Assembly: GCA_036172245.1 (NCBI GenBank)
Contig: JAYWIR010000006.1
Span: 1,240,001 to 1,304,000 of the forward strand
Source of the DNA: Raillietiella orientalis
Taxonomy: Eukaryota
Direction of reading: 5' to 3'
Length of the DNA stretch: 64,000 nucleotides
Part shown: piece by piece, positions 1-64,000 of the stretch
Position numbering within the stretch: the first letter of the stretch is position 1
How the letters are laid out: each line of letters opens with the position of its first letter
Notes under the pieces: generated by a model
The model's input: only the letters and a program-made list of their open reading frames with translations
Told to the model about the DNA's origin: nothing
Databases searched by the model: none
Program-made: the position numbers and the translations under genes

Positions 1-158
1 ATCCGACGCTCCGCCCAGTTGCATGCGCCCTTCGTCTCTTTTTCCCTTTTTTTTTTTTTTTTTTGGGGGGGGGGGGGGGATCCCTTTTAAACATTTTTCC
101 TTTCTTCTCGCACCAACTTCGCCACGTTTTACCGTCACCCTTGGCCTCTTGTCCACCA

Positions 159-199
159 CGACTCCAATCATAGAACGAAACGTTCTATGATTGGAGTCG
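159..199. repeat. Perfect 19-bp inverted repeat with 3-nt loop
   Basis: cgactccaatcatagaacg (159-177), then aaa, then cgttctatgattggagtcg (181-199). The arms are exact reverse complements. Confidence 0.95.
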
Positions 200-1192
200 G
201 TTCTCCACCAGTCTCTGGCTCCAGATTCTCGAACGCTGCGGACTTTCACGTAACAGCCGGCCGCAACTTTGCCTTCTCCGTCCCTGCGCTGCAAATCCTT
301 ACCCCTTTCTCGCATTCTTCATCCTCTCTTCCTTCGCGATGCTGACGTTTCGTGGGTGCAATGTGCGACCGTTCCTCTTCTGATTCGTGTGTGTACGAGC
401 ACGCCCTTTTCGTTGTACACGACAAATAACTTTCAACTATTGAGAAATTTAAGAGTAGTTCTTTTAGTGTTCGAGATGAAAAGCTCAAGAACACTTGAGT
501 GGAGCTTGTGGACACCACCGTTCGTGGTATATGTACTCCATTACTCGCCATGCCATCACTACCAAGTAGTCTGCTGTGTCTTCCTGAGCATTTTCGGTGT
601 TTCCGCTGTACACGGTTTCGAGCACACTCGCAAAAAAAAAAAAAAAGTACCGAAACGCATCCTCAAAAGTCGCCAGCGGGCTATGAAACGGTTGCGCCTT
701 CCACTCGGATAACTCTTACGTGACCGCAAGATGATGATGATGATGACGACGACGACGTGCCTGTGCGTCAGAGCTATGAAACCCAAACAGACTTTTGAGC
801 ATTTCGGATCCGCCAAGGAAGCTCGTGAATTCCACCCCGCTCGGATTGCTTCGATCTTTTGCGAACTTCCCGCAGCGAAAACACAGTTCCCACGCCAAAG
901 ACAGTTCGTGTTTCGAGCGTGTGCATTTGACCCGTGCTGACCGAGTCCCTGGCGGCGAGCTTTGACGCGTAACCTCTGCCAGGAATCGGCAGGTGCGTGG
1001 AAACCACCGCCATGTCACCACTTCCGATTTATGAACTGTCTCCTCATCCGGTAGCATATCATCCATAGGGATTTTTTTTCCCAGCAGCATCGGGAATTTT
1101 TTTTTTTCCTTCCTCTCTCTCTCACTGGTAAAACCGGAAGCAGAAAGCTAAAAGCCATTTGCTTGGTTCGCAAGCGCCACCCGGCGTGGTCG

Positions 1193-1224
1193 GGTGGTGG
1201 TGGTGGTGGTGCTGCTGCTGCTGC
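1193..1224. repeat. Compound (GGT)n/(GCT)n microsatellite
   Basis: ggtggtggtggtggtggtgctgctgctgctgc read directly. Confidence 0.9.
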
Positions 1225-1634
1225 TCTTTGCAGCAGGAACGCGGCATCCCCGTGCCGGCGCTCGCTCAAACGTGTCGCTCCAGCCTCGTCACAAAAACTC
1301 CCCAGTCTGAGCGTGGGCTACCACCTGAACACCGAGTAACATGTAGGAGTATAGCTCAAAGGAAAATATACGGGAAAAAACACATCGTAACAAAAATAAA
1401 CTCGTTCGTAGGCGGCTGAATTGAGAGATGGATTCAAGGTCATGGAATTGATGAATAGCTAATGAAACGGAAAATGCGTTTATTTAATTTCGGTTCACAT
1501 TATGAGTGTAGGACTATAGGAACTTTGGATTATCTTGGCCTTATTTTTATGCTGCCAATACATGAAGGTAGATTTTTTTTTTTTTTCCATAGGATTGGAC
1601 ACATGATTTGCAGGAACTCTATACAAAAGTATAC

Positions 1635-1635
<1 letters not shown>

Positions 1636-1665
<30 letters not shown>

Positions 1666-1722
1666 ATATATATATGTATGTATCTATCTATATATATATA
1701 TATAAGATTGAATATATATATA
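1636..1722. repeat. Imperfect (TA)n/(TATG)n microsatellite
   Basis: Run of tatata/tatg units downstream of the BTB gene stop codon. Confidence 0.9.
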
Positions 1723-1894
1723 GTAAAGCAGAGTGGAGAAAGGAGGCTGTAAAATTAGCCCAATAATCAAGGCAGATGCCCTTGTCCAGCATTACCATGG
1801 CACTAAATTGTCACCGGGCTACATGAAAACATGGATACAACTGAACCACATGCACTCCCCATTTGCTTCTTGTATGAGGGCAACCTTATTGGTA

Positions 1895-3505
1895 TCACTG
1901 AGTCATCAGGCTATCCTTTTTTTTATCTTCATCATCACTGGACGTTAAATGATTTGGGGGGTGAGAATGGGGAACAGATGGTGTTACAGTGTGCCAAGCT
2001 TGGGATTCAGAGTCACTACCAATAGGTTCATGCTTTGATAAGGGTGGAGTGCAGTTAGGAGCATTCTGTGAGGTCTCTGCAGTAAGAGAAGCCATTCCAG
2101 GAGAAGCACTTTGATTGATGAGGCGGCGCATTTTGGCTCGTTCATTTTGAAACCAAACCTCCTCACAAGCCACTAAGTATGCTAAGATAGGTATACCTAC
2201 CTTCACTACTCCACGCTGCAAGAAGAGCTTATCAGCTAGGAACTGCATCTCATGGCTAGTAGGATGTTGGTTTTGTGCAAAGTATGTGCGCAGAATATTT
2301 ATCTGCACAGGACTGAATACTGTCCTTGGTTTCCTCATTCTCTGCTGATTAAGTAACCTTTGAGCTTCACTGTCACTGCCAGCTCCATTCCCATTTGGGG
2401 TTGATGTTAAATTACGGCCTAGCAACCATGTCCATGTAACAAGCAGACAAAATGCACACATGAACTAACCAATGAGGGATCCCGATGAATTAAATTGTGT
2501 GAAATGACCCAATCCTGGATTAAAGCCTTGAGCGATTTGTTGATAGCTCTGCATCATGTTCACCATCTTAGCTAAATTACCAGACGAAAACGCTGAACCT
2601 ATGGTAGATTTCCCATTAAACTCTTCATCAGCATCCATCAAAGAGTTGTCATCTTCATCAGCTTCATAATCATCAGCTTTTTCTAATTTTGGCATACGGC
2701 CTTTGTCTCCACTACCAAGAGATAAATTTTCAGGTTCCATTTGTTCTTTGACACCATCTGTCAAATGATTTCCAGTTAACAAAGATCTATCGGATTTTGA
2801 GCGCTTGACTTTGTCCTGAGGGGAAGGAGATCGGGGAGATGCGGGATTAGAATTATGTTTGTTTTGTGGAGAACTTGAGCGAGAAGGAGTACCAGATGAG
2901 TCCTGCAGATAAATAATGAAATGAAAACAACTACTCAGTGATGATAACTACGATGACTGTTACATGATGACAAGAGACTTATGACTGAAAGTTTTCAAAG
3001 CTTAACTGTTAGCAAAAGAATGGAAGGCAGGTAGAAATGACAAGATGAAGAAAAATAAACAAACAACAATAAAATCACCTTATCATCTGCTAAACCACGG
3101 ATGCGGAGCACTTCAGCTGTCCTGAGAAATTCAGGTAACTGATCATGTGACACATTGACTTCTCCATGATACACAAACTGTAGCAAAGATTCCAGTTGGC
3201 AATAACTAACATCCCTTAAAATGACAATTGGATGTTGGCAGGGGTTATCCTAAAATACAACAGAATAGCAAATCTGAGGAGAACCGAAAAGTCGTTATTG
3301 CACTTACTTTGAGCAAATCTTTAAAATAAGGACTACAGGCAGAAAGAATCATTTTGTGGGCTTTAATGCTACCTCCATCACAAGCTAAAGTAACATCTAC
3401 AAAGTCTTCTTCTTTACGAAGGGATTCAAATGCAGATACAATATTGCTGTGAAAATTATTCCATCTCAGACAAAATCTTTGAGGCTTTTTTTGTGGTTCA
3501 CCCAT
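1895..3505 (-). CDS. Tramtrack/broad/bab-type BTB-POZ protein with C-terminal Q50 homeodomain (~427 aa, 5 coding exons)
   Basis: Exons 3505-3308, 3249-3079, 2902-2470, 2418-2201 and 2158-1895 are all GT-AG and phase-consistent, totalling 1284 nt. The N-terminus [50 protein letters not shown] is a ttk-type BTB. The C-terminal part [32 protein letters not shown] is a homeodomain. Confidence 0.88.
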
Positions 3506-4539
3506 GTCTCACATCAGTCACAACACATAACCAGAACGAACACAAAGGAAATATTTATATACTCGGCATGGGACATACTTGTTTTCCAGTTTTGTATACC
3601 AAAACACTGTGAATAAATTAGTCAAACACATAACACTGAAAATGTATGTCTTTGATCATTCCTGTAAGAAAATTGATTGTCACTTCATGTAGCAAATGCA
3701 AGACTTCACGAAAAGTATTCGGCGAGAAGCTTTCAATGAAAGAATTAGTCTTGTCACATGCATGTTTATTTCAACTAAATAAAGAATATGGTACAATGAA
3801 ATCAATTGGATTTCTCGGATGAGATTCTTTTATGATTAAAATAAAGACCAGGTCTACTTGTATTTTCTTAAATTCAATAGATGTAATGATGAAAGATGTG
3901 AAGTAAACGTTTATTCAGTTTTTCATATTAGGTGCTACATTGATTCCAGTCAAGATTGCTGATATCTAAGCTAACAAAAACTATAATCAAATCAGCATTC
4001 CAATTTCAAACAGGAAGTTGTGGGGCTACACATCTATACATAAAAAATGAAAAAAAAGACCATACACAATTTAAACAAAAACATAAGCCAGCTGGTTCAA
4101 ACATCAGATACTACAATAATACAACACCTCATGTTTATTGTGCACTATAAATTTCATACCTTGGATTCAAAAACAACCACAAAGGGGAAAACAGACCTTC
4201 AATGTAGGTATTAAATATTGTGCACGATACCCAATCCTTTTCTTGCACACAGAATGATAGAAAATGCACTCACTGTGTAAATTCAAATTAATGAATACTG
4301 GTGACAAAATAATGATTCAGTTCTTTTATAACTCAGAAACATATTAAAGAATACCTACAAACTGACACTATTATTAATATACAAGTATGTCACTTTCAAT
4401 ATGTAGTATTTTTTACAGGAGCATTAAGTGCAACTTGCTGGAAAAAAGAACACTGACAATTTCTTAATTTCAATCAAAGATGTGATAGTCATAATTTTTA
4501 GTGCCATTATTCCAATATTTCATCACTTTAGAGTGCTTC

Positions 4540-5765
4540 CTTAATAGTTTTACATCATCAAAATGCCCAAGATTTCAAGTTGTGAACACTAATTATTACT
4601 TGTACTCACATGTACATAAAACTATACAACATAATGAACAGCTATGGCTAAGTCAGCAAGCTTTTTTGAAATGAGACAAAAAGGAAAGCTTTAAGAATTT
4701 GTTTGGACAAGGTTTAAATAATAGGTTTTCATCTATATATTTTAGGGTGATTAGAAAGATAAATATGCATCAGCCTAGGCATAAGTTTGTGACTGTTTTC
4801 TTAATTGAGAAGCATCAATTTGGAGGACAGTTGTGATCACTTTGCACATGACAAACAACAAACAGGTAAAGCTGTCATGAATCTGCTCAAGAACCCATTT
4901 GTGCCTTAAAATTCATTACAATCAATAGAAGGCAATCAGTTTTTCGTGTTACATTGCATTTCTGATTTTTCCGATAATAGATTTCATATTTCAATCCTAC
5001 CTTCCATAAATTTACTGTTAAAGATTTGAAATTAATCATTAACTTTCCTAATTTAAAAGGTTTCCCAACTGAAGTCAATATAAACCTTTAGTTTCTAAGT
5101 TCCAGGCTAATCAATGACTTTTATTAAGCAGCACTGATTGATCCAAAATTATTTAGAAAACAAGTGTATTAAAAAGCTTACAAGCAATCTACAAAGACAG
5201 TTTTAGGGAAAGACCACATAAATAACATTCATCCTTAGTACATGATCGTATGGATGCCATCTGTTATACCCAAATAAATTTGAAGTTTGACATAAAAGAT
5301 TATGGACATCTGACATAAACCTCAATGTTGGAAATTCTTCCGTGCTTTCATAAAAAAAAAAAGTTTTGGAACATCAATACATTCATAAGACAGGATAATG
5401 AGGACAAGAAGAATGCATTATCTAATATCTTTTTGCATGTTAGCCATGACTTTGGCTATTACATAGTCTCGTCATGTTTCTGTATGTATTTGTTGGTATT
5501 TTTCTTTTGGTATGCATCTATTTTCCAGTCCACATCTCATTTAACAATCATTTTTCTCTTTTTATCTCTTTAGGTTCCAAAATTTATTGTTCTTCAGCCT
5601 CATTAACAATTTTGCTTTGACAATCTCAACATGGCATATCTGAATGCATACATTCTGGATACATAATTTGATCCACATTTGAAAACCAAATACAATCACT
5701 AACCGCTGATGAATGCGATAATCCCTCAAACAATGTTCATCCATGCAGTAAACCAGGTCCAACAT
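4540..5765 (-). mobile_element. Highly decayed non-LTR retrotransposon (LINE) endonuclease-end/RT remnant
   Basis: Minus-strand peptides occur in LINE order with roughly expected spacing: LDLVY (~5760, APE end), TDGIHT (~5250, cf. GPDGI), ILTSVGKPF (~5070, cf. ISLTS..GK) and FDDVKLL (~4550, cf. ADD.KL). Many stops and frameshifts. Confidence 0.4.
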
Positions 5766-8700
5766 TCATACATAATTAACTAAACAGCAACAAAAACTCA
5801 TAAGGTATTATACTTATTTTTGGTGCATTCAAGATTATAATCTTAAGTACATCAAAAACGACAACTATGAAAGAAACCTAGAAAATCATTTTCCTAAAAA
5901 TTTCGAACACGCCAGTATCAAGGCAATCATATGTTTAAATTGAGATTGCAAATATTGGAGTCTCTTCAAGTGGAACTACATGGAAGCTGTACCAAATATG
6001 ATACTGTGTTCAATGATAAATTATACGATTTTAATTCATTTCAAGCTAAGCTATGCTTAAATTAATGAGGCAGGGTGTTATTTAAGGAAGGCAAGTGCTT
6101 ATGCTTACTAATGCAAGCATCAATTGACACAAACTTTATCACTATAATCTTGAGTTTTATATCATGAAACAAATATCAAAACGAAAATTGCAAAAATACC
6201 AATTACCAAAAGGAATAAAAACAAAATATACAATTAAAACTTAAAAACTCTTCCGGACGACCCTATTCACAAACAACGGTAATCTATCGTACTCAAAGAT
6301 CATGTAAAAATGCAGCTTTATATGCAAGCTTCATATAAATTTCATGTATGTCTTAAAGGAAGCGGTTCTTTTAATTCCTCATGTTTTCTACTGATTTAAA
6401 AAAATCCTCATATCTGAACACTTATTTTACTTTCGCTATAAGAATTGCAATTTAATAAGAAATCTTGCTAATAACAAGAATACAGAACTTTGAGTAAAAA
6501 AAAATAACCTAGAATTATGAAATAAATACTATCGCAAGGTCCCATTTCCAAACTTAATCAGGCAAAGAAAAGCTTCTCAGTGGCAGTTCCAACACACAAG
6601 CACTGTTCTCAAGCAAATTGAAACAAATTTCCAACTACAAGAGGGAACACTGAAAACACAGATTCTTGCTCATACCTGTTCTGTCTGATACCCTGAAACT
6701 TAGAATAGAATAACTACACACACTGTCCACGCATCAGTCTATATCTAGTATTTTCCACTGTAATTTACTATATCCGAGGCTGTAAGTTCCTTACTATGTA
6801 TCTTTCTGGTGCAATGACGGCAAACCCCAAATCTTTGCAATTACACATTCACATATCTTTGCAAATTGTGGAAAGAATTGTCGAAAAACATTCTGCTACG
6901 TTTTCAAGCCCTTTATCTTTTCTTTTCATGTGTGAGTTTCCTTCCTTTATGATCGCCCATGCACAAACATATTTACCATATAAACTTGCCTTACATTGCT
7001 TATAATTACGGGATGAGAAACTAAACAATGAAAGTTTGCATACGGTGCTTTAAAATGCACATAATCACACTTTCACTTTCGTAAACACCGTTTGATAAGG
7101 AACCTAAAAAAAAAAAAAACGAATTTTTACGAATCCTATTTACCATCTTTCATGCACTTTCTAACATTTACAGCGTTGCCATTTGCTGTCCATGGGGCAT
7201 AACTTTGTGATTTTCTATCCTTTTATTGCCGTACACTACCTTGGGAAACTACTTCATTAATGTTTACAGCCATTGTTTTCATCGTAACCAAATAAAATTC
7301 CAGCAAACAATCAGCAAATCCAATCTAAAAAAAAAAAAAAATACCTGAAACACATACGTTAGCTTTGTTGGTATACTTGGTACACCATCTGTAAAGAACG
7401 CAACTCTGGCGTCAAGTTTGACATGCCATAACAACGTTCAGCTGAACTGTATACATGTCAACGAGCCCCTGTTCTCAAAACGTATGGTACGAAAACTCTT
7501 ACAAATATCCCAAGATTGTAAAGTGTGCCTTGAGAAATACGCAGCACTAGCAGAATCCATGCACTAAAGTTTTTATATAAAGGTACTTTAAATGTTGTGG
7601 ATGTCACATATGGATATCACAGGTGGCCTTTATTTTAAATAAAAAGACGTTTTTTTTAATCAGTGAAGAATAAAAGTTCCCACTATTTTGTATTTAATAA
7701 AAGTTTTATTTATTCGTTATATCAGAAAACGAGAAATACAAAAATGAAAACAATAGAAATAAAAATTGAATCTACAAAGAAAGCTAACTAGATGGTTAGA
7801 CACAAGTACATCCGTTGCTACCCTCAGCAGTTAAGGACACTAATCTCAACAGAGAATTAACTAGAAATTCAGTAATTGAAAAAGTCAGCTATTATCTTTA
7901 CACTGAGCTGCAGTATCTGAAATATTCAGAATTTTCTCCCCATTTTTTATAACAAAAATTTTCAAGTTTCCTCCATTATTGATAAAATGACAAGAAACAG
8001 GCAGGCACTTTTCAGGAGGTTTACAGTTCCGAATTTTATTTTTAAAACTTGTATTGTCAGTACGTCACAAAATTCAAAAGTTCGTGTACATAATGACCGA
8101 ACTGAACATCGCTGTCCTCTCTTGTTAAGTCGTATCTTCGAATCTGCAGGGAATTGCCCATCCCAGGAAATCTAAATATCTATAAGTCTCATAGTACATG
8201 GGAGTCTCATAGTACATCGAAGAAAAATCTGAATTTGAAACGTAATTTTAAAGCATAAAAAAATCTAGCTTGGGAAATTGAAGAAAGCACCCAACGCACT
8301 GTATAATGAAATAGAAAATTATAACAGGGAGTGGGGACTCGGTCGAGATCTAAAAATTACAAGCATTTAATGTACCTATGACGTTATATGGTATTTGAAA
8401 GCAGTACGTATTTGATGTAACCAAAAAGAATAAATGGTTAAAAGAATTATTGTTAAAGGGAAGTGGGGCCTTATTAGATTTTGTTTCAAAAAAAAAACTT
8501 TTTTTTGTTTGTTTCTTTTGAACTCTTTATCCCTATTATGCGTGTAATTGTTTTGCATGGGTAAGAGAAAATTGCAAAAGTTAAATGGAGCAATTCTACA
8601 TTCTATCAAAATATGAATAACACAGTTGTTCCTCTCAAAGAGCAGCCATTCTAGAATTGTGTAATGGTTTCCTGTCTTCGAACTGTACAGTAAACTCTCG

Positions 8701-11700
8701 TTCTTTCAAATGCATGCCTTAAACAGTAAACGAATCAACCAAACTATGCATGAGAAAAATGGATGCTTAGACCTCAAATTCTAGGTGATTATTGATTATA
8801 AGAAAGACACCTCACAATAAAAGAAAAAACTGATGTTTTCCATGCACCGAAATGCAAACTTTCTTACCCTTTCAGCAAACCTCTGAAAAAAAAATTGATT
8901 TTAAAACGAATATCATACAGCATTATTAAGTCGTACCACGGTGAATATGAAGACGGTTTCGACATGAAAAAATCAGAGATGGAAATGACACAGAAACAAA
9001 TATTCTTACAGATTAAGATCCTCCTCACCCTAATGATGAAGCAAGCAAGGAAATCCTCGAAGCTCACAATTATGTGATCTGGTAGAAAAGTTGTATTTTC
9101 AAGATTTAACATGAAACTGTAAATCAGCAAGCGATTTTTCAGCCCTAGCTAAATTCAAATTCGATTTCCTATTATCAGAAAATTGCATCAGCTATGAACC
9201 TTGTCATACGTCGGACCGGAATGGAACCATGGCAGCTAACAGGAGCACTGGCAGTGTGCGTGCCAATAAACACAAGAGTTACGAGGAGACGAAGTGATCT
9301 TCCGAATCTTGCAAGATGGATCGACTTCCAGTACATCTTTTTCCTTTTTTTGATGAAATCCCGATGATCCTTGTTTTCCACATAGTTAATTCAAAATATG
9401 TTATTCTTTCTGAACCAGATCAATGAGTAAAGTTTAGTTACTTCTCTAACTGATCCACGTGATCTACCTATGGATGGAAGGCAACAAGTGCTAAGATCCA
9501 GTGCTACTCCCTTGGAGCAGTAATTATCAAAGACATAATAGATTTCCGAGAAGTAACTTTAATCCTGTAAATAAAAGCAGAAATGCGGCGTCTCCGTCAT
9601 TCAAATAAATCTGAAATGCTGACATCTGACTTGAAAGTTGGCAAGATGAAAAGTATAAACCACAATCTGTGCTAATCAGGATGAAGACAGAAAGTTTTTT
9701 TTCAAGACGGTTAAAGAACACCCGATATGTGTCCGTTGCTAGTGCAACAACAGTGTTTATGTAGTTGGTTCGATGATCAGGTCGACTGGGTAATATTTCT
9801 GACATCTCTGCTGGATGACATATGAGAGCATCGAAAATGCAGGGTCATTCAGTTTTTCTGAATGACATTTGTCTTCTCATTATAAAGTAATATGATGAAT
9901 CTAACTTCATAATGGCTATTCTTAATGTTTTTTGAGGAAACTTACTGAAACCTAAATGCTTTCAATGTGTAATGATTGTTCTTCCACAGTTGGAAATCTT
10001 TGGAAATCGAAATCGGAACGTCTCATTTTCCTTCCTATAGCTTTGACCTCATCAAGTATAGTGATCCGTTTTATCTCAGAGATAGAGCAGCACGTTTTGT
10101 GGGGCAGTTAATTCACATAAAAATCCTTGTAAGTGTTTACAAGCATATTTACTGATGCTTTCCTCCAGGATTGCGTGTTGCCAGGGGGTTTCTTCATTGG
10201 AGCAAATGGGCAAGACAGATAAGTGAATCATTTCGTCTTCCACTTCTAGAAAGAGGCCCTTTCAAGAAAGCCTGGGATCTCATGCAAATCGTAATGGACC
10301 ATCTCACAAAGAGGTTCGCTCCTGCAAATCTGTACTTCATAGATATGAAAGTAAATAACAGTGAATAACGCTTCCAGTTACTTTTCCTTCAGTGATCTTT
10401 TTCGGTTCCTGTTGTTATTCGGGAAAAAAAATTTGTTTTTTCCCTCCGGGGGACTGAGAATTATTTATCCTGTCAGTAGCGAAACAGCTGCTCCGTGCAT
10501 GACATGGGAGCTGTTGGGAAGGCAGGAAGCCCTGAACTCTCCAGCAAGCAAGCGGTGGTGCTGAGCTTCGAGCTCGCTGATGCCTGGTCCCCAGGGAGTT
10601 GGAAAGTTTGGAGGTATTTGCAAGAATCGTGCTTAAATCCATGTACTTCTCTAGGGAATCGATTTCGTTCTGGGATTTCTAATAATTTCCAATCTACACG
10701 GATAGAGTCCTGATGAAATACCAAATTTTAGTAATGGGAAGAAAAGAAATTCGTGAGGTGAAACTACGGTGTTTGATTTTGCTTGGAAACTTTTCCCTGT
10801 GGAAGTCAGAGGGAAGTTTGCACGCGTAATTCGCTGCAAATCTGCTCAACTGTGAAAGAATAGAAAACTTGCATATGCATTTTGTAAGGAGGCACCAAGA
10901 GGCCAAGGGGTCACCGGTGTAGCTCCAAATATGGAAGTGTGCAGTTTAAAACAAACTTGAATCTGCAACAGCAAGGAATCAGCAAAACCTCGGGTCCAAA
11001 ACCACCACATGGTGAGTGCACTCAACGCGGGCAGCGATCCATTTGCTGGACATCGAAACGCTCGGGAGGAAGGTTTTCTAAAGAGTGTCCTGTAAGAGCG
11101 GCCGAGACCGAAAGCGCGGACATGATGAATTCCTAAAGGGAACTGTATCTCAGGGAGCTGACGAGTTGGAAACTGCTTTGATCGGATCTGCACTTGAGGG
11201 GTCAAGAAATTTCGTTTTCTCCTCTTTGGCACGCAACGAGACAACACATCTCACAAATACAGTTCAGCGGTCAATTCTTATTAGAAGAGAAGAAAGAGAG
11301 GAAAATGGAGAGAAAGGCTTTGACATTGATGAATTTCAATTTAAGTACTTCAAGACTTGTGGAAGGAAGTGGAGCTCTCATTACTAATACTTGACTTGCC
11401 ATACGGGAAACCTGTAGCTGCAACTAAAGATGGAGCTTCCGCCTGTGGTTGGGACAAGTGCCGAAGCATTGCTGAAAGAGAAACAGAATTTCAGTGGCCG
11501 GGGAATGTAGGGAAATTTAGTGTTCCACCACTCAAGGACATCTTTGTGCCCAGAGCTTGATGTCTTGATGCCCAGTAATGTCTGTGGAAACCAAATGTGC
11601 AGATTGCATTAGAAATTCTGCCTTCCTGTCGCCGGTTTCAGTTATCTGTGTCAGAGTTACAGGCGGAATGTTAGTGTCTTCTACATTATTCCCATGTTAG

Positions 11701-12653
11701 TTTGCTTGATTAAAAATAAAATCTTGAAGCGCTTCATCTGAAGAAACTCAAAGAAACAAAAACCCTTTTCGTGGTCGTGAAAGGTGATCCGGTCATTAAA
11801 ATAGAAAAAAGCAGAGTTACTGACTGTGCAATCTAACGATTCTTGTAGGCATCGCTGCCCACCTAAACGGATCGTACACTAACCTTCAAGTTCCTATACA
11901 GTGCATGAGATGTTGAAGGTGGCTGTCTTTCGAACACAAACTTGCATCTGAAAATGAGTTCTAAAATGCATTTGTTGCCGCGCCATAATCAGTGAATTCT
12001 GCAATCTGATGCGAAACATAAGGAAAGGAATATCGGAAGTCTGAGGAATCTGAAAACAGGTTTGGAGTATTCGATATCACTCTGGAGTTGCTTTCTACTC
12101 GATTCTTCGTGCAACTGGGGGCAAGTCGATGGAGTCTTCAGCTTGGTCTATTCCACCTAAAAGCTAACACTCCGCTCCAGCTCACTTTGGCGACGGAATT
12201 CTACAAAACCTCTGTTTTCCTGTGTCTTTTACACGAAGACTTGCCCGGAGGCGCGCTCTGCAAATCGCCTGCGACCGTCTTCCGTGGCAAAAAGTAATCC
12301 CATGCCGAAATGTAACCACCAGGAGTGCACTCACACATGAAAATCCTCACAGCAAACTCCGTACTGCCGATTCAGAATCTCTTGCGAATGCGAACAAACT
12401 TGACTAAAAGAGAAAATACATAAATCTCACCAGGGCATATTCCTCATGAGCTCTAATGTGAAACAATGAGCTCTCGAAAACTCACGCTTCATACAAATAT
12501 TTCGATCAGCTTTTTATTGGCTCACATATCACAGGGAGGAATGATCCAATCCATAAACGCATGCCATAATTCAATTTGCGATTCACGGTTTATATTAAAT
12601 ATTTTTGCAACCTTGAAAAGGGTCACAGATGTGATGGCAGTTCTTATAGCCAA

Positions 12654-12850
12654 TGTAAAAGTACAAGGCTAGAAAGGAGAATCGATGATTCCGAATGATC
12701 TGCAATTAATAGAAGAATAAGCGAATATCACATCCAAATAAAGATTTACGTCAATGTTATAAAGACGAACTGTTAACCATCAACGCTAATCTTAATGTTG
12801 ATCAGGTAAGACAAGAGATCGAAAGCAAAATTTCTTGCAATGTAGTGTGA
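12654..12850 (+). pseudogene. adk: Wolbachia-like adenylate kinase 3' fragment (nuclear transfer)
   Basis: [28 protein letters not shown]/(frameshift)[35 protein letters not shown]. It has a premature TGA at 12696 and a 1-nt frameshift, and lies directly upstream of rpsM as in alphaproteobacterial gene order. Confidence 0.75.
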
Positions 12851-12908
12851 CTCTGGATTGTTTTATGGTATAAATTAAGAGTTATTATTAATAAAGAATC
12901 GGAGTACC

Positions 12909-13032
12909 ATGGGCACGTATTGCAGGTGTAAATGTTCCAGTAAAGAAATGCGTTCCTTTTGCATTAACTTATATACATGGTATAGGTGTTGCTCGTGCAA
13001 GCACAATTTGTCATGCTTGTGAAATTGATAAG
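12909..13032 (+). pseudogene. rpsM: Wolbachia-like 30S ribosomal protein S13, truncated 5' fragment
   Basis: 12913-13032 reads [40 protein letters not shown] (S13 signature ARIAGV..P..K....LTYI.GIG). A Shine-Dalgarno-like GGAG sits at 12901. The ATG at 12909 is 1 nt out of frame. Confidence 0.88.
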
Positions 13033-13209
13033 ATAGTCCTTCTCATAATAGTCCAAAAGAGGTAAGATAAGGATTTATAGTAGTGAGGGTAAAGATGCCA
13101 GCGGCTTATCATTATGACTTCGGAAAAAAAAGCAATGGAAGCTTTGGATGAAGGAGAAAGCATAGCAGATGTTGCCAAAAGGTTTAAATTTGGCAAGACG
13201 GCTTTATAT
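13033..13209 (+). mobile_element. Wolbachia-like IS630-family element, left part (transposase N-terminal HTH, frameshifted)
   Basis: ATG at 13095: MPAAYHYD.(+1 fs)KKAMEALDEGESIADVAKRFKFGKTALY, matching the recalled IS630 N-terminus AYSxDLRxK..G.S...VA.RF. The segment begins near a TA dinucleotide at 13034. Confidence 0.75.
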
Positions 13210-14489
13210 ATCACCCGGATATGCCAGGACATTTATTATTCTGATTTTTTACAAAATTAGATAATTATATAAAAGTCTATCAATGTTGTTTGTCGTGGAG
13301 GAGCACTTGGTTCTCTCACGCTGGCGGACTTGCCGTGAGCCGGTGCTGAGACCGGCAAGGTCCTCTCCCGAGGCGCAGGGGAAGGGGAAACTGAAACAAA
13401 AAGAGAAATAACGGGAAGGGGAATAGTTATATGGGGGAGTGGAGGGCAGGGGGGGGGGATCACTGGGCGCCTGGGTCGGTCCTCTGCATCCTATCCAGGA
13501 TGCTGACAAGTTCTGCTTTGATTCCACGCCTCTCCACCCACGGCAACCCGCAGGGGGGCGTGTAATTCTTCAGGATAGGGGGCACCCCGGGATGGGGGTC
13601 CGCCCTATGAATCCAGGAAGGACTCGGAGTCCGTTCCTCTGACGCTTGGGGAGGGATCCCCCCCGCATGGGGGGGATCGCACCTCCCACCCTGGTTGTCT
13701 CCGAAGGGGAACCCCGAGGGGAATCTCCTTCCTCATTCTCTACGGAGGGGCACCCCCCCCTAATGGGGTGGTGTCCTCTCCATTTCAACTTCTCCGAAGG
13801 GAACCCGAATCCCTTCGCTTGTAGGAATTTCATCTCCGGAGGGGACCCGCAAGGGAACCGCTCCTTTATTCACTCCTCTGAAGACAACCCCCGAAGGGAT
13901 GCTTCCGAAACTCAGAAGGGGCGCTGCAGCTTCCCGCAGGGGGATCGCTCTCGCTTGCTTCCTTGCACTCTTCTGGAGAGGCGACGACTCGGAGGGACCC
14001 CCCAACAGGGGGGTCCGCCCCTTTGAACAACTGGAGAGGTGCCCGTGAGGGCTCCTGCTCCATCTTGAAACCGGAGGCGGTCCCCCGGTGACGGGGGTCC
14101 GCTCTCCTTTGCACACAGGAGGGGGAACTCCCCACTCCTTTATTCCTGGGAGGACCCGAAGGTCGACTCCCATTGTTCCGGCCTTCATCGGGAGGCCGCC
14201 GGCTTAATCCACAGCCGGTGCCACGCCCGAATGTCTCGGCCAACCAGCGCCATCTTGCAGGAGAAACTCGGAACCCGACGACGCAGTGGCGTCAGAGTTT
14301 CTGCCGAAGTATTCGAACTCGCGACGCATGGTGCCAAGTTCTGCTTTGATGCCACCTTGTCGCCGTCTCCAAAGAGATCGTCGTCCAGTGGATGGCGTCC
14401 CTGCATCTTTGGCCTCTTCTTCAGTTCCACCTTTGCACGCAGCAGAGGACTGCTAGAGATGCAGCGGGACTCATATAAAGCTGAGGAGA
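13210..14489. mobile_element. 1.28 kb mostly GC-rich insertion interrupting the IS630 transposase (unclassified, possibly a retroelement fragment)
   Basis: Sharp GC rise at ~13290-14460. Flanked by tttatat (13203-13209) and tttatct (14490-14496). Contains an internal direct repeat caagttctgctttgat (13507-13522 and 14335-14350) and degenerate SEGxP-encoding repeats. Confidence 0.6.
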
Positions 14490-14586
14490 TTTATCTGAGT
14501 GGAGAAAAAGACGTAAGGAAACAGGAGATTTTCAGTCAAGAAAGCCTGGCAGCGTGGGTTATAATCATAAAATTACTGACTGGGAA
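14490..14586 (+). mobile_element. Wolbachia-like IS630 transposase, continuation after the insertion
   Basis: LSEWRKRRKETGDFQSRKPGSVGYNHKITDWE follows directly on ...KTALY from 13209. Confidence 0.75.
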
Positions 14587-15900
14587 GATAATGTATTCTT
14601 CAATCTACTTGAGGAAGCAAATTACGAACAGCAAAGTTTAATGAATTTGGTTCAGCCGAGAGATAATGCTAATAAGATTTTCTCTGGAGCTCCAATCTTT
14701 TTGCTACTGCTCCTTCGTAGCTTTGTTCCATGTTTCTCAAGCGCAAGTACCGTTCCATAAAGAAGGAAAAGCCCCTTTTCTGTCCGTCTCTTTCATTCAT
14801 TTTCGTTTGAGCCCCGTCGCCGAGTAAGTTGACTCATCCACTACTTGAACTGTAGGGGGGCCATCCATGTAACGTAAAATAAAAAAGTCAAATATACAAA
14901 CGAAATTTTATACATTTCACATTTCAGAAATCTTAGGTTTATCTCTTGGTGAAAAATGGAAGCCACAACACATCTCTTGCATGCGTATACTGTGCAATGG
15001 TTGTGATTTGTGTCACCATCTTGAATTTGAAGCGCATCCCTTTGCTTACTCCTAGGGATTCTCTAAGACTGCGGGTGACCACTGGCATAATTTGCATTAA
15101 TCTGCTTGAAATACCAAAGAAGCTGCTAAACGGAGGGTGAACACTGACAATACCTGCTTTTTTCCTTTTTTTGCTTTTTAGAATCTCGTGAACCTGCTGG
15201 GTTGCGCTTTATATTTTCTTCCAGAAAAAAAAAGAAAAAAAAAAGCATACGTCTGTGTTCTATGTAAAGCAAGAGCAGTCAGCTCAGTGGACCGAAGGGT
15301 CCTGGTGTTTTGAGCCCAAGCGATCACCAACACGACAACAAGCCTCCCGAGAATCCTCTCTAGACCTACAGAAATCGATACCTACGCCTGTTGACGGTGA
15401 TGATGACCCCCATCCAGAGTTCAGCCAACGGTCCCCGGGAACTGCGTGTTGTCGTAGTTGACAACGAGCAACAGTTCCCGTGTTGACATTTGCTTCACAG
15501 CCAAAATGCAAGCCCACATTTCGGGTGTGACTTTCTTCGTCCGTTAATGAAACAATCCGCAACCGCTTCGAATTGAATTCGTTATTTTGTTTTTTGCCTT
15601 TTTGGCTGCGGTGATGGCTTTCGCATTCACGAATTTCGGACATTACGAGTTTGAGCGGAGGGCTGCTGAATTGAAAGACGCAGGCAAAATCGGTAAGGTT
15701 CACATCGGTAAGGACCCACGCGGCACATCCTCCACCTGATTTTTGATGATGCGAATTCCGAATGAATTGAGCACAATGGGGAGCTGCTGGATCCCCAGTG
15801 GGTCGCGGCACCTTCTTGTGGTCTGATTGGCGCCAAAAGAAATGGGAAACGAGGGTGCGCCTCCACCAAACCGCACAGAAACCGAAACGAAATGGGTTGC

Positions 15901-16240
15901 TGAAAAAACAGCGCGTTCCAATTAGGTTGCAAGTACCGTACACGATGTGCATTACGTACACTTCAGAATCGCAACTACGCTGGGTCTCACCCGTTGATCC
16001 TTTCTCCACATGAGGATCTTCGATCACGCTACCCACTTCACAGTAGGTGATGATGACAGTTTTCCGTTATTCCGTTTCAACCTGGATTTTTCTGCCACTC
16101 AGCGGTACATAGAACTGAACTGAGCACGCTTCATCGAAACACGAACAGTACACGGAATCCATCTAGCTGCGATTCCGAAACGTACGCAATGTACATCGTG
16201 TACGGTACTTGTATAATAATTGGAACGTGCCGTTTTTTCA
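15901..16240. repeat. MITE/foldback-like element: ~84-bp imperfect inverted arms around a ~175-bp spacer
   Basis: The arm at 15901-15984 (tgaaaaaacagcgcgttccaatta..aagtaccgtacacgatgt..) is the near reverse complement of 16159-16240 (..acatcgtgtacggtacttg..taattggaacgtgccgttttttca). Confidence 0.8.
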
Positions 16241-17140
16241 TGTGCATTTTACTCGGTGGAAGATCATCTTGAAATACACTCGGGTGTTCCGGAGACGCCG
16301 ACTTGAAAGAACCTTGCCGATGGAATATGCTACGATTCCATTACTTTTCTAAAGTTGCAAGTTCTTGAAGCCGGGGAAAACTCTGTGCTTCCTCTGTGCT
16401 GAAAGTAGCAGCCCCTTGCCGGTGACCCTCTTAGAGAACCTCTTCCCATGGTCAGCCAGTGGTAATTGGGCATTTTGATGGAGGTCGTTACAGACTAACA
16501 TCTTTGTACATGGGTTTTCTCAAAAATTGATGGAATTCTGGAATTTCTCATTTCTGGAATTTGATTTTCACAGCTCATGCTTCATTATCGAGGGGCACCG
16601 ATGAGTAATGTGCCCAAAAACGAAATTCAGGAATATAGTCCAAACTTTTTTATCCTTCCTCCTTATTATGGCATCTCATGTTTCATAACACAGAAGACAA
16701 AAATGCCGTAAATGCAATAATCTACGCAATTATATAGCATGAAACGTCTCGATGTCGTCAGAAACTCTGGTCAAACTGCACAGCATTGACAGTTTCAGAT
16801 CACAGTCTCATGTCATGTGCAAGTGCTTATAAGTTGTCACATTAATGCTTGTGTCTTGATGACATCAAGACTTACCAACAGATTCGAGCTTTTGGGAATT
16901 TATACCCATCCATACTCATACATCAAATAACAAGAGATTTGTAGCAATGAGCTCTGCAGTTCACATTCAAGCCTATAATAATATAACCCATTAAAAAAAT
17001 AAGCTCTATTTGACTGTGAAAACAATTTTTTGCATTCAACTTTTAAACTGGCTTTTTCTGTGTGTAATTCAGTGTGCAAACATGGAAATGAAAAGCAAAT
17101 GCTAATAATTCAGCACCTGATTTTCATTGCACTGTTTCAT

Positions 17141-18882
17141 TCATTTAGAGTTTGCAGCAAAAGCAGGAATTCCGGTAATAGCCCGTCCCAAAATCAAGGC
17201 ATGGATATCATGGGTTCCTAAAAACAAATCAATCATTTTCACTTTAAAAGGACCAACCTTCATAAGTGTTGACTCCTTCTAAATTAAGCACATGACGAAT
17301 GACATGATATTCATCACAAATACCATTTCCTCCTAACATATCTCGAGCTTCACGAGCAATATGTAATGCCTTTCCACAAGAATTGCGCTTTATCATGGAA
17401 ATGTGTTCTGGCAATGCCCTGAACATTATATAAGATAACATCTACAGTTTTGCTTCTTTCCTTACCGACCCTCATCCTTAAGTCTGCCGATGCGTAAACA
17501 TGTTTGTAATCCCAAAGAAATCTCTGTCAGCATATCTGCTAATTTCTTCTGAATAAGCTGGTTGCATGCTAAAGAACGTCCAAACTGAAAACGATCAAGC
17601 ACATACTGTCGAGCAGTGTGTAAACAGAATTCAGCAGCACCAAGAGCACCCCAGGCTATACCATATCGTGCATTATTTAAGCAACTGAAAGGACCCTTAA
17701 AAATTTATTGAAGCCATTCACGTTAACCAGGACAACCTTCAGTCCTGAAACATTGGGTAGGCAGTTGTCTTCTGGAACTTCCACCCCATCCATCAGTATC
17801 ATGCCTGTAGAAGAAGCTCGCAAGGAAAACTTGCCTTCGATTTTTGGGGCACTTAAACCTTCCATACTCTTTTCTAGCAGGAACCCTCGAATTTTCTCAT
17901 CCTCACATTTGGCCCAAACGACAAAAATATCTGCGATTGGTGAATTTGTAATCCTAGAAAAACAATAAGGAAACAATAAGGAAATAAATGTGCATTAAGA
18001 TATATACCAAGTTTTGCTTCCATGGATTACATAAACTTTACTTGAAGGTTCATAAGAAGCACGAGTTATCATGCCTCCTGGATCACTGCCAAAATTTGGT
18101 TCAGTCAAACCAAAACAACCAACTAACTCACCCTTTGCTAACAACATACATCAACTTTATGAATATCTGAAAGTTCAACATATTTTACCAAGTTTGGGAA
18201 GGTATCTTTGTTTTTGCTGTGATGTTCCATACTGCCATATAGGGAACATCACCAGAGAACTTTGAACACTCATTGCTGATCTGTATCCACTATCAACTCT
18301 TTCAACTTCTCTTGCCATTAAACCATATGCAACGTTGGATACACCTGCACATCCATAATCCGGAAGGGTGCATCCGAGCATACCACATTCTCCCATTTCA
18401 TACATGATGTCTCTATCGAACACTGCGATAATAAATCCAAAATTACTATTTGGGAATTATAAACGTCACGTTCAAATTTGCAACTATGATAAGTAAATGG
18501 CATTCCAAATAACGGAAATTTTCACAACCACAAACTAAAATCCTCATACCTTCATTCCTGAACGCATTCAGGACACGTGTCATAAGTTTCTCTTGGCAGT
18601 AATCATGAACTGTGTTCTGGATTAATCGTTCTTCGTCGGTGAGCTGGCTGTCCAAATCGAAAGCATCCTCCCACTGGAAGGCTAAAAGGTAACAACACCG
18701 TTTCAAACCTATCAGCCGATCGACTGGCCGTACAAAGGGATGAAGCCATGCAAAGCGTTTCAATGCGCTAAGGTTCAAGAGATGCAGATGATGATCAAGT
18801 TACCTTTCGTGCTCAAGAATCTCCCGGAGCTACGAGCTGCCACTGTCCACGATCGTCCCCCTTTGAGAAATCGTCTGATCAT
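17141..18882 (-). CDS. GCDH: Glutaryl-CoA dehydrogenase, mitochondrial (~419 aa, 8 exons)
   Basis: Exons 18882-18804, 18681-18550, 18422-18189, 18137-18008, 17953-17737, 17695-17466, 17418-17258 and 17217-17141 sum to 1260 nt. Motifs include [46 protein letters not shown] and [37 protein letters not shown]. The N-terminus is an Arg-rich transit peptide. Confidence 0.96.
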
Positions 18883-21800
18883 TTTGCCTGCAAGGGACAC
18901 GCGTCCACCGATCGACGGGCGCACGGGACGAGGTGCCACCTCCAGACTGGAGATCCTCCCGGCGGTTCGCCCCAGCATCCGTACCGGGATGACACGGCTG
19001 CCGGACGGGACGGAGGAAAAGCTTCCGTGGTTTGACGAATAATGCAAAATCCCCCGCAGAACTGAAGCGGCGCCCGGAAAACGCGGAAAACGAAGCTGCA
19101 CGAAATTTCCAGAACTCCTGCCGGCTGCCGTGCAGGGCCTTCGCGACGGCTCGTGGAGAAGCGCCTCTCTCCGCGAGTGTACACACACCGCAGTGCTGTA
19201 CAAACCGGGAAAGGTACAAATGCAAGCACGCAGTAAATACGGTAACACGAAGGGAACTCGAAACGCCGCTGATGGAGTCGCACGGATGGAATCTGGAATT
19301 CCCGGTTTCTTGAAGGCTTCCGTTTACGAGTTACAGCAAGCTGGTAATTGCTGAGCACTTGCTCTTCTTTTTCAAGCTTGATGGAAAAAATTCGACAGAG
19401 AGCATTTTTCTTCCCTTCCCCTAGCAAAGCCGCGGGAGTGAAACAGCGTTTGGACGTTCTCGAAAATATGAAAATGCTAATTAGTGATTGCTAATTTCTA
19501 TATCCAGATTCGCTGAATGAGTGAAAAAATGGGATAGAAAACGATAAATAGTGTACTTAGAGAGATGACTATGAACTAAAACAAGCAATAGATCACTTGA
19601 TGAACTAGCATTCATGAGAAATCGAAGGGAAGACGGGGGAATCATCAGAAAGGCTCTGCTCGAAACGAAAGCACACGTTTCGAAAGTAAAAGTTTTTTTT
19701 TTTTTTTCCATGGATAAAAACAAACTACCGTTCATCATGTGAGAACACTCAACTAGAAATAAGATATGCATTTTGAGGTTTCCTGAGTTGGGGAAAAGTC
19801 AGTTTGATGTTTCCGTGTACATGCAGATTGGCATGTCTTGGACTTCAGTCGAGAAGCATCAAAATGCTTCAGGTTAATCTCGAAAGTGCTTCGTTAATTA
19901 TCAGTACAAAATATATTCCCGGAAAACGATACTGAATTCTTTTCAAAAGGTTTTCTTTTAAAAAAAACGGAGTACTCAAAGTTTAATTCGTTCAAGACAA
20001 GAGTGCTGTGCCCTATTGAAAATATTGAAAAGTGTCCTCTCTCTTTAAACTGAGAACTTCGTATCGAGCCGAAGCTGACTATACCTTTAAAGTAATTGAA
20101 GGTAATCCACTAGCAAAATATCAGCAAAATAAACTGAATAACAAAAGGAATCGAAAATAAACTAGAAACTTATGCGTTGCTGAGTTTATTAGAGTAACTT
20201 TACACATCTATGAAGGCACCCTTATTAATACTAGAAAAAAGAAAAAAAATCCTTTCTTTAGGTTAGAAAGTTAATTCCAAAATAGAGGGCATTCGAAAAC
20301 TTATGCCATCTCTCATCGTCAAAGACAAATAGCGTTACAATAGAATGGTTTTAAAAAGAAATGCTGTTTTTTTTTCCTAAAATGTTTTGAAGTATCAATT
20401 ATATAAAATCCAGTCCATTTATTCATCAAACAATTAGTAATTGATGGATTTGAGCAATGAGTCCTGGGCACGAATGCTTTCATGTGCTTGTGCGGTAAAA
20501 AGTGGTGGGGGACGTGGTGTCAGCATTTAATGGGATGTTCAGTTTCCAGGCATTTTATCCCAATCAGGCATCGAGAAATAATAAGCTGAAAATGACATTT
20601 AGTGTAAGGGGCGATCTTTAGATCTATTACGTCCAAAAATTTCTGGGGTGAAGTTTATTTCAGAGATCAAAATGAATCCGAGCATTGGAAGCCAAGCTAG
20701 AGAGAGAGCCTGAAGCAACGCTGGGAAACGAAATGCGCTCGACTATTTTCCTGGCTTGAAAAAGCCACATGAAAGAGATGAATAAGAGCAAGCAATAGAT
20801 GACTTCATTAGTTGAGGAATCCTTCACAACCCATATCCCTTAAGACTCGGTGTTAATTTTTTTAATGAAATTCCACGTTACTTTTAAACCCTCATAGGTT
20901 ATTTACAAATTTCGTGGTTCCAGCGTGTGACACTTGATTCCCTTTTTTGACGTCCTAATCGACGTTGGTCAAGCGGGATTTTGCTTCGTTACTTTCGCTT
21001 CAAACAGATCGTCTGTCGGAAAAAAAAAAAAAAGGTGGTGAAAATTATTAACAGGGTTGCAGTCAGTTGCGCACGTTGTAAACACAACGAGCTCAACTCA
21101 CTCGACACGAAAATTCGAAAATTCCCGCAACGTCAACTCTTTAGGAGCACGATTCGCGGTTTTTCGAGTGGAAACTCTGCAAGGGTTCCGCCATTTGCAG
21201 CAGTTCTACTCGGCTCGAGCTGCCGGCAATCAGTGCTGCCAGCACGCGGCGTGAAAATCCAATGCGAATTCCTTCAGGTGACAGCGGCGGGAAAGGCCGG
21301 TTTGAAGCCATGCCCGTGGGGAGAAGGATGCTCCCGATTTTACCTGCATGGCAGCTCATACCCCAGAAATTGTGTGGCATGAAGTGCTTTGTGCAATTGC
21401 CTTCGCTGAATGCTTGCACGAACAAATGGAATCGGGGCGCTTTAATCCTTATGCAGTGATCCGAGGACACAATGACAAAGCCGAAACCCTTGGCACATCA
21501 AATTTTGAAGTTTTACATCGCAAAACACGCAATGTATTTACGTTCTGTGAATTCATTTTATAAATTTGTTTATGAAGCGCGTTTTGGTAATGGGTATTCA
21601 CGTTATCACACAGTTTGTGCACAAAATCACACAAATGCCGTAAATTTTCCTATGAAAAACGATTTTTCGTTCCAATTTTACTATATGTACAGCCAAGGCG
21701 TGTACGAACTGTTTCGGTAAACCTTTTCAGTGACAGTTGTAAGGTGATGTCTTTTGCATATGTACCTAGGAACCCATCTTAATGAGGAAGGCCATGCATT

Positions 21801-22302
21801 CTTTCCGGGATTAAGATAAAAAATGCTTCATTTAAATTTGAAACATCAAGTCAATCCGCGGACTCAACAGTTCGGTCCAAGCAGTCAGATGGTGGACTGA
21901 GATGGACTTTTTTCCATCCTTCTAGAAGATCCCAAATAATGAAAGAAGACACAAATCAAGAACTGAAGTGACTTTGCTACTGTTGCGAAAACATGCTTTT
22001 CCTTACTTTCAGTTTTTTAATTCAGGAAAGATTTTTTTTTTTTTTCTTCTAGTTAATAGTCAAGCAATTTTACATTATGTTGTGTACTAGGAAACTGATT
22101 TTGGAATCACAAAAAACACTGAGGACAAGCAAGAAAAAAGATTTGGGACAAGGAGGTAAATCCATTGAAATAAGCAGCCCCTTTGGTTATGCAAAAAAAA
22201 AAAAAAACTCAGTACAATTCACAAGTATATGTTTATGCTTCCACTTGCACAAACCAACTTCAGCATTTAATCAAAAATGAAATCTCAATAGACCTGAGTG
22301 AG

Positions 22303-23376
<1,074 letters not shown>

Positions 23377-25190
23377 CTATGTATCATAAATTCTAACGGA
23401 AAGAATAAACTGAAATACAGTGACTTTCAAACTGTCTCTTCACCGACCAAAACTTCAATTTTTTCATCAATTTTTCCAAGTATATTTAAACTTTTTTGTT
23501 GGCATTGCATAAACAGTAACCATGAGAAAATGGTCAAATGAAAGTTAAAGTTTGTTTTTAAATGAATCATACAAAAACATAAGGCAATGACTTAAACGGA
23601 TGGTTAAGGCCACAATTACACATTCCGCATTCATAAGCAGTTCAAATTGAGAATTTGCTCATCACGTCTACACTGTGTGTTTCAAAAATTAATGCTTCGT
23701 TAGACTGTTTGCAGCCTGAAAAATTAAAGTACGCTTTCAGCCTGCATACAAAACATACGTGTCTTCCTGGCAACAGCACGATTCGTTTTTGGCGACCATA
23801 GCGACCTCGCCAAAATCGCTTTCATTGCTGCAATTTAAAAACACACGATAAACTGAAGTTCAGTTCTTAAAGAAAGAGTGTTATAAACTAAACAAATTTA
23901 AGAGTGCAGGCCAACTTACAAATACACGTTCAAAGCCCACATAGACAAACTAAATGGAAATCTGCTCCAGAATACCAAGGTTTTTTTAAAAAAATATTAG
24001 AAATAATTTATAAGCAATAATACAAAATATGACTATCCATAGAAATCACAAATATGACTTCTCATGGCGATGAAAGTTATGTAATAATGTGACTAAACAT
24101 TTGCAACAAACGGAAAAAGAAAATCCCTGTACTGGTTCCACAGATGAAATTCTCCAGTGATGACTTCTGGTTTCAAATTTGCTCAAATAAACATTTCATG
24201 AAAAGCATGAAAGAAATTATTTTAATGTGCTTATTTTGCAATAAATGAATTGTATATATCAGTACCAACATTTTAAGGAACAAAACTTCAATTTTATTAA
24301 TTGGAAGCAGCTTTGTCTCGCATATCAGTACCGAATATACCTACTAACTCTATTTTTTTTAGAAATTTTTATCAAGCACTTACAATGCTCTAAACTCTGA
24401 TGCCCAGATTCTTTACATAGTACTTTGAAGATTCGAATGTTTGCTATTTTCCCCTTTCTCCATGTTAATCGTGAACTCTTCTAACTGAGATTATTAAGGA
24501 CAATACAAATCGAAAAGGGAAAGTACCCCATTCACAAAGACATGGATTCAGTTAAGAAAAAACCATTCTTATTGTAAAAATACAAATGGTACGTATCACT
24601 TCAACCGAGAAATGTTCGAAGTTCTTTTATAATTTCATTATCCGGCATCAGGAAGCTGTCTTAAAAAATTGCTGTCGTAATGGTAACTGTATTTCCCAAC
24701 TTCGGTAGGTGTCCTCATAGCACAGACGTAGTTCCATTAGAATAATACAGATCAACTTTGTTTGGAATTCCAGCGTTGTCCAGACATTGCTGCTAGGGGT
24801 CATTAATCGACACTGCAATTTGATAAAATTCTAAAATACGTGTTATAATATAAATAGAATGCAATCAAGGATTGTTGATTCCAATTCGTATGTAGAGTTT
24901 TGCAGTTAGCTAGCAGATTGCTAAGTGTGAGTAACTTTCCATTAATGTTTTACTAAAAGCACACATAACAAAAATCAGTTAACATCACAGGATTGATTCA
25001 TATACATCGCATATGATTAATCGCTATTTTCAATTAGGAATCATTATGCCGTTTGCGATTTCTCTCTCTATGAAAACGTACGGTTTGTGAGGATACGCAT
25101 CTTAATGTAAGTCACAAAACAGTGTAGTACTTTTTGTGCATGCTTTTTAAAAATACCTTTAGGAAGCTGTAAGGAAGTCAACCTTGTGTG

Positions 25191-25655
25191 CCTTTCCTGT
25201 CTGAATGGGAGTGCAAAAATCATTGGAATTCAAATGATATTTCAAATGAATATAGTTTCAATTTTGAGAAATATCGAATCTTTTTGGAATATCAAAGAAA
25301 GCTTTAGAGATACCTTTATTCATCTCGCTTTGAACAATTCGACTTGACAAGGAAAGTGGCTATGAGTACTACGTGTGAAGCTAGAAAACATTATTTCGCA
25401 TAATGTGTAAAAGTTCTGTTAGCACATTCACCTGAACTATGAAGAAACATAGCTTTTGTTATTAATAGGAATATGCTAGAAGAGAGAAACCCTGTGCTAG
25501 ATAGCCTGCCTTTTTTGTTTGCTGACTTCGAAAAAAAGATCAGTATCGTGCTATTGCTAAATACAAAGTTCATATTCAAGAGAAATGGAATGGCATTTTT
25601 CTCATCTGCGTCATTATCTGATGACATATCAGAGATGAATAAAGTGTATTTATGA
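25191..25655 (+). pseudogene. Decayed AT-rich intronless reading frame, candidate viral (L-protein-like) fragment
   Basis: One frame reads ~150 codons with only 3 internal stops (PFLSEWECKNHW..EKYRIFLEYQRKL*RYLYSSRF..*CVKVLLAHSPEL*RNIAFVINRNMLEERNPVLDSLPFLF). No splice structure. Family not established. Confidence 0.3.
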
Positions 25656-25984
25656 ATGACTAATTTGCTTGGTTGAGAGTTGCCACCAATATAATACTCA
25701 TTTTCTAACCTTTGCACCTGATCAAGTGCAGATAAGCGTATCTCTATGTTGCATTAAAATTCTGAATACCTAATTCAGTTACTTTTATAACATTATTATT
25801 TACGTTTTAATACTGCTGCAAACTTTCAAACCATTATGAACTGCTTATGAATTGTGCTTACTACTGTAACGATCCAAACATAATTTCTAAAAGTTGATAA
25901 TCCTAATCTAGATTTCCTAGTTGAATCCATGTGATTATTTGTATTTTGTAGATCTTGAATTTTGCTGATTTCAACCACTCTACT

Positions 25985-26280
25985 GAATGCTTGTATCAAG
26001 ATTTATCCTATACATTCTTTGCATGCTGTACATTAATGTATTCTTTATATGTCTAAAGAATGCTTAGCTTGTCTTCACTTCCTGTACTTCCACACTTTTC
26101 TCGCTAATGTATGGAAAACCATGGAGAAACTTTTCCTTATCTTTATATTTGTCATAATTTTCAATTTTGGACATTTCAAGTAGATGAATTTTAATCTGGC
26201 TTTCCATTCCCAAGAAGAATTTTCGAAGAATTTCACTAGCTTTTAAAGGGGCTTTTGTATTTATTTATAAACGATATGGT
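25985..26280 (-). pseudogene. Candidate endogenous viral element: bunyavirus-like L protein C-terminal region
   Basis: HIVYKINTKAPLKASEILRKFFLG..KFLHGFPYISEKSVE..*AFFRHIKNTLMYSMQRMYRINLDT. The pattern resembles recalled phenuivirus L (KWFG ... PWL ... HIQIRNFF..R). Confidence 0.4.
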
Positions 26281-27006
26281 TTTCCATGTTTGCATGAAGG
26301 TAGTAAACTTTCCTTTACCCAAGGACTGAATTGAGGGCTCACTGAAGAGGGGTAGGCACGTTGATCAAATACTATGTTTAGTCGAAATGTTGTCCTCCAA
26401 TCTCACGATGCTAAGGATCGACAGTCGGACTTTGTTTTTTTGCGATTAGTGTAAATATGTATAAATCAAAGAGACATATTAAGTAACCCAATAATCACTA
26501 CACCAGAAAAACAAAAAAAATTGAAAGCACAGTCTGTAAATAAGGATACTGTCGTTCCAGTCGTCGTCTTGTGTTCGTTCAAACAGGATGATTTGCAGGA
26601 TACGCTCTGTGATGTTGTGTGATGAGGTATTGCTTTCAAAAAATGTTATTTGCAACGTCTGTTCATTTTTTTCAGATGCTGCGCTCGTTTCCTTGGTTGC
26701 AGCATCGATAGCAACTCGTTTCCATCGAACTGAAGAATACGTATGCTTTGTAGTGCAATAGCCGCTTTCGATGGAAACCAACATATTTAAATTAGGGAAC
26801 AAAAGCCTGCCTCTTACGTGGATTAAAATTTTTGTAGGTCAAGGTACTTTGCTTACCATTAGTTTAAATCTCCAATTGTTTTACATTCCTCAAGACGTTG
26901 GATAATTCGGTTTTTCATAACATAGTCAGGAATGAACAATTTTATTGCTTCAATACACATAGTTGATATCACATTTATTTTAATTCTGGGTACAAAGGTT
27001 GAGTTT

Positions 27007-28059
27007 TCATAATTTATTCCAGAATATTATTGGAAGAATAGAACATAGGATTATTCCTGAAGCTACTATTAACATATGCTTTTTCCCAATGTCCGGAAGA
27101 TAATCATATCCTGAATTGTTGTTGATGTAAGTTACTTTAAGGTCTGGTTGTAGTATTTGTTTTACAGTCTCAATATCTGAACTAATGGTACGTAAGTGAT
27201 CACTAAGGTCTTTTATCCACCGTGGCTGCACTTGTTGTGCTATTGCTGGTGTCTTCTCAGATACTTCTGTTTGTCCTATAAGTAGTAATGCCAGGCATTC
27301 TTGCTGTTTGTCGATTTTCTGCATAATTTCCATTTTTATTTTATTCATAGTCTCAGGACTTATTTCATTTTCTTTAACAAGTTTCCTGAGCTCCTTCATG
27401 CGATGATAATTAGTAATGGTGGATCCAAGAATACCAATGATGGCTCCACATATTGATCCAATTATGGACCAGTATTTGGTTCTTTCTGCATGAGCCCTTT
27501 CCTTTTCGTGACTATCCCTCACAGCATTGGATAAATCCAGAAAATAGTCTCTCTCATTCCGTTCCAGCTGTTCATATTCTTCAAGCAATAATCTCTCTTC
27601 TTTCAAAATGCTATGTTCCTACTAGTTGAAAGTGCAAAGATTGCATAAAACAAAAGTTCTTTATCAACCTGAGTGACTAGGGAAAGATAGCGATCTTCTC
27701 CTCTAACTGTTTTTTCCAATTCTGTATGAATTTCTTTAAGTTTTCTTTGTATCTGCAGCATGCGAGCTTGTTTACTTCGGCGCTGCTCTTGTGTTTCGCT
27801 GAACTTCAGCTCCATCTGAAGGTTTTTGCTAGAAGCATGTATGGAGTGCCTTGCATACCTGCAACACTTTGTCTTGAGCTCTTTTGACCTCTCCCAAACC
27901 AATAATGTTCTCATAATAGCTCATGAGACGAGTCAGCTTGCTGTGATAAGAACTAATACCAACTGTTTGCAGATTGACTGGAAATTCAGTTGATTTTCTA
28001 CAGAATAGTTTACTGGTTCTATAACAAGCACCAGCTCCAAGAAGGTGCATTATCAGCAT
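27007..28059 (-). CDS. CCDC51: Coiled-coil domain-containing protein 51 (mitochondrial K+ channel MITOK-like), 3 exons
   Basis: YENIIGLGEVKRAQDKV, RGEDRYLSLVTQE, AVRDSHEKERAHAERTKYWSIIGSICGAIIGILG and a C-terminal TM segment. Introns at 27858-27816 and 27668-27619. Start ATG is 28059 or 28050. Confidence 0.9.
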
Positions 28060-28079
28060 TCACAATTCCTAAAATAAAC

Positions 28080-29447
28080 ATGGATTTTCACAGTGCTCCA
28101 CCAGAGAATAGTATGATCCAATGCATCTTTTTCAGTGAGTTTCATCCAGAAGTTGGAAGGAAAGTCACCTATCAAGTGAGCTCAGGTTCAAAAAGTGCCT
28201 GATAATTTTTCTGTTGGCCAACAGGTCCCAAAGGACTTCCTGAGCAAAGAAGTCTTTGATGCTGTTAGTGCCTATATTATCCCTAAGAAAATGATTTTGA
28301 AGAAAGTAGTCACTATGTAAGCTCATATGTAGCATTCTATATCTGGAAGATTAAGGTGTGTGCAGAAATACTCTAGGCTATAAAATCACTGGCTATCCTG
28401 TTACTATTTGCAAAGAGCGCTACAAACGTGGTGAACTGCGTTTTAATCTCTGCTTTGTTTGTAGCTGTAGACACCGTACTTTACAGTACGAACCTGTAGT
28501 TATCAAACTATCTGAATATTTGGTATGGAAAAGACTTAGTGTTGTCTAATTGTACACTTGTACAGGTAAATTTAGAACATGAAAATCAATTCCTTTCTGA
28601 TGAGAACAAGAAAGAACAGCTAGCCAGTATGTTGCAGCATATCCTGCAGCAGCTGAATGCTCATCAGTTTGCAGTTATTTCACTTGGTTTGACTTAATTA
28701 TGTAATTTCCATAGCTTGTTATCTATTCCTAGATGAGATCAATACACTGTACCTGAAAGTTGTCAGCATGGTCCCTTATCCACCTTCTGTATCAAACTAC
28801 GATGTACCTATTTTCTTGGAAAGCAGGTACAACTTCCAACTAGACCAATGGGATCTGACAACTCAACTTATCATTCCATATATTAATGGCCAACTATCAG
28901 TCAGTAACATCAGCAAGCTGACACAAGTTGATCTTGAGCTAGTGAAGCTGTGCATCCAGAATCTGATGTATGGTATCTTCAAATAGTCTCTAAATTGGGT
29001 CTCAGTTATTTCAGATTAGTCACCCTTTTGCCTATTTTTGATTATTCTAACATATATGTGATCACCCCTCAAATTGATCAAATGGCCCAAAACCGTAAAC
29101 TGCAACTCAAGTGTCTTAATGCTGTTATGGAAGATAAACAACTGCCCTCATTTCGTCAAGTTTTTCAATTATTCTGTGCCATGCAAGCTGGCACTAGCAT
29201 AAGAGACTTGTGCAACCGTTTTAATCCCCAAGTTAATCACATTAACATAAAGAAGCTAGTACAGTTTGGTTTGATGCATGGTTTTCTTCGTCGCTGTTAT
29301 GAATATCCCATCAGCACTGAGGATGAAGGCACTTTATTTGATGGTACCAAACACATTGATTTCATTTGCTGCTCTCAGAATACAAAGTTAGATCAACTTC
29401 TCAAACACCTTGAAGAGGAACCTAATATCATGATTTTTCGTTGTTAG
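28080..29447 (+). CDS. NPRL2: GATOR1 complex subunit NPRL2
   Basis: IQCIFFSEFHPEVGRKVTYQ|VP, YKITGYPVTI..RYKR..L.FNLCFV, QWDLTTQLIIPYING and KLVQFGLMHGFLRR. Multiple short GT-AG introns. Stop TAG at 29445-29447. Start is 28080, alternatively 28113. Confidence 0.93.
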
Positions 29448-30949
29448 AACCTATTACAAATATACGAGAAAGTATTTCAGGACAATAATTATATTTGTAA
29501 GATTTTTCCTCAATGATAACTCCACTTAAATGCTGATGAAACCGCAGAACATTAGTAATCTTCACAGGGAAACTATCAACTTACCAGTTCTCCACAAACA
29601 ATGGGGACCACTGTTAAGTTAAATGCGTAGGTATCTCCATGCCTCAGCTTGCCAAGATTTACACCACTAATCCCCAACCAAATGATGCTGGGAGTTTTAT
29701 CAGAATTAACCAAGTGGAGCACTAAATCCAATTCTTGCTTAGCACAGTTCGTGAGAGTGCACTGAAATTTCACATGCTCATTTAGATGTACGAGGTTGGG
29801 CAGATTCTGAACTGTAATACGAAGATCACTTGGTGATGGCAGTTGCCCAGTTAATGGACTACTCTGAAGTCTTCCTTTTTCTCCAAGATCACTTCTCCAT
29901 ATCATATCCAACTTTCCTAACAGTTCTAATTCTTTGCCTTTTACTAATGGTGTCAGGCAATACAAGTACTGACGAACATCAGCTGCATGCATGCAGTTCA
30001 CTTTTCCAAAGATGCTGCAGTCAAGAATTTCATCACCATCCATTATGTTATTATGTGAAGTCACTACATTGATTACAATAAAGAATATCATTACCAAGTA
30101 GTTTACCAGAATATGCAGAACTGGGTTCAAATGTGACTTTTTCGAGATAAATTGATTTGCTTGTTAAATTCGTGATCTTTTCTTCTAAATACACCTCTCC
30201 TGACTACAATAATAATGAAAACAAAAAACATCCATATGCATAAGCAAATAATACCTCAGCACCGAAAAACCTCGTTTTTATTTCAAGAGGCTTTTGTACT
30301 TGGAACTTAAAAAGCTTTTTGAAACACTGTTCTTCACCTGAATGATTCACGTAAGTTACTGTACAGATCAACCTAAGAACATCAAATGTATACCAACATA
30401 TATGTTTTTATTTGTTTTTATGCTCACATATAGCTACCTAAATCTCTGACTTCATGCTGTAGTACTTGATCCACACTTCCATCGGGTTCAAGTTTTGCAC
30501 ATTGTAATTCTGGTCCATATAAAACAAATTTCTCATCAGATATTTGTAATTCGGCTTTAACTCGAACATTTGTTAAGCAATTTACGCTTTCATTGTGTAC
30601 GCTAACATAGCTTGTGAAAGTTTCCCCTAAATAAATTGGACTGAAATTATTTCCTCAATGCTTTCACATGCTGACATATTGGAAAAAGTTTACCCGAAGC
30701 TCTGTGGTAAAACAAGCATATTGTCAAAAGCTAATGATTCTAAGCCACATGCTCTTTGCATCGAAATGTCTCTTCCTCTTTGGTCTATTTCTTTTGACAA
30801 GTCACAGATATCAAAAACCAGAGGAACTTCCACGTAAATTCCGGGACTCGAAAGTCTCATAACTTCACATAAAAACGGAACACAAATTACGATTCCACTG
30901 ATGCATGCACCTTACCTTTTAATTCTAGATCGTAAGTTTTTGACTCCAT
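29428..30949 (-). CDS. TRAPPC13: Trafficking protein particle complex subunit 13
   Basis: MESKTYDLELK|VMRL, IYLGETF, FKKLFKFQVQKPLEIKTRF, DVRQYLYCL and LGKLDMIWRSDLGEKGRLQSS. The last exon 29532-29428 reads HLSGVIIEEK..IFVIGSNNEKS*. Confidence 0.92.
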
Positions 30950-31519
30950 TTTCAACTCTACAGAGACATGCTATTACTACTATTCGGTATCCATTCGTCT
31001 TAGTAACTTAAGCTTTGCTACGGAACTGTTCTCGGGATAAATGAAGTTATAACAAGCATGTAAAACAAATGTAATTTCATATATTTACTTTTATTAAAAA
31101 AATATTGTTTGCAGTTTCTTGTGACCATAAATGCTTGGCAGAATTTTTTCAGTGTGACCAAACTATTCAACGGAAAACAAAACTCCGGAAACCATGTACC
31201 GAACCCTCACTATGGGATTACGACAGTACTCTTCCGCTCTCACCGACTGCTTTCGTAATCTTTCACGTAACTAACGATCAGCGGGATCACCTCCTGCACA
31301 CTCGATTTTACACATTTATCAGTGTTTGCCTTAGAACCACATTTGAAACCTTCATTAGCTTCTTACGTGTAATAGAGTATGTGTACATAAAAACAGGTAT
31401 TCGTATTATTTATGTCATGCTACTCTTGTAGCACACTTGGCTGCTATAGGTTGCATATTGAGATTTTTGTTTTTGTTTTTTTGTTTTTTTTATTGCGGAG
31501 CGACACAACTTTTCATTCA

Positions 31520-32870
31520 ACTTTTCATTCAACATTTTTGCATGCAGATTGCATGCAAAAATGTAAACTTCAAAGAGCGGTAGAATACATCAGAAAAGAA
31601 GACAAAACAAAGCAAAATATAAAACAAATAGATCGTGGTTACGAAACTTTTGGGTACTCTTTCGTTTCCAGTTTCTTGGCTCAAGGGAAGGAAAATCAAA
31701 GCTTTTATCATTTCTAGAGCTCGATTTTATCTGATATTCAACATTAGTTGAATCTTTCAATTCTTCAAATGTGAAGACAAATCATGTTTTTGATAAGAAA
31801 GTGCTTATACAAACAATGGAGGAGGAATTCTTTAACTTGAGAAAAATAAGAATGCTGTTTCTCTAGAGTAATTTTTTATATTTGGTTTTTTACAGTAGCT
31901 ATGAATTCTATTAAAAAACAAGAGTAGTAAGAAAAGATCAGCCAGACTTGTAACCTATATTATCTTCAAATCCTATATTACTTCAATCAGGATTGCATTA
32001 AGGAAATCCGAAACATAATTCGAGCACACTGGAAATGTGTATATAGTGTAGAAGTAATATCAATAATTTTTCAGTAGATGAAAACATTAGATGTTATAGC
32101 TTCAAACGTCCTGGGAAAGCTTCTAGATTCCTGAAACGTTTGTAAGTATGCAGTATTTCAAATCTCAAATAGTTTGTACCTGAATGCAAGCAAGCTTATC
32201 AGTGTTTATCCAACTGAACATGGTGCACCCTATAAAAAGACATGAATAAAAACAAATACTTGATTTTGTTTTTGGTAAATTTGTTTTAGAAACCATTTTT
32301 GGATGGATTCTATTTCCATGAACATTGGAACAGAAAATATAAGAAACTAACTCATTATTCGTTTTGGCGTGGGAGAACCTTATCCGTGTACAAAGTGACA
32401 ACGAAACATTTGCGATAGAAGGAACTGATTTCATTTGAATTTTTCAGTTTTGAATTTCTGAGCAGATTTTGAGAAAGAACAGCGAAAAATTATAAGTTGC
32501 AAGCAAAGAGAATTCATCTTGACACGAGGAGTACAGGGATAAATGTAGTCTCTGTTTAATTTAAAATTTTTTTTTTTTCAAGTTTCATTGCTTTTAAAAT
32601 TTTTAGGAATGATAGAAGATTACTTTACAGGATATCAATTACTTTACCATAAGAGAAGTAAGAATTGTGCATCTCAAGATAGTTTATATTTCAGAATACC
32701 AACTGACGTTTGCAAATGGGCAAAGTTAATGCCGGAAACACACATGTTGAGATTTCGTGGGTATTGGATTTCATTCCGTCTTAATAAATCCGATTTTATG
32801 AAAATCTACCTTTTAATCATCGTTACATGATGGAAATATGGACAAGTAATTGAGCAACTTGGTGTAGGCA
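31520..32870 (+). pseudogene. Candidate endogenous viral element: decayed bunyavirus-like RdRp (L) fragment up to motif A
   Basis: Frameshifted peptides appear in L-protein order: GYSFVSSFLAQGKENQSFYH (~31650), KTNHVFDKKVL (~31775, cf. HEFS), EQILRK..EFILTRG (~32460-32530, pre-motif A region), PTDVCKWAKLMP (32699-32734, cf. motif A DxxKW) and MEIWTS. Confidence 0.45.
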
Positions 32871-33629
32871 ACAAAACAGCACATTTCCCAATATCCTTAG
32901 ATCAAATTGCCGTTTCCGAAAGCGGAAGTGCGCAAAGAATTTCTAGACTTGTCCTTTGCTCGTGCGCGTCATTCCTTTGTTTATAAGCTTTCTAATTAAC
33001 ATATGAAAAATTTCTACCCGTGGCATCCAAGACTGAAAGGACACTTGGGAGAAAATTATAAAAGCAGTAGCTTCAAGAAGGCTACGGGAGTTGACACATT
33101 AAAATCGATAAGCTGACCAGAGTAGCTGAACTGATCCATAGCCTATTGTTTCCGCCTGCAAAGGCTGGGTTTGGAGAAAAGCTTTTGGTTTTACTTAGAC
33201 AGTCACTAGGAATCGCTTTCATCGTAGTCTTCCAAAATAAGGAAATGTCGCCAATTAAATTTCAAGTCCTTAAGGATATGCTGTAACGTGTGGTTACATC
33301 CAGCAGTGTTTTTATATCAACTTCTGTAAAAAGTGGCACTTATCGATGCCCACACAGGGTTCGCATAACATGTTCTACACAGTAGTAGCTTCAAAGTCAG
33401 GAAATCAGTAGATAATAAGCATGTATTCTCAATCGAAAAAAGGAGCGAAGTTTTGATTTTCTAGTCGAGTACAATTAAACTTTTAAACTCTGGTATTTGA
33501 AATCATACTTGAGATGGTAATTTATAAACAAAGTGCATCAATGAAACTGAATGATGAAATTTTATTGAAGCTGCCGACAGTACAAAGCCTCAACCAAAAA
33601 AAAGGAAACCAAAAGGGAAATCAAGACAA

Positions 33630-35161
33630 CTAAATGGCATCAATGTCAAGATCATCATCATCAGATTGCTCTTGAGGGGAAGTAACAGCTGAAGTTGTCT
33701 GAGGAGTACACTCTCTCAAAGTGGTGGCACGCAAGCGATCATCATAGTCAATCTGCAGGTATAAAGCAAACAATTCACCCACTATCTTGCCTACCTCCAC
33801 AGCACTCTCTTCACTTGACTCCTCCTCTGCTTCTAACAACCAACGAAGGAATGGCTCAGCTGCCTGACGGATCTCCGCAGCCAGCTCTTTGTTTACATAA
33901 CGACGACTTGCACGTTTACCCCAATCAAGAAGCACTTCCTCTTCTAGCAGATCACTATCATATAACACCTTCAAAATTGTGGGCACTTTAGCAAGAAGAT
34001 TCCTGTGTAATTGAACCAGTTGCTCTATGCCACCCAAAAGGCTCTTTTGGGCTTTATGGTTACCATGAGTGAAACACAAAAATAAAACACGATATTGCTT
34101 AAGACGAGAAAACAATGCCTCATCCAAAAGTAATTCAGACAGCACTAATGGTGCTTTATCTCTAATGTCCAATCTTTCTGCTTCAAGTAGCACTTCTCTG
34201 TGACATCCCATTAGAGTTCCTGCATCATGCCGTTGTCTGACAAAAGCATAGAACAAATCCACTCGTTCCTACAATTGGCAACTAAGGGGACAATTATTCA
34301 AAGTGACTCACTTTCTCAGATTTATTCAGATCATCAGATACTGTCAAATTCTTGGCACCTTCTGTGAGATCTTGCATTCGCTGCTGCACTGCTTCCTGGC
34401 TGATATCTTCTGCCCAATCATCATCTTCTTCATCTTCATCTTCCTGCAAGGAAGTTACAGGCAAGTCTGAACAAAAAAACCTACCTCAGCAGCCTGTACT
34501 TCATTATCAGATACAGGACTTGCTCCTGCATCAGCTGCTGACCCATTGGTTGTGACATTCTTGTCTTTCCTTTTTTTGCTTTTACCCTTGGATGGTGTGG
34601 CTAATGATGATCCAGAAGCTGCTGGATTCACATCTGCGAGAAGTACTACATACCAACTTCTACTGAATCAATTGCCTACCAGGTGGATTTTTCAAAATAA
34701 ATGTGGTAAGTTTATGCTTCATATCCACCAATCCTTGATGGCCACATGCTTTGCACGAACGCTGAATAAGCTGCTTGCGATTATTAACACATAGCATTGT
34801 TTCTGGATTTTCACATTCTGGACAGAGGACAAACTTGCGAATAAAACCATCCAGCAAATTTTGTAACTTGAGGGCATCATGAGAACCATTCACAATGTAT
34901 CTCTCGTTTTTGAAGTCGAACAGGGTTTGGGCACCCAGTTCACATCCAAAATATTTGGTGGGATCTGCAACAGGAAGTGATGCATCATGAAAGCTGCAAC
35001 TCACAAGTGGGTGGCCGACTGAGTGCCTTAGCTACTTCTACCATGTTCACAATAACTGTCTTGATGCCATTGCCTTTACCCTCCACCTTAGCCTGCAAAC
35101 GAGGCATCTTGTATCGATAGAACACATCTGACACATTGCGGTTAATGTTGACACTGCCCAT
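33630..35161 (-). CDS. EIF5: Eukaryotic translation initiation factor 5
   Basis: [65 protein letters not shown] zinc ribbon, W2 domain [30 protein letters not shown] and C-terminal DLDIDAI. Confidence 0.97.
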
Positions 35162-35180
35162 GGCTGTAGGAAATGGACAA

Positions 35181-35511
35181 CTCTGGTATACAGAAAAAAA
35201 AAAAAAAAAAAAGAAGTCACTAACAATTGAAATTTCTGAAATAAACTGATAACTGATTTTTATCTAGCTACTTTAAGTACAGTCTGTTATCAATTTAAAA
35301 GTTCGTACTTATGACATTTATTTGCAGCAAACATACACCCTCCTGGATCTGGGCCAGAGGCCTCAAGTTGTTTTCGGAAGCTGGATGGGTTTCCTCGTGA
35401 TAACAGTAAATCTCCAAAAAAATTGAACAAACATTAAACAGGATATTTCACAAATCGAAAAATTGCGAAAAAATAAAAACAATACATACCTTTCCAGTTA
35501 TACAAAGTCAT
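35181..35511 (-). promoter_or_regulatory. Predicted weak-context upstream ORF in the spliced eIF5 5' leader
   Basis: uATG at 35511 (context tttTATATGa). Predicted leader introns are 35489-35412 and 35336-35183. The main ATG is in strong context gccATGg. Confidence 0.5.
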
Positions 35512-38500
35512 ATAAAAGAATGGTTCTTATGGACTGTTCTAAAGTCTAGGCAGATTATTGACTACTATTGATTCACGATGCCCGAACTAATGCCGTATTC
35601 GGCTGGAAGCTGAAGATAAGAACGAAGAGGGCTCAATATCTATCAACAAATTTTCCATTTCACATGATATTGCACAAAAAACAGTTTCATGTACCACACA
35701 CACACACAAGAATCAAATACGAATTAGAAACATGAATGCGTTTCCCAAGTTCTCTTTTCTTTTTTCTTTCCTTTTTCCCTCCTCCATGTTTTGTACCTTC
35801 GCTTACCAGGACATCCAACATCAGCAGTACGTTTTGATGTTGGATTTTGAAACAAAAACTTTTTCTACAAACGCTCGTTAAAAAGGATTCCTGCCCATCT
35901 GAATAATTTCTCATTATCAGGTCGGAGCCATTTCGATACCAGATACTTTCCAGATACTTTCGTAACGCGATCGGAAAGAAGAAAAAAGTATCCCCCCTCC
36001 CCCCGACACCACCACCCAAAAAGGGAGGGGAAAAAAAAAAAAAAAGAGGAGGAGGAGGAGGAGGAGGAAAAAAAAAAAAAAAAAAAAAATTGAAAACCCC
36101 CAGCTTACTCTGCTTCCATCTACTAGCGATCCCCCTCTTCCCTCGACCGAAATCCTAGAGGCTAAAAGCACTTTGAACATGCCCCTACCTGTCTCAAAAT
36201 GGTGAGCTGGGTTTTTTTCCTTTTTCCTTTCCCCCTTTCCTGAGCCAGAAACGTGGCCACGCCAGCCCTGCACTTCCCCGCAGCTTCGTTTCCAGTGTGC
36301 TGCTGAGAAATTTCAGCAGGTGGAGTTTCACGATATACAATTTTGAAGGAAAATTAGACTTTACTGCGCAATCGGCGGAAGAACGGGAATTTCTATTATT
36401 GCGTTACGTTTGTTCTCGTTTTCCATTTCGTTTTTTCTTTTTTCTTTTCTTTCTCTTTCGGTTTTTTTCCCCCCCCTTTTTCACGTGCTGCTGAGGTGGG
36501 AAAATGGGTCCGTCGATTCGCGATTTGCCCGTGTCCCGTTTCGATTACAGGAAGCTCTGCAAATCCCGCGATGCTGCTCCGGAAATACAAAGTTCTAGCC
36601 TTGGCTCTTGCGCTATCGATTCTTCTCAATGTCATGCTCCCTCCCCCACCTCCCCTCAGCAATCAACATCCCACTCAAATAAATACTTTTCCGGGCCCAA
36701 ACTCTTCTCCTTCTTTTCCTCGTACCTGCAAAACTGTGTGCTGAATGTGGGGGAACGGAATGCAGGCATCTGCCTCGAAAGTGCTACCTGGGTGTAGGTG
36801 GTTTCTGCAGTGTGGACGACGAGGGGCGTTACGATTGACTCGAAGAAAGATAATCCCAACGCAAAAAAGAAGAAAAAGACGAGCGCTTTCTTCATTTCAT
36901 TCATCGCTGGAAATGGCAGGGAGCAAGTACCAGCGTGCCCCGTTGGCTGCCGTCCTCCGTGGTCAACCTTGCGTCAGTGCACCTGTCATGTGGCAACTAC
37001 CGTCAGTCACTCTAAGGAATGAATATGCATAACTGGATTCCGAGGAATTCTGAAATTTGCATATTGGATAAGCCTCGCCAGCAACAGTTTGCATGAAACT
37101 GCGCCCAGGACAAAGTGCAAGTGGTTCCAGTGACCACCACATGCAAGCACCAGAGTTTCCGGTTCGCAAAACTTTCACAAGGCTGTCTGCTTTCGAACGA
37201 ACTGCCTACATAATCTGTCGGTTTCCTCGATTCCAAAAAAGCTGCTGCTAGCCAGAAAAAGAAAGAACCTGAAATGCTCTCTGAGCTGCTGCACCGCGTG
37301 CCGTGTGCTGGTGGTGTGGAAGACGCATTTCCGTCGAGACACGGAGGGACAACTTTGCTGGTGTTTTGTCTTCGAGATCCGCGAAGGCCGCTGCCTACCT
37401 CGGTCGCGCTTGCAGACAAAGAAAGCAACTTTGTACGAATGTGGCTTTTGTTTCACTTTTCCGAATTCCCTGGAGAATTCCCCCCTGCAGCATGCACAAA
37501 CGCAAGGTGCGCCCCTGTCAGAAGGATGCAATGAGGATTTCCGTGCCCGTGGCAGCGGTGGTTCAACCGTCGAATCTGATGAAGTGTGAGAGACATTCTC
37601 TGGATTCAGTTCCTCCTCCTTCGGAGTGGTTAATGGGCACGATAAGGTTCCAGGGTGGTTTGAAAACAAGCAAAGAAGGACAGTTAAAGACATTGCGCAC
37701 CGCTTTTCCTTCTGAGAAAGCTTTCGTAAAGAGTGAAAAGGGAAACGGATTGTAAAACCTGCGTCGTGCTTCCACAAGGTTGTTGTTGTTGTTGTTGTTG
37801 CTGCTGTGTCTGATTCCAATATTCATAGCGAGCCTACGTAGAGCAAACCAGATCTCAAGGTGGTATCTGTGGTGTTCGTCATCAGTACAGCATCACTCAA
37901 CAGCTCTTTGTTCAGGCTCCGTAACTTTTGCAAAATTTTCAGCTCCCATTGACAGTTTTCGATGCAGTGATCCGTTAAAACTGCATCCGAGCGGGACTTT
38001 TCGGATCATCATTGCGTCGGAAGCTGCTGCAGAGAGGGCGATGAATAGTGGTTTTGGATTAAACTGGAACGCGGTAACCATGACGACAGGAGCCCTGACG
38101 AAAAAGCAGACAGTAGATGGAAAAAATCACGATTTTTCTTTCCGAATCGGAATAGGCAACACATTCTAACTTTGCAGCCCGGTACTTAAAGTTTTCTAAA
38201 AAAAAAAAAAAAAGATGGGACGGATGCATCTTTTCAGCGTGTTGAAAAGAAAGTTAAAATTGACTAGAGATCCAGGTTTCGGTTTTGTTTTCAATTTTTC
38301 AACACCATCCAAGAAGATCTGGATATGCTAGCATTTGTATTCGAACACGATGAATCCCGCAGCAATTTGCTGGTTATTCACAAATCGCAGCTTTTGGGAC
38401 TTGAACGTGAAAAAAAAAAAAAAAAAAAAAAACACTTGACTCCAGAGAGCTTTCTCTTTCTATGAAAGCAGTGCAGGTAAATGGTACCCAATTTTTCAGC

Positions 38501-39329
38501 TTCACATTTTGTTTTCTCATTGGCACCTGATGTGTTGCAATCTACTTTCACAGTTGGCTTGGATTTCTGATCTCGACGCTTTCTTCAGCTGCACACCTTC
38601 AGATTTTGGTTTGTCATCCCCATGTGTTGAACAAATAGCCAGGGCACGTCAAAATCTACAGCAGATGAAGGTTCCAAAATTGAAGGTGGCAAAATACGTC
38701 GTCCTGAACGGTAGCAGCTCCAATGTTTCACGGTTTCTCCAGGAAAGCGGGTGGCATTTTCACGAACTCCTATCCACCTCCCAGAAAAAATGAAAATTAT
38801 TACAGAGCCATATGTTGTGAAGGAATGAAGTTCCAGTCACATCCTAGTTATGAAATTTAGAATTCCTGCCTGAGGCTCGCTCACGTTCTTGGACCACTTC
38901 TGTCTGCGTTGTATTCCAGTTTCTGTTTCATCTCTCGGATAATTCCTCGTCACTTTCAGATTCTGCATCGGATTTCGATTGGATGCATTTGGTTAGCCCT
39001 CGTCCATGATCACCTTCTTTCGTGTCACTGTTGAACTCGATGATGCGTGTGCGGATCGTGTGAAACACGTCAAGCTTCTCCGGTCAAAATTAATGCCAGC
39101 ATATTAAACAACACGTTTCAGAGACCTCAGCTGAGGTTCAAAGATACGTGTACACTGTACACTGTTCTCCAACATTCCCCACCGCACCCCTAACTGCTTT
39201 CACGTCAGCGTTCCGTGTGAGGCAGTGAAGTCTTCCGTGCCATCCTGGCACATGCAGCGTATACGAGCATCGAGGAAACTTTCTCTCTTTCCGGTGGAAA
39301 CTTTTCCAAGTTGCGTTCAAAGCGTAGGA

Positions 39330-39790
39330 GGATTCTATGTAATGGGTTGCTTGACATGAAGGGAGTGACACGTTGCTCGAGCTGCTGTTTTCGCTTTGGT
39401 GTATCTGTCAAAGTAATCTTTGGTGTTTCTCAGAATTGCAGCTGGCACGACCCTGTCCTCCTGCCGCATCAATCTTCGGGCAACCGTCTTTTGCAGCGAA
39501 ATATCTGATCGACTGTGTCGCGTTTGAACACGTTGTGCACGAAACACAGCATTCCCTCATACCTTCCTTGTGAATGTAAAGTCACTTATGTGTTTGGGAG
39601 CTCTGAATTTTCTACCAACTTTCCAATTCTGTAAGTGCTGTTGGTAGTGGTCCTGTGCTCTTGTGATCCCACCATCACGGTTTGTACGATGGTGGGATGA
39701 TCTCCCCTGCGATGTCCACATGTATTCTCGACAGAGTCGCCTTTGATAAAAGAATTTTTCGACACAAGCAGCCCTTGATGCAGTCAACAT
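39330..39790 (-). mobile_element. Decayed Gypsy-like LTR retrotransposon integrase remnant
   Basis: SRIHVDIAG (~39730-39705, cf. WSRIHVDFAGP) followed by NWKVGRKFRAPKHISD (cf. WI.RFG.P..I.SD). Frameshifted. Confidence 0.45.
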
Positions 39791-42700
39791 TTCAGGTTTT
39801 CTGTCGTTCGATAGAAGAAACTTTTTCTCAACCGCGTTAAAGATGAGGGAAAAAATAAAGAGAGATCCATCAAATGTTCCAACAAAAGTAAGATGTTTTA
39901 CGTGGAATCGAAAAGGGAACGAAGGTGAAAGTGCTGTGTTTGAATTTTCACCGATCGACTATTTTACTGGTGAAGACTATGTACCCATTGCAACACGATT
40001 CCATTCCATGATAAGAGCGAAGAAAAATCTAGCAAGTGACTCTGGGATTATGGAGTGGGCAGAAGGAGAAGACGAATGAGATCACGTTCATGATCCGGAC
40101 GGACACCATCATGAACGAACGATCCTATGGAGCATGCAGAAGAAAATTGAGATGAGAGAGTAACCATGCTCACAAAATTCGACTTTGTACCGACAAAGTC
40201 ATTGACCATTCGCCCAATTTAGCTACGGAGTGGTCAGAAAGTGTCTGCCTTCCTGTTCGTTATGCCCTCCTCCTGAGAAGAATACGGGAAAAGGCAATCG
40301 TGAAGAAGTTCGAATGAAACTTTATATCGTATCATCATCATTTACCACATATTTACCCGTCATTATTTTTACTTTTGGGATGCTGCTAAATTTGTTCATT
40401 TCATTGTGAAAATACAAGTTACTGTTTGGCAATTTGGTTTCTCTCATTTAATTATCCATTCATTTTATTTTATTTTTTCAATTTTGATTACCCATCTGGA
40501 TACAATCAACAACATTCTACAAAGGCAGCATTTTTGAATTTTGGATTCCAGCAGAGGTGACCACGTCGGATGCGCACTGGACCAGCAGCTTCGCAGCAAT
40601 GCAGTTAGCTTGTGTTTAGTAATAGCTTTCACCTATGGTTTGATGAATTCTTTCCGGACGGATTTTCCGGACAGTTGGAGTTCTAAGAGAAAGTGATGTG
40701 CTTGTTTAAGCGAGGATGCTGCTTGTAGAATTAATCGGAAGCACTTGGCATGACCTCTCGTTCGGTAGCATCAGCTGACAGACATCTATCAATTCATAAG
40801 TTTTGCATGAATTCTTTCCTCTCTTTCTTAACCTTAAAATAAATACATGCATGCATGCATGTTTCACTAAGCAAAAATTCCTGATCTTTGGGATCGCGTG
40901 ATTTTTCACGTGCGTGGTTGTCGCTGTCATGCCACATTTTGCGTTAGAGCTTTTGAATCTGTGTAGCCACACTTCGACTATACCTCAGTCCACGTGCAAC
41001 TTTTTTATTTCAGGGGGTGGAGACCACCTGACACTGAAAATGCTTTTCAAGCTTCTCGACCTCTTGACTAGGACCGAGGCGAGCGACTTTTGGCGAAATT
41101 CTCTCAACCTCTTCTGACACGTGCCCAATGCTTGGACCACTGGTTGCCACGTAGTAGTGTCGTGTCGAGTAGTAAATGTGACCACGAAGACCCTGGGAGA
41201 GAAACTGAAATGACAAGCCTGTTCGTTGCGCCGTGCGTTTTGATGCTCTGGGGTGTAGAAAATTTTGCCACACTCTCGAAGGTGGTTTTCTGAGACGGTA
41301 CCAGTGGAATGATCAAAAGTTATCATTGGAAACTTCTTTTGTTCCTCACTGGTTGCCATGACATCCTTATTTGTCCTGTCGGACTGTCACTTATTCGCTG
41401 ACGCCGCTGGGTCTTTCTCAACGTGCCAAATCCTTCGGGTTTTCGTGAAAATCTGTTGTTGCACGTGTCCAAGATCCATTAAACACTTTCCTGTCTTCAG
41501 TTAAAATGCATTTGAAGCTCTGATGGCATTGATGTGTTGTCGATAATCGAAACGTGTCCAAAAGAACATGAATTCGTTTCCACTGATGTAAACTTCAAGG
41601 ACCGTTTCTCATTGCATGCAGCTCTTTGGTAACCAAAGTATAGCAAGGTGTCCTTTATAAATTAACGATAATCCTTCGTAAAATGACTTCTTAGACACTG
41701 CAGCAATCGAAGAATTTCTACACGATCGTCACCGTGTAATATCAAATGTCCATAACTGAATGATTTATGCAACCTTCTCGTTCTGCACTTATCTTCCATA
41801 AAACGAAGCACAAATCATTCCTTTCTTGCAGAAGTTATCGCCGCTTCTACAGGATTTCTGTTCCACAGAAAACTGCACACAAAGCTTGTGCAGAATAACA
41901 GAAGAAACATGGAAAGTGAAACCCGTCATCGAGAGTGGAAGGATCCACGGAACGTTTTTGAAACCTACAGAAGAATTCTTAGCAAGGAGGAATCTGCTGG
42001 TGCAAGGAACTCGAGAGTGACTCGATTTGCTGCCTTCCTCAGCCACCCTACTTTTCAAGCTCAGTTTTGCTTTCCTTGGTCCATTTCCTGAGCGGTAATT
42101 TCCATCAGACTTTGGTACCTCAAGCAGTAAGCTCCGACTGCCTGCTATGCATTTCGTTCAGTGCCGCAGGTGCTGCGGAGGCACTCTTTGTGCAGAGCAC
42201 AGCTTATCTCGAACCGCTCATTGTGCGTTTTCGAAGGCGCTCAGAAATAGCCTGGGCAAGTGGCGGAAGTGTCGCAAAAAATATTTGAAATGGAAAGTGC
42301 CAACTCTGGCAAGCAAATGTATCGCGGACAATTCCTCACCATCGGGCAGAGAAGGGTAACGAACTCGGCTGCGAGGTCCTGATAAGCGGAAACTCGGGGG
42401 GGATGGAGGGGGGCGGGGGAACAGCCTGCTACGCAATGGGTTCCCCCTCTCTACTCAACAAGGTACATCTTGAGCTCGGAAGTTCCCTGGGTCAGAAATA
42501 GGACAACCTGAGGTGTCTGTCTGTCCGATTTATAAGAGAGAGGGAGATCAAGAAACGAGGCTTCCGATGAACGCAGGCTGGTGTCCAGCTGGTGGAAGAT
42601 GGACTGCCAGCAGCAGACTTTGGTTAGGAGTTGGATGTTGTGGGAATTTTGGGGCGCACACTCGAGAAATACCATGGCAGTGTCACGCCAAGTGTAAGAG

Positions 42701-44249
42701 GAAGGGAGGGGGAGGAGCACAGCAATCTCGGATGTTTTGAACTCATGACGCAAGAGAGCCACAAACACGAGCACTTTGAACGAGTAGGTAATTTAGTTCA
42801 AGATAAGGATAATTGGCCAAGCGAAGGCTAAGCCGGACGCGGCCTCTATCGGAAGGAATAGAACAAATAAGAAACGATTTTTTCGTCTCTGGGAACTTTG
42901 GAATACTTTTTCTTCTTCTTCTTCTTCTTCTTCCCCCTAGAGGATCAACTGATCATCGGTGCCTGTCCGTTTCCTGGTCGTTTGCGTATTTTTTTCCACG
43001 GATGGCGTTTGTATAAGTTTTCCGATGTCTAGGGGATGGAAAAATGGAGCACAGAGAATGATGTTAGAACCCTCTGTAGTCGTATATTGTCGACTATGTA
43101 ATGTACCAGTTCCTTCTCCAGTGAACTCTTTCTCTCTCTCTTGTCATCAAGGGAATACAGGGGCAAGACGAGAATGCTTCTATGCTCACAGGTGAGGTAG
43201 GCTGGTAGAATCAGTCCATGAGCCACTTTTTGCCTGTAAAATCAAGGTGACGCGATCGGCCATGCGCTCCTGGAGTCTCTCTGGGAGATGGGCGCCCGAT
43301 TCTTAGGGCTCCTCAGGATGCAAGGTTCGGTTCACGCGGAGATCTGATAGAAGGAGTAGGGAGGCAGGTTTCCGGATGGTCGGGCTTCCTCTCAGCCAGG
43401 AGGGGAGGCGGAGGCATTCGGAAGCACCTCGCCGCTTCCGGGTGATCCACCCTGTGCTGACAGCGTGCAGCATCGGACTTTTCCGAGCACGGCTACTCTT
43501 CGGAACCCTTGAGGGACTCAAACACTCTGACCACGCTTCTGTGCAAACGAAACCACTCGCAGTCTTCTGCTTGAGGTCTTTCCTTTCAGCCATCTTGGAG
43601 AGCAGGATCGATCGGTGATTGGAAAAAGAAAGAAAGAAAAAAAGCATATGGTGATAATTTGTAATTTTTTAATAAGGTGATGCTTATTCTCTGTTTTGTT
43701 GATCATTTCATGCCAGGAAGCGTTTCTACGCCCTCGCCTTCCATCTTTGAACGATCCTCCACCCTAATGCCACGGTGATCTTCGTGTCGTCATTTTCTCA
43801 ACATGCGGAATGGCTAGAGAAAGCTGCTTCGCCTCCGTGCTTTCTCCTCTCTTTGTGTGCTCTCAAGCGAGCAATGCAAACACCCAAACCTTCGCAACCG
43901 CTCACAAACACCACCGACAGAATTACCAGCGCGTCCGGTATCTATGTTGCTGACAAGCTTGCTTCGGCGCTGTTTATCTTGGGAGAAGATCCTTGAGACG
44001 AGCATTTCTTGCTCTTTGCTGCTCCGGTTGTTTTCCACCCCACCCTCTTCTGTGTTTGCTGTTGACAAACGACGATGCGTCCGAATACTGCAGCATCTTC
44101 CAGAACTCTGTAGCATCCTTTCCGGTCGCAACGACGCCAGCAAAGAATGTTGGTTCCCCTTGTTGCAGAAAGATATAGTGGCTCATCGAACGGAAGTGCG
44201 GAGTCACCAATCCGAGTAACCTGACCTCAAGGGACTGCACGTCCCTTGG

Positions 44250-44750
44250 TTCTCACGTTTTTCGTTGGGAATGCTTTTATAGTGGACTTTCAGCACTGCA
44301 GTCCTTGGAAAGGTGGAAAATCCAGATTTATGTGGAGGAAAATTTGGAGTGATCGCGTTGGCATGGTACACCAGAAGTCGGCAGTACCCAGGAAGGCCAT
44401 TTCCAACATGCTGGCCACCTTGCGCAACGATCCACATGCTGAAAACACTTACAGAAGGGTGGATGAACACGGAGTAGATGTAATGAATTTTTTCCTTCGA
44501 TGAAACGCAAACCTTCCAGCCCAGGGGATGACGGGTTTTATAACGATGTCGACATTGCGGACGAAGGTGGATTCAGCTTTTCCCTTCTGCACGCGCACCT
44601 TTCGCGTCCCATCCGGGAATGTTGCAATGCACGGCTCCTGAATAGAACCAGCTTCCTGTAAGCAAAATTCTGCTTTTTTGATGGATTCTGCGGCTCTTTT
44701 CCGGTGGGAAGTAGCGAACAAGGGAGGCTCTGCACAGCCTATTTCCAAGT
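44250..44750 (-). mobile_element. Decayed Gypsy-like integrase remnant
   Basis: CACRREK (zinc-finger CxxC-like), then VDRCARWP (cf. VDRFTRWP) and WV..SGVP..D (cf. W..RFGVP..D) in the expected order. Confidence 0.4.
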
Positions 44751-47700
44751 TTCGAAGATCGCTATGTAAAGGAGACGATGCCTGGAAAAAAGCTTTTCAT
44801 GAGGAAGAAAGGAGAAAAGTGCATCCCAAAGTCCGGATGAATTACGATAGCCAAAATCGGATCCCAGAAAAACTGTTCGCCCTTCCCCCCCCCCCTCCCA
44901 AAGTTAATTATTCTACCGTCTTGGACCTGAAGTTTGTTTTACTTCTCATTCACAAGCAAGTGGTACACATGGGATGGACACAGGTACACTCAAAGTTTGC
45001 ACAAAGAATTGCCGCGATGCAAAGCGGTAGAATAATTAACTTCCCATCTTGTATAGTCAACAGTTGGAGAGAACCCACTAAATCTGCAAAAATTTCCCAT
45101 CACAAGTTGAATTCTTTGAATTCATGCCTGTGATTCCATGTTTCGTCTTCATACCATGCCAAAACATAAGAATTCTCACTTGCCTTTCGATGACAGCGTA
45201 TCAATCAATTTATTTGACGATGATTAGTTGCTTCCAGGTGCAACTTGCCTAACGCCGATTCCCTCAAATTTGAATTATCCCAAGATGCTACAAACCCCAT
45301 ATGGGATCCCATATAGGACCCCAGCATGGTGCACACGCTTCCCAGCATCATGAGCTTTATTTTCAATTTTTTATGAGTGTTTCCTTTGCTTCTACTCCTA
45401 GCTCAGGTTACAAAGAAGACTGCTCTAGATTCCTCCTGATTTCAACTTCATAAAGCCATGAGCTCCCCAAAGGTTTTCACAGAGAATTTTGTGACTTTGA
45501 ATCGACTATCGGGAAGTAACTTGTCACTGCTACACATTCTTTTCGGTGTAGCTTTTATCTATCCTTCACCTTGGAATGCACTTTTCCATCCATGTTTTTG
45601 TTGCGCATCTCACATTACTCATGTTCTACCGTCAATATTATCTTTCATCCTTTGAATGCACCGTGTGTTATTCGTTTTACGGTATATGAGGTTTGGTTCC
45701 TTGGAAAGCCTGAAGTACCGTCATTCGCATAAACAACTCATGATGCGTAATTTATCTACAGCCACTCGATCTTTGGTTTTACCCTTCTAACTGCGACATC
45801 CTTTCTGGTAAACGTTTAGAGTCTTCCCTGATGCTTCCGTGTCCCTTGGAGGCATTCCTTCGAATTGTCCCACTTCAGTATGGGCACACAATCGGGAGTG
45901 GAGCATGAGTTTCCCGTAATATCATGGTACTTTGCAGCTTTGGTACATCAGAAGATCCAAACCCCAGCAGACCAGGATGAGTGAATTCGAAGTTAATAAC
46001 GGGAATTTTAAGATTCATGAGGACTGCAAGTGAGTCGAAAGCTCTTTTAAATCCACCAATACTTCTTTGAGATTCAGGAAAGTATCAAAACATGAAGAAT
46101 CATACTGTAACTTGACTTCTGGCAGTTCGGAAAAGTACTTGATTTCCGTGTTTTCCTGGCCAAAGTGTCCCTTCCCGCGCCTTGGATTTTAGGAGACACA
46201 ACACAAGAACACCATTGTGTACTTGATGTTTCATATTACACACAAGCTATATTGCCCCAAAAAACAAAAACCAAAGGAACTTCTTCATTGAACTCGAAAG
46301 TACATTCCCATATATTCCTGGATCGAAATTGCAAGCATAAACAAAACAATATTGAGAAGTATTTGGAAAACATAAGTTGAAAAAATGCACTGTGAGTGTT
46401 CTTCGAGTATGCCCTATGAATGTTTACCCTTCTTTCCTGGATCCACGTAGAGGCACTCTAAAACGTCATGTTCTTAAAGAAATCTTCATTTCATAGGACA
46501 CCGTTGCCAATACTTCCGGTCCATGATTGATTTTTTCGTGAAACTTGAGATCAAAAATACTCTCAACCTTTTTTATAGGTTCCTTTTTTCCTGTTGACAT
46601 GATACATACGTTAGGAAGATTGCTGTAATGCACTACCGCAACTAATCATTCCATAAAATGCGACTTTCTTCTGGAATCACTACTTGTTTTGCGAACTTTT
46701 TGTAATTTTGATTGACATTTATGAATGCCGGGATAATTCCAGCATTCATAAATGAGTAAGAGAAAATTAATAGAAAAAAGTTTTTTTTTTTCTACCAGCC
46801 TACCATCCCACAAGCGTTCCAAAGCTCCGCACATACATAGAAAACAAACAAGAAAACGCTTAAACGATCGTTTAATGTTCTCAGGTTTAAATCTTTCAAA
46901 AACAAACAGGAATAAAATTTTTTCAAAGATGTCATTGTTCAGTCTAAAAACTCTCTTATGAATATTCTCTTTGACTGTTATATAAAACTAGTCATTACTA
47001 TTAATTTTTATATCATTTTTATCGTTTATGATGATGATAGAAGTTGTCTTCAATGTAAACTAACAAAATGCAATCCCTCTTCCCCACAGAAAAAATAACT
47101 GAGATAAGACAGCTATTTAATGATATAGCATGCGGTCTATTTACCAATTTTCAACATTTCCTTCGTTATATCAAAGTGACTATGTCCAATGGAAACAAAA
47201 ATGAAATTTCTTGTTTACATCAATGCAATTTATGGTCCTAATGCTGATGTTTTCATTCACCCTTTGAACTGATTCAAGTTCTCCGCTGAAGGATGTAAAA
47301 ACAGACGCAATATTTTTTTGAAAGGAGCAGTACAGCTTTGTGGAAATGGCAAAGAAGCAAAAGTAATAATTGTAACCTGTGTGATGAAAATTACAAACTG
47401 TTGATTATTAAGGACTCAGTGGAGTAGATATTATTTTGACTCTTTACTGAATGATATTGATACCTTAGCATTTACTACGAGAAAACTCTGAATAAAAGTT
47501 TTGTAGTTTTTTACTGCTTGTTCAAAAAATCTATAGGTTTATAGAAACTGTTCGTCAATCTGCCTTAGGTAAAATGCATAATAGCAAGAACTACAGTTTT
47601 TTGGATTCACAAGTCTCCAAGGCTATTTGAATTTGGGAAAAGAATAAAAAGAAATAACGATCAACAATTTTTAGCTAAAGCAAAGTGTTTTTCAGGAATG

Positions 47701-48093
47701 GCTACTACTTTCCTAAAGTATTTTGAAATACAATATGAACTATGTCAATTAAGTTTCATATTTTTCCATCCAAAAGAATATTTTTTAAAATTATACTTTT
47801 CATAACTATTCTTCCAAGTCATTGAATTTCTTTACAAATATGTTGCCCTATGCTCCAACAAAATATCTGCGGATGGAGCTAGGAAATGCTGCAACTTGAC
47901 ATTAGCCGTATTTACACCTATTTTGCATCCTATATTTACAGTGATTTTATTTGCATATCATAAAAACTAAGAAAGTCTTTTAAAATCAATTTAAAGCAAG
48001 GTGATTTCAAAAAAACTGAATGCATTAGTTACGATTAATCTAATTTTGCTTATGTTCTTCTTTGATCATATAGTCCGGCATTAGGTGTAAAGT

Positions 48094-48430
48094 TCAGAAG
48101 AGATACAAAGGCTCGACATGATAAAGTATAGAGATTGAAATAAGAAGAATGCAATGCTCTTTTCTCTCTGCCTCTTGCTTCAGTGTTGTTCTAAACATAT
48201 TCTGGATATGCAGAAATGTGCTCCGAGCATCGTTAACTATAATGCTGAAAAATGGAGTGTAAAGGATAAATGCACCATAATCTAGACAAGAAGTTATAAT
48301 CGATGATGCATTCAGAGCGCTGTCGATGATGAGCACAATTTATTCTTACTTTCATTCCATATGTGGAGTTAATCTTGTGGGTTTTCTGCAATTTAGTTCG
48401 AAAATGTGAAGAACACTCCAGAATCCAATC
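48094..48430 (-). pseudogene. Possible bunyavirus-like L fragment (motif E and downstream)
   Basis: HIFELNCRKPTRLTPH (cf. motif E E.NS...P), then, after stops in the same frame, IDSALNASSIITSCLDYGAF. Weak similarity. Confidence 0.25.
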
Positions 48431-49775
48431 CAGAATGCAACGGAGACAAAAACGGAAATCAGATATTTCGATTCAACCTTAAGACACAGCAATTTTAAAA
48501 TCACTTGGTTGATTAGTGAGAAGTTGTTTTATATTTGCATGTTCTAAATACTTCAACTTAAAATCAAGTGTTGATTATTTAGAAAAAGTCGGAAAGATGG
48601 TCATTCATGTGCAATCATAAGTATGCAAAATCATTAAAAATGTTCTTCAATTTTCTTTCGTGGTTAACAACACTTGTCTTCACTCATTAAGTTTTTATTT
48701 ACAGAACAGTTCACGATAATGTACAATACCAAAGATCTATTTCTCTTTTCCCGCTAGCTCGGAATTTTACCAATCAGTCGTGATACTCAACTCTGGAAAT
48801 ATAAATGCTATGGAAATATGCTATCAGGAATCATATGCAAACTATCTCCTAAGTGATACATTTTTGGAATTCCGGAACTGCAAGCTGAAATTGCCGCATA
48901 CGCTCACGGACAAAATTGATAAATCAAGAAAGCATTTTTCGTGTCTTGAAATACAAAATGCCTGTTCAAAAATACATCGAGAAATATAGATACTTTTTCA
49001 CTTTGTAAACGTATTTTATTGAATTATGATTTAAAGAAAATCTTTTCCTATACTATAACACTTTACATTCAGGACTTTTTGAAAATCCCAGTTCTGCACA
49101 TTATGGAACTTGGCAAAATTGTGAACAGAAATGGTCCAGCTGTAATGCCATGTGTGGAACATGGTAAGATTATTAAAAGTAGTTTGACAAACATCTACGA
49201 ATACAAGTAGCATTTCTGGATTGTTAATAATGTATTGTTCGAACAGTTTTCTTTTTTTCCTCTAATCTTGTACGTTTGAATTCTAAGTAAAAGCAAGTAA
49301 TTTGGTCAAGAATCCGGTGCAAGCATATGCAATTATTTAAGTAAATAAAAGCACCCACAAATCTTGGTTTTTGAAGATTTTATTTTAGTTTTTCTATTAA
49401 AGATTTCTGTTTAAAACTTCATACAACTCAAACATGGATGAAGGTTAAAATGTGTGCTGGAACTCTAGTGATTTGGTGTTACGTATCAGTTTTTCTGCCA
49501 GTGTTCGTTTTTGTATTTTAAGTGTTCAGAAGCAGTTTTTATTTAGAAAACACACAAGTTGAAATCTAGTGTTCCAAGTACATGTTATCACTAATTTTGA
49601 ACTGAATTGATATTGAAAACTTATATCATTATTAATTGCATTTGTAGCATTTCGCGTATAATACGTGTAAATCAGTTCTGTATCTACATTAGAATTTCTT
49701 CTCGCGTCATTTCTTAATCACGAAAAGTGTCTAATATTTTTATGTTGCTCATAAGGTTGGCTGCAAATATAGCAG

Positions 49776-52471
49776 ATGGCACAAAATGTATCAGCATGTA
49801 ATCAGATCCCTGCATTAAGTTTCAACATAAATTTGGATTGTGATGAGCAATTTGAAAGCTTTGTCACTTTTGAAGGTATAATACTTTTGCTCTTTTTGTG
49901 GTTTGAGAATTGAGGTATTTATTACCGAAATATTCATCAGTGTTTTTGTGCTCTGAAAGAATTATTCAGTTTAATCATTTGGGTTTGTTTTTATAATATC
50001 TGTACAGATTACTTTTTAACATGTAGATTAAGTTTGATCATTTCTGAACCATGGTAACACAGCTGATATCATACGGATAGAATTTTCTCTCTTAACGTTT
50101 TAGGATATTTTAAGCATTTGGGCGAATTAAAAAAACATTATGTGAAAATAGGTTTTAATGTAATTTGTATCATCTGATAAAGATGGTAATTTGCATGCCA
50201 TTTCTGCTCAACCAGGGAGCAGTTATTTCTGCAACAAATACCTTTTTGCAAAAAACTGTAGGTTATATATGGTGTTGGTTGATCTTCACCACAAGTCTCT
50301 TTGTCATGAATAATTTATTGTCATGATAAAAAGGGAACTGGGTAATTGAAGCATGCTTTGTCTGGGAATTTTGTTTTTTCTCACCCTGTAGAAGATGCGA
50401 TCAGAACCTATCATATGCAATATAAATGATACTATTGTATCTTAAACTGGATAACATTCTATCTTAAACTTTTACAATCTTTTGCATTAGCTTCAGGAAC
50501 ATGGAGAAACTAATTGCACAGGTACACTTTATAATGATTCGTTGATTTGTTTTGAACACATCACAGTGCTTGCAATAAACAAACCATAGTTAAAAGTTTA
50601 GTCCAGGAGAAATGTTAGTCATGTGTAAGTGATAAATGAAACAAAAGCAAAGTGTGGTTGGAAACTTAGATACATGCAAACCATAGTTTGCATGTAATGT
50701 GAAAGTATGCCTTTGATATTTTTAATGTTATTATTGAATGATTTTGAAGAAATGTCAATATAATATTTAAACTATCTAAGCATATCATGAAGTGTATTGA
50801 AGGACATTGCTTGGTACATTTTATGCAAATCTGCTCAAAGTTCAAACATGAAAAATCCCTAAATTCATCATGAAGACCCCAGATTAAATAAGGAGGATTG
50901 TTATTAACTTGCGAATTTCAAGCTACAGATTTGTAAACATTTGCGGATTTTAGATTGTGCACCATGTGTGGTTTCACATACTGATTTTAGATTTTGTAAA
51001 AGATTATGATGGAATAATTCAAGCATGATTGTTAAAGCCAATATATGGAAGAGATCTTTCAAAGCTGGTTTGTGGTTGACCTTTCTTCTAAGGGTTCTTG
51101 GATTATTTTGAAGGAAATAATACGTTCATCATGAATTTTACAATGAAAAGGAAAAGGCATACTTTGTTGATAAGAATATAATATTTTGAAATATTCATGT
51201 GAATTGTCAATTGAAGGTATAACTCATTTTCATTAAATCATCATAGGTGATTCATCATATCCCACAGAAGCAGCACATGCATCACATGACATTCCGAGTT
51301 GCTCAAACAAACATCCAGATAGGATGGGGCATAAAAAGCCTAGTCAGACTAGTCTTAGTAAGTAAGCTGAGATCAAATCTATAAAAGAATTTCACTTGGA
51401 AAAAAAAAAAAAGAACCATTTTTGATGGGGTTTGGGTTTTGTATCTAGACAGCACTACAGACAATTCAGAGGAAGAATTTGGTAGTTTTGCCACATTTGT
51501 TTCACCTGCCAATCAGTCTGTTCAACCTGTTAGTGCTCCCACTGTTTCCCTAGTCACAGATGAGGACTATAGTGACTTTGCTACATCCCCCATTAGCACT
51601 GAGTACCAACAAGCACAGCAAGTGAATTAGTTCACTGCAATTTGATGAGAGTAAATCTCTCTCCTTTTCTTCCAGGATATGTGGGCTGTTGTTTTCCGCT
51701 CCCAATATTCCTTTCCTAGTGTTAGTATTTCACCACTAATCCCATCCCAGAAATTATGGACTCAGTTGTGGGGGGATGATAATTCCCGTGCTCTTAGCTT
51801 TCAATGGGTTTCATGTCAAACTCGTGCATGGCTACTTCGGATTCTTAAAATGGAGTCCCGGAATTTAGTAAGATTCAAATGCAAACAATGTGCAATCATT
51901 AATAGTTTTGTCCTGCTTTCTCTCGTACTATGCAGTATTTGGAACCTATGAACAGAGCAGATAACATGAAAACAAATGAAACAGGGAAACAAGTAAGTAG
52001 CCTGAATAGATAGTTTGCATATTTGCATATTAGTCTGCTCCCCGGATGCTCAAATGTGTACCTCCTGTGCAGTTTGATTGGGGTAGCAGTGGTCTCATCA
52101 ATCCTCTGGATGGTAAGTAGAAGATGTGATTTCTGATTTGCTGAGTTTTACAGATTGTGACTTTGGGCTTTTGAGTCTGGATGCAGTTGAATCAGCTGAT
52201 TGCAAACCATTCAAAGATTCTCAGTTATCTTGTAAGGTGAAAGCATTAGTTGGATTATTGGATTTTTCCAGATTTGGAAGAGGCTGTGGAATCTGCTCCA
52301 CCTTTGCTTTCTTTGGATACTTTAATGGCTTCTGCTGGAATTTCTTTGTCAGTTATACCATCTCAGCCTTTGTCTTCAGCTGGAAGGGAATTGCTTACTA
52401 AATTGCCTGATCTCTCCTTTATGAAGTCCAAAGTTCTGATGTTCCCTGTTCACAGTCATACAACAGACTAG
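49776..52471 (+). CDS. AFTPH: Aftiphilin-like clathrin/AP-1 adaptor accessory protein
   Basis: Acidic-Phe motifs (EEFGSFATF, DYSDF, QFESF), LWTQL..ALSFQW, FDWGSSGLINPLD and C-terminal LPDLSFMKSKVLMFP. The first coding exon 49776-49875 is inferred from a phase-1 match to the exon at 51247, so the 5' end is less certain. Confidence 0.8.
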
Positions 52472-54828
52472 TCAGTGTTGGGCAGAACTTGCATATAAGC
52501 CACACATTTATTTAATTTATAAAAGTGCTTTTTCATTCCATGTATGGACCAAGCAGCTGATCTAAGACAAATGATATTCCAGGTAGTGCAGATTCAGTAA
52601 TTCTTAGTACAGGACTTTTGTGTTTAGGCAGGCTGGGCACATGAAATTGGATTTCCAGTCATAAACACATTTTCACACTTGTACACACAAGAAACATGTG
52701 AAGCATGCAAATCAGAAAGATTACGTAAAGTACCAAATAATTTAATAAAAATCTGAAATTGTGTTCAACAGACATATTTAGTCAGCAAGTGCCACATGGG
52801 CAACTGCTATATTCTATAGCAGTATGAATCTCAATAAGCAGAATAGTTAGCGTTCTCCCAATCCAGTTCGCGAATCATTAATCGGTAAAGCTCATAAACC
52901 GATACAGTTCTTTTTGTGTGAAACACCAACATTTGCGACGGTGTATTACAAACTTTTTTTCATGTATTTCAAACTTGGTTTACGTGTGCATTTAACGTGT
53001 TTTTGTAAATGCTGCTGCAAATGCATGGTGCTAGAAAGCCCTACTGATCAAACAGTACTCTGCATGGCATATGCAAAAAAATCACCGATTTGGGACCACC
53101 CATTACACCGGCGCTCGTTTCAGATTTTCGGATGTATGCCTATGGGTTACCCCTGTGGTTGACATCTAGCTTCAAAATATTTTTTTTTTAGTCCTGCCGT
53201 GTGTGCTGCTTATTTGGAATACTTGAAATGGTGTTACAATATTTCTGATGCTGACGCATTTCTCATAGCTGTTTATTCGGTGATTTACGAAACCTGTGGT
53301 GATTTCGATGAAACTACAGAAGGTTCCAGTCGTGCACCGTGCGAGTACTTATCCACTTAGTTGCCACTTCTTCATGATCTGTAGATGTTTGCATTCTGTT
53401 GCGAGTGTTTGCCCATTGGTGATGGGTTGTCTAAAACAACATGTCATTTTAGATTCCTTATTTGCATAGAAATAGTGAAAGCGCCCTTCGTGTTTTATTC
53501 GTAGCTTTAGCGTTTGTAAACAGCTCACTAATTGATGCGACACAAACATGGCATTCAAGATTAAATCTCTTGGCTGCTTCACTCCATGGCATCTCGTTTG
53601 CTGACTGTTCAAGATCATGGTCTCTGCATGTGCTCATCGCATCACCATCATGCAAGTTTATACTTGAGTAGGCCTTTCGTCCTAAGTTTTCAACGAACAG
53701 AAACTTATTGTGCGTGTTGGTGCTTCTGTCGCAGTATTTCTGAAATTCTGACTCTTTGACTCCATAGTAGTTATATATCCTAGATATTTTCAGTATTTAT
53801 ATCGCTGATGCCTTATTTGCACTGTATACAAACCAAAGCTTTGTTGTGTATCCTTTGAAAAATAGTGATGTACTTTGAAGCAATTAAAGTTTTATTTTTC
53901 AAACATAGTTTGGAATTTAACTTAATGTATGGCAACTTCCGAATTTTCGTTAGTAAAGTTCGTAAAGCTATCTACATATATTTCTTTCAAGCTTATTCCG
54001 TTTTTTTCCCTTTGGAATTTCATATTTCTTTATTTGAAATTTTTCCTTATCACATGTTCCCAGTACATTCGATTTCATAATTATTCGATGACTTCCCAGA
54101 TATATACCTTGTTCTCTACTTCACTGATGTATTTGAATTTCACATTATGTATAGGTGATTTTCTAGAAAGTGACCTACAGCGGTAGTTCTGCCCAGCTTG
54201 TTACCAAATTTCTTACACTTTATGGTAATCAGTTTTTCACAATTCGCTTCTAGAAAATTCCAGAAGCATCTCCATTTGATCAATAAATTTTCCAAGAAAT
54301 TTGGTTACTTAAAAATGAAACCGAAAAAGTATAAATTCTTTCAGCATAATCACTATTACGAGAAGAAAAGAGAAAAAGCATCAAAAACTGTCATCATTTC
54401 ATCTTAAGTATTTCATGGAAAAATTGTTTTAAGCGATGACATAAGTGGATGGTTATTTAAATTTTCTGAGTCTGTTCTAAAATAATATCAAAAAAGTTAT
54501 TCGTAATATGCTAAACAGTTGAAAGACCAAGCGTGCAGCACTAAGAACCAATTACTTATCCAATCGTTGGAATTATGCTTAATAAGAAACCACTTCTCCA
54601 AAGCCAGTATTATACAATTATCTTTGGACGATTAATTTGAATTTATAATTGCATTCTAAAAAATTCATGCTCCACGCTTTGCTTTATAGTTCATTCCATT
54701 TTCAAATCTTTCATCTCCATTAGAACAAAGCAACTAAAATGGAAATCACTAAGTGTTTTTTCCATATTCTTTAACATGAATTTCAGATGGAAATCATGAT
54801 GTACTTTCCATTTTTCTTGAGTAATTAG

Positions 54829-55900
54829 GAACTGGTTCAGATGCTGGAAGAGAATCCTATTCTAGTTAATGAACTTAGAATACAAAAAGAATTGCGAGTA
54901 TGGATTGCACGCCCTTCAAAGAGATAATTTATCTTCTAATTATACTTACTATCTAGTAAAACAGGCCTTGAAATTTGAACTGTATTTATTTCAATTACCA
55001 GTGTTTGATATTGCATAGATAGTTTCTTTGAATCGGTAATTCTATATTTCTGAATTTATTAATAAATATTTATCATCAACTTACTGCTAATGCAATGTAA
55101 ATATAAACCATTAATAAAGTCGCAAGTTAAAGTCGAGATAGAAAAGCAAAAATCTGTGCGCAAGTTTACGGTCATTCTTTGATTTCATGAATTCTTTGAT
55201 TTCTTTCATTGTGCTTTTCAGTCTAAATAACAGAATTCAGGATTAGATAATTATCATAAAAACTGGAAGTGTTTGAAATCTTAGGGTAATCTGATAATTT
55301 AAGACTTTAGCAGATTAGAGGAACAATGCGTTTACTGTTATTATGAATCCTAGGGAAATTCTCTAGAGAATCAAATCTCTATAGAAACAAATTCCTAGTG
55401 GAGTCCATGGTTGGCGCTGTTGAAGATAAATAGAATTCAACGATGACAGTTTTGCTTGTATACATTTTATATAGCATTATCTGTAGTGAAATGATTGATG
55501 ATTGGATGGATATTTCTCAATGACAAGGGGCTATGGATGATTCGTTTGATCTCCAAACTATTAAGCGCGAGCTTCGCATAGATATAGCTGATCCAAAAGT
55601 TTTCCAAAAGCATTCATGTGCTAATTGTCTACCGCGAAGCATCTAGGGATTGCGAATAAACTTCTAGAGCTCCCAATACTAAAATTAAGTAATCTAAAAT
55701 GTACGGCACTCATTCTAATAATCCCATATAGTTATAAATCTGAAACACTGTTTAGTGTTCATTTGAAAATACCACGATTATTATTATATAAACAGGAAAA
55801 AAAGTACATATGAAAAATTGAGTGAAAGCTATGTTGAATCGTTAGCAAGTTTTATCGAGGAAGAAATAGCTTTACGTGTGCCTACTTTGGAGGACGACTA
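54829..55900 (+). pseudogene. Candidate endogenous viral element: decayed L-protein-like frames
   Basis: ELVQMLEENPILVNELRIQKELRVWIAR/DNLSSNY resembles the recalled phenuivirus ENP.LL..PR..EE....IA....SS. Later come ICSEMIDDWMDI..DSFDLQTIKRELRIDIADP and a natural-looking end EKLSESYVESLASFIEEEIALRVPTLEDD* at ~55900. Confidence 0.35.
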
Positions 55901-57242
55901 AGGAAAGAAATGAATAACTTCATAAATTGAAAATTTAATAAATTCGAATGTTCTGTAGGTATACACATTACCTGTTTATAACATTAGAAATGCTATGGGT
56001 GTTTTTGACTGTAAAATGGATTAAAATTCCAGCACTACAAATCATTCTAGGAAATCTTGATGACTTTCGAATTTATCGGTGAAAAGGTTGTATATGAGTT
56101 GCAAAATACAGAATTTATTCCATCAAATTGCATTTTCAAAAACAATTTGAAATTAGGAGGAGAGAATGTGTTTACCGTTGTTTCGAAGAAGCTCATGATC
56201 ACAAAAATTAGAATTTATTCGATTAACTGTAGCTCTGCATTCATAGTTTGGCTCCTTCCAAATCGATTGTTAAAATAAAATAGCTCTTTTGATTTCTACA
56301 TGACAAAAATGTCAAGAAGAAAATGAAGATAAAATTTCAATTCGTTTTTTTTACAGATAGTGTTTTTAATACTAACTCGTTCCATAGAAAAAATATCTAC
56401 ATGCAAATTCCAAGTTCGAAATATAATTAGAAATTATGAATAGGACTATTATAATGTCTGCTTTCCCTTCCCATTGAACTCATTGTTCAGTTGTGTTTTC
56501 ACAGCAAATTTATAAAGAAATTGTCTTCAGTAATTATTGTAATATGGATTAAAATCTGCATTCTGAACTCGAGTGGAAATTGCTTAATGATAAGCAAATA
56601 TTGGTCCGTTTTTGTTGGTATCTCACGCTTGTGTGTATGAGAGCGCTTGGTTTTGAAAGTTATTTCCGTAATTTGAATTTTCAGCCTGGTAGGTCCCCAA
56701 GTGCATCGCTGCACTTGAAAATGTTTTTCAGAAAGAATCAAAAGGGAGTGTTATTAATTGTAGGAAAAGTATTTTTTTGCTTAACAACGGACAACTATAA
56801 GTGGTATATTTTTTATGATGAAATGAATTAAACAAAGTCGCAGCAATCGGTTTTGAAGAAAAGAATGCTCGTGTGCACATGTTGTGAGCCACATGACAGT
56901 CCTTAAGCACACAGTCATTGGCGTAGTTATTGTGATTGTGCACTTGTATGTTTCCAAAATAGAAGTTTGTTTTCCCTGTAAAAACTACCCAAAGGAATGT
57001 CGGAGTTGTATGTGGATGCTTTGTAAATATGCGTTTATGTGTATGATTGTATGATTTACACATGCAATTTCCATGTATGTTTATAAATTTAGCCTCGGAA
57101 TTACGCATTTCTGAGTGTTCTAAATTCATAAAATGGGATAACCTTTTATTTGCTTGTTTCAGTTAATGTGTGGTTTCAGAGGTCTACTAAAAATTCATAA
57201 TTTATTAATTTCGTAGAATAGTATGCGATACATTCCCATGTA

Positions 57243-58801
57243 ATGACCAGTAATACCCGAGAGGTGGAAAAATTCTTGGAAAGATCAATCCAACTTCTAG
57301 ATGAGAGCCTTAATGTTTCGTATCCTAAGAAAAAGTCTGAAGTCACAACATATTCAACACAAAGGAATTATGGAACACCTGTACTGAATTCTTTTGTAAT
57401 ATCAGATTCTTCTGAATTGGATCTAACAGAACGTCTTTCAATACAACTACATGCAAAGAACAATACAAGTAATATGAATTTTTTTGTGCCTTAATTATAT
57501 TTTTGACCTCGAAATATTCTTGTGTAGACACTATGTGTGCTTAGCAATTATGCTGATGTAGTTTAATGTTTTCAAATCTGTGCTAAATTTGTTTTTTGGG
57601 ATTGTAGGCACAATTATTTTAAGCATTTGTGAAATGACATTTGATGATGGTTTTGTCAATTTTTAAGTGTATGTGAGATAGCTTTAATAATCTTCATAAG
57701 AAATGAAATTCTGCAGCTTATGTAGTTTCAGTTTTGTATTTTTAGGTTTGCAACATGTATTTGCTAATACAGCTGACTTTCATTAGTATCTGGTACTTTG
57801 TTTCTCTTTTCTTTTGTTTTTAATTTTCACATACTTTTCACCATCTAACGTTATCTCTAGAAGACAAATGCAAAACGTAAAGTTTTCGGTGTTTCTTAAA
57901 AACCTGAGATTGATTAATAAGTACAAAACATCATGTAAGACTAACAGATGTGAACAGAAAGCTGTTCTTTAATCATTGAAATTATCAAACCAATGGTATG
58001 CATATATGGTTTTCATTCTAATATATTTCATTATTCTTTTCCATAGCTTTTGTAACTTTTGCATCATCAATAGATTTGAATCAACTCTGGGTATGGTCAA
58101 TTGCAAATTTGAACCTATTTTTCTTCTAATTGAAGTCTTGTAATATATAATTCGTAATTGATTAGGCTATCAGTCTTGGATTCCTTTACACGAGAATTCT
58201 TATACTCATGAGATCTTTGTGCTTTTTCAATAAATCAGTGAAAGAATATAGTGTGAACTCTTTCAGTAATCAAACTGGAATAATAGTCTAGATATATGAC
58301 AAATGCATTTGTATCATTTACTTTGGAATGATGTGATCTTTCTCTCCAAAAGTAGAATAAAATAAAAGTATCATATATGTCTGAAAAACTTACTAAAAAT
58401 TATTTTCATTTCTATGCATAAAGCTATCTGCAGCCTTTGCTGTATTGATAAAAGTGGCATTGTCAACTAACGAGAACAAATGATTATTTGGAATGATCAT
58501 GAGTAAACAGGTTTGTGAATGTAAACAATATTAAAATAGTTGAAAGTTTGTCAGTGAGTATTATATTAATGTAAACATGAGAGGAAAAAAAAAAATCTTT
58601 TGTTGAATGGCCAGTTCTTTGGTATTTTAACAAATCATGCATGATCAAATCTCATATATTTTGTTGATACGATTTATTAAATTTGTAGCATATTTTGAAA
58701 AAGGAAAAGTCGCGAATTTTCCATTTTACAGGTTGACTAGTGAATTTGGTGCAACTTGCATTGATTTGAGAAAAATCAAGTTGGAAGTTAATATTGAAAT
58801 C

Positions 58802-58832
<31 letters not shown>

Positions 58833-61800
58833 AGTAGCAACGGAAATCGATTATAGATGACCTTAATTCACTAGTCATAGTTCATAATGCTTCAGTCAGA
58901 AAAGGGAAATTTCACTAATGCAACGTATTTTTGACAAGAATTGTGAAAAGGAATGAACATGAATAGATAATCTAGAAATTTAGATTCCCATGCAGGATAA
59001 CGTGAACTGTAATTTAAAGAGATATAGATGTTTGAAACAATCCAAAGATAATCTAGGAAGTAGCAGTTGCATGAAAGATGGATGTGCTATAGCCTAATCT
59101 GCAAAACTTATGTTCAAAAGAAATAGTGCAAAATGGTTTCTAAATATCCAGGGAAAGACATGAATGGCATGGAAAAAAATATGCTCGGCATCGTTTTATT
59201 TTTAATAAAAATTATTTAGTCTCTGTAAGGTTCTGCATCTACAGGGTTTGTTGCTCTTCCATGACATTTGAAGCATTCCTCCAAAATTGTGGAATATTGG
59301 GAAGTCCTGAAAATTTCATCCTTTTTTATGTGAATTACCTATTATATATTCTCATTTGCAATTTTCGGTTTTGTTATTTGATTTTATTAGAAAAGCTGGT
59401 TATATTGAAGTAAGTCATGGACTTTGTATGTATATTCAAGGTTCTGATATGTCTGAGAGAGCAATTGGTTGAGTGAAGTTTCAGTTTATGAAAGTTGAAA
59501 CATGTCATGTATTCTAACCATCTCCTGTTGTGATATACATGTAACTTTGTGTACGAATAATGTTATAATGTATTATTCAGGTGCTTTGAATGGTGTTTCT
59601 CAAAATGGAGAATCTCTTCTTGAAAAGACGCTTCCTTCCAAAGAACTCCATGAATGTATTTCTGAAATAATCAAATACTCAGGCCCTGCAGGTGATATAT
59701 TTTCAAGTATTAATCATTTGGGGAAGCAGCCCATTGTCTTTTCAGGACTCTATGAAGGATTTTTGCTTGCTTCACAAGCCAATACAGGAGACCATGAGCT
59801 TTTCAAAAAGCTATCTGCTTTTGAGCATCTCTGTGAGGAGTATGCATCTATGGTGTATGAGCTGCTTAAAAAAATTTCTCCTGAAGATGAAAATTACAGA
59901 TTCATTACTGAGGTTAGGAATCAGTGATTTTTTGACTTAATTTTTTTCAAGGTGCATGATTCTTTGGTGCAAGAAAAAAAATGTTGGAGTTTGGTGTCAT
60001 CTTTATACCGTGATCGTCTTGAATTTACTGTAGAAGATGAGAAAAATGAGTCTCTTTCTGTTGATGGGCAGCTGAGTGATCAGCAGTTGGTTGATAATTT
60101 ATTTGAAAGAGAAGCTGGTATTCGGCAGGTTGCTACTTTTAAGCATGTTAATCACTTGCCTGATTAGTGTCAAATTGTAGTGGACTGGCTTGAGAAAATG
60201 GCTGCTGACACATTCAAGCAACAACTGATCAAGCACTTAGAATATTTTGTGGATGATGGAGTTCCATGGGAAAACACTTTGTATACTTTGAGGCACAAAA
60301 ATGGAGATAAGGGTCTAGTTACTCAGTTGGATCCAGATGCACCTGAAAGGCAGCACAAGAAGTTACATGACTTAGATCAGGTTGGAATGCGGCGTCTGTG
60401 GTCTTATTATAAATGAATCCTAGAGAGACGAAGATCGGTTGCTTCAGTATATGTTAATGTACTTGCGATGTGGTTGTTCACATGAAGCTTATCAGCTGTG
60501 TATGCATGTTGGTCAACCTTGGAGAGCTGCTATCCTGGAGGGCTGGCGATTGTATCATGATCCAAATTTTAAATCTAGAGATCTTAGTCAATTGCAACCA
60601 GTGCAAGGTAACCCTTACAGGTAAAACTACAAATCTTGGACGTAAAACTAAAGGAAATTAGGGATGTATGGAAGAAATGTTGCTGGCAGCTTTTAGAGCA
60701 AGAAAAACTTTCTATAGTAGAGAGAGGGATTTATGGAACCCTGTGTGGATGCTTGCCTGCTATGCTCTCCATCTGCAAATCATGGGAAGATGCTCTGTGG
60801 GCTCATTTGCATGCTTTAATTGATTGTTGTGTGGAACAGGAGATTCATGCAGGTCATATTGATTGGCGCCCCTTGGAGCCTCTTCCTGATGCATATCAAG
60901 ATAAAGTGTAAGAAGTACGAAAGGAGCGATATTTTCTGATGTATTATAGTAGTCTAGATCTTGAATTGGTATTCCAGGAATTGCACGCCTCGACTAACAA
61001 GCGTATTCGTGAAGAAAGTGAAAATAAATATCACATAATTCAGAAATTTGTGATTCTGGATGATTGGGAAGCCCTTGTGGATGAATTCCGAAGTTGGCTA
61101 GAATCTTCGAATCCCCTTCATCCTCAGCTTATCCGTTTCTTGGTGCACTTGATTTTATTCTACCATCATCTGGGACGTGGCACCCAGGAAACCATAGAAA
61201 CTGATATCTTAGAACTATATGTTCAGTTATTAAGCCAGTTAGACCTTCCACAATCCTTAGCTTGGTATGCAGCCCTGCTGCCTCGAGATACGCAAGTGGC
61301 TAGCTTTGCATCATATTTAGTAACAGTCACTGACTGCAAGCAACAGCGTTTTTGCCTGGAACAAGGATGGAATTGCCATTTAGATGTCCTTGGTGCAACA
61401 CACACTGTTGTTAGTCATATATTGTAAGCTTTAAATGCTTTGCAATTTTGCCAATGTGTTGCAGTGATGAACAGATAGCCCCTGGTACTGAAGTGGACCT
61501 TCGCACCCACACATCAGCTGCAGATATTCGCAAAATTGATGCTCTGGAATGGTTGCTTCATTATCCAGAGCAGCGGGGTGAATTACTGCAGCAGACTAAT
61601 ACATTAATGCGTCAGTTCTTGGCTGTGCACAAGCTGGATGCAGCACACATGGCTTTCAATAAGGTAGTTTCTGTACCCTGCTTATACTCAAGCATGTTCT
61701 GCAGGTTCCAGCAGATACAATTAGCGTCATTTTGGAACAGCAATCCCAAACATCTGTATCCATCAAAAATCATATTCGAGAATATTTATGTCATCAAGCC

Positions 61801-62347
61801 TGGCTGGTAAATGAACAAATTGCAGAAAGCTTTAAGTAATGCATTTTTACAGAAAGCCCAGGATGCATTTAATGACTGGATGAAGTATTTCTATAACCAA
61901 CCACAGCCACCTATGTTGCATACAGACAATTTCATTGAGCGGATCACAAGTGAGCATCAGGAGCGCCAGTATGAAGAAGCTTTATCCCAGTGGCAAAGAG
62001 CCACTGCACATTACACTGATAGGGCATGTAAGCACTTGCAAGCAGTGCTTCAGTTCCCAGATGGTGGTTGGCTGGTAGACACTTGTGTTGAGAAGGGTGA
62101 TGAAAGACGCCAGCAGGAACTTCAGAGCTTACGCAAGCTTTGTCTGCCGCAAATCTTTTTTTCCCTTGAAAGAGTAGTCATTTCCTCCAGATCGCCTCAT
62201 GGAGTCTCATTTTTATTGGAAATACTTATGGATGAAAACCATAAGCTCTATAGCATATTCGAACACCAACATTTGCAAGTATTTTATGCTAATTTGGCCA
62301 AATCTATGGTGGAAACCTTCGAAAAAATGCAAAGTATCGTTTTTTAG
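57243..62347 (+). CDS. NUP107: Nuclear pore complex protein Nup107
   Basis: QEKKCWSLVSSLYRDRL, CQIVVDWLE, WENTL..LVTQLDPDAPERQ.KKLHDLD, GQPWRAAILEGWRLYHDPN, RKIDALEWL and VLQFPDGGWLVD..LRKLCLP. The core runs 59581-62347 with 39-46 nt introns. First exon 57243-57468 is inferred from a phase-1 match to the acceptor at 59580. Confidence 0.93.
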
Positions 62348-64000
62348 AATTTTTACGTACACAATAAATCAATTGACATATTTGATGTATTTGAGTGATT
62401 TTTGCCCCAGCCAACTACAAGGTGTTTTTTTTTTTTTTTTTGCCAATGCAGAATGTAGATTGCATGACTAATATTGATGTCAAGATGTGTTTTTAAATTA
62501 TATTGGCCAGGGAGGTATCACCAGCGAGTAATGTATGTGCATTACAAGGAAAATTTTAATGATTCAGGTTTTTTCACGCTATTTTTACTATGCACCTGCT
62601 AGTTGCATGTGGTTCATGGAGCAAGATTTTTTTTTTTTTCCTTTTGCTACCGATTTACAAATGTGGTTTTGCTAGTGTTTGCCTTTCTGATTCGAATCGC
62701 GAATTTCTGATGTATTTTAAAATAAGGGAAACCAAACAGCCGCTCTGCGAACAGACTACCATGTGAGCTGCTGTGCATGGCTCCATTGTATTACATTTTG
62801 GGGGGAAGGCGCATTCTATGACTAATTCTTAATAGGGAAGGTTCTTGAATTGGGATCGCATGTCTTTGAATGCGGTACACATGCAATGAATGCATGGTAT
62901 ACACGGGGGAAGCCAAAGCAGCTTTGAAGTGTTTGAATGTTGGACTGTCGGTCTTCATGGTTTGTGCACGATTTTTGATTTTTTGTCCAAGAGGGCTTTG
63001 AAAATGCATTGTGAAGCTCCTCAGTATTGCAAAAACTGCAAAATCCACAGCTGTCTCATGCATGACAGTCTTGTATGCAGCAGTGCGCGATTTGTACATG
63101 TTCTGTAACTTTGAATGAACTACGACAAAAAAGGAAACGATCATCAGTGAGGCTTTGGAAAATTACGGTGGGGGCAGATGGTACTCTTCAATTCAATCTT
63201 TGGTGGTACCAAGTTCACATTTATTCTTAGTACAAAAAATGCGTCCTATTTTCGAACGGTATGCACTTGGTACGTGAACCCTTTCTTTCTTTCTTTTTTT
63301 TCCCCCTTTTTTCCCGTTACTCAGCGCTTGTATTCTGAAATGGAGCATGAGAAATTAGCCTGTTGAGGCTCGCCTGTTAACTTTAGACTGGAGATTTTAG
63401 AGCCGAATTTGAGAAACATAGATTAGCTTACGTGAAGTTCCCTCTTTTTTTGAAAAAAAAAAAGAAAAAAAAAGAACAAGGAGAATAGGATCTTAATAGA
63501 AAAATAAACGCAATATTGCTTCCGTTTTGGAAGATTTGCTGCTTTCTGGACTTCACAGTAACGAAAAGTGTATTGTCTGTGTTTTGCGAGTGAAGTGCAT
63601 GGGTGTTGTGCCGATCACGTTGCGTTTCCGTTCGCGAAATCGTGGGCGCCGTTCGCTTCGCCAGCAGGCCTAAGGTAGGTGGTGCAAATCATTTTGGGTT
63701 TAAGCAGGTTTATGTAAGTCTTATGTACCTGTAAATAGTTCAGTATTGATTTGCAATTCGGGCTTCATCGGACATGTTGATTTCGAATGAAATCGCGAGT
63801 TTGACGAATGTTGTTTCGATGCTTAATTAAACTCGACGGTAACTATGAGTTGTGCTTAATGAAGTATGGCCCCCTTGGAGCCTGCTGTGTTCAATTCGTA
63901 TTACAATTTGCATGGCATCTGACAAGTCCGTTTTACACATAAAGGCTCTCAATAAATGGCAGTTTGTTTCGTTCCCAAGATTTCGCTGTTTGACTAACTA

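Follow-up and report, generated by a model that had tools for sequence, protein, structure and literature searches.

Does the minus strand of this stretch, between positions 3505 and 1895, encode one protein that joins a Tramtrack-type BTB domain to a homeodomain, or do these coordinates hold two adjacent genes, one form of a locus that exchanges its DNA-binding exons, or a fusion in decay? Factors with a Tramtrack-type BTB are a characteristic feature of how arthropods regulate genes and organise chromatin. The catalogue of homeodomains is very detailed, and we know of no class that is listed with a BTB companion. We analysed the whole stretch of 64,000 nucleotides, referred to here as the window, and consider it very likely that the locus is a single intact gene of an arthropod, most probably a crustacean. 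The predicted product is a 427-residue transcription factor with a Tramtrack-group BTB, a disordered linker of about 170 residues that is acidic and rich in Ser and Pro, and a typical Q50 homeodomain of 60 residues, and it would belong to a family shared with the ostracods Darwinula stevensoni and Cyprideis torosa.

Organization of the gene

Five minus-strand exons join into a frame of 1284 nt (427 codons followed by TGA) that runs without a frameshift or an internal stop, and an in-frame TGA lies two codons 5' of the ATG at 3505. All four introns are of the GT-AG type, 58, 176, 51 and 42 nt long in gene order, and the exons are entered in phases 0, 0, 0, 1 and 0. Exon 1 (3308..3505), recognised by its frame, Pfam and tblastn, supplies the ATG and the first half of the BTB domain; after the phase 0 intron 1 (3250..3307; placed, as were the other introns, by reading of the splice sites) the second half follows in exon 2 (3079..3249; Pfam and tblastn). 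Intron 2 (2903..3078), also in phase 0, leads to exon 3 (2470..2902), an open frame of 144 codons that ends in phase 1 and encodes a linker rich in Ser, Pro, Asp and Glu, in which a Pfam scan found no family. Beyond intron 3 (2419..2469), exon 4 (2201..2418) carries the end of the linker and homeodomain positions 1–46 (2338–2201). The coding part of exon 5 (1895..2158), separated from it by the phase 0 intron 4 (2159..2200), carries positions 47–60 (2158–2117) with the VWFQNERAK helix, a C-terminal tail and the TGA; both of these exons were recognised by Pfam. An earlier note on this DNA had proposed a phase-consistent gene of five exons joining a Tramtrack-type BTB to a homeodomain, with a phase 1 intron at 2469–2419 between a constant region and the DNA-binding exons; all of its coordinates were reproduced, Pfam finds both domains, and the phase 1 intron is there, 51 nt in length. 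The BTB and homeodomain matches are far above chance, and judged from its sequence this is a real and intact protein-coding gene.

The Pfam BTB profile (PF00651; cut-off 20.5 bits) matches exon 1 at 51.7 bits (E 1.2e-13, profile positions 1–41) and exon 2 at 37.6 bits (E 2.7e-9, profile positions 49–100). Codons 11–16, within exon 1 (3475–3458), encode FCLRWN. The part of PMC11426971 available to us defines the Tramtrack-type BTB by the motif FxLRWN, in which x is hydrophilic; the window BTB matches the motif but has Cys at x. We assign it to the Tramtrack type because FCLRWN fits this definition, and the same part of that source describes the type as arthropod-specific (PMC11426971). Among solved structures exon 1 matches the BTB domains of human ZBTB proteins, NAC1 and BACH1, and 0 of the 23 matched sequences are from arthropods.

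For the homeodomain, the Pfam profile (PF00046; cut-off 22.9 bits) matches exon 4 at 39.1 bits (E 6.7e-10, profile positions 1–45) and exon 5 with an E-value of 0.015 (profile positions 46–57), and the open reading frame that reads through the intervening intron scores 52.4 bits. The spliced domain is 60 residues long and is not of the TALE type. Numbered from M295 as position 1, it has R5, F8, L16, F20, W48, F49, Q50, N51 and R53, and an intron splits it between K46 and V47; direct reading confirmed all of these features as the earlier note had listed them, along with Glu at position 52 (E52), to which we return below.

At 42 nt intron 4 is very short and its acceptor (gag|G) is weak; the acceptor is backed by an uninterrupted stretch of 12 residues across the junction in a protein of Cyprideis (P0086, see below). 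The intron is in frame and free of stops, such that the unspliced frame stays open and the homeodomain then carries an insert of 14 residues. The acceptor is a tandem GAG|GAG (2159–2164), and use of the upstream AG could insert a single Glu at the 46/47 junction of the homeodomain. The other retention events end the frame: when intron 3 is kept a stop follows at once, and when intron 2 is kept 28 extra codons precede a stop, a possible source of a BTB-only product.

Upstream of the gene, a TATA-like motif, TATATAAA, was read directly at 3554..3561 on the minus strand, 49–56 nt 5' of the ATG, and is a candidate core promoter. On the other side, the probable 3' UTR is placed at 1465..1894, minus strand, its 1465 end being an estimate, and ATTAAA/AATAAA poly(A) signals overlap at 1488–1479; the first AATAAA past the stop (1484–1479) lies about 410 nt downstream of it. 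A (TA)n / TATGTA microsatellite occupies 1630–1722 within the probable 3' UTR, before the poly(A) signals. The transcription unit would then be about 2.1 kb.

Elsewhere in the window Pfam identifies genes for an acyl-CoA dehydrogenase (17465–18456, minus strand), a proteasome subunit (22493–22867, minus), NPRL2 (28693–29444, plus), TRAPPC13 (29579–30163, minus), eIF5 (33633–35263, minus) and Nup107 (59928–62344, plus). These housekeeping neighbours all have short introns, and the genome is therefore read as a compact eukaryotic one. Positions 1–1400 form a block of 46% GC, against 31–38% nearby, with many overlapping open reading frames on both strands that match no Pfam family, runs of CAG/CAC and GTC/ATC triplets, and a C14/A18 run near 55–85; the block may belong to the next gene, as its promoter or its first exon. 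Two further stretches, 13200–16100 and 36000–45200, have 44–50% GC and dense, long, overlapping open reading frames on both strands, reaching 260 residues (15287–16066). Their reading frames of at least 78 residues match no Pfam family at E ≤ 0.001 except for a weak DUF4672 at 35966–36202, and the two stretches may consist of repeats or of coding sequence of low complexity.

Relatives in ostracods

An exhaustive protein search covered 1.84 billion representatives with the 173-residue homeodomain open reading frame, including the 14 residues of intron read-through, as the query. It returned 85 proteins at E ≤ 0.001 and none at E ≤ 1e-10. A Pfam scan of these library matches covered the 49 shorter than 900 residues, and a BTB and a homeodomain occur together in one of them, P0073 (BTB at 83–179, homeodomain at 367–422). 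This is CAD7248478.1, an unnamed protein of Darwinula stevensoni, and it ranked 73rd of the 85 (35.9 bits, with the intron insert in the query). A region-restricted search with P0073 added a single protein, P0086 from Cyprideis torosa, which has the second half of a BTB (profile positions 47–101), a linker and a homeodomain at 845–901. When the window BTB was compared by phmmer with the 86 proteins then collected, only these two matched.

The likeness extends along the whole protein. A blastp comparison of the spliced model with P0073 gives a single alignment running through BTB, linker and homeodomain (residues 9–351 against 66–422, 35.9% identity, E 4e-61). By tblastn, P0073 matches exon 1 with 72% identity over 58 residues and exon 2 with 61% over 56 residues, and the gap between these two pieces coincides with the junction of exons 1 and 2 in the window. 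Within the linker, SDRSL of the window gene stands against SDRPL or SERPL in the ostracod proteins, and the tail in exon 5 carries a 10-residue motif resembling SSTDDENDRKE of P0086. The window and P0086 homeodomains align without a gap, and all three proteins have the same recognition helix, VWFQNERAK. The ostracod proteins thus resemble the window gene in the order BTB, linker, homeodomain, in this helix, in the combination of E52 with a basic residue 17, and in the linker and tail motifs; their homeodomains are 47–55% identical to that of the window and 75% identical (45/60) to each other.

Both ostracod gene models are imperfect. According to the part of PMC8049415 available to us, such models are MAKER predictions guided by transcriptomes. 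In the P0086 model a complete 6-phosphogluconate dehydrogenase is merged with a BTB that has only its second half, followed by linker and homeodomain; two neighbouring genes have probably been annotated as one chimera, with the loss of BTB exon 1. P0073 has an N-terminal extension of 60 residues and an insert of 30 residues with a second recognition helix. Its residues 412–441 comprise two tandem helix segments, consisting of VWFQNKRTREREK plus 17 residues and then the conserved 13-residue segment; the first helix copy reads VWFQNKRTRER and differs from the conserved VWFQNERAK downstream of it. The extra segment may stem from an error of annotation or from a duplicated helix-3 exon, perhaps one used in alternative splicing. 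Still further downstream the same protein has two degenerate W-x-Q/R-N repeats.

Searches of other kinds added no further member. Word-indexed searches for longer proteins gave no match with the homeodomain reading frame or the linker exon at the thresholds used, and no public protein model of the window gene itself appeared among the word-indexed protein searches. A metagenome scan with the back-translated recognition-helix motif returned 11 loci, none of which (0/11) has a BTB within its 2 kb flanks. Nine of the 11 match the homeodomain part by tblastn, two of them over its full length at 33–41% identity and the rest around the motif only. On the evidence of these alignments we regard the window gene, P0073 and P0086 as a small, unnamed BTB-homeodomain family, conserved but lineage-restricted. 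The earlier note had suggested a lineage-specific factor; the gene is not the invention of a single genome, as the same collinear architecture occurs in two ostracods, and what stands is the narrow range of lineages.

Kinship of the homeodomain and residue 52

A phmmer comparison of the spliced 60-residue homeodomain with the 86 proteins returned 248 homeodomain stretches. Those that aligned over 50 residues or more and scored 15 bits or more (173, with 75 dropped), together with the window homeodomain, make up the 174 rows of the tree. The best scores per domain are those of P0044 (49.1 bits), P0086 (48.7), P0040 (46.3) and P0073 (44.2), and among the 173 others the highest identity to the window homeodomain is that of P0086, 55% (33/60). 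The smallest clade that includes all three BTB-linked homeodomains also takes in P0044 and so has four tips (174 rows, 60 columns, no starred support). When the tree is left free, the window homeodomain is placed beside P0044, a POU6-like fragment, and this pairing is flagged as long branches meeting; a constrained tree that holds the three BTB-linked homeodomains together is not rejected (p-AU 0.988, 60 columns). These trees are compatible with the three being close relatives, and compatible too with their being orthologous.

Assignment of the window homeodomain to the ZF, LIM or POU class was left aside, since the tree gives it no support. Companion domains that define classes (LIM, POU, ZF, CUT, PRD) are absent from the five exons, in which Pfam finds BTB and Homeodomain only. 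The top library matches are long proteins with multiple homeodomains, and the one inspected, P0001, also has C2H2-like motifs; LIM- and POU-linked homeodomains occur among the matches as well, with class names that in part are what we take them to be. Three apterous-like gene calls (P0008, P0010 and P0018) contain read-through inserts between RVLQ and VWFQNARAK, and the intron at 46/47 is therefore present in these genes also.

Across the 174-row alignment position 52 is A in 75 rows, T in 67, R in 15, K in five and E in three, the last being the window homeodomain, P0086 and one domain of P0002; E52 is found too in the second helix-3 copy of P0073 (VWFQNERAK). Residue 17 is R in the window homeodomain and K in P0073 and P0086. 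In the part of PMC13530268 available to us, a salt bridge between residues 17 and 52 is said to join helices 1 and 3 in most homeodomains. With a basic residue 17 and E52, the bridge between helix 1 and helix 3 would be kept with its polarity inverted, which argues that the homeodomain is probably folded and functional, and the R/K17–E52 pair would be a naturally occurring exchange of charges in a stabilising interaction that has been studied in depth. The earlier note had singled out E52 as atypical. Its rarity, 3 in 174, bears this out, yet it does not appear to mark a defect, being common to the ostracod relatives, and we interpret E52 as a shared derived character of the BTB-homeodomain family.

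Alternative readings and comparison with known factors

We infer that the BTB and homeodomain exons lie on one transcript, and the reading that competes most directly with this splits the locus into two neighbours: a short gene for a BTB-only protein, comparable to Drosophila Batman, and another for the linker and homeodomain. BTB-only proteins of the Tramtrack type do exist, Batman being named in the available part of PMC11426971; retention of intron 2 would end such a protein 28 codons on, and exon 3 contains several internal ATG codons. However, only 176 nt lie between BTB exon 2 and the linker exon, whose frames are compatible, and this interval lacks a poly(A) signal and has consensus splice sites. 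Gene models from two further species show the same collinear order, with one alignment passing through the linker, and we consider two genes very unlikely. A fusion that is decaying or non-functional and confined to one lineage, its homeodomain disabled by E52 and other departures, has even less to recommend it. E52 is indeed rare, the pair at 31 and 42 that usually forms a salt bridge is M/R here, and the homeodomain exon matches solved homeodomain structures weakly (engrailed and POU homeodomains, four sequences, best E 3e-6). Against this, the strongly conserved R5, L16, F20, W48, F49, N51 and R53 are all kept, E52 with a basic residue 17 and VWFQNERAK is conserved in three species, and the 427 codons are undamaged; decay seems to us scarcely credible.

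The remaining alternative accepts a transcript from BTB to homeodomain but makes the homeodomain exons just one of several 3' cassettes spliced, in cis or in trans, to the donor at 2470, the others encoding other DNA-binding domains as at lola or mod(mdg4). [quoted passage not shown] The boundary intron is in phase 1 and the constant part stops before the DNA-binding exons, the window holds just 1.9 kb downstream of the stop, and the second, different recognition-helix segment in the Darwinula model hints at exon duplication. The earlier note had remarked that this is the kind of junction at which lola- and mod(mdg4)-type genes exchange 3' exons; a search for alternative exons through the 64 kb window, 1.9 kb of it past the stop, gave no other BTB, homeodomain or C2H2 exon. 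Specifically, tblastn with the model and with P0073, and motif scans in six frames, found no other BTB or homeodomain in the window, the one recognition-helix match being the gene's own; the sole C2H2-like string is 50 kb away (53397–53465, plus strand), and the 167 further open reading frames of at least 78 residues contain no DNA-binding family recognised by Pfam. Past the homeodomain exon there is a poly(A) signal, and the ostracod homologues combine the same BTB with the same homeodomain. We judge a cassette locus of this kind improbable, and continue with the single gene with one homeodomain as the preferred reading.

In such a protein the BTB would be expected, from its domain family, to dimerise through the strand formed by FCLRWN, and by analogy with Tramtrack-type BTBs it may form hexamers or associate with other factors of this type. 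With several homeodomains held on flexible linkers, the assembly would have high avidity for clusters of TAAT-type sites, or would connect sites that lie far apart. As to its origin, the homeodomain would have been acquired at the DNA level, by gene fusion or exon shuffling, and would not be a retrocopy because the intron at 46/47 has been kept; exon shuffling is a plausible route. A bolder proposal is that this is an unrecognised crustacean homeobox class in which a hexamer-forming Tramtrack BTB clusters up to six homeodomains, with the recognition-helix exon tandemly duplicated in at least one species (Darwinula), and that alternative splicing could swap the DNA-reading helix, much as lola does with its alternative zinc fingers. 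We regard this proposal in its entirety as doubtful.

The earlier note recognised no BTB-homeobox family, and in the literature searched we likewise found the pairing described nowhere; text searches, with most subscription journals outside their coverage, returned no paper describing a BTB-homeodomain architecture. The partners of Tramtrack-type BTBs given in the available part of PMC11426971 are C2H2, HTH/Pipsqueak and FLYWCH domains. The supplementary domain tables of that source (14 text files), which cover no ostracod, list no true homeodomain in the part available, all nine occurrences of the word (9/9) being 'plant homeodomain'. In a protein atlas, the large clusters nearest P0073 (scores below 0.9, and to be taken as leads) are arthropod families of Tramtrack-group BTB proteins that list HTH_psq, C2H2, FLYWCH or the BTB alone, and none of the clusters at these scores lists a homeodomain. 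As far as these searches reach, the BTB-homeodomain family is undescribed; public protein sets contain it without giving it a name.

A conserved family of this kind would add a partner to the Tramtrack-type BTBs and a class to the homeodomains, and would offer a natural test of how obligate multimerisation bears on homeodomain site selection. It is a moderate and not a major surprise, because the family seems narrow in range and its members already lie, without a name, in public protein sets. Compared with the ZF/zfh, LIM, POU and CUT classes, the window gene likewise has a 60-residue homeodomain together with a second domain, and it shares the intron at 46/47 with the apterous-like gene calls, but its companion is a BTB and none of theirs. 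Its likeness to the Tramtrack group of arthropods (Ttk, Lola, Mod(mdg4), Broad, Bab, Fruitless, Psq and others) lies in an N-terminal BTB with FxLRWN, a long disordered linker and a C-terminal DNA-binding domain. In that group the DNA-binding domain is of the C2H2, Pipsqueak HTH or FLYWCH type, whereas here a homeodomain takes its place, which on the predicted protein makes the homeodomain a new DNA-binding partner for a known class of BTB.

Follow-up and report, generated by a model that had tools for sequence, protein, structure and literature searches.

A putative decayed nuclear transfer of Wolbachia adk, rpsM and IS630-family DNA in a probable arthropod chromosome

Gene content and lesions of the Wolbachia-like block

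The window analyzed here, by which we mean the whole stretch of 64,000 nucleotides, contains a single piece of Wolbachia-derived DNA that amounts to about 660 bp and is distributed over a block at 12652-14585 on the + strand. Read from left to right, the block comprises the 3' end of adk, the adk-rpsM intergenic spacer, the 5' end of rpsM and a piece of an IS630-family element, the last of which is split by 1277 bp of other DNA. The original prediction placed the block at 12654-14586, in near agreement with this extent, and its account of an adk end, a spacer with GGAG, an rpsM start and an IS630 transposase was accurate as far as it went; what it omitted was the GC-rich DNA at 13210-14486 that divides the IS. 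The same arrangement can be followed in the stop-to-stop frames of the + strand (12000-15500), which give an adenylate-kinase-like C-terminus, an AT-rich spacer, an S13-like N-terminus and a helix-turn-helix peptide, and then, after about 1.28 kb of GC-rich DNA, a second transposase-like peptide.

The adk fragment (12652-12850, + strand) was assigned by nucleotide identity and codon comparison and consists of the last 65 codons of the gene with its native TGA. Relative to the consensus of the eight closest Wolbachia, it carries a premature TGA at 12696-12698, a position at which all eight relatives have TTA, and a 1-bp deletion at 12744/12745; besides this stop and deletion, five replacements and six synonymous changes separate it from the consensus. 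The adk piece alone returned no Pfam match in the window, and the corresponding ORF of a Wolbachia adk locus (L012) carries Pfam ADK at E 1.7e-40. To the left of 12652, the local score against the adk/secY sequence of this locus was no better than that of shuffles. The spacer that follows (12851-12909, + strand) was delimited by column-wise alignment to the Wolbachia spacer. It includes the GGAG motif at 12901-12904 and differs from the consensus of the relatives at 12895 (AGT>AGA), upstream of the rpsM start codon.

The rpsM fragment (12910-13033, + strand) holds 41 codons, identified by codon comparison and by a match to Pfam Ribosomal_S13 (PF00416; E 4.9e-8, 33.9 bits vs. a cut-off of 31) that spans only positions 1-39 of the 128 in the profile. 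Its start codon has been lost through a GTG>TGG change at 12910-12912 (vs. the consensus of the eight closest Wolbachia), four replacements and two synonymous changes are found from the start codon onward in addition to this loss, and the gene is cut after codon 41, at 13033. Full-length rpsM is present in all 18 Wolbachia loci checked, with 121-122 codons after the start. As judged from its sequence, the rpsM remnant is a fragment rather than a gene. The original prediction had described a stop or frameshift in each of the genes of the block; adk and the orfA of the IS do carry such lesions, and the rpsM piece has neither an internal stop nor a frameshift.

The IS630-family remnant and the DNA that divides it

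The full Wolbachia element is about 930 bp long, is present in many copies per Wolbachia genome, and in all six of the fetched Wolbachia copies ends in TA+TAG...CTA+TA with an 18-nt inverted repeat. Of the IS copies L038-L043, only L039 and L043 preserve their reading frames fully or almost fully. The element can be assigned to the IS630 family because its two frames carry HTH_Tnp_IS630 and DDE_3, as found by Pfam in the ORFs of L039 (E 6.3e-11 and E 1.3e-38, respectively).

Two portions of this element are found in the window, both on the + strand. The first, at 13034-13209, corresponds to element positions 1-177 and includes the left end, with the TIR and the start of orfA (ATG at 13095). 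It was recognized by nucleotide identity to Wolbachia IS copies, which is 78-82% for those in L038-L043 and 87% for the copy G002:C120. The second, at 14487-14585, corresponds to about positions 168-263 and continues orfA through the helix-turn-helix region, to "...KITDW". It is 86-89% identical at the nucleotide level to IS copies in G002, G006, G014, G058 and others, and in BLASTP its frame is 65% identical over 51 aa to the orfA of L039; this alignment reaches residue 53 and is weak past "KITDW", and the border was taken as 14585. An extra A in the A-run at 13124-13131 shifts orfA by +1 into a TGA. In Pfam searches, 13093-13260 returned only a sub-threshold HTH_7 match (E 0.0065) and 14485-14760 returned no match. 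The remnant keeps the HTH part alone and lacks the remaining IS sequence of about 670 bp, in which the DDE domain and the inverted repeat of the right end would lie. When the rest of the full-length IS was compared with 14586-14760, the scores were 22-26, with a null of about 24-25, and the right-side IS matches present in 27 of the 60 Wolbachia genomes all stop at window positions 14581-14588. A search for proteins longer than the 91-aa IS frame yielded 115 candidates, none of them at E <= 0.01. Homology at the DNA level indicates that the IS piece is a remnant of an IS630-family element. Relic IS copies in three Wolbachia genomes (G001, G002 and G003) also stop at the end of the window's IS homology (...ACTGGGA) and then diverge.

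The first nucleotide of the IS, at 13034, directly abuts rpsM codon 41. The left TIR that starts there is preceded by GA, where the Wolbachia copies have TA, and the right end is missing. This joint is puzzling, because rpsM is essential and none of the 18 Wolbachia loci checked has it interrupted; no IS at rpsM codon 41 was seen among the Wolbachia loci examined, and an insertion at this codon should be lethal to the bacterium. IS630 elements belong to the Tc1/mariner superfamily, and no host factors are needed. The joint might conceivably have formed outside a viable bacterium, either by ligation of an excised IS630 transposition intermediate to broken Wolbachia DNA at capture or by movement of the bacterial IS within a Wolbachia insert that was nuclear already, although we consider this very unlikely. 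If true, the joint would constitute direct evidence for bacterial transposon chemistry in an endosymbiont-to-animal transfer.

The 1277 bp between the two IS portions (13210-14486, with no strand assigned) were delimited by the collinearity of their flanks in IS coordinates, and have no informative match. This DNA has a GC content of 58.5% overall, with 30% in its first 91 nt and 61% in the remainder; it is rich in repeated G-run/C-run hairpin motifs and is single copy in the window. Against the 60 Wolbachia genomes it produced only one 29-nt AT-rich match (13240-13268, E 5.9e-4), which is at chance level. None of its 13 ORFs matched a Pfam family, no Rfam family was detected in the whole window, and searches of the insertion against plasmids and phages returned no match. 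A 21-nt motif repeated within it was searched for in metagenome contigs and found at two loci, which share 21-22 nt alone.

The borders of the insertion bear on how it arrived. The flanking IS pieces lie in the same orientation, are collinear, and overlap by 10 nt at positions 305-314 of G002:C120. The left copy of this IS target reads GGCTTTATAT (13200-13209) and the right copy AGATTTATCT (14487-14496), with AGCTTTATAT as the IS consensus, and the duplication is imperfect, with 7 of its 10 positions identical between left and right. A 14-nt reverse-complement copy of the IS target lies at 14469-14482, still within the insertion and close to its right end. We read the 1277 bp, on these sequence features, as host DNA that would have arrived later and left a target duplication. 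A plain transposon insertion leaves the inverted copy unexplained, and captured filler is for this reason a serious alternative: a single repair event may have joined two Wolbachia fragments, adk-rpsM-IS(1-177) and IS(168-263), with GC-rich filler between them. The inverted copy resembles the product of templated (snap-back) synthesis at a break, the modest agreement of the duplicated copies fits such an event, and the insert has neither terminal inverted repeats nor tandem repeats, and it also lacks a poly-A tail and any coding domain. The shared orientation, collinearity and 10-nt overlap of the IS pieces, on the other hand, have the look of a target-site duplication and would not be anticipated for two fragments of independent origin, and we regard a single repair event as possible but rather unlikely. 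Were it true, the block would still be a nuclear Wolbachia transfer (nuwt), and the 1277 bp would be uninformative on its age. Later arrival of host DNA into the IS is the reading we carry forward.

Wolbachia origin, decay and chromosomal setting

Prokaryotes were scanned at one genome per species with the 56-residue S13 frame as the query, and at least 600 stretches matched. Among the matches listed, 11 encode a relative; ten of these, with 73-89% amino acid identity, are Wolbachia or "Rickettsiales bacterium" MAGs, and the remaining one, at 59%, comes from an Acidobacteriota MAG. Whole-window blastn against the 11 loci produced matches in ten, all of them at 12652-13035. The best is L002/L012, with 93.2% nucleotide identity over 12652-13033 (E 9e-163), and others are L001 (wTis, the Wolbachia of Tettigetta isshikii) at 92.7%, L009 at 91.9%, L003 (wMoz) at 90.0% and wTex at 73%. 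At the level of the genus, all 60 Wolbachia genomes match the window, 59 of them across adk-rpsM at 69-93%; the exception, G039, matches only at E 3.4e-4. The original prediction had named Wolbachia from the peptides, and these searches bear that identification out. It had also treated the adjacency of adk and rpsM as an alphaproteobacterial gene order, and this is indeed how the genes lie in the closest Wolbachia locus, where the order is secY-adk-rpsM-rpsK-rpoA (Pfam SecY, ADK, Ribosomal_S13, Ribosomal_S11 and RpoA).

In an IQ-TREE analysis of 19 rows and 382 bp, the window falls in a 10-row clade (ultrafast bootstrap 95, SH-aLRT 97) whose members include wMoz, wTis and six of the Wolbachia genomes from the genus comparison, among others. 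The wMoz strain is described as a member of supergroup F (PMC10195089); we found no published work on the wTis strain. These 382 bp provide a lead, rather than a placement, for a donor that may have been near supergroup F.

The same 382 bp give a measure of decay. Compared with the eight closest relatives, 19 states are private to the window, which is 90.3-93.5% identical to these relatives, while they are 91.9-97.9% identical among themselves. The end branch of the window measures 0.061, vs. 0.0025-0.058 for the other nine rows of the clade. Differences from the consensus include 12 that alter protein (nine replacements, one stop, one lost start and one frameshift) vs. eight that are synonymous. 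Of the 14 private substitutions with a direction, 12 are AT>GC, a bias that is not significant (P = 0.15), and the GC content of the fragment is 33.8% vs. 30.0-32.4% in the relatives. With the neutral rate taken as about 3e-9 per site per generation, the end branch of 0.061 would suggest that the transfer is some 10^7 host generations old, to order of magnitude; the true age should be no greater than this, since the unsampled donor accounts for part of the branch.

Outside the block, the DNA is not Wolbachia-like. In the left flank (8000-12651), the 60 Wolbachia genomes yielded only six chance-level matches of 21-40 nt, and in 13210-17000 their matches are confined to 14487-14588, save the 29-nt AT-rich one within the insertion. 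Over 1-12651 and 14586-64000, five Wolbachia genomes gave no match apart from a weak one at 1630-1702, which was rejected as a TA/TATG microsatellite. A Pfam scan of 113 of the 135 ORFs of at least 45 aa in 8500-19500 detected nothing bacterial beyond S13 and HTH and otherwise returned only the exons of acyl-CoA dehydrogenase and a single POM152 match below threshold; the other 22 ORFs lie in 13252-14453, an interval that was scanned separately.

Animal genes identified by Pfam are present on both sides of the block. To the left is a homeodomain gene (1895-2464, - strand), whose match runs from position 1 to position 46 of the 57 in the profile and is followed by an in-frame interruption. To the right are a multi-exon acyl-CoA dehydrogenase (17247-18456, - strand), a proteasome subunit (22490-22867, - strand), NPR2 (NPRL2; 28938-29447, + strand), TRAPPC13 (29576-30163, - strand), eIF5 in two exons (33630-35031, - strand) and Nup84/107 (Nup107) in three frames (60912-62347, + strand). 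The original prediction had described the block as lying between intron-containing host genes, and the homeodomain gene and the multi-exon acyl-CoA dehydrogenase bear this out. The block is separated by about 9.7 kb from the homeobox gene and by about 2.7 kb from the acyl-CoA dehydrogenase gene, beyond whose 3' end it lies, and is probably intergenic.

The identity of the host was approached through the C-terminal exon of eIF5, which matched 213 proteins at E <= 1e-10. Among the best 120 of these 213, identity does not exceed 60%, and the top-scoring named relatives are arthropods, with molluscs, echinoderms, vertebrates and annelids scoring lower. A quick single-gene eIF5 tree, in which the window row fills 45% of the columns, places the window on a long branch with the pancrustaceans (SH-aLRT 99 vs. 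chelicerate and other rows). From these comparisons the host is probably an arthropod, and specifically a pancrustacean.

The best matches to Wolbachia, the lesions, the split IS and the animal flanks together argue against contamination by a living bacterium. The lesions had been put forward as evidence of this kind, and the premature stop, the 1-bp deletion, the lost start and the +1 frameshift, set against an rpsM that is full length in every Wolbachia locus checked, support that argument. Integration into host DNA is supported as well, in that the remainder of the window (about 62 kb) and both flanks are animal and the IS is split by a non-Wolbachia insertion. It is very unlikely that the block is an assembly chimera in which Wolbachia reads from an infected animal were misjoined into a host contig. 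A Wolbachia-like piece of about 660 bp would require two misjoins. Its genes, which the relatives carry intact and in single copy, show one stop, two frameshifts and the loss of a start codon. Within the piece lie 1277 bp without a counterpart in the 60 Wolbachia genomes beyond the 29-nt chance-level match, and its private branch is 0.061. Least probable of all is a donor that was another member of the Rickettsiales or a mitochondrial copy rather than Wolbachia, for while two of the closest records are labelled only as "Rickettsiales bacterium" MAGs, these MAGs are 95-98% identical to named Wolbachia over the fragment and are taken as members of the genus (G002 being the search center and G004 one of the 60 genomes), the tree nests the window among Wolbachia rows, and the IS occurs many times over in Wolbachia genomes.

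A probable nuclear Wolbachia transfer and its relation to known systems

In this assembly, the block has the features that distinguish a nuwt: an origin in Wolbachia, host DNA on both sides, and difference from the living copy. It is very probably a dead nuclear Wolbachia transfer that sits in an arthropod chromosome without function, with junctions drawn from one assembly. We infer the following capture route and order of events. Wolbachia DNA would have been freed in the host germ line and captured at a chromosome break through end joining. The captured piece would have run from the end of adk through the spacer and the first 41 rpsM codons into the IS630-family element, of which it included the initial approximately 263 nt. 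Drift in the absence of selection would then account for the stop, the 1-bp deletion, the lost start, the +1 frameshift and about 5% private substitutions. As the last step, 1277 bp of GC-rich non-Wolbachia DNA may have entered the IS part, leaving a short target duplication behind.

Understood in this way, the block would be a molecular fossil, suggesting that a Wolbachia with kinship to the clade of wMoz (supergroup F) was formerly present in the germ line of the lineage to which this arthropod belongs. The nuwt could serve as a dated marker for the infection if the orthologous loci of sister species were compared. There are also two practical cautions: contigs of this kind should not be discarded as contamination, and short matches to adk, rpsM or IS630 may lead a host to be falsely scored as infected.

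Numts, the nuclear copies of mitochondrial DNA, offer one point of comparison. They arise when organelle DNA is caught at chromosome breaks and then undergoes neutral decay, and the presumed route of capture and decay is the same for the nuwt described here. Unlike numts, the nuwt derives from a facultative bacterium, so that the fragment also reports on infection history. Compared with the Wolbachia IS630 element, the remnant is alike in its first approximately 263 nt, which are 78-89% identical at the nucleotide level, and in the start nucleotide of the TIR, which is identical. It differs in retaining the left approximately 28% alone, with no DDE domain and no right end, and also in that its frame is shifted, foreign DNA lies inside it and the left T of the TA is absent.

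Transfers from Wolbachia to hosts are widely documented, and the present nuwt is a small, dead and ordinary example of them. Known cases include the integrated wAna genome in Drosophila ananassae (PMC4558871) and the nuwts of filarial nematodes, which have been used as "ghosts of symbionts past" (PMC12693587). Like the nuwts of arthropods and filarial nematodes, the block described here is Wolbachia DNA that lies between host genes, is pseudogenized and fragmentary, and would record a past infection. Unlike them, it amounts to only about 660 bp, its donor may have been near supergroup F, and its host is probably a pancrustacean.

Repeats and an inverted target copy in the insert

The GC-rich, non-Wolbachia insert of 1277 bp that splits the IS630-family piece of the nuclear Wolbachia transfer (nuwt) contains several repeats of its own. 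At least five GC-rich hairpin motifs, each composed of a G-run, a 4-nt loop, and a C-run (family D1), lie at 13579-14104, along with four copies of a 16-nt motif spaced 41-52 nt apart; TRF called no array for the repeated motifs of this interval. A 28-nt direct repeat is also present at 13500-13527 and 14328-14355, its copies being 89% identical and 828 nt apart, and the 21-mer common to both returned only two chance-like matches in metagenome contigs. Beside the right border of the insert, 14 nt of the IS target recur in reverse complement, 4 nt ahead of the direct copy, so that the two pair at 12 of 14 positions as a palindrome around a 4-nt loop (14469-14502). This arrangement resembles the product of snap-back templated repair at a break.

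Repeats, low-complexity DNA, and a homeodomain gene outside the nuwt

To the right of the nuwt by 1.3 kb, a 77-nt inverted repeat (15901-15977 and 16164-16240, 84% identical) overlaps an open frame of 260 aa on the minus strand (15284-16066) with no Pfam family, and may be a host repeat. In the left flank, an in-frame stretch interrupts a homeodomain (1895-2464, minus strand) after profile position 46 and ahead of WFQNERAK, as would be expected if an intron lay at the classic 46/47 site. A 79% match to a Wolbachia contig at 1630-1710 was rejected as spurious, as it arises from a TA/TATG microsatellite there. The long, homopolymer-rich stretches directly upstream of the eIF5 gene (35687-36744), whose open frames read poly-F and poly-P, are low-complexity DNA.

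IS relics in related Wolbachia

Three Wolbachia genomes in the clade of the window carry a relic of the same IS: L017 in G002 (C120:159-405), L019 in G001 (C25:283-429), and L020 in G003 (C55). With the same sequence upstream and downstream, the relics appear to represent one common locus. All three end at the same last nucleotide (...ACTGGGA) as the IS homology of the window, and beyond it their sequence differs from that of the window. One possible reading of this common endpoint is that the IS has a hot spot for recombination or deletion there; another is a short element derived from the IS.
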